NCBI RefSeq assembly: GCF_036365525.1
Contig: NC_090412.1
Span: 6,924,123 to 6,988,122, forward strand
Reading direction: 5' to 3'
Source of the DNA: Heterodontus francisci
Taxonomy: Eukaryota
DNA length: 64,000 bases
Shown here: positions 1-64,000 of the stretch, piece by piece
Layout of the letters: every line of letters begins with the position of its first letter
Numbering within the stretch: the first letter of the stretch is position 1
Program-made: the position numbers and the translations under genes
The notes under the pieces: generated by a model
Seen by the model: the letters and a program-made list of their open reading frames with translations, nothing else
Databases searched by the model: none
What the model was told of the DNA's origin: nothing

Positions 1-308
1 CCGGGTTCAATTCTGGGTACTGCCTGTGCGGAGTTTGCAAGTTCTCCCTGTGTCTGCGTGGGTTTTCTCCGGGTGCTCCGGTTTCTTCCCATAAGCCAAA
101 AGACTTGCAGGTTGGTAGGGAAATTGGCCATTATAAATTGCCACTAGTATAGGTAGGTGGTAGGGAAATATAGGGACAGGTGGGGATGTGGTAGGAAGAT
201 GGGATTAGTGTAGGATTAGTATAAATGGGTGGTTGATGGTCGGCACAGACTCGGTGGGCCGAAGGGCCTGTTTCAGTGCTGTATCTGTAAACTAAACTAA
301 ACTAAACA
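1..308 (+). mobile_element. HE1-like V-SINE (tRNA-derived), 5' end cut by window edge
   Basis: B-box GGTTCAATT, V-domain TGCGGAGTTTGCAAGTTCTCCCTGTGTCTGCGTGGG, CR1-like 3' end GGGCCGAAGGGCCTGTTTCAGTGCTGTA and (CTAAA)n tail; near-identical to 10136-10480. Confidence 0.85.
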
Positions 309-699
309 ATGCCATGGGAGATCTGCTGGAATATAATTATAGATCTTGTTTCTAGCACATCTTTCACACTTGAAAATTTTACACATACAATCTATTTGAC
401 TTAGATATATTCATAAACTCGCAACAAGGACCGGTGAAGGATCCCGCCCCGCCCCCCCCACAATCCCCATCCTCTCAGGCACACATCAAGAACAGGTGAG
501 TCTCTCTCCTTACCCTCAGGGACATATCAGGACAGGTGAGGTTCCTTGCTCTTCCATGGGCAGCAATTTAGAAAATGAGTCACCATGCAGCATTCTCACA
601 GACCTCCCATTGGCTGACACAAGGAGGCATGAAAATAGTCAGGTGGTCTACACATCCTTGGAGTAAGAATGATACATCATTCTAACAAGCAACTTCTAA

Positions 700-920
700 A
701 GAAAGAAACACTTGTGGTTATATCGCACTTTTCACAACCTCAGGATGTTCCAAGGTGCCTCACAGCCAAGAAAGTATTTTTGAACTTTAGTCACTGTTGC
801 ACTGTAGGAAATGCAGCAGCCAATTTGCACACAAGAAGTTCCCACAAACAGCAAAATGATAAATGACCAGATAATTTTTTTTAATGATGTTGATTGAAGG
901 ATAAATATTGGCCAGGACAG
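700..920 (-). mobile_element. SacSINE1/DeuSINE-like SINE 3' part
   Basis: Reverse complement matches the 3' half of the fuller copy at 6050-6490. Confidence 0.65.
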
Positions 921-1194
921 AAGACAAAAGGAACCTAAAGCGGCAATGGAATAAGAGCCATAAATGGGGTTGAGAGAAAAATAAGTATCAGACTGTTAAA
1001 GAGAGAATCAGTGGTGAATGTAATCCATATGCTGAAATCATCGGGACTGGATCAAATCAAAAGAATTATTCTTGAATACAACAAAGGAACTGGTAATAGC
1101 AAAAGGTGGAATGGGTGTCATTTCTGATTCCCAACTCAGACCTCAGCAAACTTTATTTCTTCCCAGTGGAGCAGGTGGACTGACAGGTGTATTA

Positions 1195-1495
1195 TGGAAG
1201 AAACAGGAGCAAGAATAGGCAACATCTTTCAAGCCGGCTCCACTATTCAATATGATCAAAACTGATCTTCTACTTCAACTACATCTACCCTCATTGTCTC
1301 CATATCCCTTAACCCCTTAGTGCCCAACCATTTAGTGACTGCTGTCTTGAATATACTCAATGCCTAAGCATCACAGCCCTCTGGGGTACAGAATTTCAAA
1401 GACTCACAACCCTTTGAGTGAACAAATTTCTCCTCATCTCACTGTTAAGTGGCTGACTCATTATTCTGAGACTGTGTCCCCTAGTTCTGGACTAG
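1195..1495 (-). mobile_element. Old CR1 LINE 3' fragment
   Basis: Reverse complement resembles the CR1 ORF2 end plus 3' UTR seen at 41810-42270. Confidence 0.6.
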
Positions 1496-1617
1496 CTACA
1501 ACTGATGTCAGTGGACTGGCATTATATTATATACAATAAATAAAAAATTCAATCTTTTACATTAGTTTGTAATGAGCTAAGAATGGCACAAGAATCACGT
1601 AAAGGGCATGCACTTAC

Positions 1618-1739
1618 CCGAGGGCACTGGGTGAACTTTCCTCTTTAACTGTTTACTGGGTTTGAAAAACACTGGCATCGTAACTGGATGAATTTCAACA
1701 TTCTGCAACAACCATCCTCTTTGTCCCAGGGTCTCCTAT
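1618..1739 (-). other. Candidate minus-strand exon of an unidentified gene or lncRNA
   Basis: Acceptor aatttttgcAG at 1741-1740, donor GTAAGTG at 1617-1611; ATG at 1678 opens MPVFFKPSKQLKRKVHPVPS up to the donor; product not recognised. Confidence 0.35.
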
Positions 1740-3260
1740 CTGCAAAAATTGGCAAATGTGCCTGAGTCTTTTGATATACAGTGTGAGCATCTCCGCCCAT
1801 TGTCTCTTTTCACATCATGCATGCTGCACCCCTTGGCAATGTGCAACCTCAATCAGTGTCCCGGATGGCTGTGTAGAGTGCTGTACCCCCACCCTCGTTG
1901 CCATGGAGGTTTTACGTTACAGGGAAGGCAGATGTTGTTTATCTCACTGTCAGGTTCAGTTTAGAGTAAAATTGAGGGCATACTGTGTATTGTACAGTGG
2001 GTCAGTCACTGACACTGCATGCTAATTAAACAATGTATTCTTTTTCAATATGTTTTGTTTCTAAATGAATTCAGCAGGAGGTTTGAAATAACTGGATTGA
2101 TCTTTTGTTTGGAGACACCATATATTGTAATTTGAGTGTCGTTGATTCATCATTTCTCAAACGTTAAAAAAAATTGGTCTTCTGTGACAAAATTTAAAGT
2201 ATAACTGACCCATCTTTCATTTATTTATTCTTTCTAGCTTTACACGCACATTCAATTTTACATGGTATAATTTTCCTTCCCTTATAAATAGTGCGCTCTC
2301 AGACCTATTGTGATAAGTGTTGTTTTGGTCAACAAAAATTAGGCAAATTCAACAGACATTGAATAAATTATTGTACTTTGTCCAGGCAAGATAAATTAAG
2401 TTAGAAAAACATTTTTTTTAATGAAGTTGAAACTAAAAATTGAGATAAGAACGGGAGACCAAAACTCAAATTGCAATCAATTTTGGGATTCAAGTACAAT
2501 GATGGGTAGTTGCCAAATCGAAGAACTGATGTCAGCAGTTGAAATGAACAAATGAAAATGGTGAAATTTATCTTGGTAGACAGTGCAAGTTGAGCAGTAG
2601 CGAATCATCAGCCAGCATTACAACCTCTGAATTTGTGTTCAATTGAAAGAAAATCTTACAGGGTGCACAATACGAGGAAAATATTTGGCGAAGTTTTACC
2701 AGGACTGAAACTAAAATATGACTTACATTTGGGATCAAAAGACTAGATAACAAAAAACTAGATCTAAATATCTTCCAAAGAATTACCAATGAAATATTAA
2801 CACACAACTAAAATGGTTATTCTTCCCATGAATAAAATAACCCTGCTTCTCTGACAGCTGCATGTGGATGAACTTCTGTTCTTTATATATTTTCTTTTTA
2901 CTCCAAAGCTGAACATGTTCTCTCCCTGACTACTGATGAATTTAGCCTGATATTTTCTTCTAGGATCTGAAGGATGTGGACAGAAATGCATCTTGTTAAT
3001 TATTTTGCTGACTGTATAAATGGGACAAGCCTCTGCAGTAAATAGCTGATAGAATAGCAATGCATTCCATCGCTAGAGTCTTCGAACGTACAGATAAAGA
3101 ATTCCAAAACTGACTTTAGATATCCGTCATATCATTACAAGTCTTTGAGGGCCCAATATTGAAAGAGGATCTCTTGAAGTTCCATCAACAATCCAGCAAT
3201 TAACAATATAAAATGTGAATAATGAATATAAATTCGCATTTGTCCCTTTTAGGAACTCTC

Positions 3261-3636
3261 ATTGGCCTGTAACAATCATGCCAAATTTCCAAATGTTGGG
3301 CTCACTTTCCAGGAATCTTATTGGCTGACAAAGATCATGCAACCTTTCAATTATTGGTGATGGGACGCTCCTGCTTGTGCCATTTTCTAGCTATCTTATT
3401 GGCTGCTGCTAGATACAGGACGCACCTGAATATTCCTTATTTGCTGGGGTTCTGTACCAATGGGAATAAATTTTGGATGGACGGGCATTCAGCAGACTTC
3501 GGTTTATACAGTACTGGCTCTTTGGCACATGGTAACTTGGTGCCAGCTGCTGATCATTGGCTATGTTTGCTGCATTGACCAATGTGACTGAGAAATCATC
3601 ATCAGACATTGGTCCAAAGTAGCCAAAGCTCATTGG
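3261..3636. promoter_or_regulatory. Cluster of nine CCAAT/ATTGG boxes
   Basis: ATTGG at 3261, 3320, 3353, 3398, 3556, 3608, 3632 and CCAAT at 3457, 3579. Confidence 0.45.
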
Positions 3637-3957
3637 TGCTGTACCCGAGTGATAACAGAAAGGCATTGCATCACAATGCCAAAGTGACTTCACTGAACAA
3701 TTTCAACTGATTTTCAGTTCAAATATGTGTTACCAGAAGCATGTTTTACATAGTTGTTTATCTCTACAACATAGGAATTGTTAATTGATTAAAAACTCTT
3801 GGTCTATCCATTTCCTGATAGTCACGAGACAATGATAATGAAACTGTTGACTAATCACAGTAATCAATCTCTATCAGTGAGTCTACAACAGATCCAGACA
3901 TGAGACAAGGAAACCCTTGTAGCGAAGAGCCTTGGGAACCATAGGTGCAAAGTCAGC

Positions 3958-4205
3958 TTTTTAAATCATTCATGGGATGTGGGCATCGCTGGCAAGGCCA
4001 ACATTTATTGCCCATCCCTCATTGTCCCTGAGAAGGTGGTGGTGTCCTTCCTTTTGGAATGCAACGGAGTAGCTTGCCAGGCCATTTCAGAGGACAGTTA
4101 TGAGTCAACCAGATTGCTGTGGGTCTGGAGTCACATATAGGCCAGATTGGGTAAGGACGGCAGATTTCCTTCCCTAAAGGACATAATGAACCACATGGGT
4201 TTTTA
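3958..4205 (-). mobile_element. 3' end fragment of a CR1-clade LINE or derived element
   Basis: CATGGGATGTGGGC...CATTTATTGCCCATCCCT...GAGAAGGTGGT shared with 32767-33630. Confidence 0.6.
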
Positions 4206-4381
4206 CTCCCAAGCCTCCTACACTTACCACATATGTTTCAAATTACTCATATGCGTTGAACCACAATGTTATTTCCTGAAAATAATTATTTGATTTGCAT
4301 TTGGTTTAATACTATATGGCTCCAACATCTCCCTAGTGAGTCTGTTCCATAGATGATTGACTACTCACTCACTGGCATATT

Positions 4382-5147
4382 GGGCAGCATTTTAAAGCCC
4401 TTCCGCCATCGACCTCGATGGTGACAAGCCCCGTGCCGATCTCGGCGACAGTGGCAAGGCCTCGTGGCAGCCGCCCCACCGCTCGACGACGGGACCCCCA
4501 TTTCAATATGTAAACTAATCCACATACCTGTTTTAATGAGAGTCCCATCGCCTCACCGATCTTCATTTGGGTGGTCGACAATGCTGCACCTTCAACTCCC
4601 CGTTCGGGGAAATGTGGCACGACACCTGTGGGGCAGGAGGAGGAGGATTTTTTCTTTGTGCGGGAGGGGAGCAGCAGGGTGACAACGCTGCGGATTGGTC
4701 AGGGGGTTGGGGGGTGGTGGGTGATGGGAAGAAGTAAAGGGTAAAGTTACCGAACTTTGGAAGGGGGAAAAGGGCAAATTCTCAGTATTCACGAGGGGAG
4801 GAAAACGGCATGAATGGCCGGAAATGCCATTGGGGGTGGGGTGGGAAAATGCATTCAAAGATCACGTAATTCTGTTTTGTTGCAATGTAACTTACCTGAA
4901 ACTTAATTTGTAAATGTCCATTAAGGGCTGTAAGTCCTTTAAAAATGGCGTGGCACCTGCGCATTGGCACCGGATGCTGTTGCCTGTGACAACTCGCCTG
5001 TCCCCTCCATGTCATTGCTGTACAGCCATGCAAATGAACCGCCGCATTTGAAATTGTGGTGTTTCTGTGATGCGGCGCCTATGCATGCCAGCTGTATTTT
5101 TTTACGTCCGCCGCCTACTTTAGCGGCGGACTCTTAAAATGCAGCCC
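4382..5147. mobile_element. Non-autonomous DNA transposon (PIF/Harbinger-like MITE)
   Basis: 14-bp TIR GGGCAGCATTTTAA ... TTAAAATGCAGCCC (13/14 match), 3-bp ATT on both sides (4379-4381, 5148-5150), GC/CpG-rich interior, no transposase ORF. Confidence 0.7.
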
Positions 5148-5239
5148 ATTGTTTTCATAGATTCATTTTGAATTTACCCTTAAAGCATAGACAGTGTCAT
5201 CTGATTCTGCTGTTCCAGGCAAGGTGAAATAGATGTCCC

Positions 5240-5430
5240 CTGCTACTTTGAATCATGTCGTGGGATCTTTTACATCCACTTGAGAGAGCAGATGATCCTG
5301 AGCTTAACGTCTCATCCGGAAAATGGCACTTTCAACAATGCAGCACCCCCTCAGCACTCCTCTGCAAGTGTCAGCCTAGATCATGTGCTCAGGTCTCTGG
5401 AGTGGAACTCTGACTTAGAGGCAACTGTGC
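5240..5430 (-). mobile_element. SacSINE1/DeuSINE-like SINE 5' part
   Basis: Reverse complement matches the head of 6050-6490. Confidence 0.55.
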
Positions 5431-6049
5431 TACCTCATTGTCTATTATTCTGCTGCACAGACTTAAGAACACAAGGTCCTACTTGCTCTGAACAGGCTTC
5501 TTCGGAGGTCAGTTAGAAAGTAGCATTTTTTTTCTGCAGTTTGGCAGCTACTTGCAAATTTCTGACTCCTCTCGAAGGTCAGATGAACGGAAGCAAATGA
5601 CTGGCTGACGATCGGGGTTGAAAATGGATAATTGTGTGGGCAGAAGGGTTCATGACAAGAACTGGGGCACAAGTTAAAACTAGCAATTGCCCAATTTCGA
5701 ACTGATATCAGGAAACTAATTCTTCACACAAAGAGAGATCAACACTTGCACTCCACATAGGGTACTACATGTGCAAATCTTATTCATCGGAGATGATGTA
5801 ACTTGATGAAGGGGGAAGTCACAGCACATTTCATTTCCAAAAAACACACCCGCATTGATTCCATTCCTGCTGTAACTACACTGAGGATTAATGTTCTTAT
5901 AATTAATTTCTTTTCCTTTCTCATCAACTTTCATCTCTTGCCTGAAGGAAGTGATTTCTGGCTGGAGTAGGGTGCCAAGTCCCTTCTGGTTACATTGGTC
6001 TAGTTGCTGTTTTGCACCTGTGAGACTCAACAATGAAATATCAACTGAG

Positions 6050-6490
6050 TCAGCCTTAGCTCAGTTGCTAACACTCTCACCTCTGAGGCATAAGGTTGTG
6101 GGATTTGAGTGCCACTCCAGGCCCTGAGTACAACAATTTGGGCTAATACTCCAGTGCAGTAGTGAGGGAGAGAGGTGCTGTCTTTTGGATAAGGACGTTA
6201 AACCAAGGCCCCATCTGCCTTCTCAGGTGGATGTAAAAGTTCCATGGTGCTAATTCAAAGCAGAGCAGGGGAGTTCTCCCTGGAGATCTGGTCAATATTT
6301 ATTTCTCAATCAACATCACAAAAACAGATTATCTGGTCATTATCACATTGTTGTTTGTGGGAGCTTGTTGTGCACAAATTAGCTGTCGGGTTTCCTACAA
6401 CAGTGACTATACATCAAAAGTTGGGTGTAAAGCGCTTTGGGACATCTGGTGGTGGCGAAAGGCACTATATAAAAGCAAGTCTTTTTTTCT
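6050..6490 (+). mobile_element. Near full-length SacSINE1/DeuSINE-like SINE
   Basis: tRNA-like head TAGCTCAGTTGCTAACACTCTCACCTCTGAG, central CAGATTATCTGGTCATTATCACATTG, L2-like tail GTAAAGCGCTTTGGG...CACTATATAAAAGCAAG; many partial copies in the window. Confidence 0.7.
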
Positions 6491-6829
6491 GAGAGAGGCA
6501 TTGCAGCCCAACCGGACATCAACTAATGTGCATTTCAAACTGAGACTGCGGACCAGTGTCGGTCACAAACCCAGAAGCATTAAAGATCGCTTATTGTCTC
6601 CTTTACACCTGTCTGAATGAGACTGACGAGCTGAACACAGAACAAGGATCAAAGCTGGGACTTTCAGCTCAGTTATTGACTATTACAGCTATTTCTAATG
6701 TTTGCTGTGTATATTCTTTCAAGCAGTTGGACTGTCAGCACTTGTACGTTAGTTGGATTGGTAAATGCATTCATAGCTGTCTGATAACTTCATTGTCACT
6801 CTCCATTTTGTTGACCTTCAAGGTGAGGT

Positions 6830-7392
6830 TAGTAGACAAATTGTGCTATTTACCCATCACCCTTCTGCCCGCTGATCTACATTGGTTTCCATTCCAGCAA
6901 CAACTCAATTTTTAAATTCCTATTCTCGTGTTCAAGTTCTTTCTTGCCCCTCCTTATCTCTGTAACTTCCTCCAGCCCTACAACCTTCCGAGAACTCTGT
7001 GTCCCTCTAATTCTAACCTTGATTTTAATTGGTCCACCACTGCTGTGCATTCAGCTGCCTAGGTGCTAATATCTGAAATTCCTTTCCTAAACCTTCCTCC
7101 TCTCCCGCTGTCTCTCCAACTTTAACATGGTGGGGATGTGGTAGGAATATGGAATTAGTGTAGGATTAGTATAAATGGGTGGTTGATGGTCGGCACAGAC
7201 TCGGTGGGCCGAAGGGCCTGTTTCAGTGCTGTATCTCTAATCTAATCTAATCTTAAAACTTACCTATTTGACCAAGCTTTTGTCACCTGTCCTAATCGCG
7301 CCTTCTTTGGTGTGGTACTAATTTTTGGCTTAGTACTCTCCTGTGAAGCATGTTTTACCACACTAACGTCTCTGCATAAATGCAAGTTGTTG
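6830..7392 (+). mobile_element. L2 LINE 3' end with nested V-SINE 3' fragment (about 7128-7252)
   Basis: L2-type ORF2 end CCCATCACCC...CTACATTGG...TTTTAAATTC, then CTTAAAAC.TACCT.TTTGACCAAGCTTT; interrupted by the HE1 3' half with a (TCTAA)n tail. Confidence 0.6.
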
Positions 7393-8089
7393 ATTTTAAT
7401 CCATACCCCAAAAACACAATGTCCAAAGTTTTCTCCCTGTGGGCTGTATAGATGTAGACCATGGACCCCTGGGCCACATTTAAAGAATTACACAAGACAC
7501 CAAATTCAAAGAATGTAAACATTCCCCAGCCCTACACAATAAGTTACAAACTGTTTGAATTTCCTGCTCTGTTTCAGGAGTTGACTGGAGAACCTAGCTA
7601 TGTAGATACTGCCCTCAGGGACACATGCATGAGGATATCAGGAGGAGTATGGAAACTGACATGGGCAGCTTGGGCTGAATGGCCTGTTGTTGTGCTGTAA
7701 ATTCTAAGTGATCTTTGTAACTTAGCCATCAAAGACGCTGGAGACTGTCACCTGTCAATGGAGTAGTGGAGCACAATGAGATGAGCGGGTAAACGGGAGA
7801 CTGTTTCTTTCTCCAGAGCAATAATTGGATGAACCCTGACATCAACACGGGAAACCTCCATTATGTTTGCCTATTATCAGGTTCAGTACCATCATAGAGA
7901 ACCCTCAAGCAGGGTCTCCTCTCCCCTGCAATATTGTCTCACTCCAGTGACATCAGCAATGGGCCCCAATGCATGCCAAAGAGCCAAAAAGAGTGAACAA
8001 TGGAAACTGCATCTTCCAACCAGTCTAAAGGCTACTCCCAAGACGGCCATCCAACTCCAGCAATGCTACTGTCTGGGGGAGTCTATATG

Positions 8090-8566
8090 CTGTGCTTGTT
8101 GTCCTTCCTCTCTGTGTCTGTGCATCTGTCAGCTTCCCGATGGCTGTGCCTGGTCCTCCCTCTCCAGCTATCTGTGGTTTCTGTCTCTCTCAGTGTCTCA
8201 ATGCTTTTCTCAGTGCATTCCTCAGCTACTTTTTCTCTCCTCCTCTGTTCCCCTGTGACTTTCCCTCCTCCCCATCTCTTTGTCACTGTCACTGTCCCTG
8301 CCTCTCTCTATTTAACTCCCTTCCAGTCTCTTCCTCTCCTCAAACTCCTTTCCCATCTCAGGACCTCTGTCTATATTTTTGTTGCTTTAATATTTCTCCC
8401 CTTTCTTCTCTCTTTCTCCTTCTATCTCTCCTTTTATTTTCCCTCTGCCCTTTTCCTATTCCCTTCTATCTTTCCTTTTTCCCTTCCTTTCCCTATTTCT
8501 TCTTTCCTCCCCTCCTCCTTTCCCTATTTCCTCCTTCACCCCCTTCCTTCTATTTCTCCTGTTTCC
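8090..8566 (+). repeat. CT-rich low-complexity (polypyrimidine) tract upstream of the SAR1A promoter
   Basis: Strongly C/T-biased + strand; explains the spurious F/L/S/P-rich ORFs. Confidence 0.85.
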
Positions 8567-8574
8567 AGCTGACT

Positions 8575-8739
8575 GGCCCTAACCCCGGAAGGAGTCTGGG
8601 GAGGGTTGTGACCCCCGGAAGCAGTGTGTGTTTCCGGTGCGGGGCGGAGGGCAGTCGCTGCCGGTGAGCGCGGGGGGGCGGGGGAACCGGGAGCGGGGAG
8701 ACGGAGCGACCGAGGCCGGTGCGGCAGCGTCAGGGACAG
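8575..8739 (+). promoter_or_regulatory. SAR1A: SAR1A CpG-rich promoter and non-coding first exon
   Basis: ETS/GABP motifs CCGGAAG (about 8585, 8615) and TTCCGG (about 8632), GC box GGGGCGG (8641), high CpG; donors CCG|GTGAGC (GT 8664) and CAG|GTGAGA (GT 8740); next exon has only 18 nt of 5' UTR. Confidence 0.7.
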
Positions 8740-8825
8740 GTGAGAACACGCGAAGCCCCGGTTACCGGGGGCGGGGGCAGTCCGGCCCGGTAACGGGGGG
8801 GGGAGAGAGGGGGAGGTGCTCCCCG

Positions 8826-9170
8826 GGGGGTTGTGGGAGGGGCTCCCGGGGTGGGGGGTGGGGGGGGCTCCCGGAGTGGACTGTGGGAGGGGCTTCCTGG
8901 GGGGTTGTGGGAGGGGCTTCCTGGGGGTTGTGGGAGGGGCTCCCGGAGTGGGTGGGGGGGTTGTGGGAGGGGCTCCCGGAGTGGGTTGTGGGAGGGGCTT
9001 CCGGAGTGGGTTGTGGGAGGGGCTTCCGGAGTGGGTGGGGGGGTTGTGGGAGGGGCTCCCGGAGTGGACTGGGGGGGTTGTGGGAGGGGCTTCCTGGGGG
9101 GTTGTGGGAGGGGCTCCCGGAGTGGGTGGGGGGGCTCCCCAGGGGAGGCTCTCGGGGGAGGGGCTCGGAT
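8826..9170 (+). repeat. G-rich minisatellite, about 10 variant copies with core TGTGGGAGGGGCT(C/T)CC
   Basis: Directly visible tandem units of about 22-50 bp at the start of SAR1A intron 1. Confidence 0.9.
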
Positions 9171-9224
9171 CTGGGGAAAGGAAATATATTAACAAGAAAA
9201 AAAGTCAATGCAAAATAATCAATG

Positions 9225-9420
9225 TAGTTATGGTTAATGACTCTGCATATTGTGCTGACCTGGCAGCAGATTCAATAGTAATTTTCAAAAGGGAAGTGGA
9301 TAAATACTTGAAAAGCAACAATTTGTGGGGGAGAGTGAGAGAGGAGGGGGCCTAATTGGATGGCGCTCTGAGTCAGCAGAGGTGTGATGGGCCGAATGGC
9401 TGCCTTCTGTGCTATATCAT
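9225..9420 (+). mobile_element. Old CR1 3' fragment
   Basis: GGCAGCAGATTCAATAGTAATTTTCAAAAGGGAAGTGGATAAATACTTG...GATGGGCCGAATGGC. Confidence 0.6.
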
Positions 9421-10135
9421 TCCACATGAAATAGGGACAGGAACACACATCCTGTCCTCACCTGCAACAACCCACATGCTGAGAATTCCCATCTACTGTA
9501 AGAGGTATAAAGTAGAGGGAAAATCCTCTGGGAAATTCCTCTGTGGATCTCCACTCCCCCTCCCCCTCCCCAGCTGCCAAAGGGCAATTTAGATTGTAGT
9601 TTCTGATACTGTGGCACTCGTTCCTATTAACCAATCCACCTTCTGTACTTCAAATTACTCACAGGAACTTGTCCTTTGATTTTGCATGCACTCAACTTAT
9701 TCCAAAGGTCAGTAACTCTCTGTGGGAAAAAAACCTTTTTGAGTACTCGTGGTCATAAATGTATGATAGTCACAGATCAGGAATCCAGGAGACACTTTAG
9801 CCAGAGTGTGTTGTGGAACTCACCACAAAGAGTGGTTGAGGTGAGTAGAAAGCAAGTGCCTGAGGAGTAGAAGGATATGCCAACAGGGTGAGATGAAGCA
9901 GGAAGGGGAGGTGGCGAATGCAAGCCAGTTCCACAAGGTGCAGCATTACTCAGCAGTCTTTGGCATAGCGCATTATCAAGAGCTATTTGAAGTTGTAAAT
10001 GCCCAGTGCCGACTGTGCTTCAGCCACCGACTGATTTTCTAACCTGTGTGAAAATTCATTCAAGTTGGTGAGTCCATTCGCTGCTATTATTGGCACCACA
10101 TGGGGCTGTCCCTCCAGATCAGGGGAACAATCCCA

Positions 10136-10480
10136 GGGCGGCGCAGTGGTTAGCACCGCAGCCTCACAGCTCCAGCGACCCGGGTTCAATTCTGGGTACT
10201 GCCTGTGTGGAGTTTGCAAGTTCTCCCTGTGTCTGCGTGGGTTTTCGCTGGGTACTCCGCTTTCCTCCCACCACCAAAGACTTGCAGGTTGATAAGTAAA
10301 TTGGCCATTATAAATTGCCCCTAGTATAGGTAGGTGGTAGGGGAATATAGGGACAGGTGGGGATGTGGTAGGAATATGGGATTACTGTCGGATTAGTATA
10401 AATGGGTAGTTGATGGTCGGCACAGACTCGGTGGGCCGAAGGGCCTGTTTCAGTGCTGTATCTCTAAATAAATAAATAAA
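10136..10480 (+). mobile_element. Full-length HE1-like V-SINE
   Basis: A-box GGCGCAGTGG, B-box GGTTCAATTC, V-domain, CR1-derived 3' end, (TAAA)n tail. Confidence 0.9.
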
Positions 10481-10535
10481 CTCAGTGAGGCACTAAATAT
10501 TGAGCCAGTGGATCACAAAGCACAACCCCTATTTC

Positions 10536-11018
10536 CTACAGCCCCCTTGGGTTGATATCATCAGGGTCAGCAGCCCCATCAGCTTTAAACATCCTAACTG
10601 CAGTATAGACCATTGTCATGTCCAAATCTACACATTCAGTATCAATGTCACTCTTACACTGCAGCATTCGTAACTCAATGCGATCTCCAGCAGTGAAGCA
10701 TGAAGCAAAGTATCTACTTAAAACCTCAGCTATATCTTGGAACTCAAGAATCCTCAGCGGCCCCTTGACTTCCAATATAGCTGAAAGAGATCTTACTGTC
10801 ACTACCATAGCTAACCACTTCTCCAGTCCCGTTTTAGCCAATACAGCAGCAGATTTCATCACCCTTATTGCATTATTTACCTTTATAGCTGTTAAAATAC
10901 TTCTGCTTAGTTCAATTTGTCTTTGGACATGACAAGTTAGCTGATTTGTTAACCAAGAAGCATAAATGTCTTTCTGCATAAGTGGTTTTCTAGTGCTCCA
11001 TTTTTCGCAGTGCGACAA
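10536..11018 (-). mobile_element. Degenerate CR1-clade ORF2 fragment (EN-RT linker)
   Basis: AEVLSRYFASCFT...AADPDDINPRGL resembles the CR1 motif AEILNxYFxSVF...GPDGIHPRVL. Confidence 0.6.
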
Positions 11019-11134
11019 TTAATCCCCTCGTGGCAGGAACGACCCGCCCGGCCCTCAGTTCAACCTTACTCAATTCGTCTACCATCTTTGTAAATGTAGC
11101 CCTCCTGTAAAGAGAGCCAACATGGAGTTGGAAG

Positions 11135-11825
11135 TAACACAGAATTGAGGAAATAACTAAATTAGTAGACAGGGTAATGTCTATGCATGTAGTTTATGTG
11201 GACTTCCAGAAGGCATTTGATAAAGTTCCACATAAAAGGCTGTTAGCCAAAATTAAAGCTCTGAGAATTGAAGGTGGTTTCTGACCTGTTTAGGAGATTG
11301 AAAGGGGAGATAGAGAGTGAGTTTCTGCTGGTTGGAGAGTCTAGGACAAGGGGACATAACCTTAAAATCTGATTCAGGAGAGAAGTTAGGAAACATTTTG
11401 TCATACAAAGGATGGTAGAGGTGTGGAGCACTCCCATGAAATGCCGTAGATGCTAATTTAGTTAATTTTAAATATGAGATCAATAGGCCTTTGCTAACCA
11501 AAGGGTAGTCAGGGATACGGAGCCAAGCCAGCTGGATCATAGGAAATAAGAGCAGGAATTGGCCATTCGGTCCATCGAGCCCGCTCTGCTATTCAAATAG
11601 ATTATGACTGATCATCTACCTCTACGCCGTTTTTCCCCACTATCCCCATATTCCTTGATCTCCGTAATATCCAGAAATCTATTGATTTCTGTCTTGAACA
11701 TGCTCAATGATTGAACTTCCACAGCCCTCTCTCGAGTTGGAATACAGATCAGCCATGGTCTCAATGAATGATGGAACATGTTCGAGGGGCTGAACAGCCT
11801 CCTTCTGTTCCTCTGTGATAACCTT
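11135..11825. mobile_element. Old CR1 fragments: + strand pieces with a nested - strand 3' end (about 11535-11735)
   Basis: GTAGTTTATGTGGACTTCCAGAAGGCATTTGATAAAGTTCCACAT (VYxDFQKAFDKVPH) and CR1 3' UTR motifs on both strands. Confidence 0.65.
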
Positions 11826-11905
11826 GCACAAGCATTCAATTTTAAAGGAATCTTCTGTGATTTGAATTTGTCTTTTTCCTGGTGCAGGTGTGTCCCGATT
11901 CAGCA

Positions 11906-11963
11906 ATGTCAGGCTTTTTCGAGTGGCTGTACAATGGCTTCACCAGCATGCTGCAGTTCCTGG
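11906..11963 (+). CDS. SAR1A: Small GTPase SAR1A (COPII), coding exon 1: MSGFFEWLYNGFTSMLQFLG
   Basis: Acceptor tttttcctggtgcAG (exon starts 11888), ATG 11906, donor GTAAGT 11964; 58 nt; amphipathic N-terminal helix with the FEW..NG pattern of SAR1A. Confidence 0.96.
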
Positions 11964-12619
11964 GTAAGTGGCTCCGAGCCACATGCTGTATTGTTTTTCC
12001 GCATTATTCCCTTCCCCTGTCTTTGGTGACTGCAGACAATGGAGGGAAGCAATGCTAAAGCCATCTCATGGTTCCGCTATTCCAATCCTAATCTGACTCT
12101 GGAGTACAGGAGTGCGAGACTCTATTGGAAAGGGCGCCACAAACTGCAGGGACATGGCACCGTGCGCAGTGTAACTCCAGTGTCGCGTTAACCAGATTGT
12201 AAAACGTGCTCGCACTGCCCGTTACACCTCACAGACACTTGATAAACTCAATATCTTGAGAAAGCTCCTTCCTGCACTCTCAAAACATTAGAAATGAATG
12301 GAGTAGTGGAGCTCTGCATGTTATGAGCTATCTCAACCATTAGTGTGGTTCATCGTTAAAGGTGAAACTCCAGACCTAGCAGCATTTGAATTGCAGTCTT
12401 GCAGCTACTGGGCCCCAGTGTAATTATAACATTAGGTGCTTTCTATCTTCTGTCTGTAATCAACTGATCAAGCTCTAAACTAGCAGCTATAGACATGGCT
12501 GTAGCTATATTACAGTCACGCTGAAGAGGAGGAGAATTGTCTCACTATAAGCATCACACATGCAGATTTATTTTAATATAGTTTGTTGATTGTTAATTGC
12601 TCTAAGGATCTGCCCAAGG

Positions 12620-13162
12620 ACTTAGAATATTGCGTGCAATTCTGGTCGCCACACTACCAGAAGGACGTGGAGGCTTTGGAGAGGGTACAGAAGAGGTTTA
12701 CCTGAATGTTGCCTAGTCTGAAGGGAATTAGTTATGAGGAGAGGTTGGACAAACTCGGATTGTTTTCACTGGAACGACGGAGGCGGAGGGGCGACATGAT
12801 AGAGGTTTACAAAGTTATGAGCGGCATGGACAGAGTGGATAGTCAGAAGCTTTTTCCCAGGGTGGAAGAGTCAGTTACTAGGGGACATAGGTTTAAGGTG
12901 AGGGGGGCAAAGTTTAGAGGGGATGTGCGAGGCAAGTTCTTTACACAGAGGGTGGTGAGTGCCTGGAACTTGTTGCCGGGGGAGGTGGTGGAAGCAGGTA
13001 CGATAGCGACGTTTAAGAGGCATCTTGACAAATACATGAATAGGATGGGAATAGAGGGATACGGACCCCGGAAGTGCCGAAGGTTTTAGTTTAGGCAGGC
13101 ATCAAGATCGGCGCAGTCTTGGAGGGCCGAATGGCCTGTTCCTGTGCTGTACTGTTCTTTGT
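12620..13162 (+). mobile_element. Young 5'-truncated CR1 LINE
   Basis: ORF ...YEERLDKLGLFSLERRRRRGDMIEVYK...FFTQRVVSAWN (CR1 ORF2 C-terminus) plus 3' UTR. Confidence 0.9.
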
Positions 13163-13369
13163 TGACAGTTAGCCCCTAGTTCACTAGCAGTAAGATTCAG
13201 CAAATAAAACTTGTCTTTCAAGGGGCACAGCTGAATAATGCATTACATATTATGTGAGGTAGCTGTCTTGTCCTTGTGAAGCAACACATCCTCATGTCCT
13301 GCCGTGACCAGGGTGACAAGACTCTGCTAACATTGAAAAGTTTCTGTTGGATGCGAGGTTCATAATAAA

Positions 13370-13610
13370 AAAGACACATTTATTTAGCGCCGTCCATGAC
13401 CTCCCAAAGTGCTTTACCGCCAGTGAAGTACTTCTGAAGTGTCGTCACTGTTGTAATGCAATGAACTCAGAAGCCAATTTGTGCACAGCAAGCTCCCAGA
13501 AGAAGCAAAGTGATAATGATCAGATCATCTATTTTCAGTGATGTTGATCAAGGGATATATATTGGCCAGGACACCGGGGAGAACTCACCAGCTCTTCAAA
13601 ATAGTGTAAT
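13370..13610 (-). mobile_element. SacSINE1/DeuSINE-like 3' part
   Basis: Reverse complement matches 6270-6490. Confidence 0.65.
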
Positions 13611-13697
13611 GAGGTCAGCGTGCAAACTGGTTAAACCGAGAAACGTGCCTATCAAAAGCAAGTTGTAATGCGTATATTGTGGGGGTTTTTTTGCCAG

Positions 13698-13817
13698 GTT
13701 TATATAAGAAATCTGGAAAATTGGTCTTCCTGGGCTTGGATAATGCTGGCAAAACCACCCTACTGCACATGCTGAAAGATAACAGACTGGGGCAGCATGT
13801 TCCTACGTTACATCCCA
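13698..13817 (+). CDS. SAR1A: SAR1A coding exon 2 (P-loop GLDNAGKT)
   Basis: ccAG|GTTTATAT ... CATCCCA|GTAAGT; 120 nt; [39 protein letters not shown]. Confidence 0.98.
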
Positions 13818-15163
13818 GTAAGTACTTACAATTGAAACATGACACGGCTCGCTCTCAGCTAGTACCGGGGTTCTCTCTTTGCAAAACTGAGCACTCATTT
13901 TGCTGATGTAATGACTATATTCCTCACCTTCTCCCATCCCGCTGACGTCTTCAGTGGGTAAAGTCCACACAGCAAAGGACTGTAGCAGTGTTCAATCCTC
14001 ACCCTTTGAATCCTGCCCAAAAAGCCAAGGCTTAATTTGCACTTAAGTTTTCTTATTTAGTGGGTTGCCCTGCTGAATTTCCTTAGTCTGGAGATTTGCA
14101 AAGGGCTGGTCTTTGTACTATTGATTCATTGCTGTATAAATCCTAACTCAGAACAGGATTAGTTAATATCGGCAACTTGAGGTATATTTGAATTAATAGG
14201 AACACTGTACTTTTCCCAGGGCCCTGTGGTACGCAGCTAAGTGATCGGCAAAGACAGAAAGCTGTACACTTATAGTTCTGAGTCATACAGACCAGAAGGC
14301 CCCACGTTTGATTCTTGGTCAGTACTGATTTAGCTGATCAGGCGGGAAAACTTTTGCAATGTTGGTATCGGCCTCAAATATCCCAGGGCTGGGGTCGAGA
14401 AAAGAATTATCTAGGAATTCTGTTCCTGATGGTAACCTGTTGGAGAGGTTAGGATGCGGCTTGTGTGTGATCCTGTTCATGGTTGAACAGCTTGTTAAAA
14501 CTTTCTAGGATTGCGCAGAGAACAGCTGTGTGTGCAGGTTACCAGAGAGTTAAAATTCAGCACGTTCAGGAGGTGGGGAATGAGAGGAAATTTTTAAATG
14601 TAATTTAATTCATGAACGTTCAAGGCATAAAATACATAAATGTGTGTATGCGTATTTGTACATTTCTAAATTCCCTGTTTACATGAGCACTGTCCCTCCT
14701 TCCCCTTCTCATTGATCTCCTGCAGCTGTTCCCACAAATAAATGGAGAAAGCAAAATGCCCTTATAGTGCTGTGGTTATGCCTGAGATGTAGGTGTGGGG
14801 TTCCAGAGCTGCTGATACTCCATCGAGTGGTAGAGATGTGCTGCCACAGGTGTGACTTTGTGCCGCAGTATGTGAAGCCTCAAGCTGCCCTTAGATGCAG
14901 CTTTACAAATAGCATGACTGAAATTCTATCTGCTCTCACAAAGTTCCTGCAGTGTCATGAGGTGAATGAACACCAGTTGATGAGTTGTGATTGAGCAATC
15001 AGTGCACATACAGTCGCAGACCCTGCTCACACTCGTGCAGACCATTGTGAGTTGCCCCTGGCTTTGTGTATGCATGAGAATACAGTTTTGGATTTGTTAG
15101 CTCATCACATTTGCACACAGGTCACTTGAATGGCTTCTAACTAGTCTCCCTTTATTGTCGTAG

Positions 15164-15229
15164 CATCAGAAGAGCTGACAATTGCGGGAATGACATTCAC
15201 TACATTTGACCTTGGAGGTCATGCACAAG
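15164..15229 (+). CDS. SAR1A: SAR1A coding exon 3 (switch II DLGGH)
   Basis: gtAG|CATCAGAA ... CACAAG|GTATGA; 66 nt; [22 protein letters not shown]; absent from the ORF track. Confidence 0.97.
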
Positions 15230-16219
15230 GTATGAAAAACAAAGCTTCTGCATATTTTCACGCAGAATATGTTATTTTTCAATCTGTGCTGATCAGAATC
15301 AGCATATTTGGTGTAACATGCCAGCTGGTTAAACTGGAAAATATGTCTATCTCAACCAAGCTATAATGCCTATACTGGTGCCCCCAGATTTAGGGGGATA
15401 AGCGATAATGAATCAAGATTCCTGCTTCTGATGACCATCCAACGACCCCGTCCTGGAAGTGCACATATACATGTGTGGTCTTTGGTGGAGAAAGGGTTAG
15501 GCTTGCCTTCAAACCTACTTTTTTGGCCACCCTTTTGGCCACCTTTGTTATATGTTTACTCCTTTGGCTCAGTGTCAATTTTTGTCTTGACTACACTCCC
15601 TGAAGTCCCTTCAGAGGTTTCACTATGTTAGAGGCGCTGTATTAAGTGCGAGTTGTTGTTGGCACTGTGGCCAGCCGACCTTCACTGCTCCCATGTTGAA
15701 ATTGGCCATTTGGATCAAGTCTGTGGGACTGTATCCCAAGAAAGAGCCTTTTCAAGGGGGGGAGGGGGGGTGGGGTGGGAGAAAGTTGGGAGGAGAGGGG
15801 CACGCTTCATTCAGGTTTTTCTTTTCATTCCTGTTCAAGCAGTTCTGAAAGCCTTACCACATCTCTCAAAAGATCTCATAAGACTTCACGTACAGTGAGT
15901 TACTCTCCCAGAGCACCTATCGCAACTGCCTTTTCCATTAATAGATTCTGACTGTCTAACCTGCAAAAATCTGCTCGCTGGTTTTCTACTGGATGCTCCC
16001 ATAAAGTGGGGCTGGCCTTCACTGCTCCTTCCAATTTCAAGGCATGTGAGTCATAAATTGAGAGAGTTTTATGCTATTTACATAAATTCAAGAATCTTCA
16101 TTTGGAAGATGAGAAAAAGCTGCATATGTTAGCAATCTGGTGGGTTTTTTCATACAACATGATCAAGGTTCCACACTTTCACTTCAAATGAAACAGTAAC
16201 ATTGATTGCTCTTAGTTTT

Positions 16220-16512
16220 TCATAGAGCTACATAGAAATCACAGCACAGAAACAGGCCATTTGGCCCAACTGGTCCATGCTGGTGTTTATGGTCCACACG
16301 AGCCTCCTTCCACCCCTCTTCCTCTTGCCCTATCTGTATATCCTTCTATTCCTTTATTCCCTCATGTGTTTATCTAGCTTCCTCTTAAATGCATCTATGC
16401 TATTTGCCTCAACTACTCCACGTGGAAGCGAGTTCCATATTCTAACCTCTCTCTGGGTAAAGAAGTTTCTCCTAAGTCCGTCACTGGATTTGTTAGTGAA
16501 TATATTGTATTT
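16220..16512 (-). mobile_element. Old CR1 3' fragment
   Basis: CATAGAAATCACAGCACAGAAACAGGCCATTTGGCCC...CTCTGGGTAAAGAAGTTTCTCCT. Confidence 0.7.
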
Positions 16513-16534
16513 AAATGATGCTGCTTATTTACAG

Positions 16535-16638
16535 CCCGACGAGTCTGGAAGAACTACCTCCCTGCCATTAATGGGATTGTTTTCCTGGTTGACTGTGCAG
16601 ACCATTCACGACTTGCTGAATCTAAAGTTGAACTTGAT
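16535..16638 (+). CDS. SAR1A: SAR1A coding exon 4
   Basis: ttacAG|CCCGACGA ... CTTGAT|GTAAGT; 104 nt; [35 protein letters not shown]. Confidence 0.97.
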
Positions 16639-17401
16639 GTAAGTGGAACAATGTTGAGGAATTCCTGGGGTGAGGAGGGTCCTCGCGCAGAAAAGTGAGG
16701 GTATGTTCCAAGGTGGCTTTGGATCTCAAATAATGAAAGTGGATTCCTCCCCTCTCTACCTCTGCCCAGAGTCTTGACGATTGCGCATTATAAATCAGGA
16801 AGGTGGAGTCTTTGGTTTCTGGTCTGTGCTCAGTTAGCTCAGTGCAGCCAGGGGGTGCGCAACACATTGCCTCAGTTCCTTTGGGTTCGGGATGCAAAAC
16901 AATTGGGCTACCTATCGCTGCTCAGCAGCTCAGAGTGCAGGTGGAGTTAAGATACAGATCAGCCAGGATCTCATTGAATGGCGGCGGAACAGGCTCAAGG
17001 GGCTGAATGGCCACCTCTTGTAACTATGTGTGAAAAGAGGCATGACTTAGCCGTACCCATTATGTATTTTCAAAAACTGCCGTAATGTTGTCCTCTGCTT
17101 CAGTGACAACGTCATGGCGAAGGGGGAAATGGAACAAAAAAAAATTACTGACCTAAATGCATTTAATATGGCTACACAAGAGTCTAGTTGTGACTGATAG
17201 CATATAGGAAATGAAGTGTTGCCAGTGATCAGGTCTGTTGCAAGTCATTGGGTGGTTTTTCCCCGTGACCCACTGCTGACAATTGTGTGTAATCTTATGT
17301 TTCAGTCACGGGCTGTTTATTAGTGCTTTTGCTTCCATTGAACAAATGTATGGCATGTTTTTGAAATAAAAACCTCTCACTTTCTCTTTCTTCCCCCGCA
17401 G

Positions 17402-17533
17402 GCATTAATGACAGACGAAACGATATCTAATGTTCCCGTTCTTATCCTGGGCAATAAAATCGACCGATCAGAGGCCATCAGTGAGGAGAAGCTTCGGGAA
17501 ATCTTCGGCTTGTACGGACAAACGACAGGAAAG
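17402..17533 (+). CDS. SAR1A: SAR1A coding exon 5 (NKxD motif)
   Basis: ccgcAG|GCATTAATG ... GGAAAG|GTGAGG; 132 nt; [44 protein letters not shown]. Confidence 0.98.
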
Positions 17534-18714
17534 GTGAGGAGTCACATTTGTAAAGCACCTGATCACTCGCTTCGCGTACAAGGAGTTACTTTTTGAAGCG
17601 AAACAATTCTTGCAGAGGCAAACCTGGCCATGTTGTGCATGGTGATGAATGACCTGTTAATCCAATATTTGTTGTTGGTTGGGGAGGAATATTGGCCAGA
17701 GCTCTCAGATGGTGCCTCAATTCAACAGCTCACCTGTAGGACTTCCTACAGTACTGCACTGGGGTAGCTGTCTATTTTCTAAAGAAATGAACTTGTTGAG
17801 TACATGACAATCAACAGAAAGTGGGGGTGTTAGCAGATAGAGCCTTCATTAGGATGTAATGACCTTTTAAAAGGGAATAATCAAAGGCACTAATTCTTGC
17901 TGCGGAATGGTTCCATGGGATTGGTACCATCTTCAAGTGGCCAGTCTGTGTGCGTGAGGCAGGAGTGAGAGTGTTGGCCGAATGTTCTAACAGGTAGTGG
18001 GGGTAGTCGGCAATCACAGCCAGTCCTGACTCAGCCTTCACCTCACACCCATTTGTCTGTATTTCTAGGGGCTGGACTCTGATCGGGAGAATTGTGGCTT
18101 TTTTTTTCATTGTTTTCTCCTGTAACCAATTGTGGTGGAGACCGACCGACTCAGCACAGACTGGCAATTGAACTTGGTAATTGCAAATCTTTGCGTACAT
18201 TGGTGAACCACTGGGAGAGCTAAATTTACTGCAATGAGTGAGTCAATCCCACAACAATTTGCAGTAAGTACGTAAGGGCTCCTGTAACAGCTGACTCTGC
18301 AGATCAGTCCGGAAGGTAAATGGAGGCAGAAGTGCAATAAAAGCAAAACTAGGTCAAACCTACCACAATAAAATGAGACCGTTTACTGGTTGTTCACTGA
18401 TGCTTTTAAAATTGCAAGATAAATCTGGTTAGAATGTTTAGCAACTTGAAGGTTATGCACTTCTGTCGATAGATTGTAGGTAGATCAAAGGGTATTCTTG
18501 TTTCGATCTTTCGTGTCCGATTTTTGAGAATTGTAATGCACTTTTCAAATCTTGCAAAGTAGGAGGCTTTGCGACGATGATAAGTGGGTGGATTTTGTTT
18601 GTAGGCCACATGTTTAGATACTTGGTTGTGGCTCAATGGGTAGCACTTTTGCCTCTAAGTCAGAAGGTTGAGGTTCCAGTCCCACTCCAGAGACTTGAGC
18701 ACAAAAAGTTTACG

Positions 18715-18850
18715 CTGAAGAAGGGTCACTGACCTGAAACGTTAACTCTGTTTCTCTCTCCACAGATGCTGCCAGACCTGCTGAGTATTTCCAGCATTTC
18801 TTGTTTTTATTTCAGATTTCCAGCATCCGCAGTATTTTGCTTTTATTTTT
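18715..18850 (+). mobile_element. Penelope-like element terminal fragment with hammerhead core
   Basis: CTGAAGA-A-GGGTC-ACT-GACCT-GAAAC-GTT-AACTCTG then ...GATGCTGCCAGACCTGCTGAGTATTTCCAGC; same family at 39818-39956. Confidence 0.65.
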
Positions 18851-18968
18851 GTGATTACAATGTGGCACGTTGACTCGGAAAATTTCCTTTGTAAATATGG
18901 ACATAGAAATTGATCATGGAAATATATAAATAAGGACAGAATCCATGACTCTAAACTGGGGTCTGAGG

Positions 18969-19271
18969 TAAAGGCCTGCTCGGGTCTGCAAATGAGACCA
19001 GACCCAAGCCCGACAGAACCCTGCCCGATCCCGACCCGTCCCTACCTTCCATTTTTCACTTTATTCCTTACCTGCACAAGCTTAAAATAACTATAACAAA
19101 ACCACCTTTAAATGCCAAAAAGTAAATCAACATTAGAGTCACTAACCTGAGGTTGTGATAGAGCGTGTCTGATCCAGCCCGGCCTGACCGAGCCCGAATG
19201 CCAGACCCGGAAGTGCGACCCGACCCAAGTAGTCAGGTCCCGCCGGGTTCGGGTCGGGTAGCAGGCCTTTA
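18969..19271. mobile_element. hAT-like MITE
   Basis: Perfect 12-bp TIR TAAAGGCCTGCT (18969-18980)/AGCAGGCCTTTA (19260-19271); CCCGA/TCGGG subterminal repeats; 8-bp TSD GTCTGAGG at 18961-18968 and 19608-19615. Confidence 0.85.
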
Positions 19272-19607
19272 TTTTTTTTTTATTTAGAGATACAGCACTG
19301 AAACAGGCCCTTCGGCCCACCGAGTCTGTGCCGACCATCAACCACCCATTTATACTAATCCTACATTAATCCCATATTCCTACCACATCCCCACAATTCC
19401 CCTACCACCTACCTATACTAGGGGCAATTTATAATGGCCAATTTACCTATCAACCTGCAAGTCTTTGGCTGTGGGAGGAAACCGGAGCACCCGGCGAAAA
19501 CCCGCACGGTCACAGGGAGAACTTGCAAACTCCACGCAGGCAGTACCCAGAATCGAACCCGGGTCGCTGGAGCTGTGAGGCTGCGGTGCTAACCACTGCG
19601 CCACTGT
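19272..19607 (-). mobile_element. Full-length HE1-like V-SINE
   Basis: Reverse complement of the 10136-10480 family, including tRNA head and A-rich tail. Confidence 0.9.
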
Positions 19608-20324
19608 GTCTGAGGTATGAGTCCATATCCTGATGCAATGATCCCTGCCTTCCAAACCTCTTACACTTGAAGACTATCCATATATAACAGCATGGAAGAT
19701 AGACTAGTAATTAATAAATGCTCTGCTTATAGAAAACATGGCCAGTACCCAGCAGTGAGTTTGTCATTCAGCCTTGAGCTCTGCTGACATTTGTAAGAGT
19801 TCCACTCTTGTAGCTTGACAGTGTCGCACTTGATTGAATCTCTGTCTTGCGACTCCACCTGCTCATCTGTTATCTGGAGGTAATTGATTGACACCCTCTG
19901 GTATGTGGTTTGTGTTAACAGTCATCTGAAAAGCTGAAATTGAATTAATTCATGTCCTCAACATCGTCGCACTGATTGTGTGTTGGGAGAGCGGGACCAC
20001 ACCATTCATTGAGTTCATTTTGAGCCCATTGTGAAGTATCATGTGTGAAAGCCAATGAGTCGCTCCAGTTCTGTAAAATGGTCTCTTTCAATTAATGATC
20101 TACTTAAAAGGCAAACCCAATCAGTGACTCATTCAGGCTTATAAATTACCTCAATTAAACCGTTAGACATCCTCAAAGCTGTTTTAAGATCGGTTATAAA
20201 TGTACATCACATTGATATTTGGTGGCACATGGCTAATACTGAAGCTGCTTCCCTTGTTCTGGGTGCCGATAGCTGTAATGCACTGTGGGGAGGCCAAAGC
20301 TTTCTCCATATTACAGCATTTTAG

Positions 20325-20560
20325 ATTTCCTTCGCTCCACCATTGATGGCTGTACCTTCAGCTGGCCAAGTCCTAAGCTCTGGAATTCCCTCCCTAAACC
20401 TCTCCCACTCTCTACCTCTCTTCTCATCTAAGTCACACCTTAAAACCTACCTCATTGACCAGACTTGTGACCTGGTGTCAAATTGTGTCTGATGACACTC
20501 GTGCGAAGCACCTTGGAACATTGTACTATGTTAAAGGTGCTCTATAAATGCAAGTTGTGG
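20325..20560 (+). mobile_element. L2 LINE 3' end
   Basis: CCACCATTGATGGCTGTACCTTCAGC...CTCTGGAATTCCCTCCCTAAACCTCTCC...CTATAAATGCAAGTTG. Confidence 0.6.
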
Positions 20561-21479
20561 TTGAACGACCACACTTCAGAAGTAATCCATTGGCTGTGTA
20601 GTGTTTTATTGCCTCCTGATAAGGCTCACTTTCTTCCTACCTGCTCCTGTCAGTGCTTTGAGTTCTTGCCATGGGTTGTGTTGTAAGGGAGAGGAGCAGA
20701 ACTGGACACTGTGCGACCTCCCCCTACCAAAGCCACTCTAGTGAATATCTTTGCAGTCGACTGACGCAAGCAATGGTGGAGGTCTGGAAAACTTGACTTG
20801 GAACTTGAGACCTCAAGAAGCCAAAGCAGTGAGGAAGGATTCAAATTCTGTTTAAATTATGCGGTGGTGAGCTTGAGTACAGGTAGGTCAGCCATCAGGT
20901 TATGTGATTAAAACAAAGCAATAGAAATCATTTGACCAGCAGGATTGGGGTGTGTCTTGGCAGAATTTCCAATTTGTCATCAAAATACTTAATTATACAT
21001 CATCTGATTTTGTAGATGCATGCTGTAAACTACACACAGATTTGCAAAGTTGCCAACGATGCACACAGGGTTCATTTAGGCTGGGTTTAGGCACATTTGC
21101 TGTAGGGTTGCCTTGACTGCTTAATTGCATATTAGGCTAGAAATTTAGGACGAGGCAGGGTAAGTGGAATTATATATAAAGGTTATTATGGTGTTTGATA
21201 CTGTAGCTCACTGTAGAGAGTGCACCCGTGCTCCTGGCCCAGTGACACACACTGTCTATTGTTCACTGTTTCTATCCAATACCAGCAACACATGAAACTG
21301 TATACATTAAAATCAAACTAATTGCATCCTGGAGAGCTGTGGTGACTGCTTTATGGCTGAAAAGTGGTCAGGGGGTTGTCATATTCATGAGTCACCTTGT
21401 GTATGAGTAATATGCTCTGTTACTGAAACTTGTCTTGCCTGCTTTGGGGATATTAAATTTCCTTGCTGGTCTGTTCCAG

Positions 21480-21596
21480 GGGACTGTGCCACTGAAGGAG
21501 TTGAACACCCGACCACTCGAGGTGTTTATGTGCAGTGTGCTGAAGCGCCAGGGTTATGGAGAAGGATTTCGCTGGCTTTCGCAATATATTGACTGA
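21480..21596 (+). CDS. SAR1A: SAR1A coding exon 6 (stop TGA)
   Basis: ttccAG|GGGACTGTG ... GACTGA; 117 nt; [38 protein letters not shown]; the six exons sum to 597 nt = 198 aa with consistent phases. Confidence 0.97.
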
Positions 21597-23945
21597 ACTC
21601 GAGACAAAATTACGCCACTCTGGACTGAACTAGTTTGCAGCTGTCTGCATTTTTTTTGTTTTTTTTTTAAAAAAGGACATACAATTGTTGACAAGATCAC
21701 AATGCCAACTAGGAGAGGTTCCGATTTGCTGCATTTTTAAGTATAATTTTGAGCTGAGCGTTTGTACCTAGATTAAAATCGGAATTCCTTTTCCAAGTGT
21801 AATCTTTTTACAGCTCCTGTATAAACATTGGCTGAGAATTCTCAATTGAGTTAGGCTGTGCAACAGTCCCAGAAATGTATTCATTTTTTTTTTGTGTCCC
21901 TTGAGATGTTCGGAACTCCTTGAAGCTGTTCAGGTACGTCAGTCCCTCTGGGCCCTGTCACGCTAGGCAGTGTGGATGGAGTAGTACAGCAGCTGACTGG
22001 CCACCCCTCAAAGCATTTTAGCTAAATTAAGTGGTAGTCTAAATAGTATTTGAGTGAGAAAAATATTTTCATCTGTCTTTGTCTGCACTGACATAGTTTG
22101 TGTCCGGAGCCATTCTTCATAAGTTTAGAATAGTCTGTGGCTGAAATTGAACATTCTATGTGGTTTTGGGGTATGCAAATGTGGCCAACTTAACAGTGCC
22201 CATTCTGGTTCATGTAGTTCCCATGAGATGAGGCTGCAAGAACTGAAAGTCCTCTCGGCTACCAGTTTACCCTAAGTGGGATGTGCTGTTTACATACATG
22301 ATAACGTTTGAAGAAACATTAGTGGCATCTGGATTGGTTACAATCCTGTCGATGATTTATAAATGTACATATAATTTGGTTAATTATTTTGAGAATCAGT
22401 TCCCCTATGGTAGTGGAATCAGTGTAACAAACAGGTTGGATTTTGGAATCGAGGTGGATCTTTGCTGAGCTTTTAATAAGAACCAGGATATTTCATCCCC
22501 TCCTGAAATCTGCACGCCAGTTTTTTTTTTTTAGGTAAATAACTGCAAAATCAGAAAATACAATTTTTTTTTGAGTTGTAGAGATTTAACTTTATAATGG
22601 AGTGATGGCTCGGTTGACAAGATTTCTTTTTGCATTTGGTGTAGGAGAACTTTGGGAGTGGGAAAATAAGCGAAGCAAGTCACAAGTGGATTGCGTGTAA
22701 AGCGGAGTCGCTGTTTAAACATTTTTAGGGAGTACTTTCAAATAATTTAAGACAAGCTAGATGGTATGGTTAACACCATAAACTTCTGATAGAACTTACT
22801 CACTTCTGAGGGACTCATTGACATTTGGGCAAATTGCACAATTTCATGCACACTTTTTAAATTGTAAAGCTTTTCTAAAATATGAACTAATTTGTACTGT
22901 TGGTGCTTTTAATGTGATTGTAGGGACAATGTGACATTATGCAGACTGCATAATGCGGGGAACTGTTTTACATTTACATTTTAACAGCTTACACGTGTTA
23001 ACGGGATCTAACAGTGGGTGTGGATGGAGCAGGGAACTTTGAAATTCTGTGCTTTGAGGTAGGATATGCTTATGAAGTGAAATTGGGCAGCATTATCATT
23101 TGATGTGGACAGTGAATAAACAGCCTTTCTCCCTGGGAAATTGTAGGGAATGAGCAGTGGCCAGTCAACACTATATTACTATTTTTTTTTTTTGCTTCTA
23201 AAGGCTTTTGTCTATTGCTCAGAATGGTGGTATTCTTTCACAGTTGAAAGAATGGAGGCATTCTGTGTAGCAATTTTATTTTATGCCAGAATTAGAAAAT
23301 CAGATTGCACCACCTTCCACCCCAGGAGTAAATGGCTTTCTTGGAAACACCAAACTAGCTGTTCTCCGTTAGGCCCTTTGTGGCAAAACTAGACAAAGAC
23401 ACAATATTCCTGGAATGGGAATACAGTAGAAGCCAATTAATGGGAATGTTATCTTTTGTTTACTTCCATCCAGCCTCGTACACTTTATAAATAATTGTTT
23501 GCTCAATGTGAGAGTGGATAAAGAAAATGTTTTACTTGTCCCAAGAGGAGACACCTACAGTAATCCATTCATAGGGCAATTATCACTGGCACAGTCCATG
23601 GACCTGCCTGTCTCCTAAGTATGAATGCAAAACTTGACATTTTCTTTCCCTTCTCCCAAAACTTTCGGGTCTAACACAACAGGTTATTATTGTACCTGCA
23701 GTATTACTCAGTTATTGCAGTTCTACATGTTTGTAGTCATTGTTCTCCACTGTTTGAGAGGGTATTGGTGACCGCTTAAGCCCCTTGCCAATCTAAAGCC
23801 GTCACCGACTCATTCTTGGAAAAATATAGTTCTTACCCTCGCTCTGTTCATTCTCTATGTGGTAGAAAGATAACCTGCAACATGTATAAATGTATTATAA
23901 ATCATTGCTTTATTTGAAATAAACATAATTATATATCTTCGTGAA
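21597..23945 (+). other. SAR1A: SAR1A 3' UTR with candidate polyadenylation signals
   Basis: About 2.3 kb AT-rich stretch with no recognisable TEs; AATAAA at 23115-23120 and 23918-23923, the latter followed by U/GU-rich sequence and then resumption of TEs. Confidence 0.6.
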
Positions 23946-24664
23946 TCGAGTTTCCATTGTCTTGACTGGTATCTTGAATGAGTAGAATACATTGGGTCTT
24001 AAAAAGACTTTCATCAATATAGCACTTTTACCCATCGCTGAATCTCATTGCTTCACCTTAAGCTAATTACTAACCAATAGTGACTTGACACACAGCAGCC
24101 AAACTCTCAGGCAGCAGTGAGATGGATGCACAGTTAAGATTGATTTGGGGTGGTAATCGTTGAGAGGAATGTTGGCCAGCTCAGTGAAAGAACTTCCTAC
24201 TTCTTTGTGAAGTAGGACTTTTAATGTCCACTGCAACAGATTGGACCCTGAGAGAGGTACCTTTTACTGTGCAGCACAGCAGTCCCTGAGTGCTGGAACT
24301 CAGACTGGAATCTACTGACTCAAGTCTGTGTTCCTGCAGGTTATGAATCTCTAAAGTTGCAGGTGAAACATACAAATGTTATTTAAATCCCTCTTCCTGC
24401 TATTCTGTCTGTAACAAATGTACTGTTCTGCAGTAACCCCCAGAATGTTCTTCCCTGGACGGAAAAGTACCTTTTCTATCTTCTTGCCAACTTTTGTTAT
24501 GTTGGCAGTGGCTATATTTTATAAACGCTGCCCAGTTTGACTCTGTAAGTTCCACCTCTAGTATATAAGCACATCATCTACCTTGGCAGTTTTCACTGCT
24601 GATATTTTTGTAAAAAGGAAAAATTTAATGAGCAGGCTAGATTGATGGTCTTCTGGCCCTACTA

Positions 24665-24842
24665 AATTGATTCCTGGAATGAAAGGGTTTGCGGTGAGGA
24701 GAGTGAGTAGAATGGGCCTATATTGTATGGAGTTTAGAAGAATGAGAGGTAATCTCACTGAAATGTATAAACGTCTTAGAGGGCTTGACAGGGTAGATGC
24801 TGAGAGGCTTTCACCTGGCCAGAGATGAAAACTAGGAGTCAT
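24665..24842 (+). mobile_element. Old CR1 3' fragment, part 1 (continues 27109-27178 and 28649-28845)
   Basis: Collinear with the uninterrupted relative at 41810-42270 once the RTE and young CR1 are removed. Confidence 0.75.
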
Positions 24843-26153
24843 CTTCTCTTCTTTGGCCCCCTTGTCTCGAGAGACAATGGGTAAGCGCCTGGAGCTGGTC
24901 AGTGGTTTGTGGAGCAGCGCCTGGAGTGGCTATAAAGGCCAATTCTAGAGTGACAGACTCTTCCACAGGCGCTGCAGATATAATTGATAGGGCTGTTACA
25001 CAGTTGGCTCTCTCCTTGCGCTTCTGTCTTTTTTCCTGCCAACTGCTAAGTCTCTTCAACTCGCCACACTTTAGCCCCGCCTTTATGGCTGCCCACCATC
25101 TCTGGCGATCACTGGCAACTGACTCCCACAACTTGTGGTCAATGTCACAGGACTTCATGTTGCATTTGCAGATGTCTTTAAAGCGGAGACATGGACGGCC
25201 AGTGAGTCTGATACCAGTGACTAGCTCGCTGTACAATGTGTCTTTGGGGATCCTGCCATCTTCCATGCGGCTCACGTGGCCAAGCCATCTCAAGCGCCGC
25301 TGGCTCAGTAGGGTTTATATGCTGGGGATGTTGGTCACCTTGAGGACTTCTGCGTTGGAGATATGGTCCTACCACCTGATGCCAAGGATTCTCCAGAGGC
25401 AATGAAGATGGAATGAATTGAGGCGTTGTTCTTGGTTGACATACATTATCCAGGCCTCGCTGCCGTAAAACAAAGTACTGAGGACACAGGCTTGAAACAC
25501 TTGGACTTTTGTGTTTCGTGTCAGTGCGCCATTTTCCTACACCCTCTTGGCCAGTCTGGACATAGCAGCGGACGCCTTTCCCATGCGCTTGTTGATTTCT
25601 GCATCGAGAGACAGGTTACTGGTGATAGTTGAGCCTAGGTAGGTGAACTCTTGAACCACTTCCAGAGCGTGGTTGCCCCGATATTGATGGATGGAGCATT
25701 TCTGATGTCCTGTCCCACGATGATTTGTTTTCTTGAGGCTGATGTTAGGCCAAATTCGTAGCAGGCAGCCACAATCCTGTCGATAAGTCTCTGCAGTCTC
25801 TGTGTGGGATGTTAATGCAGCATCGTCAGCAAAGAGGAGTTCCTTGATGAGGACTTTCCGTACTTTGGTCTTCGCTCTAAGACGGGCAAGGTTGAACAAC
25901 CTGCCACCTGATCTTGTGTGGAGGAAAATTCTTCCTTCTGAAGACTTGAACACAGTTGAGAGCAGCAGGGAGAAGAAGATTCCCAAACAGTGTAGGTGCG
26001 AGAACACAGCCCTGTTTCACGCCACTCAGGATAGGAAAGGGGTCTGATAAGACACCGCTATGCTGAATTGTGCCTTTCATATTGTCATGGAATGAGGTGA
26101 TGATATGAGTAGCTTTGGTGGACATCCGATCTTTGCTAGTAGTCTGAAGAGAC
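24843..26153 (-). mobile_element. RTE-clade (BovB-like) LINE, 3' segment (RT C-terminal half, 3' UTR, tail)
   Basis: GVKQGCVLAPTLF, ELLFADDAAL, EFTYLGSTI, RWLGHVSRMEDGRIPKD.LY; frameshifted. Confidence 0.9.
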
Positions 26154-27099
26154 GAAGTGGACCCACATCAGAGATGCTGTCTATGACTCAGCAATGACCA
26201 CCATTGGCAAACATGAGAAGCAGAATGCAGACTGGTTTCAATCTCACTTTGAAGAGCTGGACCCTGTCATAGCCGCTAAGCGCACTGCATTGTTGAACTA
26301 CAAGAAAGCCCCAGTGAGTTAACATCTGTAGCACTTAAAGTAGCCAGAAGCGAGAACAGCCAGGCGCTGTGCAAATGACTACTAACAACACTTATGCAGT
26401 CGTGTTCAGCTGGCCTCCGACACCGGAAACATCAGAGGAATGTATGATGGCATTAAGAGAGCTTTTGGGCCAACCATCAAGATCGCCCCCCCTCAAGTAT
26501 AAATCAGCGGAAACGATCACTGACCAGCGTAAGCAAATGGACCACTGGGTGGAGCACTACCTAGAACTGTACTCTAGGGAAAATGTTGTCACTGATACCA
26601 CCCTCAACGCAGCCCAGTCTCTGCCAGTCATGAATGAGCTGGACGAACAGCCAACAAAATCGGAACTCAGTGATGCCATTGATTCTCTAGCCGGTGGAAA
26701 AGCCCCTGCAAAGGACAGCATTACCCCTGAAATAATCAAGAGTGCCAAGCCTGCTATACTCTCAGCACTACATGTACTGCTGTGGGAGCAGTACCACAGG
26801 ACATGCGCGATGCCAATATCATCACCCTCTATAAGAACAAGGGTGACCGCGGTGACTGCAACAACTACCGTGGAATCTCCCTGCTCAGCATAGTGGGGAA
26901 AGTCTTCGCTCGAGTCATTTTAAACAGGCTCCAGAAGCTGGCTGAGCGCGTCTACCCTGAGGCACAGTGTGGCTTTCGAGCAGAGAGATCCACCATTGAC
27001 ATGCTGTTCTCCCTTCGCCAGCTACAGGAGAAATGCCGTGAACAACAGATGCCCCTCTACGTTGCTTTCATAGATCTCACCAAAACCTTTAACCTCGTC
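26149..27099 (+). mobile_element. RTE-clade LINE, inverted 5' segment of the same insertion
   Basis: VPQDMRDANIITLYKNKGDRGDCNNYRGISLLSIVGKVFAR...PEAQCGFR...LYVAFIDLTKTFNLV; ends at TSD AGGAGTCAT (27100-27108). Confidence 0.9.
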
Positions 27100-27178
27100 A
27101 GGAGTCATAGTCTCAGGATACGGGGTTAACCATTTAGGACTGAGATGAGGAGAAATTTCTTCCATGTGAATCTTTGGA

Positions 27179-28648
27179 GCCGTTGTTGTTGATCTTTATG
27201 TCGTCATTGTCGACAGGAGTAGTGCCGGAAGACTGGAGGATAGCAAATGTTGTCCCCTTGTTCAAGAAGGGGAGTAGAGACAGCCCTGGTAATTATAGAC
27301 CTGTGAGCCTTACTTCGGTTGTGGGTAAAATGTTGGAAAAGGTTATAAGAGATAGGATTTATAATCATCTTGAAAAGAATAAGTTCATTTGCGATAGTCA
27401 GCACGGTTTTGTGAAAGGTAGGTCGTGCCTCACAAACCTTATTGAGTTTTTCGAGAAGGTGACCAAACAGGTGGATGAGGGTAAAGCCATGGATGTGGTG
27501 TATATGGATTTCAGTAAGGCGTTTGATAAGGTTCCCCACGGTAGGCTATTGCAGAAAATACGGAAGTATGGGGTTGAAGGTGATTTAGAGCTTTGGATCA
27601 GAAATTGGCTAGCTGAAAGAAGACAGAGGGTGGTGGTTGATGGCAAATGTTCATCCTGGAGTTTAGTTACTAGTGGTGTATCGCAAGGTTCTGTTTTGGG
27701 GCCACTTCTGTTTGTCATTTTTATAAATGACCTGGATGAGGGTGTAGAAGGGTGGGTTAGTAAATTTGCGGATGACACGAAGGTCGGTGGAGTTGTGGAT
27801 AGTGTCGAAGGGTGTTGTAGGGTACAGAGGGACATAGATAGGCTGCAGAGCTGGGCTGAGAGATGGCAAATGGAGTTTAATGCGGAGAAGTGTGAGGTGA
27901 TTCACTTTGGAAGGAGTAACAGCAATGCAGAGTACTGGGCTAATGGGAAGATTCTTGGTAGTGTAGATGAGCAGAGAGATCTTGGTGTCCAGGTACATAA
28001 ATCCCTGAAAGTTGCTACCCAGGTTAATAGGGCTGTTAAGAAGGCATATGGTGTGTTAGCTTTTATTAGTAGGGGGATCGAGTTTCGGAGCCACGAGGTC
28101 ATGATGCAGCTGTACAAAACTCTGGTGAGGCCGCACCTTGAGTATTGCGTGCAGTTCTGGTCACTGCATTATAGGAAGGATGTGGAAGCTTTGGAAAGGG
28201 TGCAGAGGAGATTTACTAGGATGTTGCCTGGTATGGAGGGAAGGTCTTACATGGAAAGGCTGAGGGACTTGGGGTTGTTTTCGTTAGAGAGAAGGAGGAG
28301 GAGAGGTGACTTAATAGAGACATACAAGATAATCAGAGGGTTAGATAGGGTGGATAGTGAGAGTCTTTTTCCTCGTATGATGATGGCAAACACGAGGGGA
28401 CATAGCTTTAAGTTGAGGGGTGAAAGATATAGGACAGATGTCAGAGGTAGTTTCTTTACGCAGAGAGTAGTAGGGGCGTGGAACGCCCTGCCTGCAACAG
28501 TAGTAGACTCGCCAACTTTAAGGGCATTTAACTGGTCATTGGATAGACATATGGATGAAAATGGAATAGTGTAGGTCAGATGGTTTCACAGGTCGGCGCA
28601 ACATCAAGGGCCGAAGGGCCTGTACTGCACTGTAATGTTCTAATTCTA
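27179..28648 (+). mobile_element. Young 5'-truncated CR1 LINE with uninterrupted RT domain
   Basis: Open frame 27174-28574 (466 aa): NYRPVSLTS, QHGF, DFSKAFDKVPH, QGSVLGP, FADD; 3' UTR and (TTCTAA)n tail. Confidence 0.95.
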
Positions 28649-29116
28649 ATTCTCTACCATAGATGGCTGTGGATGCTCAGTCGAGCATATTCAGGACTGA
28701 TAGATTTTTGAACATTCGGGGAATTAAGGGATTTGGCAATAGGGTGTGGAGTAGCTGTAGATGATCAGTCATGATCTTACTGAATGGTGGAGTAGGCTCG
28801 AGGAGCTTTATGGGCACCGCCTGCTCCTATTTCTTATGTTCTTATGTGCTAGTATGTAACTTTAAGAGAGGCCCACACACATTGAAAATGAGTGGGTTGG
28901 AGGTTTCCCACAGAAACGGAGCTATGTTGCAGAGTACTTGCAACCACGAGTGAATAGTTCTATTAGTAGCATCCTTCTGACTCTGCTTTCAGCCTTGCCA
29001 CTGAGGCAGCAAGTTGTGGGTTTAAGCTCCAATGTAATGACTTGAGTACATGGTCTAGACTGATAGCTTAACACATTACTGCAAGATTGTTGCATTGTTT
29101 GAGCTGCTCCATGGAT

Positions 29117-29415
29117 TAAAAGCTGCTCGGGTCTGCAAATGAAACCCGACTTGAGCCCAAAAAAACCACATCCCGACCCAATCCGACCACCGGAATATAA
29201 TGAGCTTTATCGAAGAGGTTATGCTCTACCTTGGAATCGCTCACTGCAGACTAGTGGGGAGTGTTTCCCGCCTTGATGTCCTGGCTGTCACTGTGTCCCA
29301 CCCGGCCCAACCTGACCCGAGCTCGAATCCCGGACCGGAAGAAAGACCAGACCCGAACTGAACCCGACACACGTCGACGGATCCCGTTGGGTTCGGGTCG
29401 GGTAGCCATGCTCTA
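29117..29415. mobile_element. hAT-like MITE related to 18969-19271
   Basis: Shared ends CTGCTCGGGTCTGCAAATGA...CCCGAC and GGGTTCGGGTCGGGTAGC; imperfect TIRs; flanks CCATGGAT/CCGCGGGT may be a decayed 8-bp TSD. Confidence 0.7.
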
Positions 29416-29449
29416 CCGCGGGTGGTCAAATGCCCCAGGTGGAGATGTC

Positions 29450-29660
29450 CAGGTCAAAATTTATCAACAAACACCCCCAAAACAGATTATCTGGTGATTT
29501 ATCATATTGCTGTTTGTGGGATCTTGCTGTGCACACATTAGCTGCTATGTTTCCTACATTACAACAGTGCCGTGCTTCAAAAAGCACTTCATCAGTTGTG
29601 ACACCCTTTAGGATGTCCAAAGGCTGTGAAAAGCAGTATATAACCACAAGTTCTTTCTGT
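29450..29660 (+). mobile_element. SacSINE1/DeuSINE-like 3' part
   Basis: AACAGATTATCTGGTGATTTATCATATTGCTGTTTGTGGGATCTTGCTGTGC. Confidence 0.65.
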
Positions 29661-30849
29661 AGCATTTGTTTAAAGTTATCTTTGCAAATGACAAACCAAC
29701 CCCACCGCCCCCCCCCCCCCCTGCTATTTCCTGAAGGTGGAAATGGTGGAAACATGCTAAAGATGCAAGGCACAGCTAAAACTGGTTGTTGTGGGAGAGG
29801 GACTCTCTCAGTTCTGGTGGGCTACCACAAATAAAGTGCTTTCATTCGAATGGGGATTGAACAAGTCAAATTCCATTTTGCACATGGACGTTCAAGGGTG
29901 TTACCAGTGTTTTGGGAATCATTCTCTGGAATCCTGTCCATTTTTCTGTTTTAAAAAAAAACCCAGAGCCCTGGGCTTCTCTTCACAATCCCATCCATAT
30001 TTCACTCCAAATTTTGGTTACCAACTCTGGTTGAATGTATTCCTGGAGGTTTATCACATGACCTTATGTCCCACCCCCACATTCCTGTCATTGGTTGTCC
30101 AGCATGTCTATCATGGTGACCTGTCTTGCCACGCCAAATTGGCTAGCTAACAGACTCTGCATGACTTGATTGGATGATTCTTGACTGTCAATCAAACAAC
30201 CATTCTTCCCGTCTGCGATATTCTTACAATTAGAATCTGTTCAAAGAAAATGGAAAATAAAATTGAAATGATCCTATTTTCTCCAGGGTGTTGCTCCCAG
30301 CTGTGTCCTGGCGATTAATCTCAACTCCTGGGGAATCCAGGACAATGCTGCAGGATTTGGAATCCTGCTCCAAATGTCTAAATTCAGTTCATGTTCCCCC
30401 TCTGCCCGAGTTTGTTACATTTGGTGCTGCACTCCCTTGTTTCACAAAGCCTGGATGCAGTGCTTGCTGCAAAATATACCATTAAGCTAGGCAATGGGTT
30501 CATGTACATTAAAAAATCAAGTGGGTTATTCAAAATTATTATTGAATGCATTGAAGAGGGAGCTAGAGAACACTTGAGGGAGAAAGGAATTGAAGGTTGG
30601 ATGGAAGAGGCTTAAACATCAGCGTTGGATTGAATGACCTGTTTCTGTGCTGCAGACTCGATCTAAATCTGAAACTGAGTTTGAAAAGACTGGAAAATAA
30701 TTTAAAGCACTGCTGCTCTTGACCCCAGTTGCTGCCATGTGATGTTAAATGCATTGCTTCCGGGTTAGCAATCAGGGTTTTTTGCAATGGTCCACAACGG
30801 TTCCTTGGGATTGTGCTGTGCTATAAATGCAGAGTGATCGCTGCTGCCC

Positions 30850-32069
30850 ATGATTTCCCCGGAGAGCTGCAGTTGTATTGTCTCTGCAGAGCTGCGGAGC
30901 TGCAGCGGCGGGGGCCAAGTTGCAAGAGAGGAGACGCAGTCCGGGATCCCAGCGCTGTCTCTCGCTCCTGATACTCAATGGGACGAAGCGTGGAGCTGCA
31001 GCGGGCTGCTGCTGGATGGCAAGCGGGGACTCGTTCTCTGCCACGGCCAAATCTTCTTCCCTTTCCTCCAGCAGCGAGAGCAGGATCTGCGCCGCAAGCC
31101 ATTCCTGCTGCCTGGGGCTTTCCACAAGGATCTACAGATCCATGTCCAGTTCCCTGCAGCCAACCTTAGGACCAAACCCAATCCTCCTCTGCCTTTAGCT
31201 CCCAACCATGCAGGAGCACTGGATGCTGAAGCAGAACCCCTCAATTCTGACTCGAATCCAAAGTTGCCTTCAGTAGCTCCTGGTCTGGTCAAGCTCCAGA
31301 GCTACAGCCAAGCTGAGATGCTGTTGGTCTTCCCCTGCCCAGAATTTCAAGCTATCTTCCAAACTTTATTCAACAAGTCAGACAAATGGCATTTCTACAG
31401 CGAGGACAAGGAACAGGAGCTGCGGTCTGAGCTGTTGGACTTGGTGTGGTTCGGCTTGCTCCGATGCCCGGGTTGGGCTGATGATGCCCTGGGAGGAGAA
31501 AATCTGCAATACGCGAGGAGTGAGTGTTTGAGGAAAGGACAGCCCCTGTTCAGTTGTGCTTCACCCTTTGCCTCTTTCTGCTCCGAGATCTTCATGAACA
31601 CACTCAGTAAAGGAATCGTGAGTAATCTGGCTGGGGAGCGGAACGCAATGATTTTGACAGATGCACGCTGCCTGCCAGGGACTGAAGGAGGTGGCATTTA
31701 TGTCAAGTCTCAAGATCTGTACTATTTAGTTGGTTTAATCGTGGCACCCCTTTGCTGGAAAGCCAATGAGTGGGTTGGACTGACATTGGTGTGTTCTGTG
31801 ACCTGCATATTTGAGACCGTTAGAAGGATTTTGGATGGATTTGACAAAAGCTGCAAGAAGGTGTCATTTTGCTCAGTATCTGGTCACCTGCCCCTGACTA
31901 ACCCAGGGAGGCACAGTTTAACTCGGCTGCTTACTGCAGTAGCTCTGCTGGAATGTGATAGAGTGTGGGGATCAGGGGTGATCGTTAGTCCCAGACTGAT
32001 TCTTACATGTCGACACGTGTTAGACCAAGCTTCAGCTGTCAGAGTGAAAATACAGTCTGACTCAAACAG
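30850..32069 (+). CDS. TYSND1: Peroxisomal leader peptide-processing protease TYSND1, coding exon 1 (copy 1)
   Basis: WSCSGLLLD..GLVLCHG.IF.PFL, IFMNTLSKGIVSN, LTDARCLPGTEGG, WGSGV...LTCRHV (catalytic His); donor AACAG|GTGGGA, 1220 nt, phase 2. Confidence 0.95.
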
Positions 32070-32499
32070 GTGGGAGTCTTCTATACATGTGGAATTATGG
32101 CTTTGGCACGGTGTGTTAGAACTCTTGTTACGCCTGAGCATGTAAGACAGCCTTGTACCCTATTCCAGCAATGTGTACATCATCCGAGCTCAGCAGGGTA
32201 GCATTCTCACTCTGAGTCAGGTTGTGCGTTCAAGCCCCTGTTTATGGCTTGAGCATATCAGAGTTCATTTTAAGAGTCCACACATTTGGAAAGGACCCTC
32301 AGCAATGGGGAGTACGCGTCCGAATCTGGGTGTGTGCAGCCCATAAATTCCAACCAGTAATCAGAAAATTAAGGGCAGTATGTGCTTGCATTTTTTATTG
32401 TGGGCTGTTTTTCTACAAAACAACAGTCATTATACTTCAAAGTAATTCATGAAGCACTTTGGGACAGTTCTAAAATACATGATTATTGTTATATACTTA

Positions 32500-32766
32500 C
32501 AACAATTACTTGTATTTATGTAGCGCCTTTAACATAGTAAAACGTCATAAATATAACAACACCAAGCCACATAAGGAACGACAGCTGACCAAAAGTTTTG
32601 CCAAAGAGGTAGGTTTTAAACAACATCTTAAAGGAGGAGAGGGGGGGCAGGGAGGCGGAGAGGTTTAAGGAGGGAATTCCAGACCTTAGGGCCCAGGTAG
32701 CTGAAAGCATGACTGCCAGTGGTGGAGCAGTTAAAATTGAGAATGCGCAAGAGGCCAGATTTGAAG
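32500..32766 (-). mobile_element. L2 LINE 3' end (continues about 33815-33950)
   Basis: Reverse complement of the L2 tail seen at 20325-20560. Confidence 0.6.
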
Positions 32767-33630
32767 TTTTTATTCATTCATGGGATGTGGGCGTCACTGG
32801 CTAGGCCAGCATTTATTGCCCATCCCTAATTGCCCTTGAGAAGGTGGTAGTGAGCTGCCTTCTTGAACCGCTGCAGTCCATGTAGGGTAGGTACACCCAC
32901 AGTGCTGTTAGGAAGGGAGTTCCAGGATTTTGACCCAGCGACAGTGAAGGAACGGCGATATAGTTCCTAGTCAGGATGATGTGTGACTTGGATGGAAACT
33001 TGCAGGTGGTGGTGTTCCCATGCATTTGCTGCCTTTGTCCTTCTAGTTGGTAGAGGTCACGGGTTTGGAAGGTGCTGTCTAAGGAGCCTTGGTACGTTGC
33101 TGCAGTGCATCTTGTAGATGGTACACACTGCTGCCAGTGTGCGTCGGTGGTGGAGGGAGTGAATATTTGTCGATGGGGTGACAATCAAGTGGGCTGATTT
33201 GTCCTGGATGGTATCGAGCTTCTTAAGTGTTGTTGGAACTGCACCCAATCCAGGCAAGTGGAGAGTATTCCATCACACTCCTGACTTGTGCCTTGTAGAT
33301 GGTGGACAGGCTTTGAGGAGTCAGGCGGTGAGTTACTCGCCACAGGGTTCCTAGCCTCTGACCTGCTCTTGTACCCAAGGTATTTATATGTCTACTCTAG
33401 TTCATTTCTGATCAATGGCAGCCCCCAGGATGTTGATAGTGGGGGATTCAGCAATGATAATACCATTGAATGTCAAGGGAAGATGGTTAGATTCTCTCTT
33501 GTTGGAGACGGTCATTGCCTGGCACTTGTGTGGCGCGAATGTTACTTGCCACTTATCAGCCCAAGCCTGGATATTGTTCAGGTCTTGCTGCATTTCTACA
33601 CGGACTGCTTCAGTATCTGAGGAGTCGTGC
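32767..33630 (-). mobile_element. CR1-clade LINE 3' part nested in L2
   Basis: MQQDLNNIQAWADKWQVTFAPHKCQAM (post-RT region) and the family 3' UTR. Confidence 0.8.
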
Positions 33631-34648
33631 TGTGGAGATCTTCCAATGCCGGAAGAAGTTGCAGAGATAGCGAGGGCCTTGGAGGAATTTGAAAACGGGG
33701 GTGGAAGGTTATCGGGGGTAGGTGGAAATGTGGAGTAATCAGTTCAGCTGTGAACTTATTGAATGGCGGAGCAGGCCCGAAGGGCCGAGTGGCCTACTCC
33801 TAATTCGTATGTAAAATCAAGGTGTTGCTAGACCAGGAGCCAATGTAGGTCAGCAAGCACAGGAGGGATGGGTGAATAGGACTTGGTGCAAGTTGGAAAA
33901 TATGGGCAGCAAAACTTTGGATGAGCTCAAGTTTATGGAGTCTGGAGGCCATCCCTTAAACAGCTGCAGCTAGCGTGGCACAATTTCTGTGTTGTAGTTA
34001 GTCTTTCGGAAACAAATCTTTCGCAGAGTTAGAGAAACAGGTACCACGAAGCCAGGAATGCTGACTGCTTGCTGGGTTACAGTTTCACAGGCATTGGAAT
34101 CCCTCTGGTACCTTATCCAAGTGATCATAAATAACCAGCTAATTAGTATGGAAATGGTTCAATCATATCGTTCGCTTGTCAAAAAAGCTTATAACAAAAG
34201 TTATAACAAACATGTATAAAGTTTCAAAAGTTTATAACATTATTTTTGAGGCTGATATTAAGTTTTTTTTTCCTCCTTGACGTGTTAACTCCTTTCTGGC
34301 ACTGTGTCCCAAATGGCCATCCTTCTTGTGTGAGCTTCAACAGTAAGTATAGCCAGTCCGTGTGAACAACACACTAGCGAGCCCAATCTGATCACCTTGT
34401 GCTGGTTTCTAAGTGGGCATCAGGAGCAGAACCCCTGGCCAACTCTTCCCATCCTTAATCCACCAACACTGTTGCCAATTATAGCCTCCCTACTGAGGTC
34501 AGACAACTTGGCTCAGATCAGGCTACAACCCCAGAGACTTCTGATCCTTGATTTCTCACCTTTACTGTCCTGCTAGTGATTAGACCAGTAAAGTTGGTAC
34601 AGGTTGAAAATGTGTTTTCTTTTAACTCTTCCCTGTGTTTACCTTCAG

Positions 34649-34779
34649 CTGCCTTGTGTTAAAGGGAAGAGTGTTGTTTGCTACAAAGGAGAATTCAGCC
34701 TACGATGTTGCAGTGGTGGAACTGGAAGACGACCTACCGGCTGTTGAACCACCTGCTATTGCTTCTGGGTTTAGCACAG
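34649..34779 (+). CDS. TYSND1: TYSND1 exon 2 (copy 1; catalytic Asp, YDVAVV)
   Basis: ccttcAG|CTGCC ... CACAG|GTAAGG; 131 nt; phases match exons 1 and 3. Confidence 0.93.
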
Positions 34780-36124
34780 GTAAGGAAAGGATAAGGAAGG
34801 TAAAGAGGTTTACTTAAGGAATCACAGAATTGTTACAGCACAGAAGGAAGCCATTCAGCCCTTCATGGCTGTGCTGGCTCGCCGAAAGAGCAATTTACCT
34901 AGTGCCGCACCACGCCTTCTCCCCGTAGCCCTGCACATTCTTCCTTAAATTATTAAAAATAACCTAATAGCCAGAATTTCAGAAACTATATGCTTTAGGA
35001 CCAAACATTCTATGTTCTATAAATTCACTTCTTAATTAACAATTAGCATTTATTAAGTTCTCTTAATGTAGTGAGGTTTTGATTCGTTGAGGATCTGCAA
35101 TAAGTGATTTTTTTTAAACATCTGTCTGATTATTTCCTTTTGCTTTGAGTTATGGAGTCACTGTCAATTTTTTTTTTACAAATTCTTATTTATAGATCCA
35201 GTTTTTTATGGGTCTGTGAGTGTGCTGTTGAGATAATGGATTGGAAATTAGTACAAAAATCCAGCAACTAACTCACAGGCTTGCAATTAAAATGGCAATG
35301 ATATGGAAACTGCTACATATTGGCTGAAGTACATGTAACACTCTCCCAGATGTGTACAGTGTCATGTTCCACACTGTTGACACACTTAGCTCCTGATTGT
35401 GAGACAGGGCGATCCGCTGAGTAAGTGCACCAGTGGGCCAGAGACAATGTGTATCTTAAAGCATGACATTGCATTGTAAGTAATGAGGGACAAAGGCATC
35501 CAGCAGGGTTTGATAAAATGTTATCTTCCTGTCACTGTCTGAGAACCCATTTATACAGGGGAGTGTTTGTTGTCTGTTAATAAATGTAAACTTTAACAGG
35601 GCAGATTGCAGCGTTTTTTTGTAAAAAGGCGTGGGATTGATTTGAGAGAAAGGTTCTGTGTGGTTAAAGCAGAGTTTGTGCTAAACCTACAATGCATATT
35701 TTTTCAGGGTGAGGAAGGTTGGTGTTGGGGAATGAAATGCTTTGAATATTTTTAACCCAGGGCTGTGTATAACACTGGCTAGGCAGAGATTACAGTTCAA
35801 CTTTAGTTCAAAAATGCCATTTAGAATTGCAAATCCCAACTGCAGACTCAGCATGAAAAACTGTGACTGTCTGCTGCCGGGGTAAGAGCTGGATTTAAAT
35901 ACCAGCAGCCAGGTCACGGACACCAGTCCCCCTGAATCCAAATTAAAACACGGCTGTGCAAAATGGCCTTGAGTATGGAGCCCAGCAATGTACATAATGC
36001 TAGGCTGAAATCAACACCGTTATTACATTGCGTTGCATTCCCCAGCACCTCAGCTAAGTGGGCCTCCCTCTGACAGCAGTGTTACGTAGTGTAAATTACT
36101 CGCAGAACCACAAGAATGTAAGAA

Positions 36125-36955
36125 AGAAGAAAGACTTGAATTTCTATATAACGCCTTCCACAAACTCAGGATGTCGCAAAGTGCTTTTACAGCTTTTTGA
36201 AGTGTAGTCACTGTTGAATGAAATGCGGCAGCAAGTTTGCACACAGCAATCTCCCGCAGACAGCAGTATGATAATGACCAGATCATCTGTCAAATATTGC
36301 CCAGGACAACAGGAAGAACTCATCTTAAAATAGTGCCATGGAATATTTTACATCTACAAAGCAGCCCGCTTGAACAGTACCCCATCCACCACCTTAAACA
36401 TTCACTCCCTCCATCACCGGTGCACAGTGGCATCAGTGTGTACCAGCTACAAGATGCACTGCAGCAACTCACCAAGCCTCCTTTGACAGCACCTTCCAAA
36501 CCCGTGACCTCTACCACTTAGAAGGACAAGGGCAGCGGACGCATGGGAACACCACCACCTGCAAGTTCCCCTCCTTGCCACACACCATCCTGACTTGTCG
36601 TTATATATTGTCGTTCCTTCACTGTCGCTGGGTCAAAATCCTGGAACTCCCTCCCTAACAGCACTGTGGGTGTACCCACCCCTCACGGACTGCAGCGGTT
36701 CAAGAAGGCAGCTCACCACCACCTTCGCAAGGCCAGTTAGGGATGGGCAACAAATGCTGGCCTGGCCAGTGAGGTCCACATCCCATGAAAGAATAAAAAA
36801 AAACCTGAGAGGCATCAGTTTAGGGCAGCACCTACGACAGTGCAGCCCTCCCTCAGTACCTTTGATTTTTGTGCTCAAGTCCTGGAATGGGACTTAAACC
36901 CACAACTTTCTCACTCAGGAGGTGAGAGTGCTACCCACTGAGGCACAGCTGACAA
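36125..36955. mobile_element. DeuSINE-like SINE (- strand) split by a + strand CR1-clade 3' end (about 36360-36805)
   Basis: SINE halves at 36125-36355 and 36806-36955; the insert is the reverse complement family of 32767-33200. Confidence 0.65.
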
Positions 36956-37734
36956 CTAATGTAGGTTTAATTTCTGGGTTAAAGTTGCCTGTCAGAATAG
37001 AGAAAACATGGCAAAGCCAGCTTAGCTGGTTGCTCTCTCAGTCTCTGTGATAATGGGGAAGGGCCGTATACATTGTGAGACCAGCTCCCAGCGTGGACTG
37101 TGAAGAGTGGGACAACAATGACTGAGTTTGCTGACCTGGAACAGGTACTTAGAAGCTCAAAAATAAACCCACCTGATAACCAGTCATGTGCTGCATGCTG
37201 AGATCAGGCTGCTTCAGTTTCCTTGCATCTGTTAGGAAGGGGATTTTCTTCCTGTCATCCCATGTGGGATGCTGTTGTTTGCTGATAGCACTGTCACCTT
37301 CCGAAGGTTGTTAGTTCAAATCCCACTCCAGGACTTGAGCACAAATTTGTGATTAACTCCAGGGCAGCAGCTGAGGGAGTGCTGCACTGTTGCTGGTGCT
37401 GATGTTTTAACGAGGTGCCCTAATTAACACCAAAAACAGGTAAACTGCTTGTTTATCGTGCTTCTTTGCATGGGATCCTGCTGTGTTCATATGGGCTGCT
37501 TTTGGTTCTTGTACACGTTTCAAACAACTTCACTGCGTGTGAAGTGTTTTGAGATTTTTTTTAACGATGAAGCACTGTATGAACGCAAAGCTCTCCTTTC
37601 GCTAGATACTATCTCGCTAAGCAAGCTCTGTCTATTGTATGAATGGGAAATAATGTTACACAATGAGATAATACTTGGGTTAAAGGTAATTAGACTGGCG
37701 GAAGATGGGATCTGGTGTTTCTGTTTACATAAAC

Positions 37735-39465
37735 GATTAGGATTTGGGAATCAAAAGTACAATTTCAAAATTTGCAGATGACACCAAATTGGGGGACATG
37801 TGGGGGAGGGGGGGAGGTATAGTTAAAACTGAAGAAGAATGCGACAAAATACAAAACAACGTTAATAAACTTGTGGAATAAGTTTGTAAATGGTAAATTA
37901 ATTTCAATATAGATAAGTGTGAGGTGATACATTTTGGTAGGAGTAAGGAGATCACGTACTCCTTGGGGAAACAAGAATATAAATGGGGCAGAGGAACAAA
38001 GGATCACAGCATCACAGAATAATACAGTGCAGAAGAGGCCCATCGAGTCTGCACCGATGCATTAAAGACACCTGACCTGTCTACCTAATCCCATTTGCCA
38101 GCACTTGGCCCATTGCCTTGAATGTTATGACGTGCTAAGTGCTCATCCAGGTACTTTTTAAAGGATGTGAGGCAACCTGCCTCTACCACCCTCCCAGGCA
38201 GGGCATTCCAGACCGTCACCACCCTCTGGGTAAAAAAGTTCTTCCTCAAATCCCCCTTAAACCTCCCGCCCCTCACCTTAAACTTGTGACCCCTCGTAAC
38301 TGACCCTTCAACTAAGGGGAACAGCTGCTTCCTATCCACCCTGTCCATGCCCCTCATAATCTTGTACACCTCGATCAGGTCACCCCTCAGTCTTCTCTGC
38401 TCCAGCGAAAACAACCCAAGCCTATCCAACCTCTCTTCATAGCTTAAATGTTCCATCCCAGGTAATAGGACACATTTAGAAATCTTTTAACAGTAATACT
38501 GCAGGTTAACAAGGCCATAAAAAAGGGCAAACCATACTCCGGGATCCTTTCTAGAGGAACAGAATTTAAAAAGTAGAGAAATTATGTTAAACTTGTACCG
38601 AACTTTGGTTAGAGCATGCTTAATTCTGGTCTCCATATTATAAAAAAGGATATAGATGAACTGGAGAAGGCGCAGAAATAATTTACAAGGATGATATCAG
38701 AGCTGTGAGTTTATAACTACCAGGAAAAATTAAACAGACTGGTGGTTATCAGATAGTCTGCCTAAGATTTAATTCCATTGACTGCAGTGACTCTGAATAT
38801 CAGCCCCTGCTTAGAACTGGCGGCTGTGCTGATACCGTCCGTTTCACTCCACCGGCCGAGACACATTTCTAGCCTTGAGGTTCTTTTCTCTGGAAAAGAG
38901 AAGGCTGAGGGGGTGACCAAACAAAGGTCTTTAAAATTATGTGAGGGGGGTTGATCTGGTCGCTGTCGGGGAGCTGTTTCCACTTGTGGGTAAAATCCAA
39001 AAGTAGCTGAGGGAGTGCTGCACGGTCTGAGGTGCCAGTATTTGGATGAAATGTTAAACCGAGTTTTGTCTACCTGTTCTACTGGTTCAAGTAGAATCAA
39101 AGATCCCACGGCATTTTTTAACTAAAATGTCAACAAAATGTCAAATGGTCCATAGCGTCAGTACGTGCAGCGCCAGTATAATTTTCAGGAAGTCCACTGC
39201 ATTTTTATTACTGTCCGAGCTCCTGTCATAAGTATAAGATAGTCACTAATAAATCCAATAAAAAATTCAGCAGAAACTTGCTACCACAGGGGGTGGTTGA
39301 GGTGACTAGTGTAGATGCATTTAAGGGGAGGCTAGATAAGCATATGATGGAAAAAGGAATAAAGGGTTATGCTGATTGGGTGTGGTAAAGCAGGGTGGGA
39401 GGATTCATGTGGAGTATGAACCAGTTGGGCTGAATGGCCTGTTTTTGTACTATGAATTCAATGCA
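37735..39465 (+). mobile_element. Old CR1 RT/3' fragment interrupted by several insertions
   Basis: ISKFADDTKLGG at about 37760-37795, continuing after 38464 to a CR1 3' UTR near 39460. Confidence 0.7.
38003..38462 (-). mobile_element. Young 5'-truncated CR1 nested in older CR1
   Basis: MEHLSYEERLDRLGLFSLEQRRLRGDLIEVYK...FFTQRVVTVWNALP. Confidence 0.9.
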
Positions 39466-39500
39466 ATGCCTTCAGTGAAGATGTGTCTCTTTGCCAACAG

Positions 39501-39686
39501 GAGAGGATGTCTGTGTCATTGGCTACGGGGTGTTTGGCCACACCTGTGGGCCGTCAGTGACAGCTGGGATTCTATCTGCTGTCATCACTGTGGACAACCA
39601 GCCTGTGATGCTGCAGACAACCTGTGGAGTTCACGCTGGGGCCAGTGGTGGGCCTGTCATCAGAACAAGCAATGGAGAGTTGCTGG
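39501..39686 (+). CDS. TYSND1: TYSND1 exon 3 (copy 1; catalytic Ser, GASGGP)
   Basis: caacAG|GAGAGG ... CTGG|GTAGGT; 186 nt; GEDVCVIGYGVFG...MLQTTCGVHAGASGGPV. Confidence 0.96.
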
Positions 39687-39817
39687 GTAGGTTGGATGTC
39701 ATCGCCTAATGGTCGGAGTTTGTAGAGGACACCTTTGAATGAACTATTTGAAGCAGAACGCAAGTGTTTTTCCCGGTGTCTTGCCCAATATTTATTCCTC
39801 AATCAACATCATTTAAA

Positions 39818-39858
39818 AAAGTTCTGAAGAAGGGTCACTGACCTGAAACGTTAACTTT
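39818..39858 (+). ncRNA. Putative minimal type I hammerhead ribozyme
   Basis: Stem I AAAGTT/AACTTT, core CTGAAGA(+A), stem II GGGTC/GACCT, GAAAC-GTT with palindromic AACGTT. Confidence 0.6.
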
Positions 39859-39956
39859 GCTTCTCTCTCTAGAGATGCTGCCAGACCTGCTGAGTACTTC
39901 CAGCGTTTCTTGTTTTTATTTCAGATTTCCAGCATCCGCAGTATTTTGCTTTTATT
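39818..39956 (+). mobile_element. Penelope-like terminal fragment nested in a DeuSINE-like SINE (about 39760-40100)
   Basis: Same family as 18715-18850; SINE sequence CCTCAATCAACATCA...AGATTATCT is split around it. Confidence 0.65.
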
Positions 39957-40277
39957 AAAAAAAGATTATCTATTCATTGCTGTTTGTGGGATCTTGCTGT
40001 GTGCAAATTGGCTGCTGCATTTCCTACATTACAACAGTGTCCACACTTCCGAAGTACTTCCTTGGCTGTAAAGTGCTGAGGTTGTGTCAGTCTTTTATTT
40101 TTTCTTAAGTAGTTAATGCCAGGTTACCCCCTAGTTCTGCAGTACCACCATTCTCCTCCTTGCCTCCCGTGTTGGAAGTTTTTGCTGTTTTTGTGCTAAT
40201 GGCATCTTTAACATTTCTGCTTCATTTAAATGTAGAAGCATCGTTCAGTGTCAAACTTATGTCATCTTTCCATACAG

Positions 40278-40495
40278 GGATTGTATCCAGCAATGCCCGA
40301 AACAACAGTGCAGGAGCCACCTATCCCCACCTAAACTTCAGCCTTCCTATCACAGTGCTGCAGCCTCTGCTTTCTGCCTACAACCAGACGAGGGACGTTG
40401 GGGTTTTTGAGGGCCTAAACAAAGCCAGCGATCGACTGCGTGCACTTTGGAGACTCCAGGGCAGCTTCTCATCCTCTCCAAAGAGCAAACTGTAA
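40278..40495 (+). CDS. TYSND1: TYSND1 exon 4 (copy 1; ends in PTS1 SKL)
   Basis: atacAG|GGATTG ... AAACTGTAA; 218 nt; GIVSSNARNNSAGATYPHLNFSLP...PKSKL*; exons sum to 1755 nt = 584 aa; AATAAA at 40896 and 41003. Confidence 0.96.
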
Positions 40496-41344
40496 CTGAG
40501 AGGTCACGGAGGATTTAGGTTTGACCTCTCGTTGTAGGTCCCAGAAACTGTTGGGAGATTAATTCAATAGAGTTGAAAATGACAGGAGTTCACTGGCTCC
40601 TTTATATAATGATCTGGAATATACTTGAACTCAATATTCATAGATACCCTGATCTAAGTTAAACAGGTCCCTAAATCTTAAATCTAAGAAACAGAGGAAT
40701 AATTACAAGGCAGTATTCTCATCCTCGATGCTAGGATGATGATTATAAACTGCTTGCACTTTGTGTTCTTGGTGTTCAGTGTGACTTGAATCTTTCAAAA
40801 AGATTGTTGCTTGGGCTCTGAATATTTTGCATAAAATGCTGCCATCTAGCTCTGTTGAGAGCAATCTACCATTGTAACTTTGGCTGGCATAACGAAATAA
40901 AACATTCCTTCTAATCACATGACAGTGAGCATAATCCCAGTTATATCAGGAATTACAGAAGATTGTGAACCTCTAACAATCTGATTAAAACAAGTGAAAC
41001 TGAATAAATGTCACCAAATAGTTTTCTGTCCATATGTCCTGGCTTCCTATAACTCTTTCAGGAGGTGATAGATATGGTTGATGGGGGAAATGCAGTGGAT
41101 GTGGTGCACGAAGCCTCAGAAAGCCTTTGACAAGGTATCACACAATGGAGAAAATTAAGGTGTATGGAGGGTAGCAAATTAGATTGAAAGCTAGTCAGTA
41201 GGGAACCAATCTTGAACCAATCCAATAGGAAGGATCAGCCATGGCTACCATCATAATTGGAAGCAGGTTGCCTGCTGCGTGATAGAAACTTACCACCACA
41301 GAAGGAGGCCATTCAACCCATCTTGCCTGTGCTGGCTTGGCACA

Positions 41345-41790
41345 GCTGATGGTGTTCTTATCTCTGAATCAGGTGTTTGGTTCACACCATCGACTTGAGC
41401 ACATATCCAGGCTGGCACTCCAAAGCAATGCTGAGGGAGTGCTGCACTGTCTCAAATGCCAGTATTTGGATGAAATGTTAAACTGAGGTTTGTCTACCTG
41501 TTCTACTGGCTGAAGTGGAAATCAAAGACCCCACGGCATTTTTTTAACAAGAGCAGGTAATTTGCCTGCTGATCCAGACAACAAAATGTCATGTGGTCTA
41601 TAGCATCGGTACGTGCAGCACCAGTATAATTTTCAGGTAGTCCACTGTATTTTTATTACTGTCCGAGCTCCCAGCTGTATTATTCCTTCCTCAACTGAGC
41701 ACCATCATGGCTGCTCACCTCATTGTTACTGGGGCATCTTATAATGGCTATACTTCAAAAATGTTATTGCACGTTGAGGTGTTTATAAGC
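41345..41790 (+). mobile_element. Degenerate DeuSINE-like SINE with an internal non-SINE insert
   Basis: GACTTGAGCACAT...GCTGAGGGAGTGCTGCACTGTC...GATGAAATGTTAAAC. Confidence 0.55.
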
Positions 41791-41809
41791 TTTCAAGCTT
41801 CCAAGAGAT

Positions 41810-42270
41810 TCCTGGGATGAGGGAATTGTCGTATTAGGAGAGTTTGAGTAGACCACATCCATATTCCCTGGAACTTAGAAGAATGAGAGGTGATCTCATT
41901 GAAACATCTTAAAATTCTTAAAGGACTTGACCGGGTAGATGCTGGGAGGCCGTTTTCCCTGTCCGGGGAGTCTAGAGCTAGGCGGGGTCACAGTCTCAGA
42001 TTAAGGGGTTGTCCGTTTAGGATTGAGATGAGGAGAAATGTCTTCATTCAGAGGGTTGTGTATCTTTGGAATTCTCTACCTCAGAGAGCTGCGTATGTTC
42101 AGTCATTCAATATATTCAAGATGGTGATCAATAGATTTTTGGATACTAAGGCAATTAAGGGATATGGGGATAGTGTGGGAAAATGGAATTAGAAGATCAA
42201 CCATGATCTTATTGAATGATTGAGCAGGCTCAATGGGCCAAATGGCCTCCTTGGCTCCTGTTTCTTATGT
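41810..42270 (+). mobile_element. CR1 3' fragment
   Basis: ORF KILKGLDRVDAGR.F...RRNVFIQRVVYLWNSLP plus 3' UTR. Confidence 0.85.
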
Positions 42271-43880
42271 GAAGTGTTCTGAGACATGGTGCTAAATAAC
42301 TTAAGTTTTCTTGCAGCTTGAGATAAACTAAGGGGAAAATAATCTACTCTTGATTCAAAGTTGCTCAATTCAAATTATTGGATACTTCCATTTATTTGGC
42401 ATTAAGAAAACAACTTTGAATTACTTGGAACAGAAGTAATTCCTCTATCAATACCTTTGGATCTTAGCCAGAAGTTGGATTTGGTGTTCACTTTATTTTT
42501 GAAATGTTTCAAAGAAATTCAGTGTCCCAAAAACCCTGCCATATAGTCCCAATGGGTGATCAGTAAATGTGCCAGCCAATGTGATACTGCCCTATACATG
42601 GTACAAGACCCTAGATTCAGTCCACCAATTCGCTAGATTACCACCAACATTTGGCCACAACCCCACAGGCTATGGTCAAACTGCTGATGATGTCTTGTCT
42701 GTATCATTTGGTGATTTAGCAGGCACTGCCTTCCCCCACTGTCAGGGAAGTTTCTCATTTGGGTATTAGCAGAACACTGTTTTAGAACAGCTGGTTCCTT
42801 CTTAACAGAAAGTTTAGCATACATTACCTATCCACAGAAACCATATTGTCAGGAGACCCAAACTAACCAATTAGATGATCCCTAGACTCACAACAGCAAC
42901 AACGTTTGGACCAATGATTCACTTCCTATCTTTGATAAGATGGCATATGGTCTATGCAGCCAACATACGCAGCATAATTTTCAAGGCACTATTCAAACTA
43001 TCCAAGCTCCTAGCTGTATTATTTATCTGCCTGAAGTTCCACAATTGTGGGAAATATTGGATAGAATATTCAAGGAGCAGCAAAAGGTGATTGTAATTTC
43101 ACTAATTTGGTTGTACCTATGCTGTGGTCATTAGGAGCCCAACTATTCATACTTTTTTCAATGTTCTTTTCCTTTGCCCTCTTCAACCACACCCACATGG
43201 CCATTATTGAGCCTGGACAACATACATTCATATAGCACTGTTAACATAGTAAAACAGTCCAAGGCACTTCACAGGAGCAATCAGTTTGACACTGAGCCAC
43301 ATAAGGAGATATCAGGAGGGGTGACCAACAGCTTGGTCAATGAATGCAACTGGGCTAGGGACTTATTGATGAGCTAGATGCCATGACCACCCTATGTACA
43401 TTTTGCAGTAGAGGGTGTAGTCGCTAGGAGTGGGTACAGTGACTGATTTCCTTTCCTTACCTCAGAGCTACAATCACAGTAACCTCCACACACATCAATA
43501 CTACTCACTGCATGCAATGTAGCCTCTTGCTAAACTGCTTGGGATTGTTTTACAAAAATTGTTTTTATGGAAGTTCCCATAAACTTGAGTTTTATTTGTT
43601 TTTATATTAACATGACTTTGTTCTAAGAGACTGGGTTGGCCTGGTGCAGGTTTATGAATAATCCACACAACTATTTCAAGTTAACGACCTGGGAAAAAAT
43701 GCAATATCTTCATAAAAATCAAACAGCTGTTCTCAGTGAAAAGTTAAAGGAGGTACTGGTACAATTCTCTGGAGAGAAGTGTCTTGAGCTCACTTGAACA
43801 ATATTTTACTTGATGCCTTAGCCCTTCTACAGAAAATCTTTCCCTACACAGTGGTTTCTAGGTGGCTATAGTTTCTGGTG

Positions 43881-44053
43881 GTACTTTTCAATTGTGCTGG
43901 TTTGAGGGTAAACTACAGCCCATCCCCTTTCCATATCTACTGTATACTGTTCTTAAATCAGATACTGTACTTTTCAATTGTGCTGGTTTGAGGGTAAACT
44001 ACAGCCCATCCCCTTTCCATATCTACTGTATACTGTTCTTAAATCAGATACTG
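43881..44053 (+). repeat. Perfect 86-bp tandem duplication
   Basis: 43881-43966 is identical to 43967-44052 (GTACTTTTCAATTG...AAATCAGATACT). Confidence 0.95.
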
Positions 44054-44117
44054 GCCAGCACTGAAGGCAACAAACCCACTAACAGTTCCCAAGAACCACC
44101 AGAGACTGGGTCTACAT

Positions 44118-44340
44118 AACTTGCATTTATATAGTACCTTTAATGTTGTAAAATATCCTAAGGTGCTTCACAGGAGATTGATCAAACACAAATTAACACT
44201 GAGCCAAATGAGACATTAGGGTATGTGACCCACAGCTTGGCCACAGAGATTTAAGGAGGGCTTTAAAAGTATGAAATGGAGGCAGAGGAGTTTAGGGAAG
44301 GAACTGCAGAGCTTGTGGCCTAGATGGCTGAAGAACTAAA
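44118..44340 (-). mobile_element. L2 LINE 3' end
   Basis: AACTTGCATTTATATAGTACCTTTAATG...GCCTAGATGGCTGAAG; same family as 32500-32766. Confidence 0.6.
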
Positions 44341-45212
44341 CTAGAAGCTAGGTCAGGCAGTTTATATTTAAGGGAAGGCATCAGCAAAAGAACTGTAGAC
44401 AAGCCAACAACTGTAGATTTACTTTATGCTGCTCAGTTTAATCAGCATCAGACTCTACCCATTACTTTTTGGGGGATTTTCAACTCAAGCAATTGGTCTG
44501 AACTGTTGGAGCAGTTTCACACAACAGCCATTATCCAGCACCTCAGAGGGCATTCTTAATCTGGGCATCTAAACAATTTGCAGCCTCTAACATTGGCAAG
44601 TATCACAGCAAATCCATTCCTACCCAGATTAATGGCTCCCAAACTGCAATCAGCTAACTCAGTTTAGACCTTAAAACATGAACTCAATTTTAACTGTTGG
44701 GTTGGGGGATGGTGTGTTTGTGATGGTAGTTGAGGGAGAGTGCCAGTCCAAGGGTCCAGAGTGGTGGTTCGTGGGAACTGTTGATTTTTGTGAGCCTCAA
44801 TTACTTATTCCAGACCAACTCCTGTCAGAACCTGAGGAATTCAAGTGGCTTGTCATTGAGGTCCTGCAAGAAGGATCCCTTGCACAAGATGTCAATTGAC
44901 AAACTCTGGAATCCCCATTAAGGAATATTGGGGCTGGAGATGGTTTAAAAAAAAGCCTAGGGCAGGCCCAGTCTGAGATTACCTTGTGGGGCTCAGAACA
45001 TTCCCGCTCCTATCACACAACCAAATTTGCCTCGGTTTGTGACAAGCTTGGCCTTCTGGCAATCCAACACTTAAATCATCTGCTCAGGGCTTAAGTGTCA
45101 TCAATGCCTGCAATTTTAGATTGCACGTTCCATTAGTACCCAAACCTCGTCAGCCAGATTGGAGCTGGAAAAGAATGGGGATGTCTCACTCTTGTATTTC
45201 TGCTAGGCTTGT

Positions 45213-48200
45213 GGGGGGGGGGGGGAGGAGGAGGAGAAGGGGGGGGGGGAGGAGGAGAAGGGGGGGGGGGGAGGAGAAGGGGGGGGGGGGAGGAGAAGGG
45301 GGGGGGGGAGGAGAAGGGGGGGGGGGAGGAGAAGGGGGGGGGGGGGAGGAGAAGGGGGGGGGGGAGGAGAAGGGGGGGGGGAGGAGAAGGGGGGGGGGGA
45401 GGAGAAGGGGGGGGGGAGGAGAAGGGGGGGGGAGGAGAAGGGGGGGGGAGGAGAAGGGGGGGGGAGGAAGGGGGGGGGAGGAAGGGGGGGGGGAGGAGAA
45501 GGGGGGGGGAGGAGAAGGGGGGGGGGGAGGAGAAGGGGGGGGGGAGGAGAAGGGGGGGAGGAGAAGGGGGGGGAGGAGAAGGGGGGGAGGAGAAGGGGGG
45601 GGAGGAGAAGGGGGGGAGAAGAAGGGGGGGGAGAAGAAGGGGGGGGAGAAGAAGGGGGGGGAGAAGAAGGGGGGGGAGAAGAAGGGGGGGAGAAGAAGGG
45701 GGGGGAGAAGAAGGGGGGGGAGAAGAAGGGGGGGGAGAAGAAGGGGGGGGAGAAGAAGGGGGGGGAGAAGAAGGGGGGGGAGAAGAAGGGGGGGGAGAAG
45801 AAGGGGGGGGAGAAGAAGGGGGGGAGAAGAAGGGGGGGAGAAGAAGGGGGGGAGAAGAAGGGGGGGAGAAGAAGGGGGGGGAGAAGAAGGGGGGGAGAAG
45901 AAGGGGGGGGAGAAGAAGGGGGGGGAGAAGAAGGGGGGGGAGAAGAAGGGGGGGGAGAAGAAGGGGGGGGAGAAGAAGGGGGGGGAGAAGAAGGGGGGGG
46001 AGAAGAAGGGGGGGGAGAAGAAGGGGGGGGAGAAGAAGGGGGGGGAGAAGAAGGGGGGGAGAAGAAGGGGGGGAGAAGAAGGGGGGGGAGAAGAAGGGGG
46101 GGGGAGAAGAAGGGGGGGGAGAAGAAGGGGGGGGGAGAAGAAGGGGGGGGAGAAGAAGGGGGGGGGAGAAGAAGGGGGGGGGAGAAGAAGGGGGGGGAGA
46201 AGAAGGGGGGGGGAGAAGAAGGGGGGGAGAGAAGGGGGGGGGAGAAGAAGGGGGGGGAGAAGAAGGGGGGGGGAGAAGAAGGGGGGGGAGAAGAAGGGGG
46301 GGGGAGAAGAAGGGGGGGGGAGAAGAAGGGGGGGGGAGAAGAAGGGGGGGGAGAAGAAGGGGGGGGGAGAAGAAGGGGGGGGAGAAGAAGGGGGGGGAGA
46401 AGAAGGGGGGGGAGAAGAAGGGGGGGGAGAAGAAGGGGGGGGAGAAGAAGGGGGGGGGAGAAGAAGGGGGGGGAGAAGAAGGGGGGGGGAGAAGAAGGGG
46501 GGGGGAGAAGAAGGGGGGGGAGAAGAAGGGGGGGGGAGAAGAAGGGGGGGGGAGAAGAAGGGGGGGGGAGAGAAGGGGGGGGGAGAAGAAGGGGGGGGGA
46601 GAAGAAGGGGGGGGAGAAGAAGGGGGGGGGAGAGAAGAAGGGGGGGGGAGAAGAAGGGGGGGGGAGAAGAAGGGGGGGGGAGAAGAAGGGGGGGGGAGAA
46701 GAAGGGGGGGGAGAAGAAGGGGGGGGGAGAAGAAGAGGGGGGGGAGAAGAAGGGGGGGGAGAAGAAGGGGGGGGGAGAAGAAGGGGGGGGGAGAAGAAGG
46801 GGGGGGAGAGAAGAAGGGTGGGGGGAGAAGAAGGGGGGGGAGAAGAAGGGGGGGGAGAAGAAGGGGGGGGGAGAAGAAGGGGGGGGGAGAGAAGAGGGGG
46901 GGGAGAAGAAGGGGGGGAGGAGAAGAAGGGGGGGGAGAGAAGAAGGGGGGGGAGAAGAAGGGGGGGGGAGAAGAAGGGGGGGGAGAAGAAGGGGGGGGGA
47001 GAAGAAGGGGGGGGGAGAAGAAGGGGGGGGGAGAAGAAGGGGGGGGAGAAGAAGGGGGGGGGAGAAGAAGGGGGGGGGAGAAGAAGGGGGGGGGAGAAGA
47101 AGGGGGGGGGAGAAGAAGGGGGGGGGAGAAGAAGGGGGGGGAGAAGAAGGGGGGGGGAGAAGAAGGGGGGGGAGAAGAAGGGGGGGGGAGAGAAGAAGGG
47201 GGGGGAGAAGAAGGGAGAGAGGGGGGGAGAAGAAGGGGGGGGAGAAGAAGAGGGGGGGGAGAGAAGAAGGGGGGGGAGAGAAGAAGGGGGGGGGAGAAGA
47301 AGGGGGGGGGAGAAGAAGGGGGGGGAGAAGAAGGGGGGGGGAGAAGAAGGGGGGGGGAGAAGAAGGGGGGGGGAGAAGAAGGGGGGGGGGAGAAGAAGGG
47401 GGGGGAGAAGAAGGGGGGGGGAGAAGAAGGGGGGGGAGAAGAAGGGGGGGGGAGAAGAAGGGGGGGGAGAAGAAGGGGGGGGAGAAGAAGGGGGGGGGAG
47501 AAGAAGGGGGGGGGAGAAGAAGGGGGGGGGAGAAGAAGGGGGGGGAGAAGAAGGGGGGGGGAGAAGAAGGGGGGGGGAGAAGAAGGGGGGGGGAGAAGCA
47601 GGGGGGGGGAGAAGAAGGGGGGGGAGAAGAAGGGGGGGGGAGAAGAAGGGGGGGGGAGAAGAAGGGGGGGGGAGAAGAAGGGGGGGGGAGAAGAAGGGGG
47701 GGGGAGAAGAAGGGGGGGGGAGAAGAAGGGGGGGGAAGAAGAAGGGGGGGGGAGAAGAAGGGGGGGGGAGAAGAAGGGGGGGGGAGAAGAAGGGGGGGGA
47801 GAAGAAGGGGGGGGGAGAAGAAGGGGGGGGGAGAAGAAGGGGGGGGAGAAGAAGGGGGGGAGGGAGAAGAAGGGGGGGGAGAAGAAGGGGGGGGAGAAGA
47901 AGGGGGGGGGAGAAGAAGGGGGGGGGAGAAGAAGGGGGGGGGAGAAGAAGGGGGGGGGAGAAGAGGGGGGGGGAGAAGAAGGGGGGGGAGAAGAAGGGGG
48001 GGGAGAAGAAGGAGGGGGGGAGAAGAAGGGGGGGGAGAAGAAGGGGGGGGGAGAAGAAGGGGGGGGAGAAGAAGGGGGGGGAGAAGAAGGGGGGGGAGAA
48101 GAAGGGGGGGGGAGAAGAAGGGGGGGAGAGAAGGGGGGAGAAGAAGGGGGGGAGAAGAAGGGAGGGGGGAGAAGAAGGGGGGGGAGAAGAAGGGGGGGGG

Positions 48201-50208
48201 AGAAGAAGGGGGGGGGAGAAGAAGGGGGGGGGAGAAGAAGGGGGGGGAGAAGAAGGGGGGGGGAGAAGAAGGGGGGGGAGAAGAAGGGGGGGGGAGAAGA
48301 AGGGGGGGGAGAAGAAGGGGGGGGAGAAGAAGGGGGGGGAGAAGAAGGGGGGGGGAGAAGAAGGGGGGGGGAGAAGAAGGGGGGGGAGAAGAAGGGGGGG
48401 GAGAAGAAGGGGGGGGGAGAAGAAGGGGGGGGAGAAGAAGGGGGGGGGAGAAGAAGGGGGGGGAAGAAGAAGGGGGGGGGAGAAGAAGGGGGGGGAGAAG
48501 AAGGGGGGGGAGAAGAAGGGGGGGGAGAAGAAGGGGGGGGGAGAAGAAGGGGGGGGGAGAAGAAGGGGGGGGGAGAAGAAGGGGGGGGAGAAGAAGGGGG
48601 GGGGAGAAGAAGGGGGGGGGAGAAGAAGGGGGGGGGAGAAGAAGGGGGGGGAGAAGAAGGGGGGGGAGAAGAAGGGGGGGGAGAAGAAAGGGGGGGGAGA
48701 AGAAGGGGAGAGAAGAAGGGGGGGGAGAAGAAGGGGGAGAAGGGGGGAGAAGAAGGGGGGGGAGAGAAGAAGGGGGGGGAGAAGAAGGGGGGGGAGAAGA
48801 AGGGGGGGGGAGAAGAAGGGGGGGGGAGAAGAAGGGGGGGGGAGAAGAAGGGGGGGGAGAAGAAGGGGGGGGAGAAGAAGGGGGGGGGAGAAGAAGGGGG
48901 GGGAGAAGAAGGGGGGGGGAGAAGAAGGGGGGGGGAGAGAAGGGGGGGGGAGAAGAAGGGGGGGGGAGAAGAAGGGGGGGGGAGAAGAAGGGGGGGGGAG
49001 AAGAAGGGGGGGGAGAAGAAGGGGGGGGAGAAGAAGGGGGGGGAGAAGAAGGGGGAGAAGAAGGGGGGGGAGAAGAAGGGGGGGGAGAAGAAGGGGGGGG
49101 AGAAGAAGGGGGGGGAGAAGAAGGGGGGGGAGAAGAAGGGGGGGGAGAAGAAGGGGGGGGGAGAAGAAGGGGGGGGAGAAGAAGGGGGGGGAGAAGAAGG
49201 GGGGGGGGAGAAGAAGGGGGGGGGAGAGAAGGGGGGGGAGAAGAAGGGGGGGGAGAAGAAGGGGGGGGGAGAAGAAGGGGGGGGGAGAAGAAGGGGGGGG
49301 GAGAAGAAGGGGGGGGAGAAGAAGGGGGGGAGAAGAAGGGGGGGGGAGAAGAAGGGGGGGGGAGAAGAAGGGGGGGGGAGAAGAAGGGGGGGAGAGAAGA
49401 AGGGGGGGGAGAAGAAGGGGGGGGAGAAGAAGGGGGGGGGAGAAGAAGGGGGGGGGAGAAGAAGGGGGGGGGAGAAGAAGGGGGGGGGAGAAGAAGGGGG
49501 GGGAGAAGAAGGGGGGGGGAGAAGAAGGGGGGGGAGAAGAAGGGGGGGGGAGAAGAAGGGGGGGGAGAAGAAGGGGGGGGAGAAGAAGGGGGGGGAGAAG
49601 AAGGGGGGGGAGAAGAAGGGGGGGGGAGAAAGAAGGGGGGGGGAGAAGAAGGGGGGGGAGAAGAAGGGGGGGGAGAAGAAGGGGGGGGGAGAAGAAGGGG
49701 GGGGGAGAAGAAGGGGGGGGAGAAGAAGGGGGGGGGAGAAGAAGGGGGGGGGAGAAGAAGGGGGGGAGAAGAAGGGGGGGGGAGAAGAAGGGGGGGGGAG
49801 AAGAAGGGGGGGGAGAAGAAGGGGGGGGAGAAGAAGGGGGGGGGAGAAGAAGGGGGGGGAGAAGAAGGGGGGGGAGAAGAAGGGGGGGGAGAAGAAGGGG
49901 GGGGAGAAGAAGGGGGGGAGAAGAAGGGGGGGAGAAGAAGGGGGGGAGAAGAAGGGGGGGGAGAAGAAGGGGGGGAGAAGACGGGGGGAGAAGAAGGGTG
50001 GGAGAAGAAGGGGGGGAGAAGAAGGGGGGGGAGAAGAAGGGGGGGGAGAAGAAGGGGGGAGAAGAAGGGGGGGGGAGAGAAGGGGGGGGAGAAGAAGGGG
50101 GGGGAGAAGAAGGGGGGGGAGAAGAAGGGGGGGGAGGGAGAAGAAGGGGGGGAGAAGAAGGGGAGAAGAAGGGGGGGAGAAGAAGGGGGGGGAGAAGGGG
50201 GGAAGGAG
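45213..50208 (+). repeat. About 5 kb polypurine tandem array, unit approximately G(6-10)AGAAGAA (about 15 bp)
   Basis: Directly visible; only four pyrimidines seen (46819, 47599, 49982, 49999). Confidence 0.98.
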
Positions 50209-50808
50209 TAAAGGTACAGAGAAGAGTGAATTTTAAAACTCTACCTACTTAACCTCACGACTTAGTGCTATCAACCTATTAAGTAATTGGAGACCTTGAT
50301 TTTTCGGGTGTGATTCTTAGAATAAAACCTGTACAAAGTAAAGGGTCTCTCCCAGTATGAAGGTATCCCAGCTGACTAGTCCTGCCATCACAACTTAATC
50401 CCTGAAGCAGGACCTCAGTCCCAAAGAGTCAACCTGAAACAGACTCTCCAAATACTGCCAGACCTACTGAGTATTTCCAAAATTGCCTTTTTAAAAACTG
50501 TTAAACAGCTCACTTGAAAGATCAGATCCTCTAATGCAAGATCAGCCCATAGTGTTCGGAGGCTTGGCCTCAACAGTATCCAGCCCAAACTCTACAAACA
50601 GCTCAAGCCCTTGGGGATGTCATCTACCTAACAGCATCCATCCCAATAATACAATTCTGGGATTATTTTGCAAAATATAGAATATCCTACATAAACTTCC
50701 CAGCAAAGAGATGGGGAACACATCACATTCCATTCCTTGTCACCACAGAGGCATGCACCAGGTTAAATTTACATGACCCATTTCAGCCAATGCTCAGACC
50801 CTCTGGTA

Positions 50809-50821
50809 NNNNNNNNNNNNN
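50809..50821. other. Assembly gap of 13 N
   Basis: Run of 13 n; the sequence after it restarts in the middle of the CR1 at the position equivalent to 27550. Confidence 0.99.
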
Positions 50822-51926
50822 TGCAGAAAATACGGAAGTATGGGGTTGAAGGTGATTTAGAGCTTTGGATCAGAAATTGGCTAGCTGAAAGAAGACAGAG
50901 GGTGGTGGTTGATGGCAAATGTTCATCCTGGAGTTTAGTTACTAGTGGTGTACCGCAAGGTTCTGTTTTGGGGCCACTTCTGTTTGTCATTTTTATAAAT
51001 GACCTGGATGAGGGTGTAGAAGGGTGGGTTAGTAAATTTGCGGATGACACGAAGGTCGGTGGAGTTGTGGATAGTGTCGAAGGGTGTTGTAGGGTACAGA
51101 GGGACATAGATAGGCTGCAGAGCTGGGCTGAGAGATGGCAAATGGAGTTTAATGCGGAGAAGTGTGAGGTGATTCACTTTGGAAGGAGTAACAGCAATGC
51201 AGAGTACTGGGCTAATGGGAAGATTCTTGGTAGTGTAGATGAGCAGAGAGATCTTGGTGTCCAGGTACATAAATCCCTGAAAGTTGCTACCCAGGTTAAT
51301 AGGGCTGTTAAGAAGGCATATGGTGTGTTAGCTTTTATTAGTAGGGGGATCGAGTTTCGGAGCCACGAGGTCATGATGCAGCTGTACAAAACTCTGGTGA
51401 GGCCGCACCTTGAGTATTGCGTGCAGTTCTGGTCACCGCATTATAGGAAGGATGTGGAAGCTTTGGAAAGGGTGCAGAGGAGATTTACTAGGATGTTGCC
51501 TGGTATGGAGGGAAGGTCTTACATGGAAAGGCTGAGGGACTTGGGGTTGTTTTCGTTAGAGAGAAGGAGGAGGAGAGGTGACTTAATAGAGACATACAAG
51601 ATAATCAGAGGGTTAGATAGGGTGGATAGTGAGAGTCTTTTTCCTCGGATGATGATGGCAAACACGAGGGGACATAGCTTTAAGTTGAGGGGTGAAAGAT
51701 ATAGGACAGATGTCAGAGGTAGTTTCTTTACGCAGAGAGTAGTAGGGGCGTGGAACGCCCTGCCTGCAACAGTAGTAGACTCGCCAACTTTAAGGGCATT
51801 TAACTGGTCATTGGATAGACATATGGATGAAAATGGAATAGTGTAGGTCAGATGGTTTCACAGGTCGGCGCAACATCAAGGGCCGAAGGGCCTGTACTGC
51901 GCTGTAATGTTCTAATTCTAATTCTA
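50822..51926 (+). mobile_element. Young CR1 (second copy of 27550-28648)
   Basis: Same ORF with GVPQGSVLGP and FADD; one extra TTCTAA tail unit. Confidence 0.93.
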
Positions 51927-52394
51927 ATTCTCTACCATAGATGGCTGTGGATGCTCAGTCGAGCATATTCAGGACTGATAGATTTTTGAACATTCGGGGA
52001 ATTAAGGGATTTGGCAATAGGGTGTGGAGTAGCTGTAGATGATCAGTCATGATCTTACTGAATGGTGGAGTAGGCTCGAGGAGCTTTATGGGCACCGCCT
52101 GCTCCTATTTCTTATGTTCTTATGTGCTAGTATGTAACTTTAAGAGAGGCCCACACACATTGAAAATGAGTGGGTTGGAGGTTTCCCACAGAAACGGAGC
52201 TATGTTGCAGAGTACTTGCAACCACGAGTGAATAGTTCTATTAGTAGCATCCTTCTGACTCTGCTTTCAGCCTTGCCACTGAGGCAGCAAGTTGTGGGTT
52301 TAAGCTCCAATGTAATGACTTGAGTACATGGTCTAGACTGATAGCTTAACACATTACTGCAAGATTGTTGCATTGTTTGAGCTGCTCCATGGAT

Positions 52395-52693
52395 TAAAAG
52401 CTGCTCGGGTCTGCAAATGAAACCCGACTTGAGCCCAAAAAAACCACATCCCGACCCAATCCGACCACCGGAATATAATGAGCTTTATCGAAGAGGTTAT
52501 GCTCTACCTTGGAATCGCTCACTGCAGACTAGTGGGGAGTGTTTCCCGCCTTGATGTCCTGGCTGTCACTGTGTCCCACCCGGCCCAACCTGACCCGAGC
52601 TCGAATCCCGGACCGGAAGAAAGACCAGACCCGAACTGAACCCGACACACGTCGACGGATCCCGTTGGGTTCGGGTCGGGTAGCCATGCTCTA
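52395..52693. mobile_element. hAT-like MITE (copy of 29117-29415)
   Basis: No differences seen from the first copy. Confidence 0.7.
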
Positions 52694-54129
52694 CCGCGGG
52701 TGGTCAAATGCCCCAGGTGGAGATGTCCAGGTCAAAATTTATCAACAAACACCCCCAAAACAGATTATCTGGTGATTTATCATATTGCTGTTTGTGGGAT
52801 CTTGCTGTGCACACATTAGCTGCTATGTTTCCTACATTACAACAGTGCCGTGCTTCAAAAAGCACTTCATCAGTTGTGACACCCTTTAGGATGTCCAAAG
52901 GCTGTGAAAAGCAGGATATAACCACAAGTTCTTTCTGTAGCATTTGTTTAAAGTTATCTTTGCAAATGACAAACCAACCCCACCCCCCCCCCCCCCACCC
53001 CCCTGCTATTTCCTGAAGGTGGAAATGGTGGAAACATGCTAAAGATGCAAGGCACAGCTAAAACTGGTTGTTGTGGGAGAGGGACTCTCTCAGTTCTGGT
53101 GGGCTACCACAAATAAAGTGCTTTCATTCGAATGGGGATTGAACAAGTCAAATTCCATTTTGCACATGGACGTTCAAGGGTGTTACCAGTGTTTTGGGAA
53201 TCATTCTCTGGAATCCTGTCCATTTTTCTGTTTTAAAAAAAAACCCAGAGCCCTGGGCTTCTCTTCACAATCCCATCCATATTTCACTCCAAATTTTGGT
53301 TACCAACTCTGGTTGAATGTATTCCTGGAGGTTTATCACATGACCTTATGTCCCACCCCCACATTCCTGTCATTGGTTGTCCAGCATGTCTATCATGGTG
53401 ACCTGTCTTGCCACGCCAAATTGGCTAGCTAACAGACTCTGCATGACTTGATTGGATGATTCTTGACTGTCAATCAAACAACCATTCTTCCCGTCTGCGA
53501 TATTCTTACAATTAGAATCTGTTCAAAGAAAATGGAAAATAAAATTGAAATGATCCTATTTTCTCCAGGGTGTTGCTCCCAGCTGTGTCCTGGCGATTAA
53601 TCTCAACTCCTGGGGAATCCAGGACAATGCTGCAGGATTTGGAATCCTGCTCCAAATGTCTAAATTCAGTTCATGTTCCCCCTCTGCCCGAGTTTGTTAC
53701 ATTTGGTGCTGCACTCCCTTGTTTCACAAAGCCTGGATGCAGTGCTTGCTGCAAAATATACCATTAAGCTAGGCAATGGGTTCATGTACATTAAAAAATC
53801 AAGTGGGTTATTCAAAATTATTATTGAATGCATTGAAGAGGGAGCTAGAGAACACGAGGGAGAAAGGAATTGAAGGTTGGATGGAAGAGGCTTAAACATC
53901 AGCGTTGGATTGAATGACCTGTTTCTGTGCTGCAGACTCGATCTAAATCTGAAACTGAGTTTGAAAAGACTGGAAAATAATTTAAAGCACTGCTGCTCTT
54001 GACCCCAGTTGCTGCCATGTGATGTTAAATGCATTGCTTCCGGGTTAGCAATCAGGGTTTTTTGCAATGGTCCACAACGGTTCCTTGGGATTGTGCTGTG
54101 CTATAAATGCAGAGTGATCGCTGCTGCCC

Positions 54130-55349
54130 ATGATTTCCCCGGAGAGCTGCAGTTGTATTGTCTCTGCAGAGCTGCGGAGCTGCAGCGGCGGGGGCCAAGT
54201 TGCAAGAGAGGAGACGCAGTCCGGGATCCCAGCGCTGTCTCTCGCTCCTGATACTCAATGGGACGAAGCGTGGAGCTGCAGCGGGCTGCTGCTGGATGGC
54301 AAGCGGGGACTCGTTCTCTGCCACGGCCAAATCTTCTTCCCTTTCCTCCAGCAGCGAGAGCAGGATCTGCGCCGCAAGCCATTCCTGCTGCCTGGGGCTT
54401 TCCACAAGGATCTACAGATCCATGTCCAGTTCCCTGCAGCCAACCTTAGGACCAAACCCAATCCTCCTCTGCCTTTAGCTCCCAACCATGCAGGAGCACT
54501 GGATGCTGAAGCAGAACCCCTCAATTCTGACTCGAATCCAAAGTTGCCTTCAGTAGCTCCTGGTCTGGTCAAGCTCCAGAGCTACAGCCAAGCTGAGATG
54601 CTGTTGGTCTTCCCCTGCCCAGAATTTCAAGCTATCTTCCAAACTTTATTCAACAAGTCAGACAAATGGCATTTCTACAGCGAGGACAAGGAACAGGAGC
54701 TGCGGTCTGAGCTGCTGGACTTGGTGTGGTTCGGCTTGCTCCGATGCCCGGGTTGGGCTGATGATGCCCTGGGAGGAGAAAATCTGCAATACGCGAGGAG
54801 TGAGTGTTTGAGGAAAGGACAGCCCCTGTTCAGTTGTGCTTCACCCTTTGCCTCTTTCTGCTCCGAGATCTTCATGAACACACTCAGTAAAGGAATCGTG
54901 AGTAATCTGGCTGGGGAGCGGAACGCAATGATTTTGACAGATGCACGCTGCCTGCCAGGGACTGAAGGAGGTGGCATTTATGTCAAGTCTCAAGATCTGT
55001 ACTATTTAGTTGGTTTAATCGTGGCACCCCTTTGCTGGAAAGCCAATGAGTGGGTTGGACTGACATTGGTGTGTTCTGTGACCTGCATATTTGAGACCGT
55101 TAGAAGGATTTTGGATGGATTTGACAAAAGCTGCAAGAAGGTGTCATTTTGCTCAGTATCTGGTCACCTGCCCCTGACTAACCCAGGGAGGCACAGTTTA
55201 ACTCGGCTGCTTACTGCAGTAGCTCTGCTGGAATGTGATAGAGTGTGGGGATCAGGGGTGATCGTTAGTCCCAGACTGATTCTTACATGTCGACACGTGT
55301 TAGACCAAGCTTCAGCTGTCAGAGTGAAAATACAGTCTGACTCAAACAG
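54130..55349 (+). CDS. TYSND1: TYSND1 coding exon 1 (copy 2, possibly assembly artefact)
   Basis: Same protein as copy 1; one synonymous TTG/CTG difference seen (31435 vs 54715); same donor. Confidence 0.85.
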
Positions 55350-56046
55350 GTGGGAGTCTTCTGTACATGTGGAATTATGGCTTTGGCACGGTGTGTTAGA
55401 ACTCTTGTTACGCCTGAGCATGTAAGACAGCCTTGTACCCTATTCCAGCAATGTGTACATCATCCGAGCTCAGCAGGGTAGCATTCTCACTCTGAGTCAG
55501 GTTGTGCGTTCAAGCCCCTGTTTATGGCTTGAGCATATCAGAGTTCATTTTAAGAGTCCACACATTTGGAAAGGACCCTCAGCAATGGGGAGTACGCGTC
55601 CGAATCTGGGTGTGTGCAGCCCATAAATTCCAACCAGTAATCAGAAAATTAAGGGCAGTATGTGCTTGCATTTTTTATTGTGGGCTGTTTTTCTACAAAA
55701 CAACAGTCATTATACTTCAAAGTAATTCATGAAGCACTTTGGGACAGTTCTAAAATACATGATTATTGTTATATACTTACAACAATTACTTGTATTTATG
55801 TAGCGCCTTTAACATAGTAAAACGTCATAAATATAACAACACCAAGCCACATAAGGAACGACAGCTGACCAAAAGTTTTGCCAAAGAGGTAAGTTTTAAA
55901 CAACATCTTAAAGGAGGAGAGGGGGGGCAGGGAGGCGGAGAGGTTTAAGGAGGGAATTCCAGACCTTAGGGCCCAGGCAGCTGAAAGCATGACTGCCAGT
56001 GGTGGAGCAGTTAAAATTGAGAATGCGCAAGAGGCCAGATTTGAAG

Positions 56047-56910
56047 TTTTTATTCATTCATGGGATGTGGGCGTCACTGGCTAGGCCAGCATTTATTGCC
56101 CATCCCTAATTGCCCTTGAGAAGGTGGTAGTGAGCTGCCTTCTTGAACCGCTGCAGTCCATGTGGGGTAGGTACACCCACAGTGCTGTTAGGAAGGGAGT
56201 TCCAGGATTTTGACCCAGCGACAGTGAAGGAACGGCGATATAGTTCCTAGTCAGGATGATGTGTGACTTGGATGGAAACTTGCAGGTGGTGGTGTTCCCA
56301 TGCATTTGCTGCCCTTGTCCTTCTAGTTGGTAGAGGTCACGGGTTTGGAAGGTGCTGTCTAAGGAGCCTTGGTACGTTGCTGCAGTGCATCTTGTAGATG
56401 GTACACACTGCTGCCAGTGTGCGTCGGTGGTGGAGGGAGTGAATATTTGTCGATGGGGTGACAATCAAGTGGGCTGATTTGTCCTGGATGGTATCGAGCT
56501 TCTTAAGTGTTGTTGGAGCTGCACCCAATCCAGGCAAGTGGAGAGTATTCCATCACACTCCTGACTTGTGCCTTGTAGATGGTGGACAGGCTTTGGGGAG
56601 TCAGGTGGTGAGTTACTCGCCACAGGGTTCCTAGCCTCTGACCTGCTCTTGTACCCAAGGTATTTATATGTCTACTCTAGTTCATTTCTGATCAATGGCA
56701 GCCCCCAGGATGTTGATAGTGGGGGATTCAGCAATGATAATACCATTGAATGTCAAGGGAAGATGGTTAGATTCTCTCTTGTTGGAGACGGTCATTGCCT
56801 GGCACTTGTGTGGCGCGAATGTTACTTGCCACTTATCAGCCCAAGCCTGGATATTGTTCAGGTCTTGCTGCATTTCTACACGGACTGCTTCAGTATCTGA
56901 GGAGTCGTGC
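56047..56910 (-). mobile_element. CR1-clade LINE 3' part (copy of 32767-33630)
   Basis: Same translation MQQDLNNIQAWADKWQVTF. Confidence 0.8.
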
Positions 56911-57928
56911 TGTGGAGATCTTCCAATGCCGGAGGAAGTTGCAGAGATAGCGAGGGCCTTGGAGGAATTTGAAAACGGGGGTGGAAGGTTATCGGGGGTA
57001 GGTGGAAATGTGGAGTAATCAGTTCAGCTGTGAACTTATTGAATGGCGGAGCAGGCCCGAAGGGCCGAGTGGCCTACTCCTAATTCGTATGTAAAATCAA
57101 GGTGTTGCTAGACCAGGAGCCAATGTAGGTCAGCAAGCACAGGAGGGATGGGTGAATAGGACTTGGTGCAAGTTGGAAAATATGGGCAGCAAAACTTTGG
57201 ATGAGCTCAAGTTTATGGAGTCTGGAGGCCATCCCTTAAACAGCTGCAGCTAGCGTGGCACAATTTCTGTGTTGTGGTTAGTCTTTCGGAAACAAATCTT
57301 TCGCAGAGTTAGAGAAACAGGTACCACGAAGCCAGGAATGCTGACTGCTTGCTGGGTTACAGTTTCACAGGCATTGGAATCCCTCTGGTACCTTATCCAA
57401 GTGATCATAAATAACCAGCTAATTAGTATGGAAATGGTTCAATCATATCGTTCGCTTGTCAAAAAAGCTTATAACAAAAGTTATAACAAACATGTATAAA
57501 GTTTCAAAAGTTTATAACATTATTTTTGAGGCTGATATTAAGTTTTTTTTTCCTCCTTGACGTGTTAACTCCTTTCTGGCACTGTGTCCCAAATGGCCAT
57601 CCTTCTTGTGTGAGCTTCAACAGTAAGTATAGCCAGTCCGTGTGAACAACACACTAGCGAGCCCAATCTGATCACCTTGTGCTGGTTTCTAAGTGGGCAT
57701 CAGGAGCAGAACCCCTGGCCAACTCTTCCCATCCTTAATCCACCAACACTGTTGCCAATTATAGCCTCCCTACTGAGGTCAGACAACTTGGCTCAGATCA
57801 GGCTACAACCCCAGAGACTTCTGATCCTTGATTTCTCACCTTTACTGTCCTGCTAGTGATTAGACCAGTAAAGTTGGTACAGGTTGAAAATGTGTTTTCA
57901 TTTAACTCTTCCCTGTGTTTACCTTCAG

Positions 57929-58059
57929 CTGCCTTGTGTTAAAGGGAAGAGTGTTGTTTGCTACAAAGGAGAATTCAGCCTACGATGTTGCAGTGGTGGA
58001 ACTGGAAGACGACCTACCGGCTGTTGAACCACCTGCTATTGCTTCTGGGTTTAGCACAG
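57929..58059 (+). CDS. TYSND1: TYSND1 exon 2 (copy 2)
   Basis: Same sequence and splice sites as 34649-34779. Confidence 0.85.
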
Positions 58060-61000
58060 GTAAGGAAAGGATAAGGAAGGTAAAGAGGTTTACTTAAGGA
58101 ATCACAGAATTGTTACAGCACAGAAGGAAGCCATTCAGCCCTTCATGGCTGTGCTGGCTCGCCGAAAGAGCAATTTACCTAGTGCCGCACCACGCCTTCT
58201 CCCCGTAGCCCTGCACATTCTTCCTTAAATTATTAAAAATAACCTAATAGCCAGAATTTCAGAAACTATATGCTTTAGGACCAAACATTCTATGTTCTAT
58301 AAATTCACTTCTTAATTAACAATTAGCATTTATTAAGTTCTCTTAATGTAGTGAGGTTTTGATTCGTTGAGGATCTGCAATAAGTGATTTTTTTTAAACA
58401 TCTGTCTGATTAATTCCTTTTGCTTTGAGTTATGGAGTCACTGTCAATTTTTTTTTTTACAAATTCTTATTTATAGATCCAGTTTTTTATGGGTCTGTGA
58501 GTGTGCTGTTGAGATAATGGATTGGAAATTAGTACAAAAATCCAGCAACTAACTCACAGGCTTGCAATTAAAATGGCAATGATATGGAAACTGCTACATA
58601 TTGGCTGAAGTACATGTAACACTCTCCCAGATGTGTACAGTGTCATGTTCCACACTGTTGACACACTTAGCTCCTGATTGTGAGACAGGGCGATCCGCTG
58701 AGTAAGTGCACCAGTGGGCCAGAGACAATGTGTATCTTAAAGCATGACATTGCATTGTAAGTAATGAGGGACAAAGGCATCCAGCAGGGTTTGATAAAAT
58801 GTTATCTTCCTGTCACTGTCTGAGAACCCATTTATACAGGGGAGTGTTTGTTGTCTGTTAATAAATGTAAACTTTAACAGGGCAGATTGCAGCGTTTTTT
58901 TGTAAAAAGGCGTGGGATTGATTTGAGAGAAAGGTTCTGTGTGGTTAAAGCAGAGTTTGTGCTAAACCTACAATGCATATTTTTTCAGGGTGAGGAAGGT
59001 TGGTGTTGGGGAATGAAATGCTTTGAATATTTTTAACCCAGGGCTGTGTATAACACTGGCTAGGCAGAGATTACAGTTCAACTTTAGTTCAAAAATGCCA
59101 TTTAGAATTGCAAATCCCAACTGCAGACTCAGCATGAAAAACTGTGACTGTCTGCTGCCGGGGTAAGAGCTGGATTTAAATACCAGCAGCCAGGTCACGG
59201 ACACCAGTCCCCCTGAATCCAAATTAAAACACGGCTGTGCAAAATGGCCTTGAGTATGGAGCCCAGCAATGTACATAATGCTAGGCTGAAATCAACACCG
59301 TTATTACATTGCGTTGCATTCCCCAGCACCTCAGCTAAGTGGGCCTCCCTCTGACAGCAGTGTTACGTAGTGTAAATTACTCGCAGAACCACAAGAATGT
59401 AAGAAAGAAGAAAGACTTGAATTTCTATATAACGCCTTCCACAAACTCAGGATGTCGCAAAGTGCTTTTACAGCTTTTTGAAGTGTAGTCACTGTTGAAT
59501 GAAATGCGGCAGCAAGTTTGCACACAGCAATCTCCCGCAGACAGCAGTATGATAATGACCAGATCATCTGTCAAATATTGCCCAGGACAACAGGAAGAAC
59601 TGCCCTGCTCATCTTAAAATAGTGCCATGGAATATTTTACATCTACAAAGCAGCCCGCTTGAACAGTACCCCATCCACCACCTTAAACATTCACTCCCTC
59701 CATCACCGGTGCACAGTGGCATCAGTGTGTACCAGCTACAAGATGCACTGCAGCAACTCACCAAGCCTCCTTTGACAGCACCTTCCAAACCCGTGACCTC
59801 TACCACTTAGAAGGACAAGGGCAGCGGACGCATGGGAACACCACCACCTGCAAGTTCCCCTCCTTGCCACACACCATCCTGACTTGTCGTTATATATTGT
59901 CGTTCCTTCACTGTCGCTGGGTCAAAATCCTGGAACTCCCTCCCTAACAGCACTGTGGGTGTACCCACCCCTCACGGACTGCAGCGGTTCAAGAAGGCAG
60001 CTCACCACCACCTTCGCAAGGCCAGTTAGGGATGGGCAACAAATGCTGGCCTGGCCAGTGAGGTCCACATCCCATGAAAGAATAAAAAAAAACCTGAGAG
60101 GCATCAGTTTAGGGCAGCACCTACGACAGTGCAGCACTCCCTCAGTACCTTTGATTTTTGTGCTCAAGTCCTGGAATGGGACTTAAACCCACAACTTTCT
60201 CACTCAGGAGGTGAGAGTGCTACCCACTGAGGCACAGCTGACAACTAATGTAGGTTTAATTTCTGGGTTAAAGTTGCCTGTCAGAATAGAGAAAACATGG
60301 CAAAGCCAGCTTAGCTGGTTGCTCTCTCAGTCTCTGTGATAATGGGGAAGGGCCGTATACATTGTGAGACCAGCTCCCAGCGTGGACTGTGAAGAGTGGG
60401 ACAACAATGACTGAGTTTGCTGACCTGGAACAGGTACTTAGAAGCTCAAAAATAAACCCACCTGATAACCAGTCATGTGCTGCATGCTGAGATCAGGCTG
60501 CTTCAGTTTCCTTGCATCTGTTAGGAAGGGGATTTTCTTCCTGTCATCCCATGTGGGATGCTGTTGTTTGCTGATAGCACTGTCACCTTCCGAAGGTTGT
60601 TAGTTCAAATCCCACTCCAGGACTTGAGCACAAATTTGTGATTAACTCCAGGGCAGCAGCTGAGGGAGTGCTGCACTGTTGCTGGTGCTGATGTTTTAAC
60701 GAGGTGCCCTAATTAACACCAAAAACAGGTAAACTGCTTGTTTATCGTGCTTCTTTGCATGGGATCCTGCTGTGTTCATATGGGCTGCTTTTGGTTCTTG
60801 TACACGTTTCAAACAACTTCACTGCGTGTGAAGTGTTTTGAGATTTTTTTTAACGATGAAGCACTGTATGAACGCAAAGCTCTCCTTTCGCTAGATACTA
60901 TCTCGCTAAGCAAGCTCTGTCTATTGTATGAATGGGAAATAATGTTACACAATGAGATAATACTTGGGTTAAAGGTAATTAGACTGGCGGAAGATGGGAT

Positions 61001-61290
61001 CTGGTGTTTCTGTTTACATAAACGATTAGGATTTGGGAATCAAAAGTACAATTTCAAAATTTGCAGATGACACCAAATTGGGGGACATGTGGGGGAGGGG
61101 GGGGGTATAGTTAAAACTGAAGAAGAATGCGACAAAATACAAAACAACGTTAATAAACTTGTGGAATAAGTTTGTAAATGGTAAATTAATTTCAATATAG
61201 ATAAGTGTGAGGTGATACATTTTGGTAGGAGTAAGGAGATCACGTACTCCTTGGGGAAACAAGAATATAAATGGGGCAGAGGAACAAAGG

Positions 61291-61750
61291 ATCACAGCAT
61301 CACAGAATAATACAGTGCAGAAGAGGCCCATCGAGTCTGCACCGATGCATTAAAGACACCTGACCTGTCTACCTAATCCCATTTGCCAGCACTTGGCCCA
61401 TTGCCTTGAATGTTATGACGTGCTAAGTGCTCATCCAGGTACTTTTTAAAGGATGTGAGGCAACCTGCCTCTACCACCCTCCCAGGCAGGGCATTCCAGA
61501 CCGTCACCACCCTCTGGGTAAAAAAGTTCTTCCTCAAATCCCCCTTAAACCTCCCGCCCCTCACCTTAAACTTGTGACCCCTCGTAACTGACCCTTCAAC
61601 TAAGGGGAACAGCTGCTCCCTTTCCACCCTGTCCATCCCCCTCATAATCTTGTACACCTCGATCAGGTCACCCCTCAGTCTTCTCTGCTCCAGCGAAAAC
61701 AACCCAAGCCTATCCAACCTCTCTTCATAGCTTAAATGTTCCATCCCAGG
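61291..61750 (-). mobile_element. Young CR1 3' fragment (copy of 38003-38462)
   Basis: ORF 61373-61744. Confidence 0.88.
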
Positions 61751-62788
61751 TAATAGGACACATTTAGAAATCTTTTAACAGTAATACTGCAGGTTAACAA
61801 GGCCATAAAAAAGGGCAAACCATACTCCGGGATCCTTTCTAGAGGAACAGAATTTAAAAAGTAGAGAAATTATGTTAAACTTGTACCGAACTTTGGTTAG
61901 AGCATGCTTAATTCTGGTCTCCATATTATAAAAAAGGATATAGATGAACTGGAGAAGGCGCAGAAATAATTTACAAGGATGATATCAGAGCTGTGAGTTT
62001 ATAACTACCAGGAAAAATTAAACAGACTGGTGGTTATCAGATAGTCTGCCTAAGATTTAATTCCATTGACTGCAGTGACTCTGAATATCAGCCCCTGCTT
62101 AGAACTGGCGGCTGGGCTGATACCGTCCGTTTCACTCCACCGGCCGAGACACATTTCTAGCCTTGAGGTTCTTTTCTCTGGAAAAGAGAAGGCTGAGGGG
62201 GTGACCAAACAAAGGTCTTTAAAATTATGTGAGGGGGGTTGATCTGGTCGCTGTCGGGGAGCTGTTTCCACTTGTGGGTAAAATCCAAAAGTAGCTGAGG
62301 GAGTGCTGCACGGTCTGAGGTGCCAGTATTTGGATGAAATGTTAAACCGAGTTTTGTCTACCTGTTCTACTGGTTCAAGTAGAATCAAAGATCCCACGGC
62401 ATTTTTTAACTAAAATGTCAACAAAATGTCAAATGGTCCATAGCGTCAGTACGTGCAGCGCCAGTATAATTTTCAGGAAGTCCACTGCATTTTTATTACT
62501 GTCCGAGCTCCTGTCATAAGTATAAGATAGTCACTAATAAATCCAATAAAAAATTCAGCAGAAACTTGCTACCACAGGGGGTGGTTGAGGTGACTAGTGT
62601 AGATGCATTTAAGGGGAGGCTAGATAAGCATATGATGGAAAAAGGAATAAAGGGTTATGCTGATTGGGTGTGGTAAAACAGGGTGGGAGGATTCATGTGG
62701 AGTATGAACCAGTTGGGCTGAATGGCCTGTTTTTGTACTATGAATTCAATGCAATGCCTTCAGTGAAGATGTGTCTCTTTGCCAACAG

Positions 62789-62974
62789 GAGAGGATGTCT
62801 GTGTCATTGGCTACGGGGTGTTTGGCCACACCTGTGGGCCGTCAGTGACAGCTGGGATTCTATCTGCTGTCATCACTGTGGACAACCAGCCTGTGATGCT
62901 GCAGACAACCTGTGGAGTTCACGCTGGGGCCAGTGGTGGGCCTGTCATCAGAACAAGCAATGGAGAGTTGCTGG
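62789..62974 (+). CDS. TYSND1: TYSND1 exon 3 (copy 2)
   Basis: Same sequence and splice sites as 39501-39686. Confidence 0.85.
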
Positions 62975-63105
62975 GTAGGTTGGATGTCATCGCCTAATGG
63001 TCGGAGTTTGTAGAGGACACCTTTGAATGAACTATTTGAAGCAGAATGCAAGTGTTTTTCCCGGTGTCTTGCCCAATATTTATTCCTCAATCAACATCAT
63101 TTAAA

Positions 63106-63244
63106 AAAGTTCTGAAGAAGGGTCACCGACCTGAAACGTTAACTCTGCTTCTCTCTCCACAGATGCTGCCAGACCTGCTGAGTACTTCCAGCGTTTCTTG
63201 TTTTTATTTCAGATTTCCAGCATCCGCAGTATTTTGCTTTTATT
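63106..63244 (+). mobile_element. Penelope-like fragment with hammerhead core (copy of 39818-39956)
   Basis: CTGAAGA-A-GGGTC-ACC-GACCT-GAAAC-GTT-AACTCTG. Confidence 0.65.
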
Positions 63245-63565
63245 AAAAAAAGATTATCTATTCATTTCTGTTTGTGAGATCTTGCTGTGTGCAAATTGGC
63301 TGCTGCATTTCCTACATTACAACAGTGTCCACACTTCCGAAGTACTTCCTTGGCTGTAAAGTGCTGAGGTTGTGTCAGTCTTTTATTTTTTCTTAAGTAG
63401 TTAATGCCAGGTTACCCCCTAGTTCTGCAGTACCACCATTCTCCTCCTTGCCTCCCGTGTTGGAAGTTTTTGCTGTTTTTGTGCTAATGGCATCTTTAAC
63501 ATTTCTGCTTCATTTAAATGTAGAAGCATCGTTCAGTGTCAAACTTATGTCATCTTTCCATACAG

Positions 63566-63783
63566 GGATTGTATCCAGCAATGCCCGAAACAACAGTGCA
63601 GGAGCCACCTATCCCCACCTAAACTTCAGCCTTCCTATCACAGTGCTGCAGCCTCTGCTTTCTGCCTACAACCAGACGAGGGACGTTGGGGTTTTTGAGG
63701 GCCTAAACAAAGCCAGCGATCGACTGCGTGCACTTTGGAGACTCCAGGGCAGCTTCTCATCCTCTCCAAAGAGCAAACTGTAA
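63566..63783 (+). CDS. TYSND1: TYSND1 exon 4 (copy 2, SKL)
   Basis: Same sequence as 40278-40495. Confidence 0.85.
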
Positions 63784-64000
63784 CTGAGAGGTCACGGAGG
63801 ATTTAGGTTTGACCTCTCGTTGTAGGTCCCAGAAACTGTTGGGAGATTAATTCAATAGAGTTGAAAATGACAGGAGTTCACTGGCTCCTTTATATAATGA
63901 TCTGGAATATACTTGAACTCAATATTCATAGATACCCTGATCTAAGTTAAACAGGTCCCTAAATCTTAAATCTAAGAAACAGAGGAATAATTACAAGGCA

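What the first reader, a model, noticed from the sequence alone, without database searches (positions are those of the whole stretch)
39818..39858. Complete minimal hammerhead ribozyme motif in the sense strand of TYSND1 intron 3
Seen: stem I AAAGUU (39818-23)/AACUUU (39853-58), core CUGAAGA (39824-30) plus one extra A, stem II GGGUC/GACCU with a 3-nt loop, then GAAAC-GUU with a palindromic AACGUU and predicted cleavage after 39852. Established: Penelope-like elements carry minimal type I hammerheads with vestigial palindromic stem III that cleave mainly as dimers. Inference: a short ribozyme-bearing retroelement family is dispersed in this genome (also 18715, 63106 and a decayed relative near 50400-50490). 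This copy is transcribed within a 591-nt intron, where cleavage could compete with splicing of the PTS1-encoding last exon. I consider this the best candidate for overlooked biology here.
Basis: partly seen in the sequence, partly recalled or inferred. Interest (0 to 1): 0.7.

Follow-up and report, generated by a model that had tools for sequence, protein, structure and literature searches.

The report
Penelope transposon fragment in shark intron
This hammerhead-shaped motif is the front end of a 137-base piece of a Penelope-type jumping gene, one of about 90,000 such motifs in this shark genome, and it is likely an inactive passenger rather than a regulator, because it lacks the partner copy it would need in order to cut and the intron around it is seen spliced out.

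Summary
The motif is present letter for letter. It is the 5' end of a 137-bp insert (39820-39956) matching the pLTR of a Neptune/Nematis-type Penelope-like element (PLE; RT plus GIY-YIG, 3.3-kb tandems). The genome holds 91,788 matches to a minimal-hammerhead pattern (control 1,918). Hammerheads in PLE pLTRs are published.

Corrections: the 63106 copy is probably the other haplotype (duplicate behind a 13-N gap). The 6-bp stem I is private to one allele; the family has 4 bp. Stems covary between subfamilies and families, so the fold was likely kept in the parent elements.

Copies start at the first base of stem I, 29 nt behind a TATAA, and hardly ever at the predicted cut, so they were likely copied from uncut RNA. 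The youngest subfamily carries a U4C core change.

Regulation of TYSND1 is not supported: one copy per pre-mRNA, no stem III, intron spliced in 4 of 4 runs (one sample). Two runs also hold a contig entering the intron; this is unexplained. The scan noted this family before, in this and other genomes.

The parts
39820..39956 (+). 137-bp fragment of a Penelope-like element pLTR, from the first base of stem I (likely transcription start) to the distal 3' end (likely RT start site)
   Evidence: 93-97% identical to the best 40 genomic copies; same ends in those copies; matches the pLTR of ORF-bearing elements L034 and L078; 5 differences from the majority of 28 copies
39818..39858 (+). Minimal type I hammerhead motif: stem I, CUGAAGA, extra A, 5-bp stem II closed by G.U, GAAA, palindromic ACGU (39848-51), U17 at 39852; predicted cut 39852/39853
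   Evidence: sequence; fold; fits the published consensus NNN CUGANGAH GNNNNN..NNNNNC GAAAN palindrome NUH NNN except for G.U closing
39813..39820 (+). Left copy of the target-site duplication TTAAAAAA; supplies the outer A's of the 6-bp stem I
   Evidence: 15 of 30 copies share 8 or more bases between flanks; 12 of 756 mismatched flank pairs do
39955..39962 (+). Right copy of the target-site duplication; with the element end it forms ATTAAA (39954-59), a possible intronic polyadenylation signal
   Evidence: use of the signal not shown
39501..39686 (+). TYSND1 exon 3 (GASGG protease motif)
39687..40277 (+). TYSND1 intron 3, 591 nt, GT..AG
   Evidence: joint 39685/40277 (cut +1) in 4 of 4 runs, one sample
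40278..40495 (+). Coding part of the last TYSND1 exon, ending in SKL (PTS1)
63108..63244 (+). Same insertion in the duplicated stretch, probably the second allele; 4-bp stem I, loop ACC; predicted not to fold as a hammerhead
50809..50821 (.). 13-N gap followed by a repeat of 27550-47030; likely an allelic overlap left by optical-map scaffolding
   Evidence: signature described in PMC7649008
18707..18847 (+). Independent copy of the same subfamily, 4-nt insertion in stem I, about 12 kb upstream of TYSND1 exon 1
50444..50492 (+). Decayed relative (82% over about 50 bases), hammerhead core not intact

Best explanation
The motif is the first 41 bases of a 137-bp piece of a Penelope-like retrotransposon's terminal repeat that inserted, with a target-site duplication, into TYSND1 intron 3, where it is likely a catalytically idle passenger. 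How it arose. Shown: the parent pLTR has TATAA at -29 and an initiator-like TCAGTT/CCAGTT whose A is the first base of stem I; genomic copies pile up at that base at their 5' end and at two sites about 35 nt apart at their 3' end. Inferred: transcription starts at that A. The element's RT starts internally about 100 or 137 nt into the RNA and, when it uses the first pLTR of the transcript, copies only to the capped 5' end, giving strong-stop-like short insertions made from uncut RNA. Why it is likely idle here. Shown: no stem III as a monomer, G.U closing pair, one copy in the pre-mRNA, no promoter of its own. From the literature: such motifs do not cut as monomers and cut weakly as dimers or with the element's protein. 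Inferred: the fold is kept by selection in the mobile parents, not at this site.
For: Parent elements: pLTR-ORF-pLTR with a 3,235-bp period in the same CUGA subfamily (L034). About 60 of 150 scored RT matches (counted by eye) lie in 924-aa open frames, some in 3.3-kb tandems. The protein has RVT_1 (E 6e-6) and GIY-YIG (E 0.002), both under Pfam cut-offs, plus YIDD and a CX4CXXC linker. Abundance: 91,788 vs 1,918 control; 29 hits in 594 kb taken at fixed round positions, about 3e5 genome-wide. Ends: in that sample 6 of 22 copies start at -31 to -33 from the cut and 1 of 22 at the cut; 7 of 22 end at +60 to +72 and 12 of 22 at +98 to +107. 19 of 28 distinct core-bearing copies without native upstream DNA start at the A or G of AGUU, and 9 of these 19 have a G before it (p 0.013 against 22% G). 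Only 451 places look like starts at the cut, and 25 of the first 30 are fold-backs or still carry the core upstream. TATAA at -29 in both subfamilies. Internal RT start, 30-40-nt tail, uncut RNA as main substrate and no cleavage without protein are reported for the anole PLE (PMC11167929); no monomer cleavage and low dimer cleavage in PMC4209133. Intron spliced in 4 of 4 runs. The second allele has pairing probabilities of 0.1 or less for both stems.
Against: In this allele stems I and II are predicted to form better than in the parents (pair probabilities 0.8-1.0, about 0.2 and 0.6-0.9 with 20, 60 and 130 nt of flank), and the core is intact. Two of the four runs hold a contig that reads from exon 3 into the intron and stops at 39856 or 39849, within 4 nt of the predicted cut. 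A repeat boundary would stop a contig there too, so this cannot be resolved. The transcription start is inferred from motifs and copy ends only, and the G excess rests on 19 copies. No cleavage assay was possible.
Confidence: 0.85

Rival explanations
1. The intronic copy cuts TYSND1 pre-mRNA, most plausibly in trans by pairing its ACGU with a hammerhead on an abundant PLE-derived RNA or with help from the PLE protein. This would compete with splicing and remove the PTS1 exon in some tissues.
For: Intact core, and a 6-bp stem I in this allele that favours the fold. A contig entering the intron ends within 4 nt of the predicted cut in 2 of 4 runs. Thousands of short contigs of the family are present in all four runs. 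Protein-assisted cleavage is reported for the anole element.
Against: No second copy inside the gene. The active dimer scores 2-4 kcal/mol worse than two monomers and 8-12 worse than mis-paired dimers in a nearest-neighbour model that ignores core contacts. The intron-entering contig of X1 carries the 39759 letter of the allele predicted not to fold, and that of X2 the other allele's letter, so it does not track the foldable allele (contigs may merge alleles). Genomic copies show little trace of cut RNA. Cleavage inside an intron need not block splicing (own knowledge).
Confidence: 0.05
2. The insertion does affect TYSND1 transcripts, but not as a ribozyme. Its U-rich 3' end and the target-site duplication create ATTAAA followed by a GU-rich tract (intronic polyadenylation), or its pyrimidine/AG tracts weaken splicing, giving a minor RNA that reads into intron 3 (frame ends GELLGRLDVIA-stop, no SKL).
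For: ATTAAA at 39954 is the only AATAAA/ATTAAA in the intron. Intron-entering contigs in 2 of 4 runs.
Against: No joint to a cryptic site among the 15 of 21 joints shown. Three of 120 database TYSND1 proteins (a frog, a newt, a gecko; P0030, P0069, P0073) also leave the normal frame right after GELL, so divergence at this junction is annotated in other vertebrates too; I did not check their introns.
Confidence: 0.08
3. The short copies are a self-propagating non-autonomous family (SINE or retrozyme) transcribed on their own and processed by the hammerhead.
For: Uniform length and target-site duplications; retrozymes derived from pLTRs are reported in vertebrates, including one cartilaginous fish (bioRxiv 10.64898/2026.07.22.740005).
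Against: Copies lack the upstream TATA promoter, share the subfamily letters and both 3' ends of ORF-bearing elements, and grade into longer 5'-truncated copies. Ends do not fall at the cut. No tandem arrays of the short unit were noticed in the loci printed; this was not searched for genome-wide.
Confidence: 0.03

Closest known systems
Minimal hammerheads (min-HHR) in pLTRs of metazoan Penelope-like elements (Cervera and De la Pena 2014, PMC4209133; read parts 1-2 of 4 of the main text, part 2 of 3 of supplementary file 2 and search passages; file 1 not searchable)
   Same: CUGANGA core, unpaired base before stem II, short stem I, GAAA-CGU-U end (GUU triplet is common in their table), location in pLTRs, mostly solitary copies
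   Different: About 90,000 pattern matches here against about 4,000 (coelacanth) and 9,000 (Xenopus) there, with different descriptors. No 'shark', 'Callorhinchus' or 'Leucoraja' hit in the supplements searched. The youngest subfamily here has CCGA (U4C), not seen in the part of their table I read.
Poseidon element PAc of Anolis carolinensis (Frangieh et al. 2024, PMC11167929; read parts 1-2 of 4)
   Same: Tandem pLTR-ORF units, hammerhead at the pLTR/ORF junction, two 3' ends 30-40 nt apart, ATT-rich targets, uncut RNA as template
   Different: Here the protein has the CX2-5CxxC linker that Penelope/Poseidon lack, and the first ATG of the long frame lies about 140 nt behind the cut rather than inside the ribozyme
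Neptune/Nematis clades of endonuclease-positive PLEs (Craig et al. 2021, PMC8557442; passages)
   Same: RT, Zn-finger-like linker, C-terminal GIY-YIG with CCHH, partial tandems, inverted 5'-truncated copies, tail
   Different: Clade not placed by a tree here; no microsatellite targeting noticed in the flanks printed
Conserved intronic hammerheads of amniotes, e.g. RECK (review PMC6155905; passages)
   Same: Type I hammerhead in the sense strand of an intron, proposed to affect mRNA biogenesis
   Different: Those are canonical ribozymes conserved across species. This is one of about 1e5 copies, minimal, and differs between the two alleles.
U4C hammerhead variant of a viroid (Ambros and Flores 1998; not held, seen only as cited in PMC3088659 passages)
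   Same: Same core change as in the youngest subfamily here; reported to lower activity in vitro yet permit infectivity
   Different: Concerns the family's young lineage, not the TYSND1 copy, which has CUGA

Membership tests
min-HHR of metazoan PLEs | Core CUGANGA ... GAAA ... NUH | tested here: met
   39824-30, 39845-48, GUU 39850-52; consensus
min-HHR of metazoan PLEs | Unpaired base between position 9 and 10.1; stem II paired from 10.1-11.1 | tested here: met
   A39831; G.U closing pair, as in several published examples; A-U 8,300, G.U 13,042, G-C 40,246, A.C 373 across subfamilies
min-HHR of metazoan PLEs | Palindromic vestigial stem III, short stem I | tested here: met
   ACGU 39848-51; stem I 4 bp in the family, 6 bp in this allele
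min-HHR of metazoan PLEs | Located in the pLTR of an RT/GIY-YIG element | tested here: met
   L034, L078
min-HHR of metazoan PLEs | Self-cleavage as dimer or with protein | not testable with these tools
   needs an in vitro assay
EN+ PLE, Neptune/Nematis type (parent element) | Single ORF with RT and C-terminal GIY-YIG with CCHH | tested here: met
   916-aa frame; RVT_1 E 6e-6, GIY-YIG E 0.002 (below Pfam cut-offs); YIDD, YCIRCSQCGLLYIG, FAEH
EN+ PLE, Neptune/Nematis type (parent element) | CX2-5CxxC linker between RT and EN | tested here: met
   CNRRRCNTC at residue 782; feature from PMC8557442
EN+ PLE, Neptune/Nematis type (parent element) | Tandem pLTR structure, inverted truncated copies, 30-40-bp tail | tested here: met
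EN+ PLE, Neptune/Nematis type (parent element) | Placement in an RT tree (Neptune versus Nematis) | not tested
   no reference RTs were fetched
Canonical monomer-active type I hammerhead | Stable stem III with loop; match to a curated model | tested here: not met
   no stem III in the folds; no Rfam hammerhead hit at E<=5
Domesticated intronic hammerheads | Conservation at the orthologous intron across species | not testable with these tools
   no relatives of this genome are held; the two alleles already differ at 4 places in the insert, 2 of them in the motif
Non-LTR retrozymes | Tandem arrays of short non-coding units cut to unit length by the hammerhead | tested here: not met
   copies are solitary or inverted pairs and their ends are not at the cut

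The most novel reading that the evidence does not exclude
Half-ribozymes scattered in sense orientation through tens of thousands of shark introns, this TYSND1 allele among them, are completed in trans by RNA (and protein) of the still-active Penelope family, so that transposon expression cuts host pre-mRNAs; at TYSND1 this would yield a protease RNA without its peroxisomal-targeting exon.
Probability: 0.05. Interest if true: 0.75.

Novelty: new member of a known kind. Interest (0 to 1): 0.25.

Why it matters
For TYSND1 it most likely does not matter: this is one of about 1e5 similar fragments. The family is more useful than the locus. It gives a very large natural record for the open question of what PLE hammerheads are for. 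The motif appears to be the first bases of the transcript, copies come almost entirely from uncut RNA, and the most abundant young lineage (40,246 exact matches) spread with a U4C core change while restoring G-C at the stem II closing pair. That makes cleavage rate versus transposition success testable across four natural subfamily variants. If trans cleavage of intronic copies were real, it would be a new way for a transposon to act on host pre-mRNA.

Tried and rejected
Rfam scan of the window: no hammerhead family. Folding z-scores give no support by themselves (-0.80 to +1.51).

CpG decay of the young CCGA/G-C form as the source of this copy's CUGA/G.U was rejected: the mirror-image double decay is 4 of the first 100 of 1,514 places, against 13,042 CUGA/G.U matches, and the subfamily has its own linked letters.

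No RNA holder listed: no run is on record as RNA; X1-X4 are guessed RNA, one sample, contigs only. Contig depths were X1 exon 3 161.7, spliced 87.2, intron-entering 50.2, distal intron 3.8; X2 32.5, 23.8, 8.6. They cannot rank parts of a gene and are not used as evidence. No contig covers the insert's right junction (63251-63268 in the duplicate); the tool filters records, so the hole proves nothing, and intronic polyadenylation could be neither seen nor excluded.

A search for other hammerhead families with longer stem II gave no excess over control (4,719 vs 4,783), though it listed one real second family. The recurrent CTGAAGACACATGAAC type in that list has no stem II and was dropped.

Shorter 'isoform X2' TYSND1 proteins of four other sharks and rays (P0004, P0005, P0010, P0013) keep the last exon and lack GASGG, so they are not intron-3 read-through forms.

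The Pfam family tried for PLEs is not in the library. The protein atlas was unavailable. Ambros and Flores 1998 and Lunse et al. (dimer cleavage of PLE hammerheads) are not held and are cited second-hand.

Full report
Observation. The host gene is TYSND1: the exon-1 frame is 100% identical to a protein named peroxisomal leader peptide-processing protease-like of Heterodontus francisci, with other sharks and rays next, and exon 3 plus the last exon translate to a frame ending SKL. The 591-nt GT..AG intron 39687-40277 is skipped in contigs of 4 of 4 laid runs, all of one sample and guessed to be RNA. Rfam has no hammerhead match in the window. The 41-mer folds into stems I and II, but no better than shuffles (z -0.80). 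The case for a real motif rests on the family, not on folding energy.

The family. The motif is the 5' end of a 137-bp insert, 39820-39956. The 40 best genomic matches are 93-97% identical and share its ends. 15 of 30 share 8 or more bases between their flanks, against 12 of 756 mismatched pairs; for this copy the duplication is TTAAAAAA. A 35-nt pattern has 9,603 exact matches and its reversed control 0. A minimal-hammerhead pattern has 91,788 against 1,918. Sixty stretches at fixed round positions (594 kb) gave 29 hits to the part behind the ribozyme, about 3e5 genome-wide, some being two halves of one event. At that density a 591-nt intron holds a copy about 3% of the time and a 10-kb gene about 0.5 copies.

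The parent. Two same-strand matches 3,235 bp apart flank a decayed RT/endonuclease ORF (L034). A search with its RT piece had 32,764 candidates; about 60 of the 150 scored (counted by eye) lie in 924-aa open frames, some in tandems of 3,290-3,301 bp. The 916-aa protein has RVT_1 (E 6e-6) and GIY-YIG (E 0.002), both below Pfam's cut-offs, and DKG, YIDD, a CX4CXXC linker and the endonuclease's C and H motifs. By the features in Craig et al. (PMC8557442, passages) this is a Neptune/Nematis-type PLE; I did not build a tree.

The stretch 27550-47030 recurs at 50822-70507 directly behind a 13-N gap. BiSCoT (PMC7649008, passages) describes this as the mark of unmerged, usually allelic, overlaps. So 63106 is probably the second allele. 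It has the family's C at the place of T39857, so its stem I is AGUU/AACU; the 6-bp stem of the finding is made of flank A's plus a private change. With 20, 60 and 130 nt of flank, stem pair probabilities are 0.8-1.0, about 0.2 and 0.6-0.9 for the 39818 allele, and 0.1 or less for the other. The 18715 copy has four extra bases in stem I; 50400-50490 has lost the core.

Is the fold under selection? In the parents, likely. The stem II closing pair is A-U in 8,300 matches, G.U in 13,042, G-C in 40,246 and A.C in 373 (the patterns differ at core position 4, and these are copies, not independent events). Position 7 and the loop vary freely in the listings. A second, distant PLE (29% protein identity) has the same core with other stems, UUCCC/GGGAA and GCUG/CAGC. 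On 14 hand-picked sequences of the 76 distinct ones, 8 of 9 pairs show changes on both sides and 0 of 500 shuffles reach the score. Seven of those eight rest on the two sequences of the second family, one of which is truncated at the cut, and the core is invariant by selection. The young, ORF-intact subfamily has CCGA; U4C is reported to lower activity in vitro yet permit viroid infectivity (PMC3088659, passages). This copy's CUGA/G.U form is a real source subfamily and not CpG decay of the young one.

How the short copies arise. In the fixed-position sample 6 of 22 copies start 31-33 nt before the predicted cut and 1 of 22 at it; 7 of 22 end at +60 to +72 and 12 of 22 at +98 to +107. Of 107 core-bearing hits in loci L031-L203 (overlapping loci not merged; L001-L030 left out as biased to A-rich flanks), 74 have native upstream DNA. 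Of 28 distinct others, 19 start at the A or G of AGUU, 9 of them after a G (p 0.013). The parent has TATAA at -29 from that A in both subfamilies, a C-rich box at about -45 to -51 and an initiator-like TCAGTT/CCAGTT (consensus names recalled). Only 451 places look like starts at the cut; of the first 30, 18 are inverted fold-backs, 7 keep the core upstream and 5 are other, one of which is a deletion by eye. Frangieh et al. (PMC11167929, parts 1-2 of 4) show for an anole PLE two internal RT start sites that define the tail, uncut RNA as main substrate, cleavage only with protein, and no RNA-seq ends at the cut. I infer that the hammerhead is the start of the transcript and that the short copies are strong-stop-like cDNAs of uncut RNA. 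I noted this before opening the scan's notes, which agree; they are not independent support.

The TYSND1 claim. Minimal PLE hammerheads showed no monomer cleavage and low dimer cleavage (PMC4209133; review PMC6765202, passages). The gene holds one copy, so only a trans dimer is possible. In a nearest-neighbour model the active dimer is 2-4 kcal/mol worse than two monomers, a weak argument because core contacts are not modelled. Against my reading: runs X1 and X2 also hold a contig from exon 3 into the intron that ends at 39856 and 39849, close to the predicted cut. This is also where locus-specific words give way to the repeat. At 39759 the two contigs carry different alleles' letters. Three of 120 database TYSND1 proteins from a frog, a newt and a gecko also leave the frame at this junction. 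Cleavage, polyadenylation at ATTAAA 39954 and plain retention cannot be told apart with contigs.

Novelty. PLE minimal hammerheads are known. Four searches showed, in listings and the passages read, no report of shark min-HHR numbers, of U4C in a PLE, or of a start site at stem I. The library lacks most subscription journals, two key papers were not held, supplementary file 1 of PMC4209133 could not be searched, and I did not see the supplements of the 2026 preprint (passages and part 2 of 5 read; it includes one cartilaginous fish). The scan has 702 notes with these words in at least 36 genomes and 76 in this genome; none near this window. Verdict: new member of a known kind; locus ordinary; family of moderate use. 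Interest 0.25.

Noticed in passing
window 27550-47030 and 50822-64000 (continues in L031): TYSND1 appears twice: a 99.6%-identical repeat starting right after a 13-N gap at 50809, probably a false (allelic) duplication of the assembly.
   Followed up: partly
window 45264-50197: 4.9-kb pure-purine minisatellite, unit GGGGGGGGAGAAGAA, about 320 copies; a similar array lies at the end of the duplicate in L031. Possible G-quadruplex or triplex former and likely cause of the contig break.
   Followed up: no
L078, L059-L092; genome-wide: The youngest PLE subfamily, with many intact ORFs, has the U4C core CCGAAGA with a G-C closing pair (40,246 exact matches).
   Followed up: partly
L095-L103 (G000 C1, 72-223 kb): A second, distant PLE family with a different minimal hammerhead (GUC triplet) inside an 18-kb tandem array; in L095-L101 the pLTR sequence stops exactly at the predicted cut and joins a truncated ORF at ATT. 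One event, amplified.
   Followed up: partly
L204-L233: Many insertions are hairpins in which the copy that reached the 5' end folds back through the stem I complement (18 of 30 inverted).
   Followed up: partly
window 39860-39930: The element carries pyrimidine-tract/AG motifs like splice acceptors (CACAG/ATG in the family, changed in this allele; TTTCAG/ATT at about 39924); no use seen among the joints shown.
   Followed up: partly
window 39800-39815 and 39963-40070: The PLE fragment sits inside an older common repeat; other copies of that repeat join 39811 to 39974 with about 15 other letters, which shows the empty site.
   Followed up: no
proteins P0004, P0005, P0010, P0013, P0020: Annotated 'isoform X2' TYSND1 proteins of several sharks, a ray and a turtle lack the GASGG motif but keep SKL, as exon-3 skipping would give; possibly a conserved inactive isoform.
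   Followed up: no
window 43881-44053: Perfect 86-bp tandem duplication.
   Followed up: no
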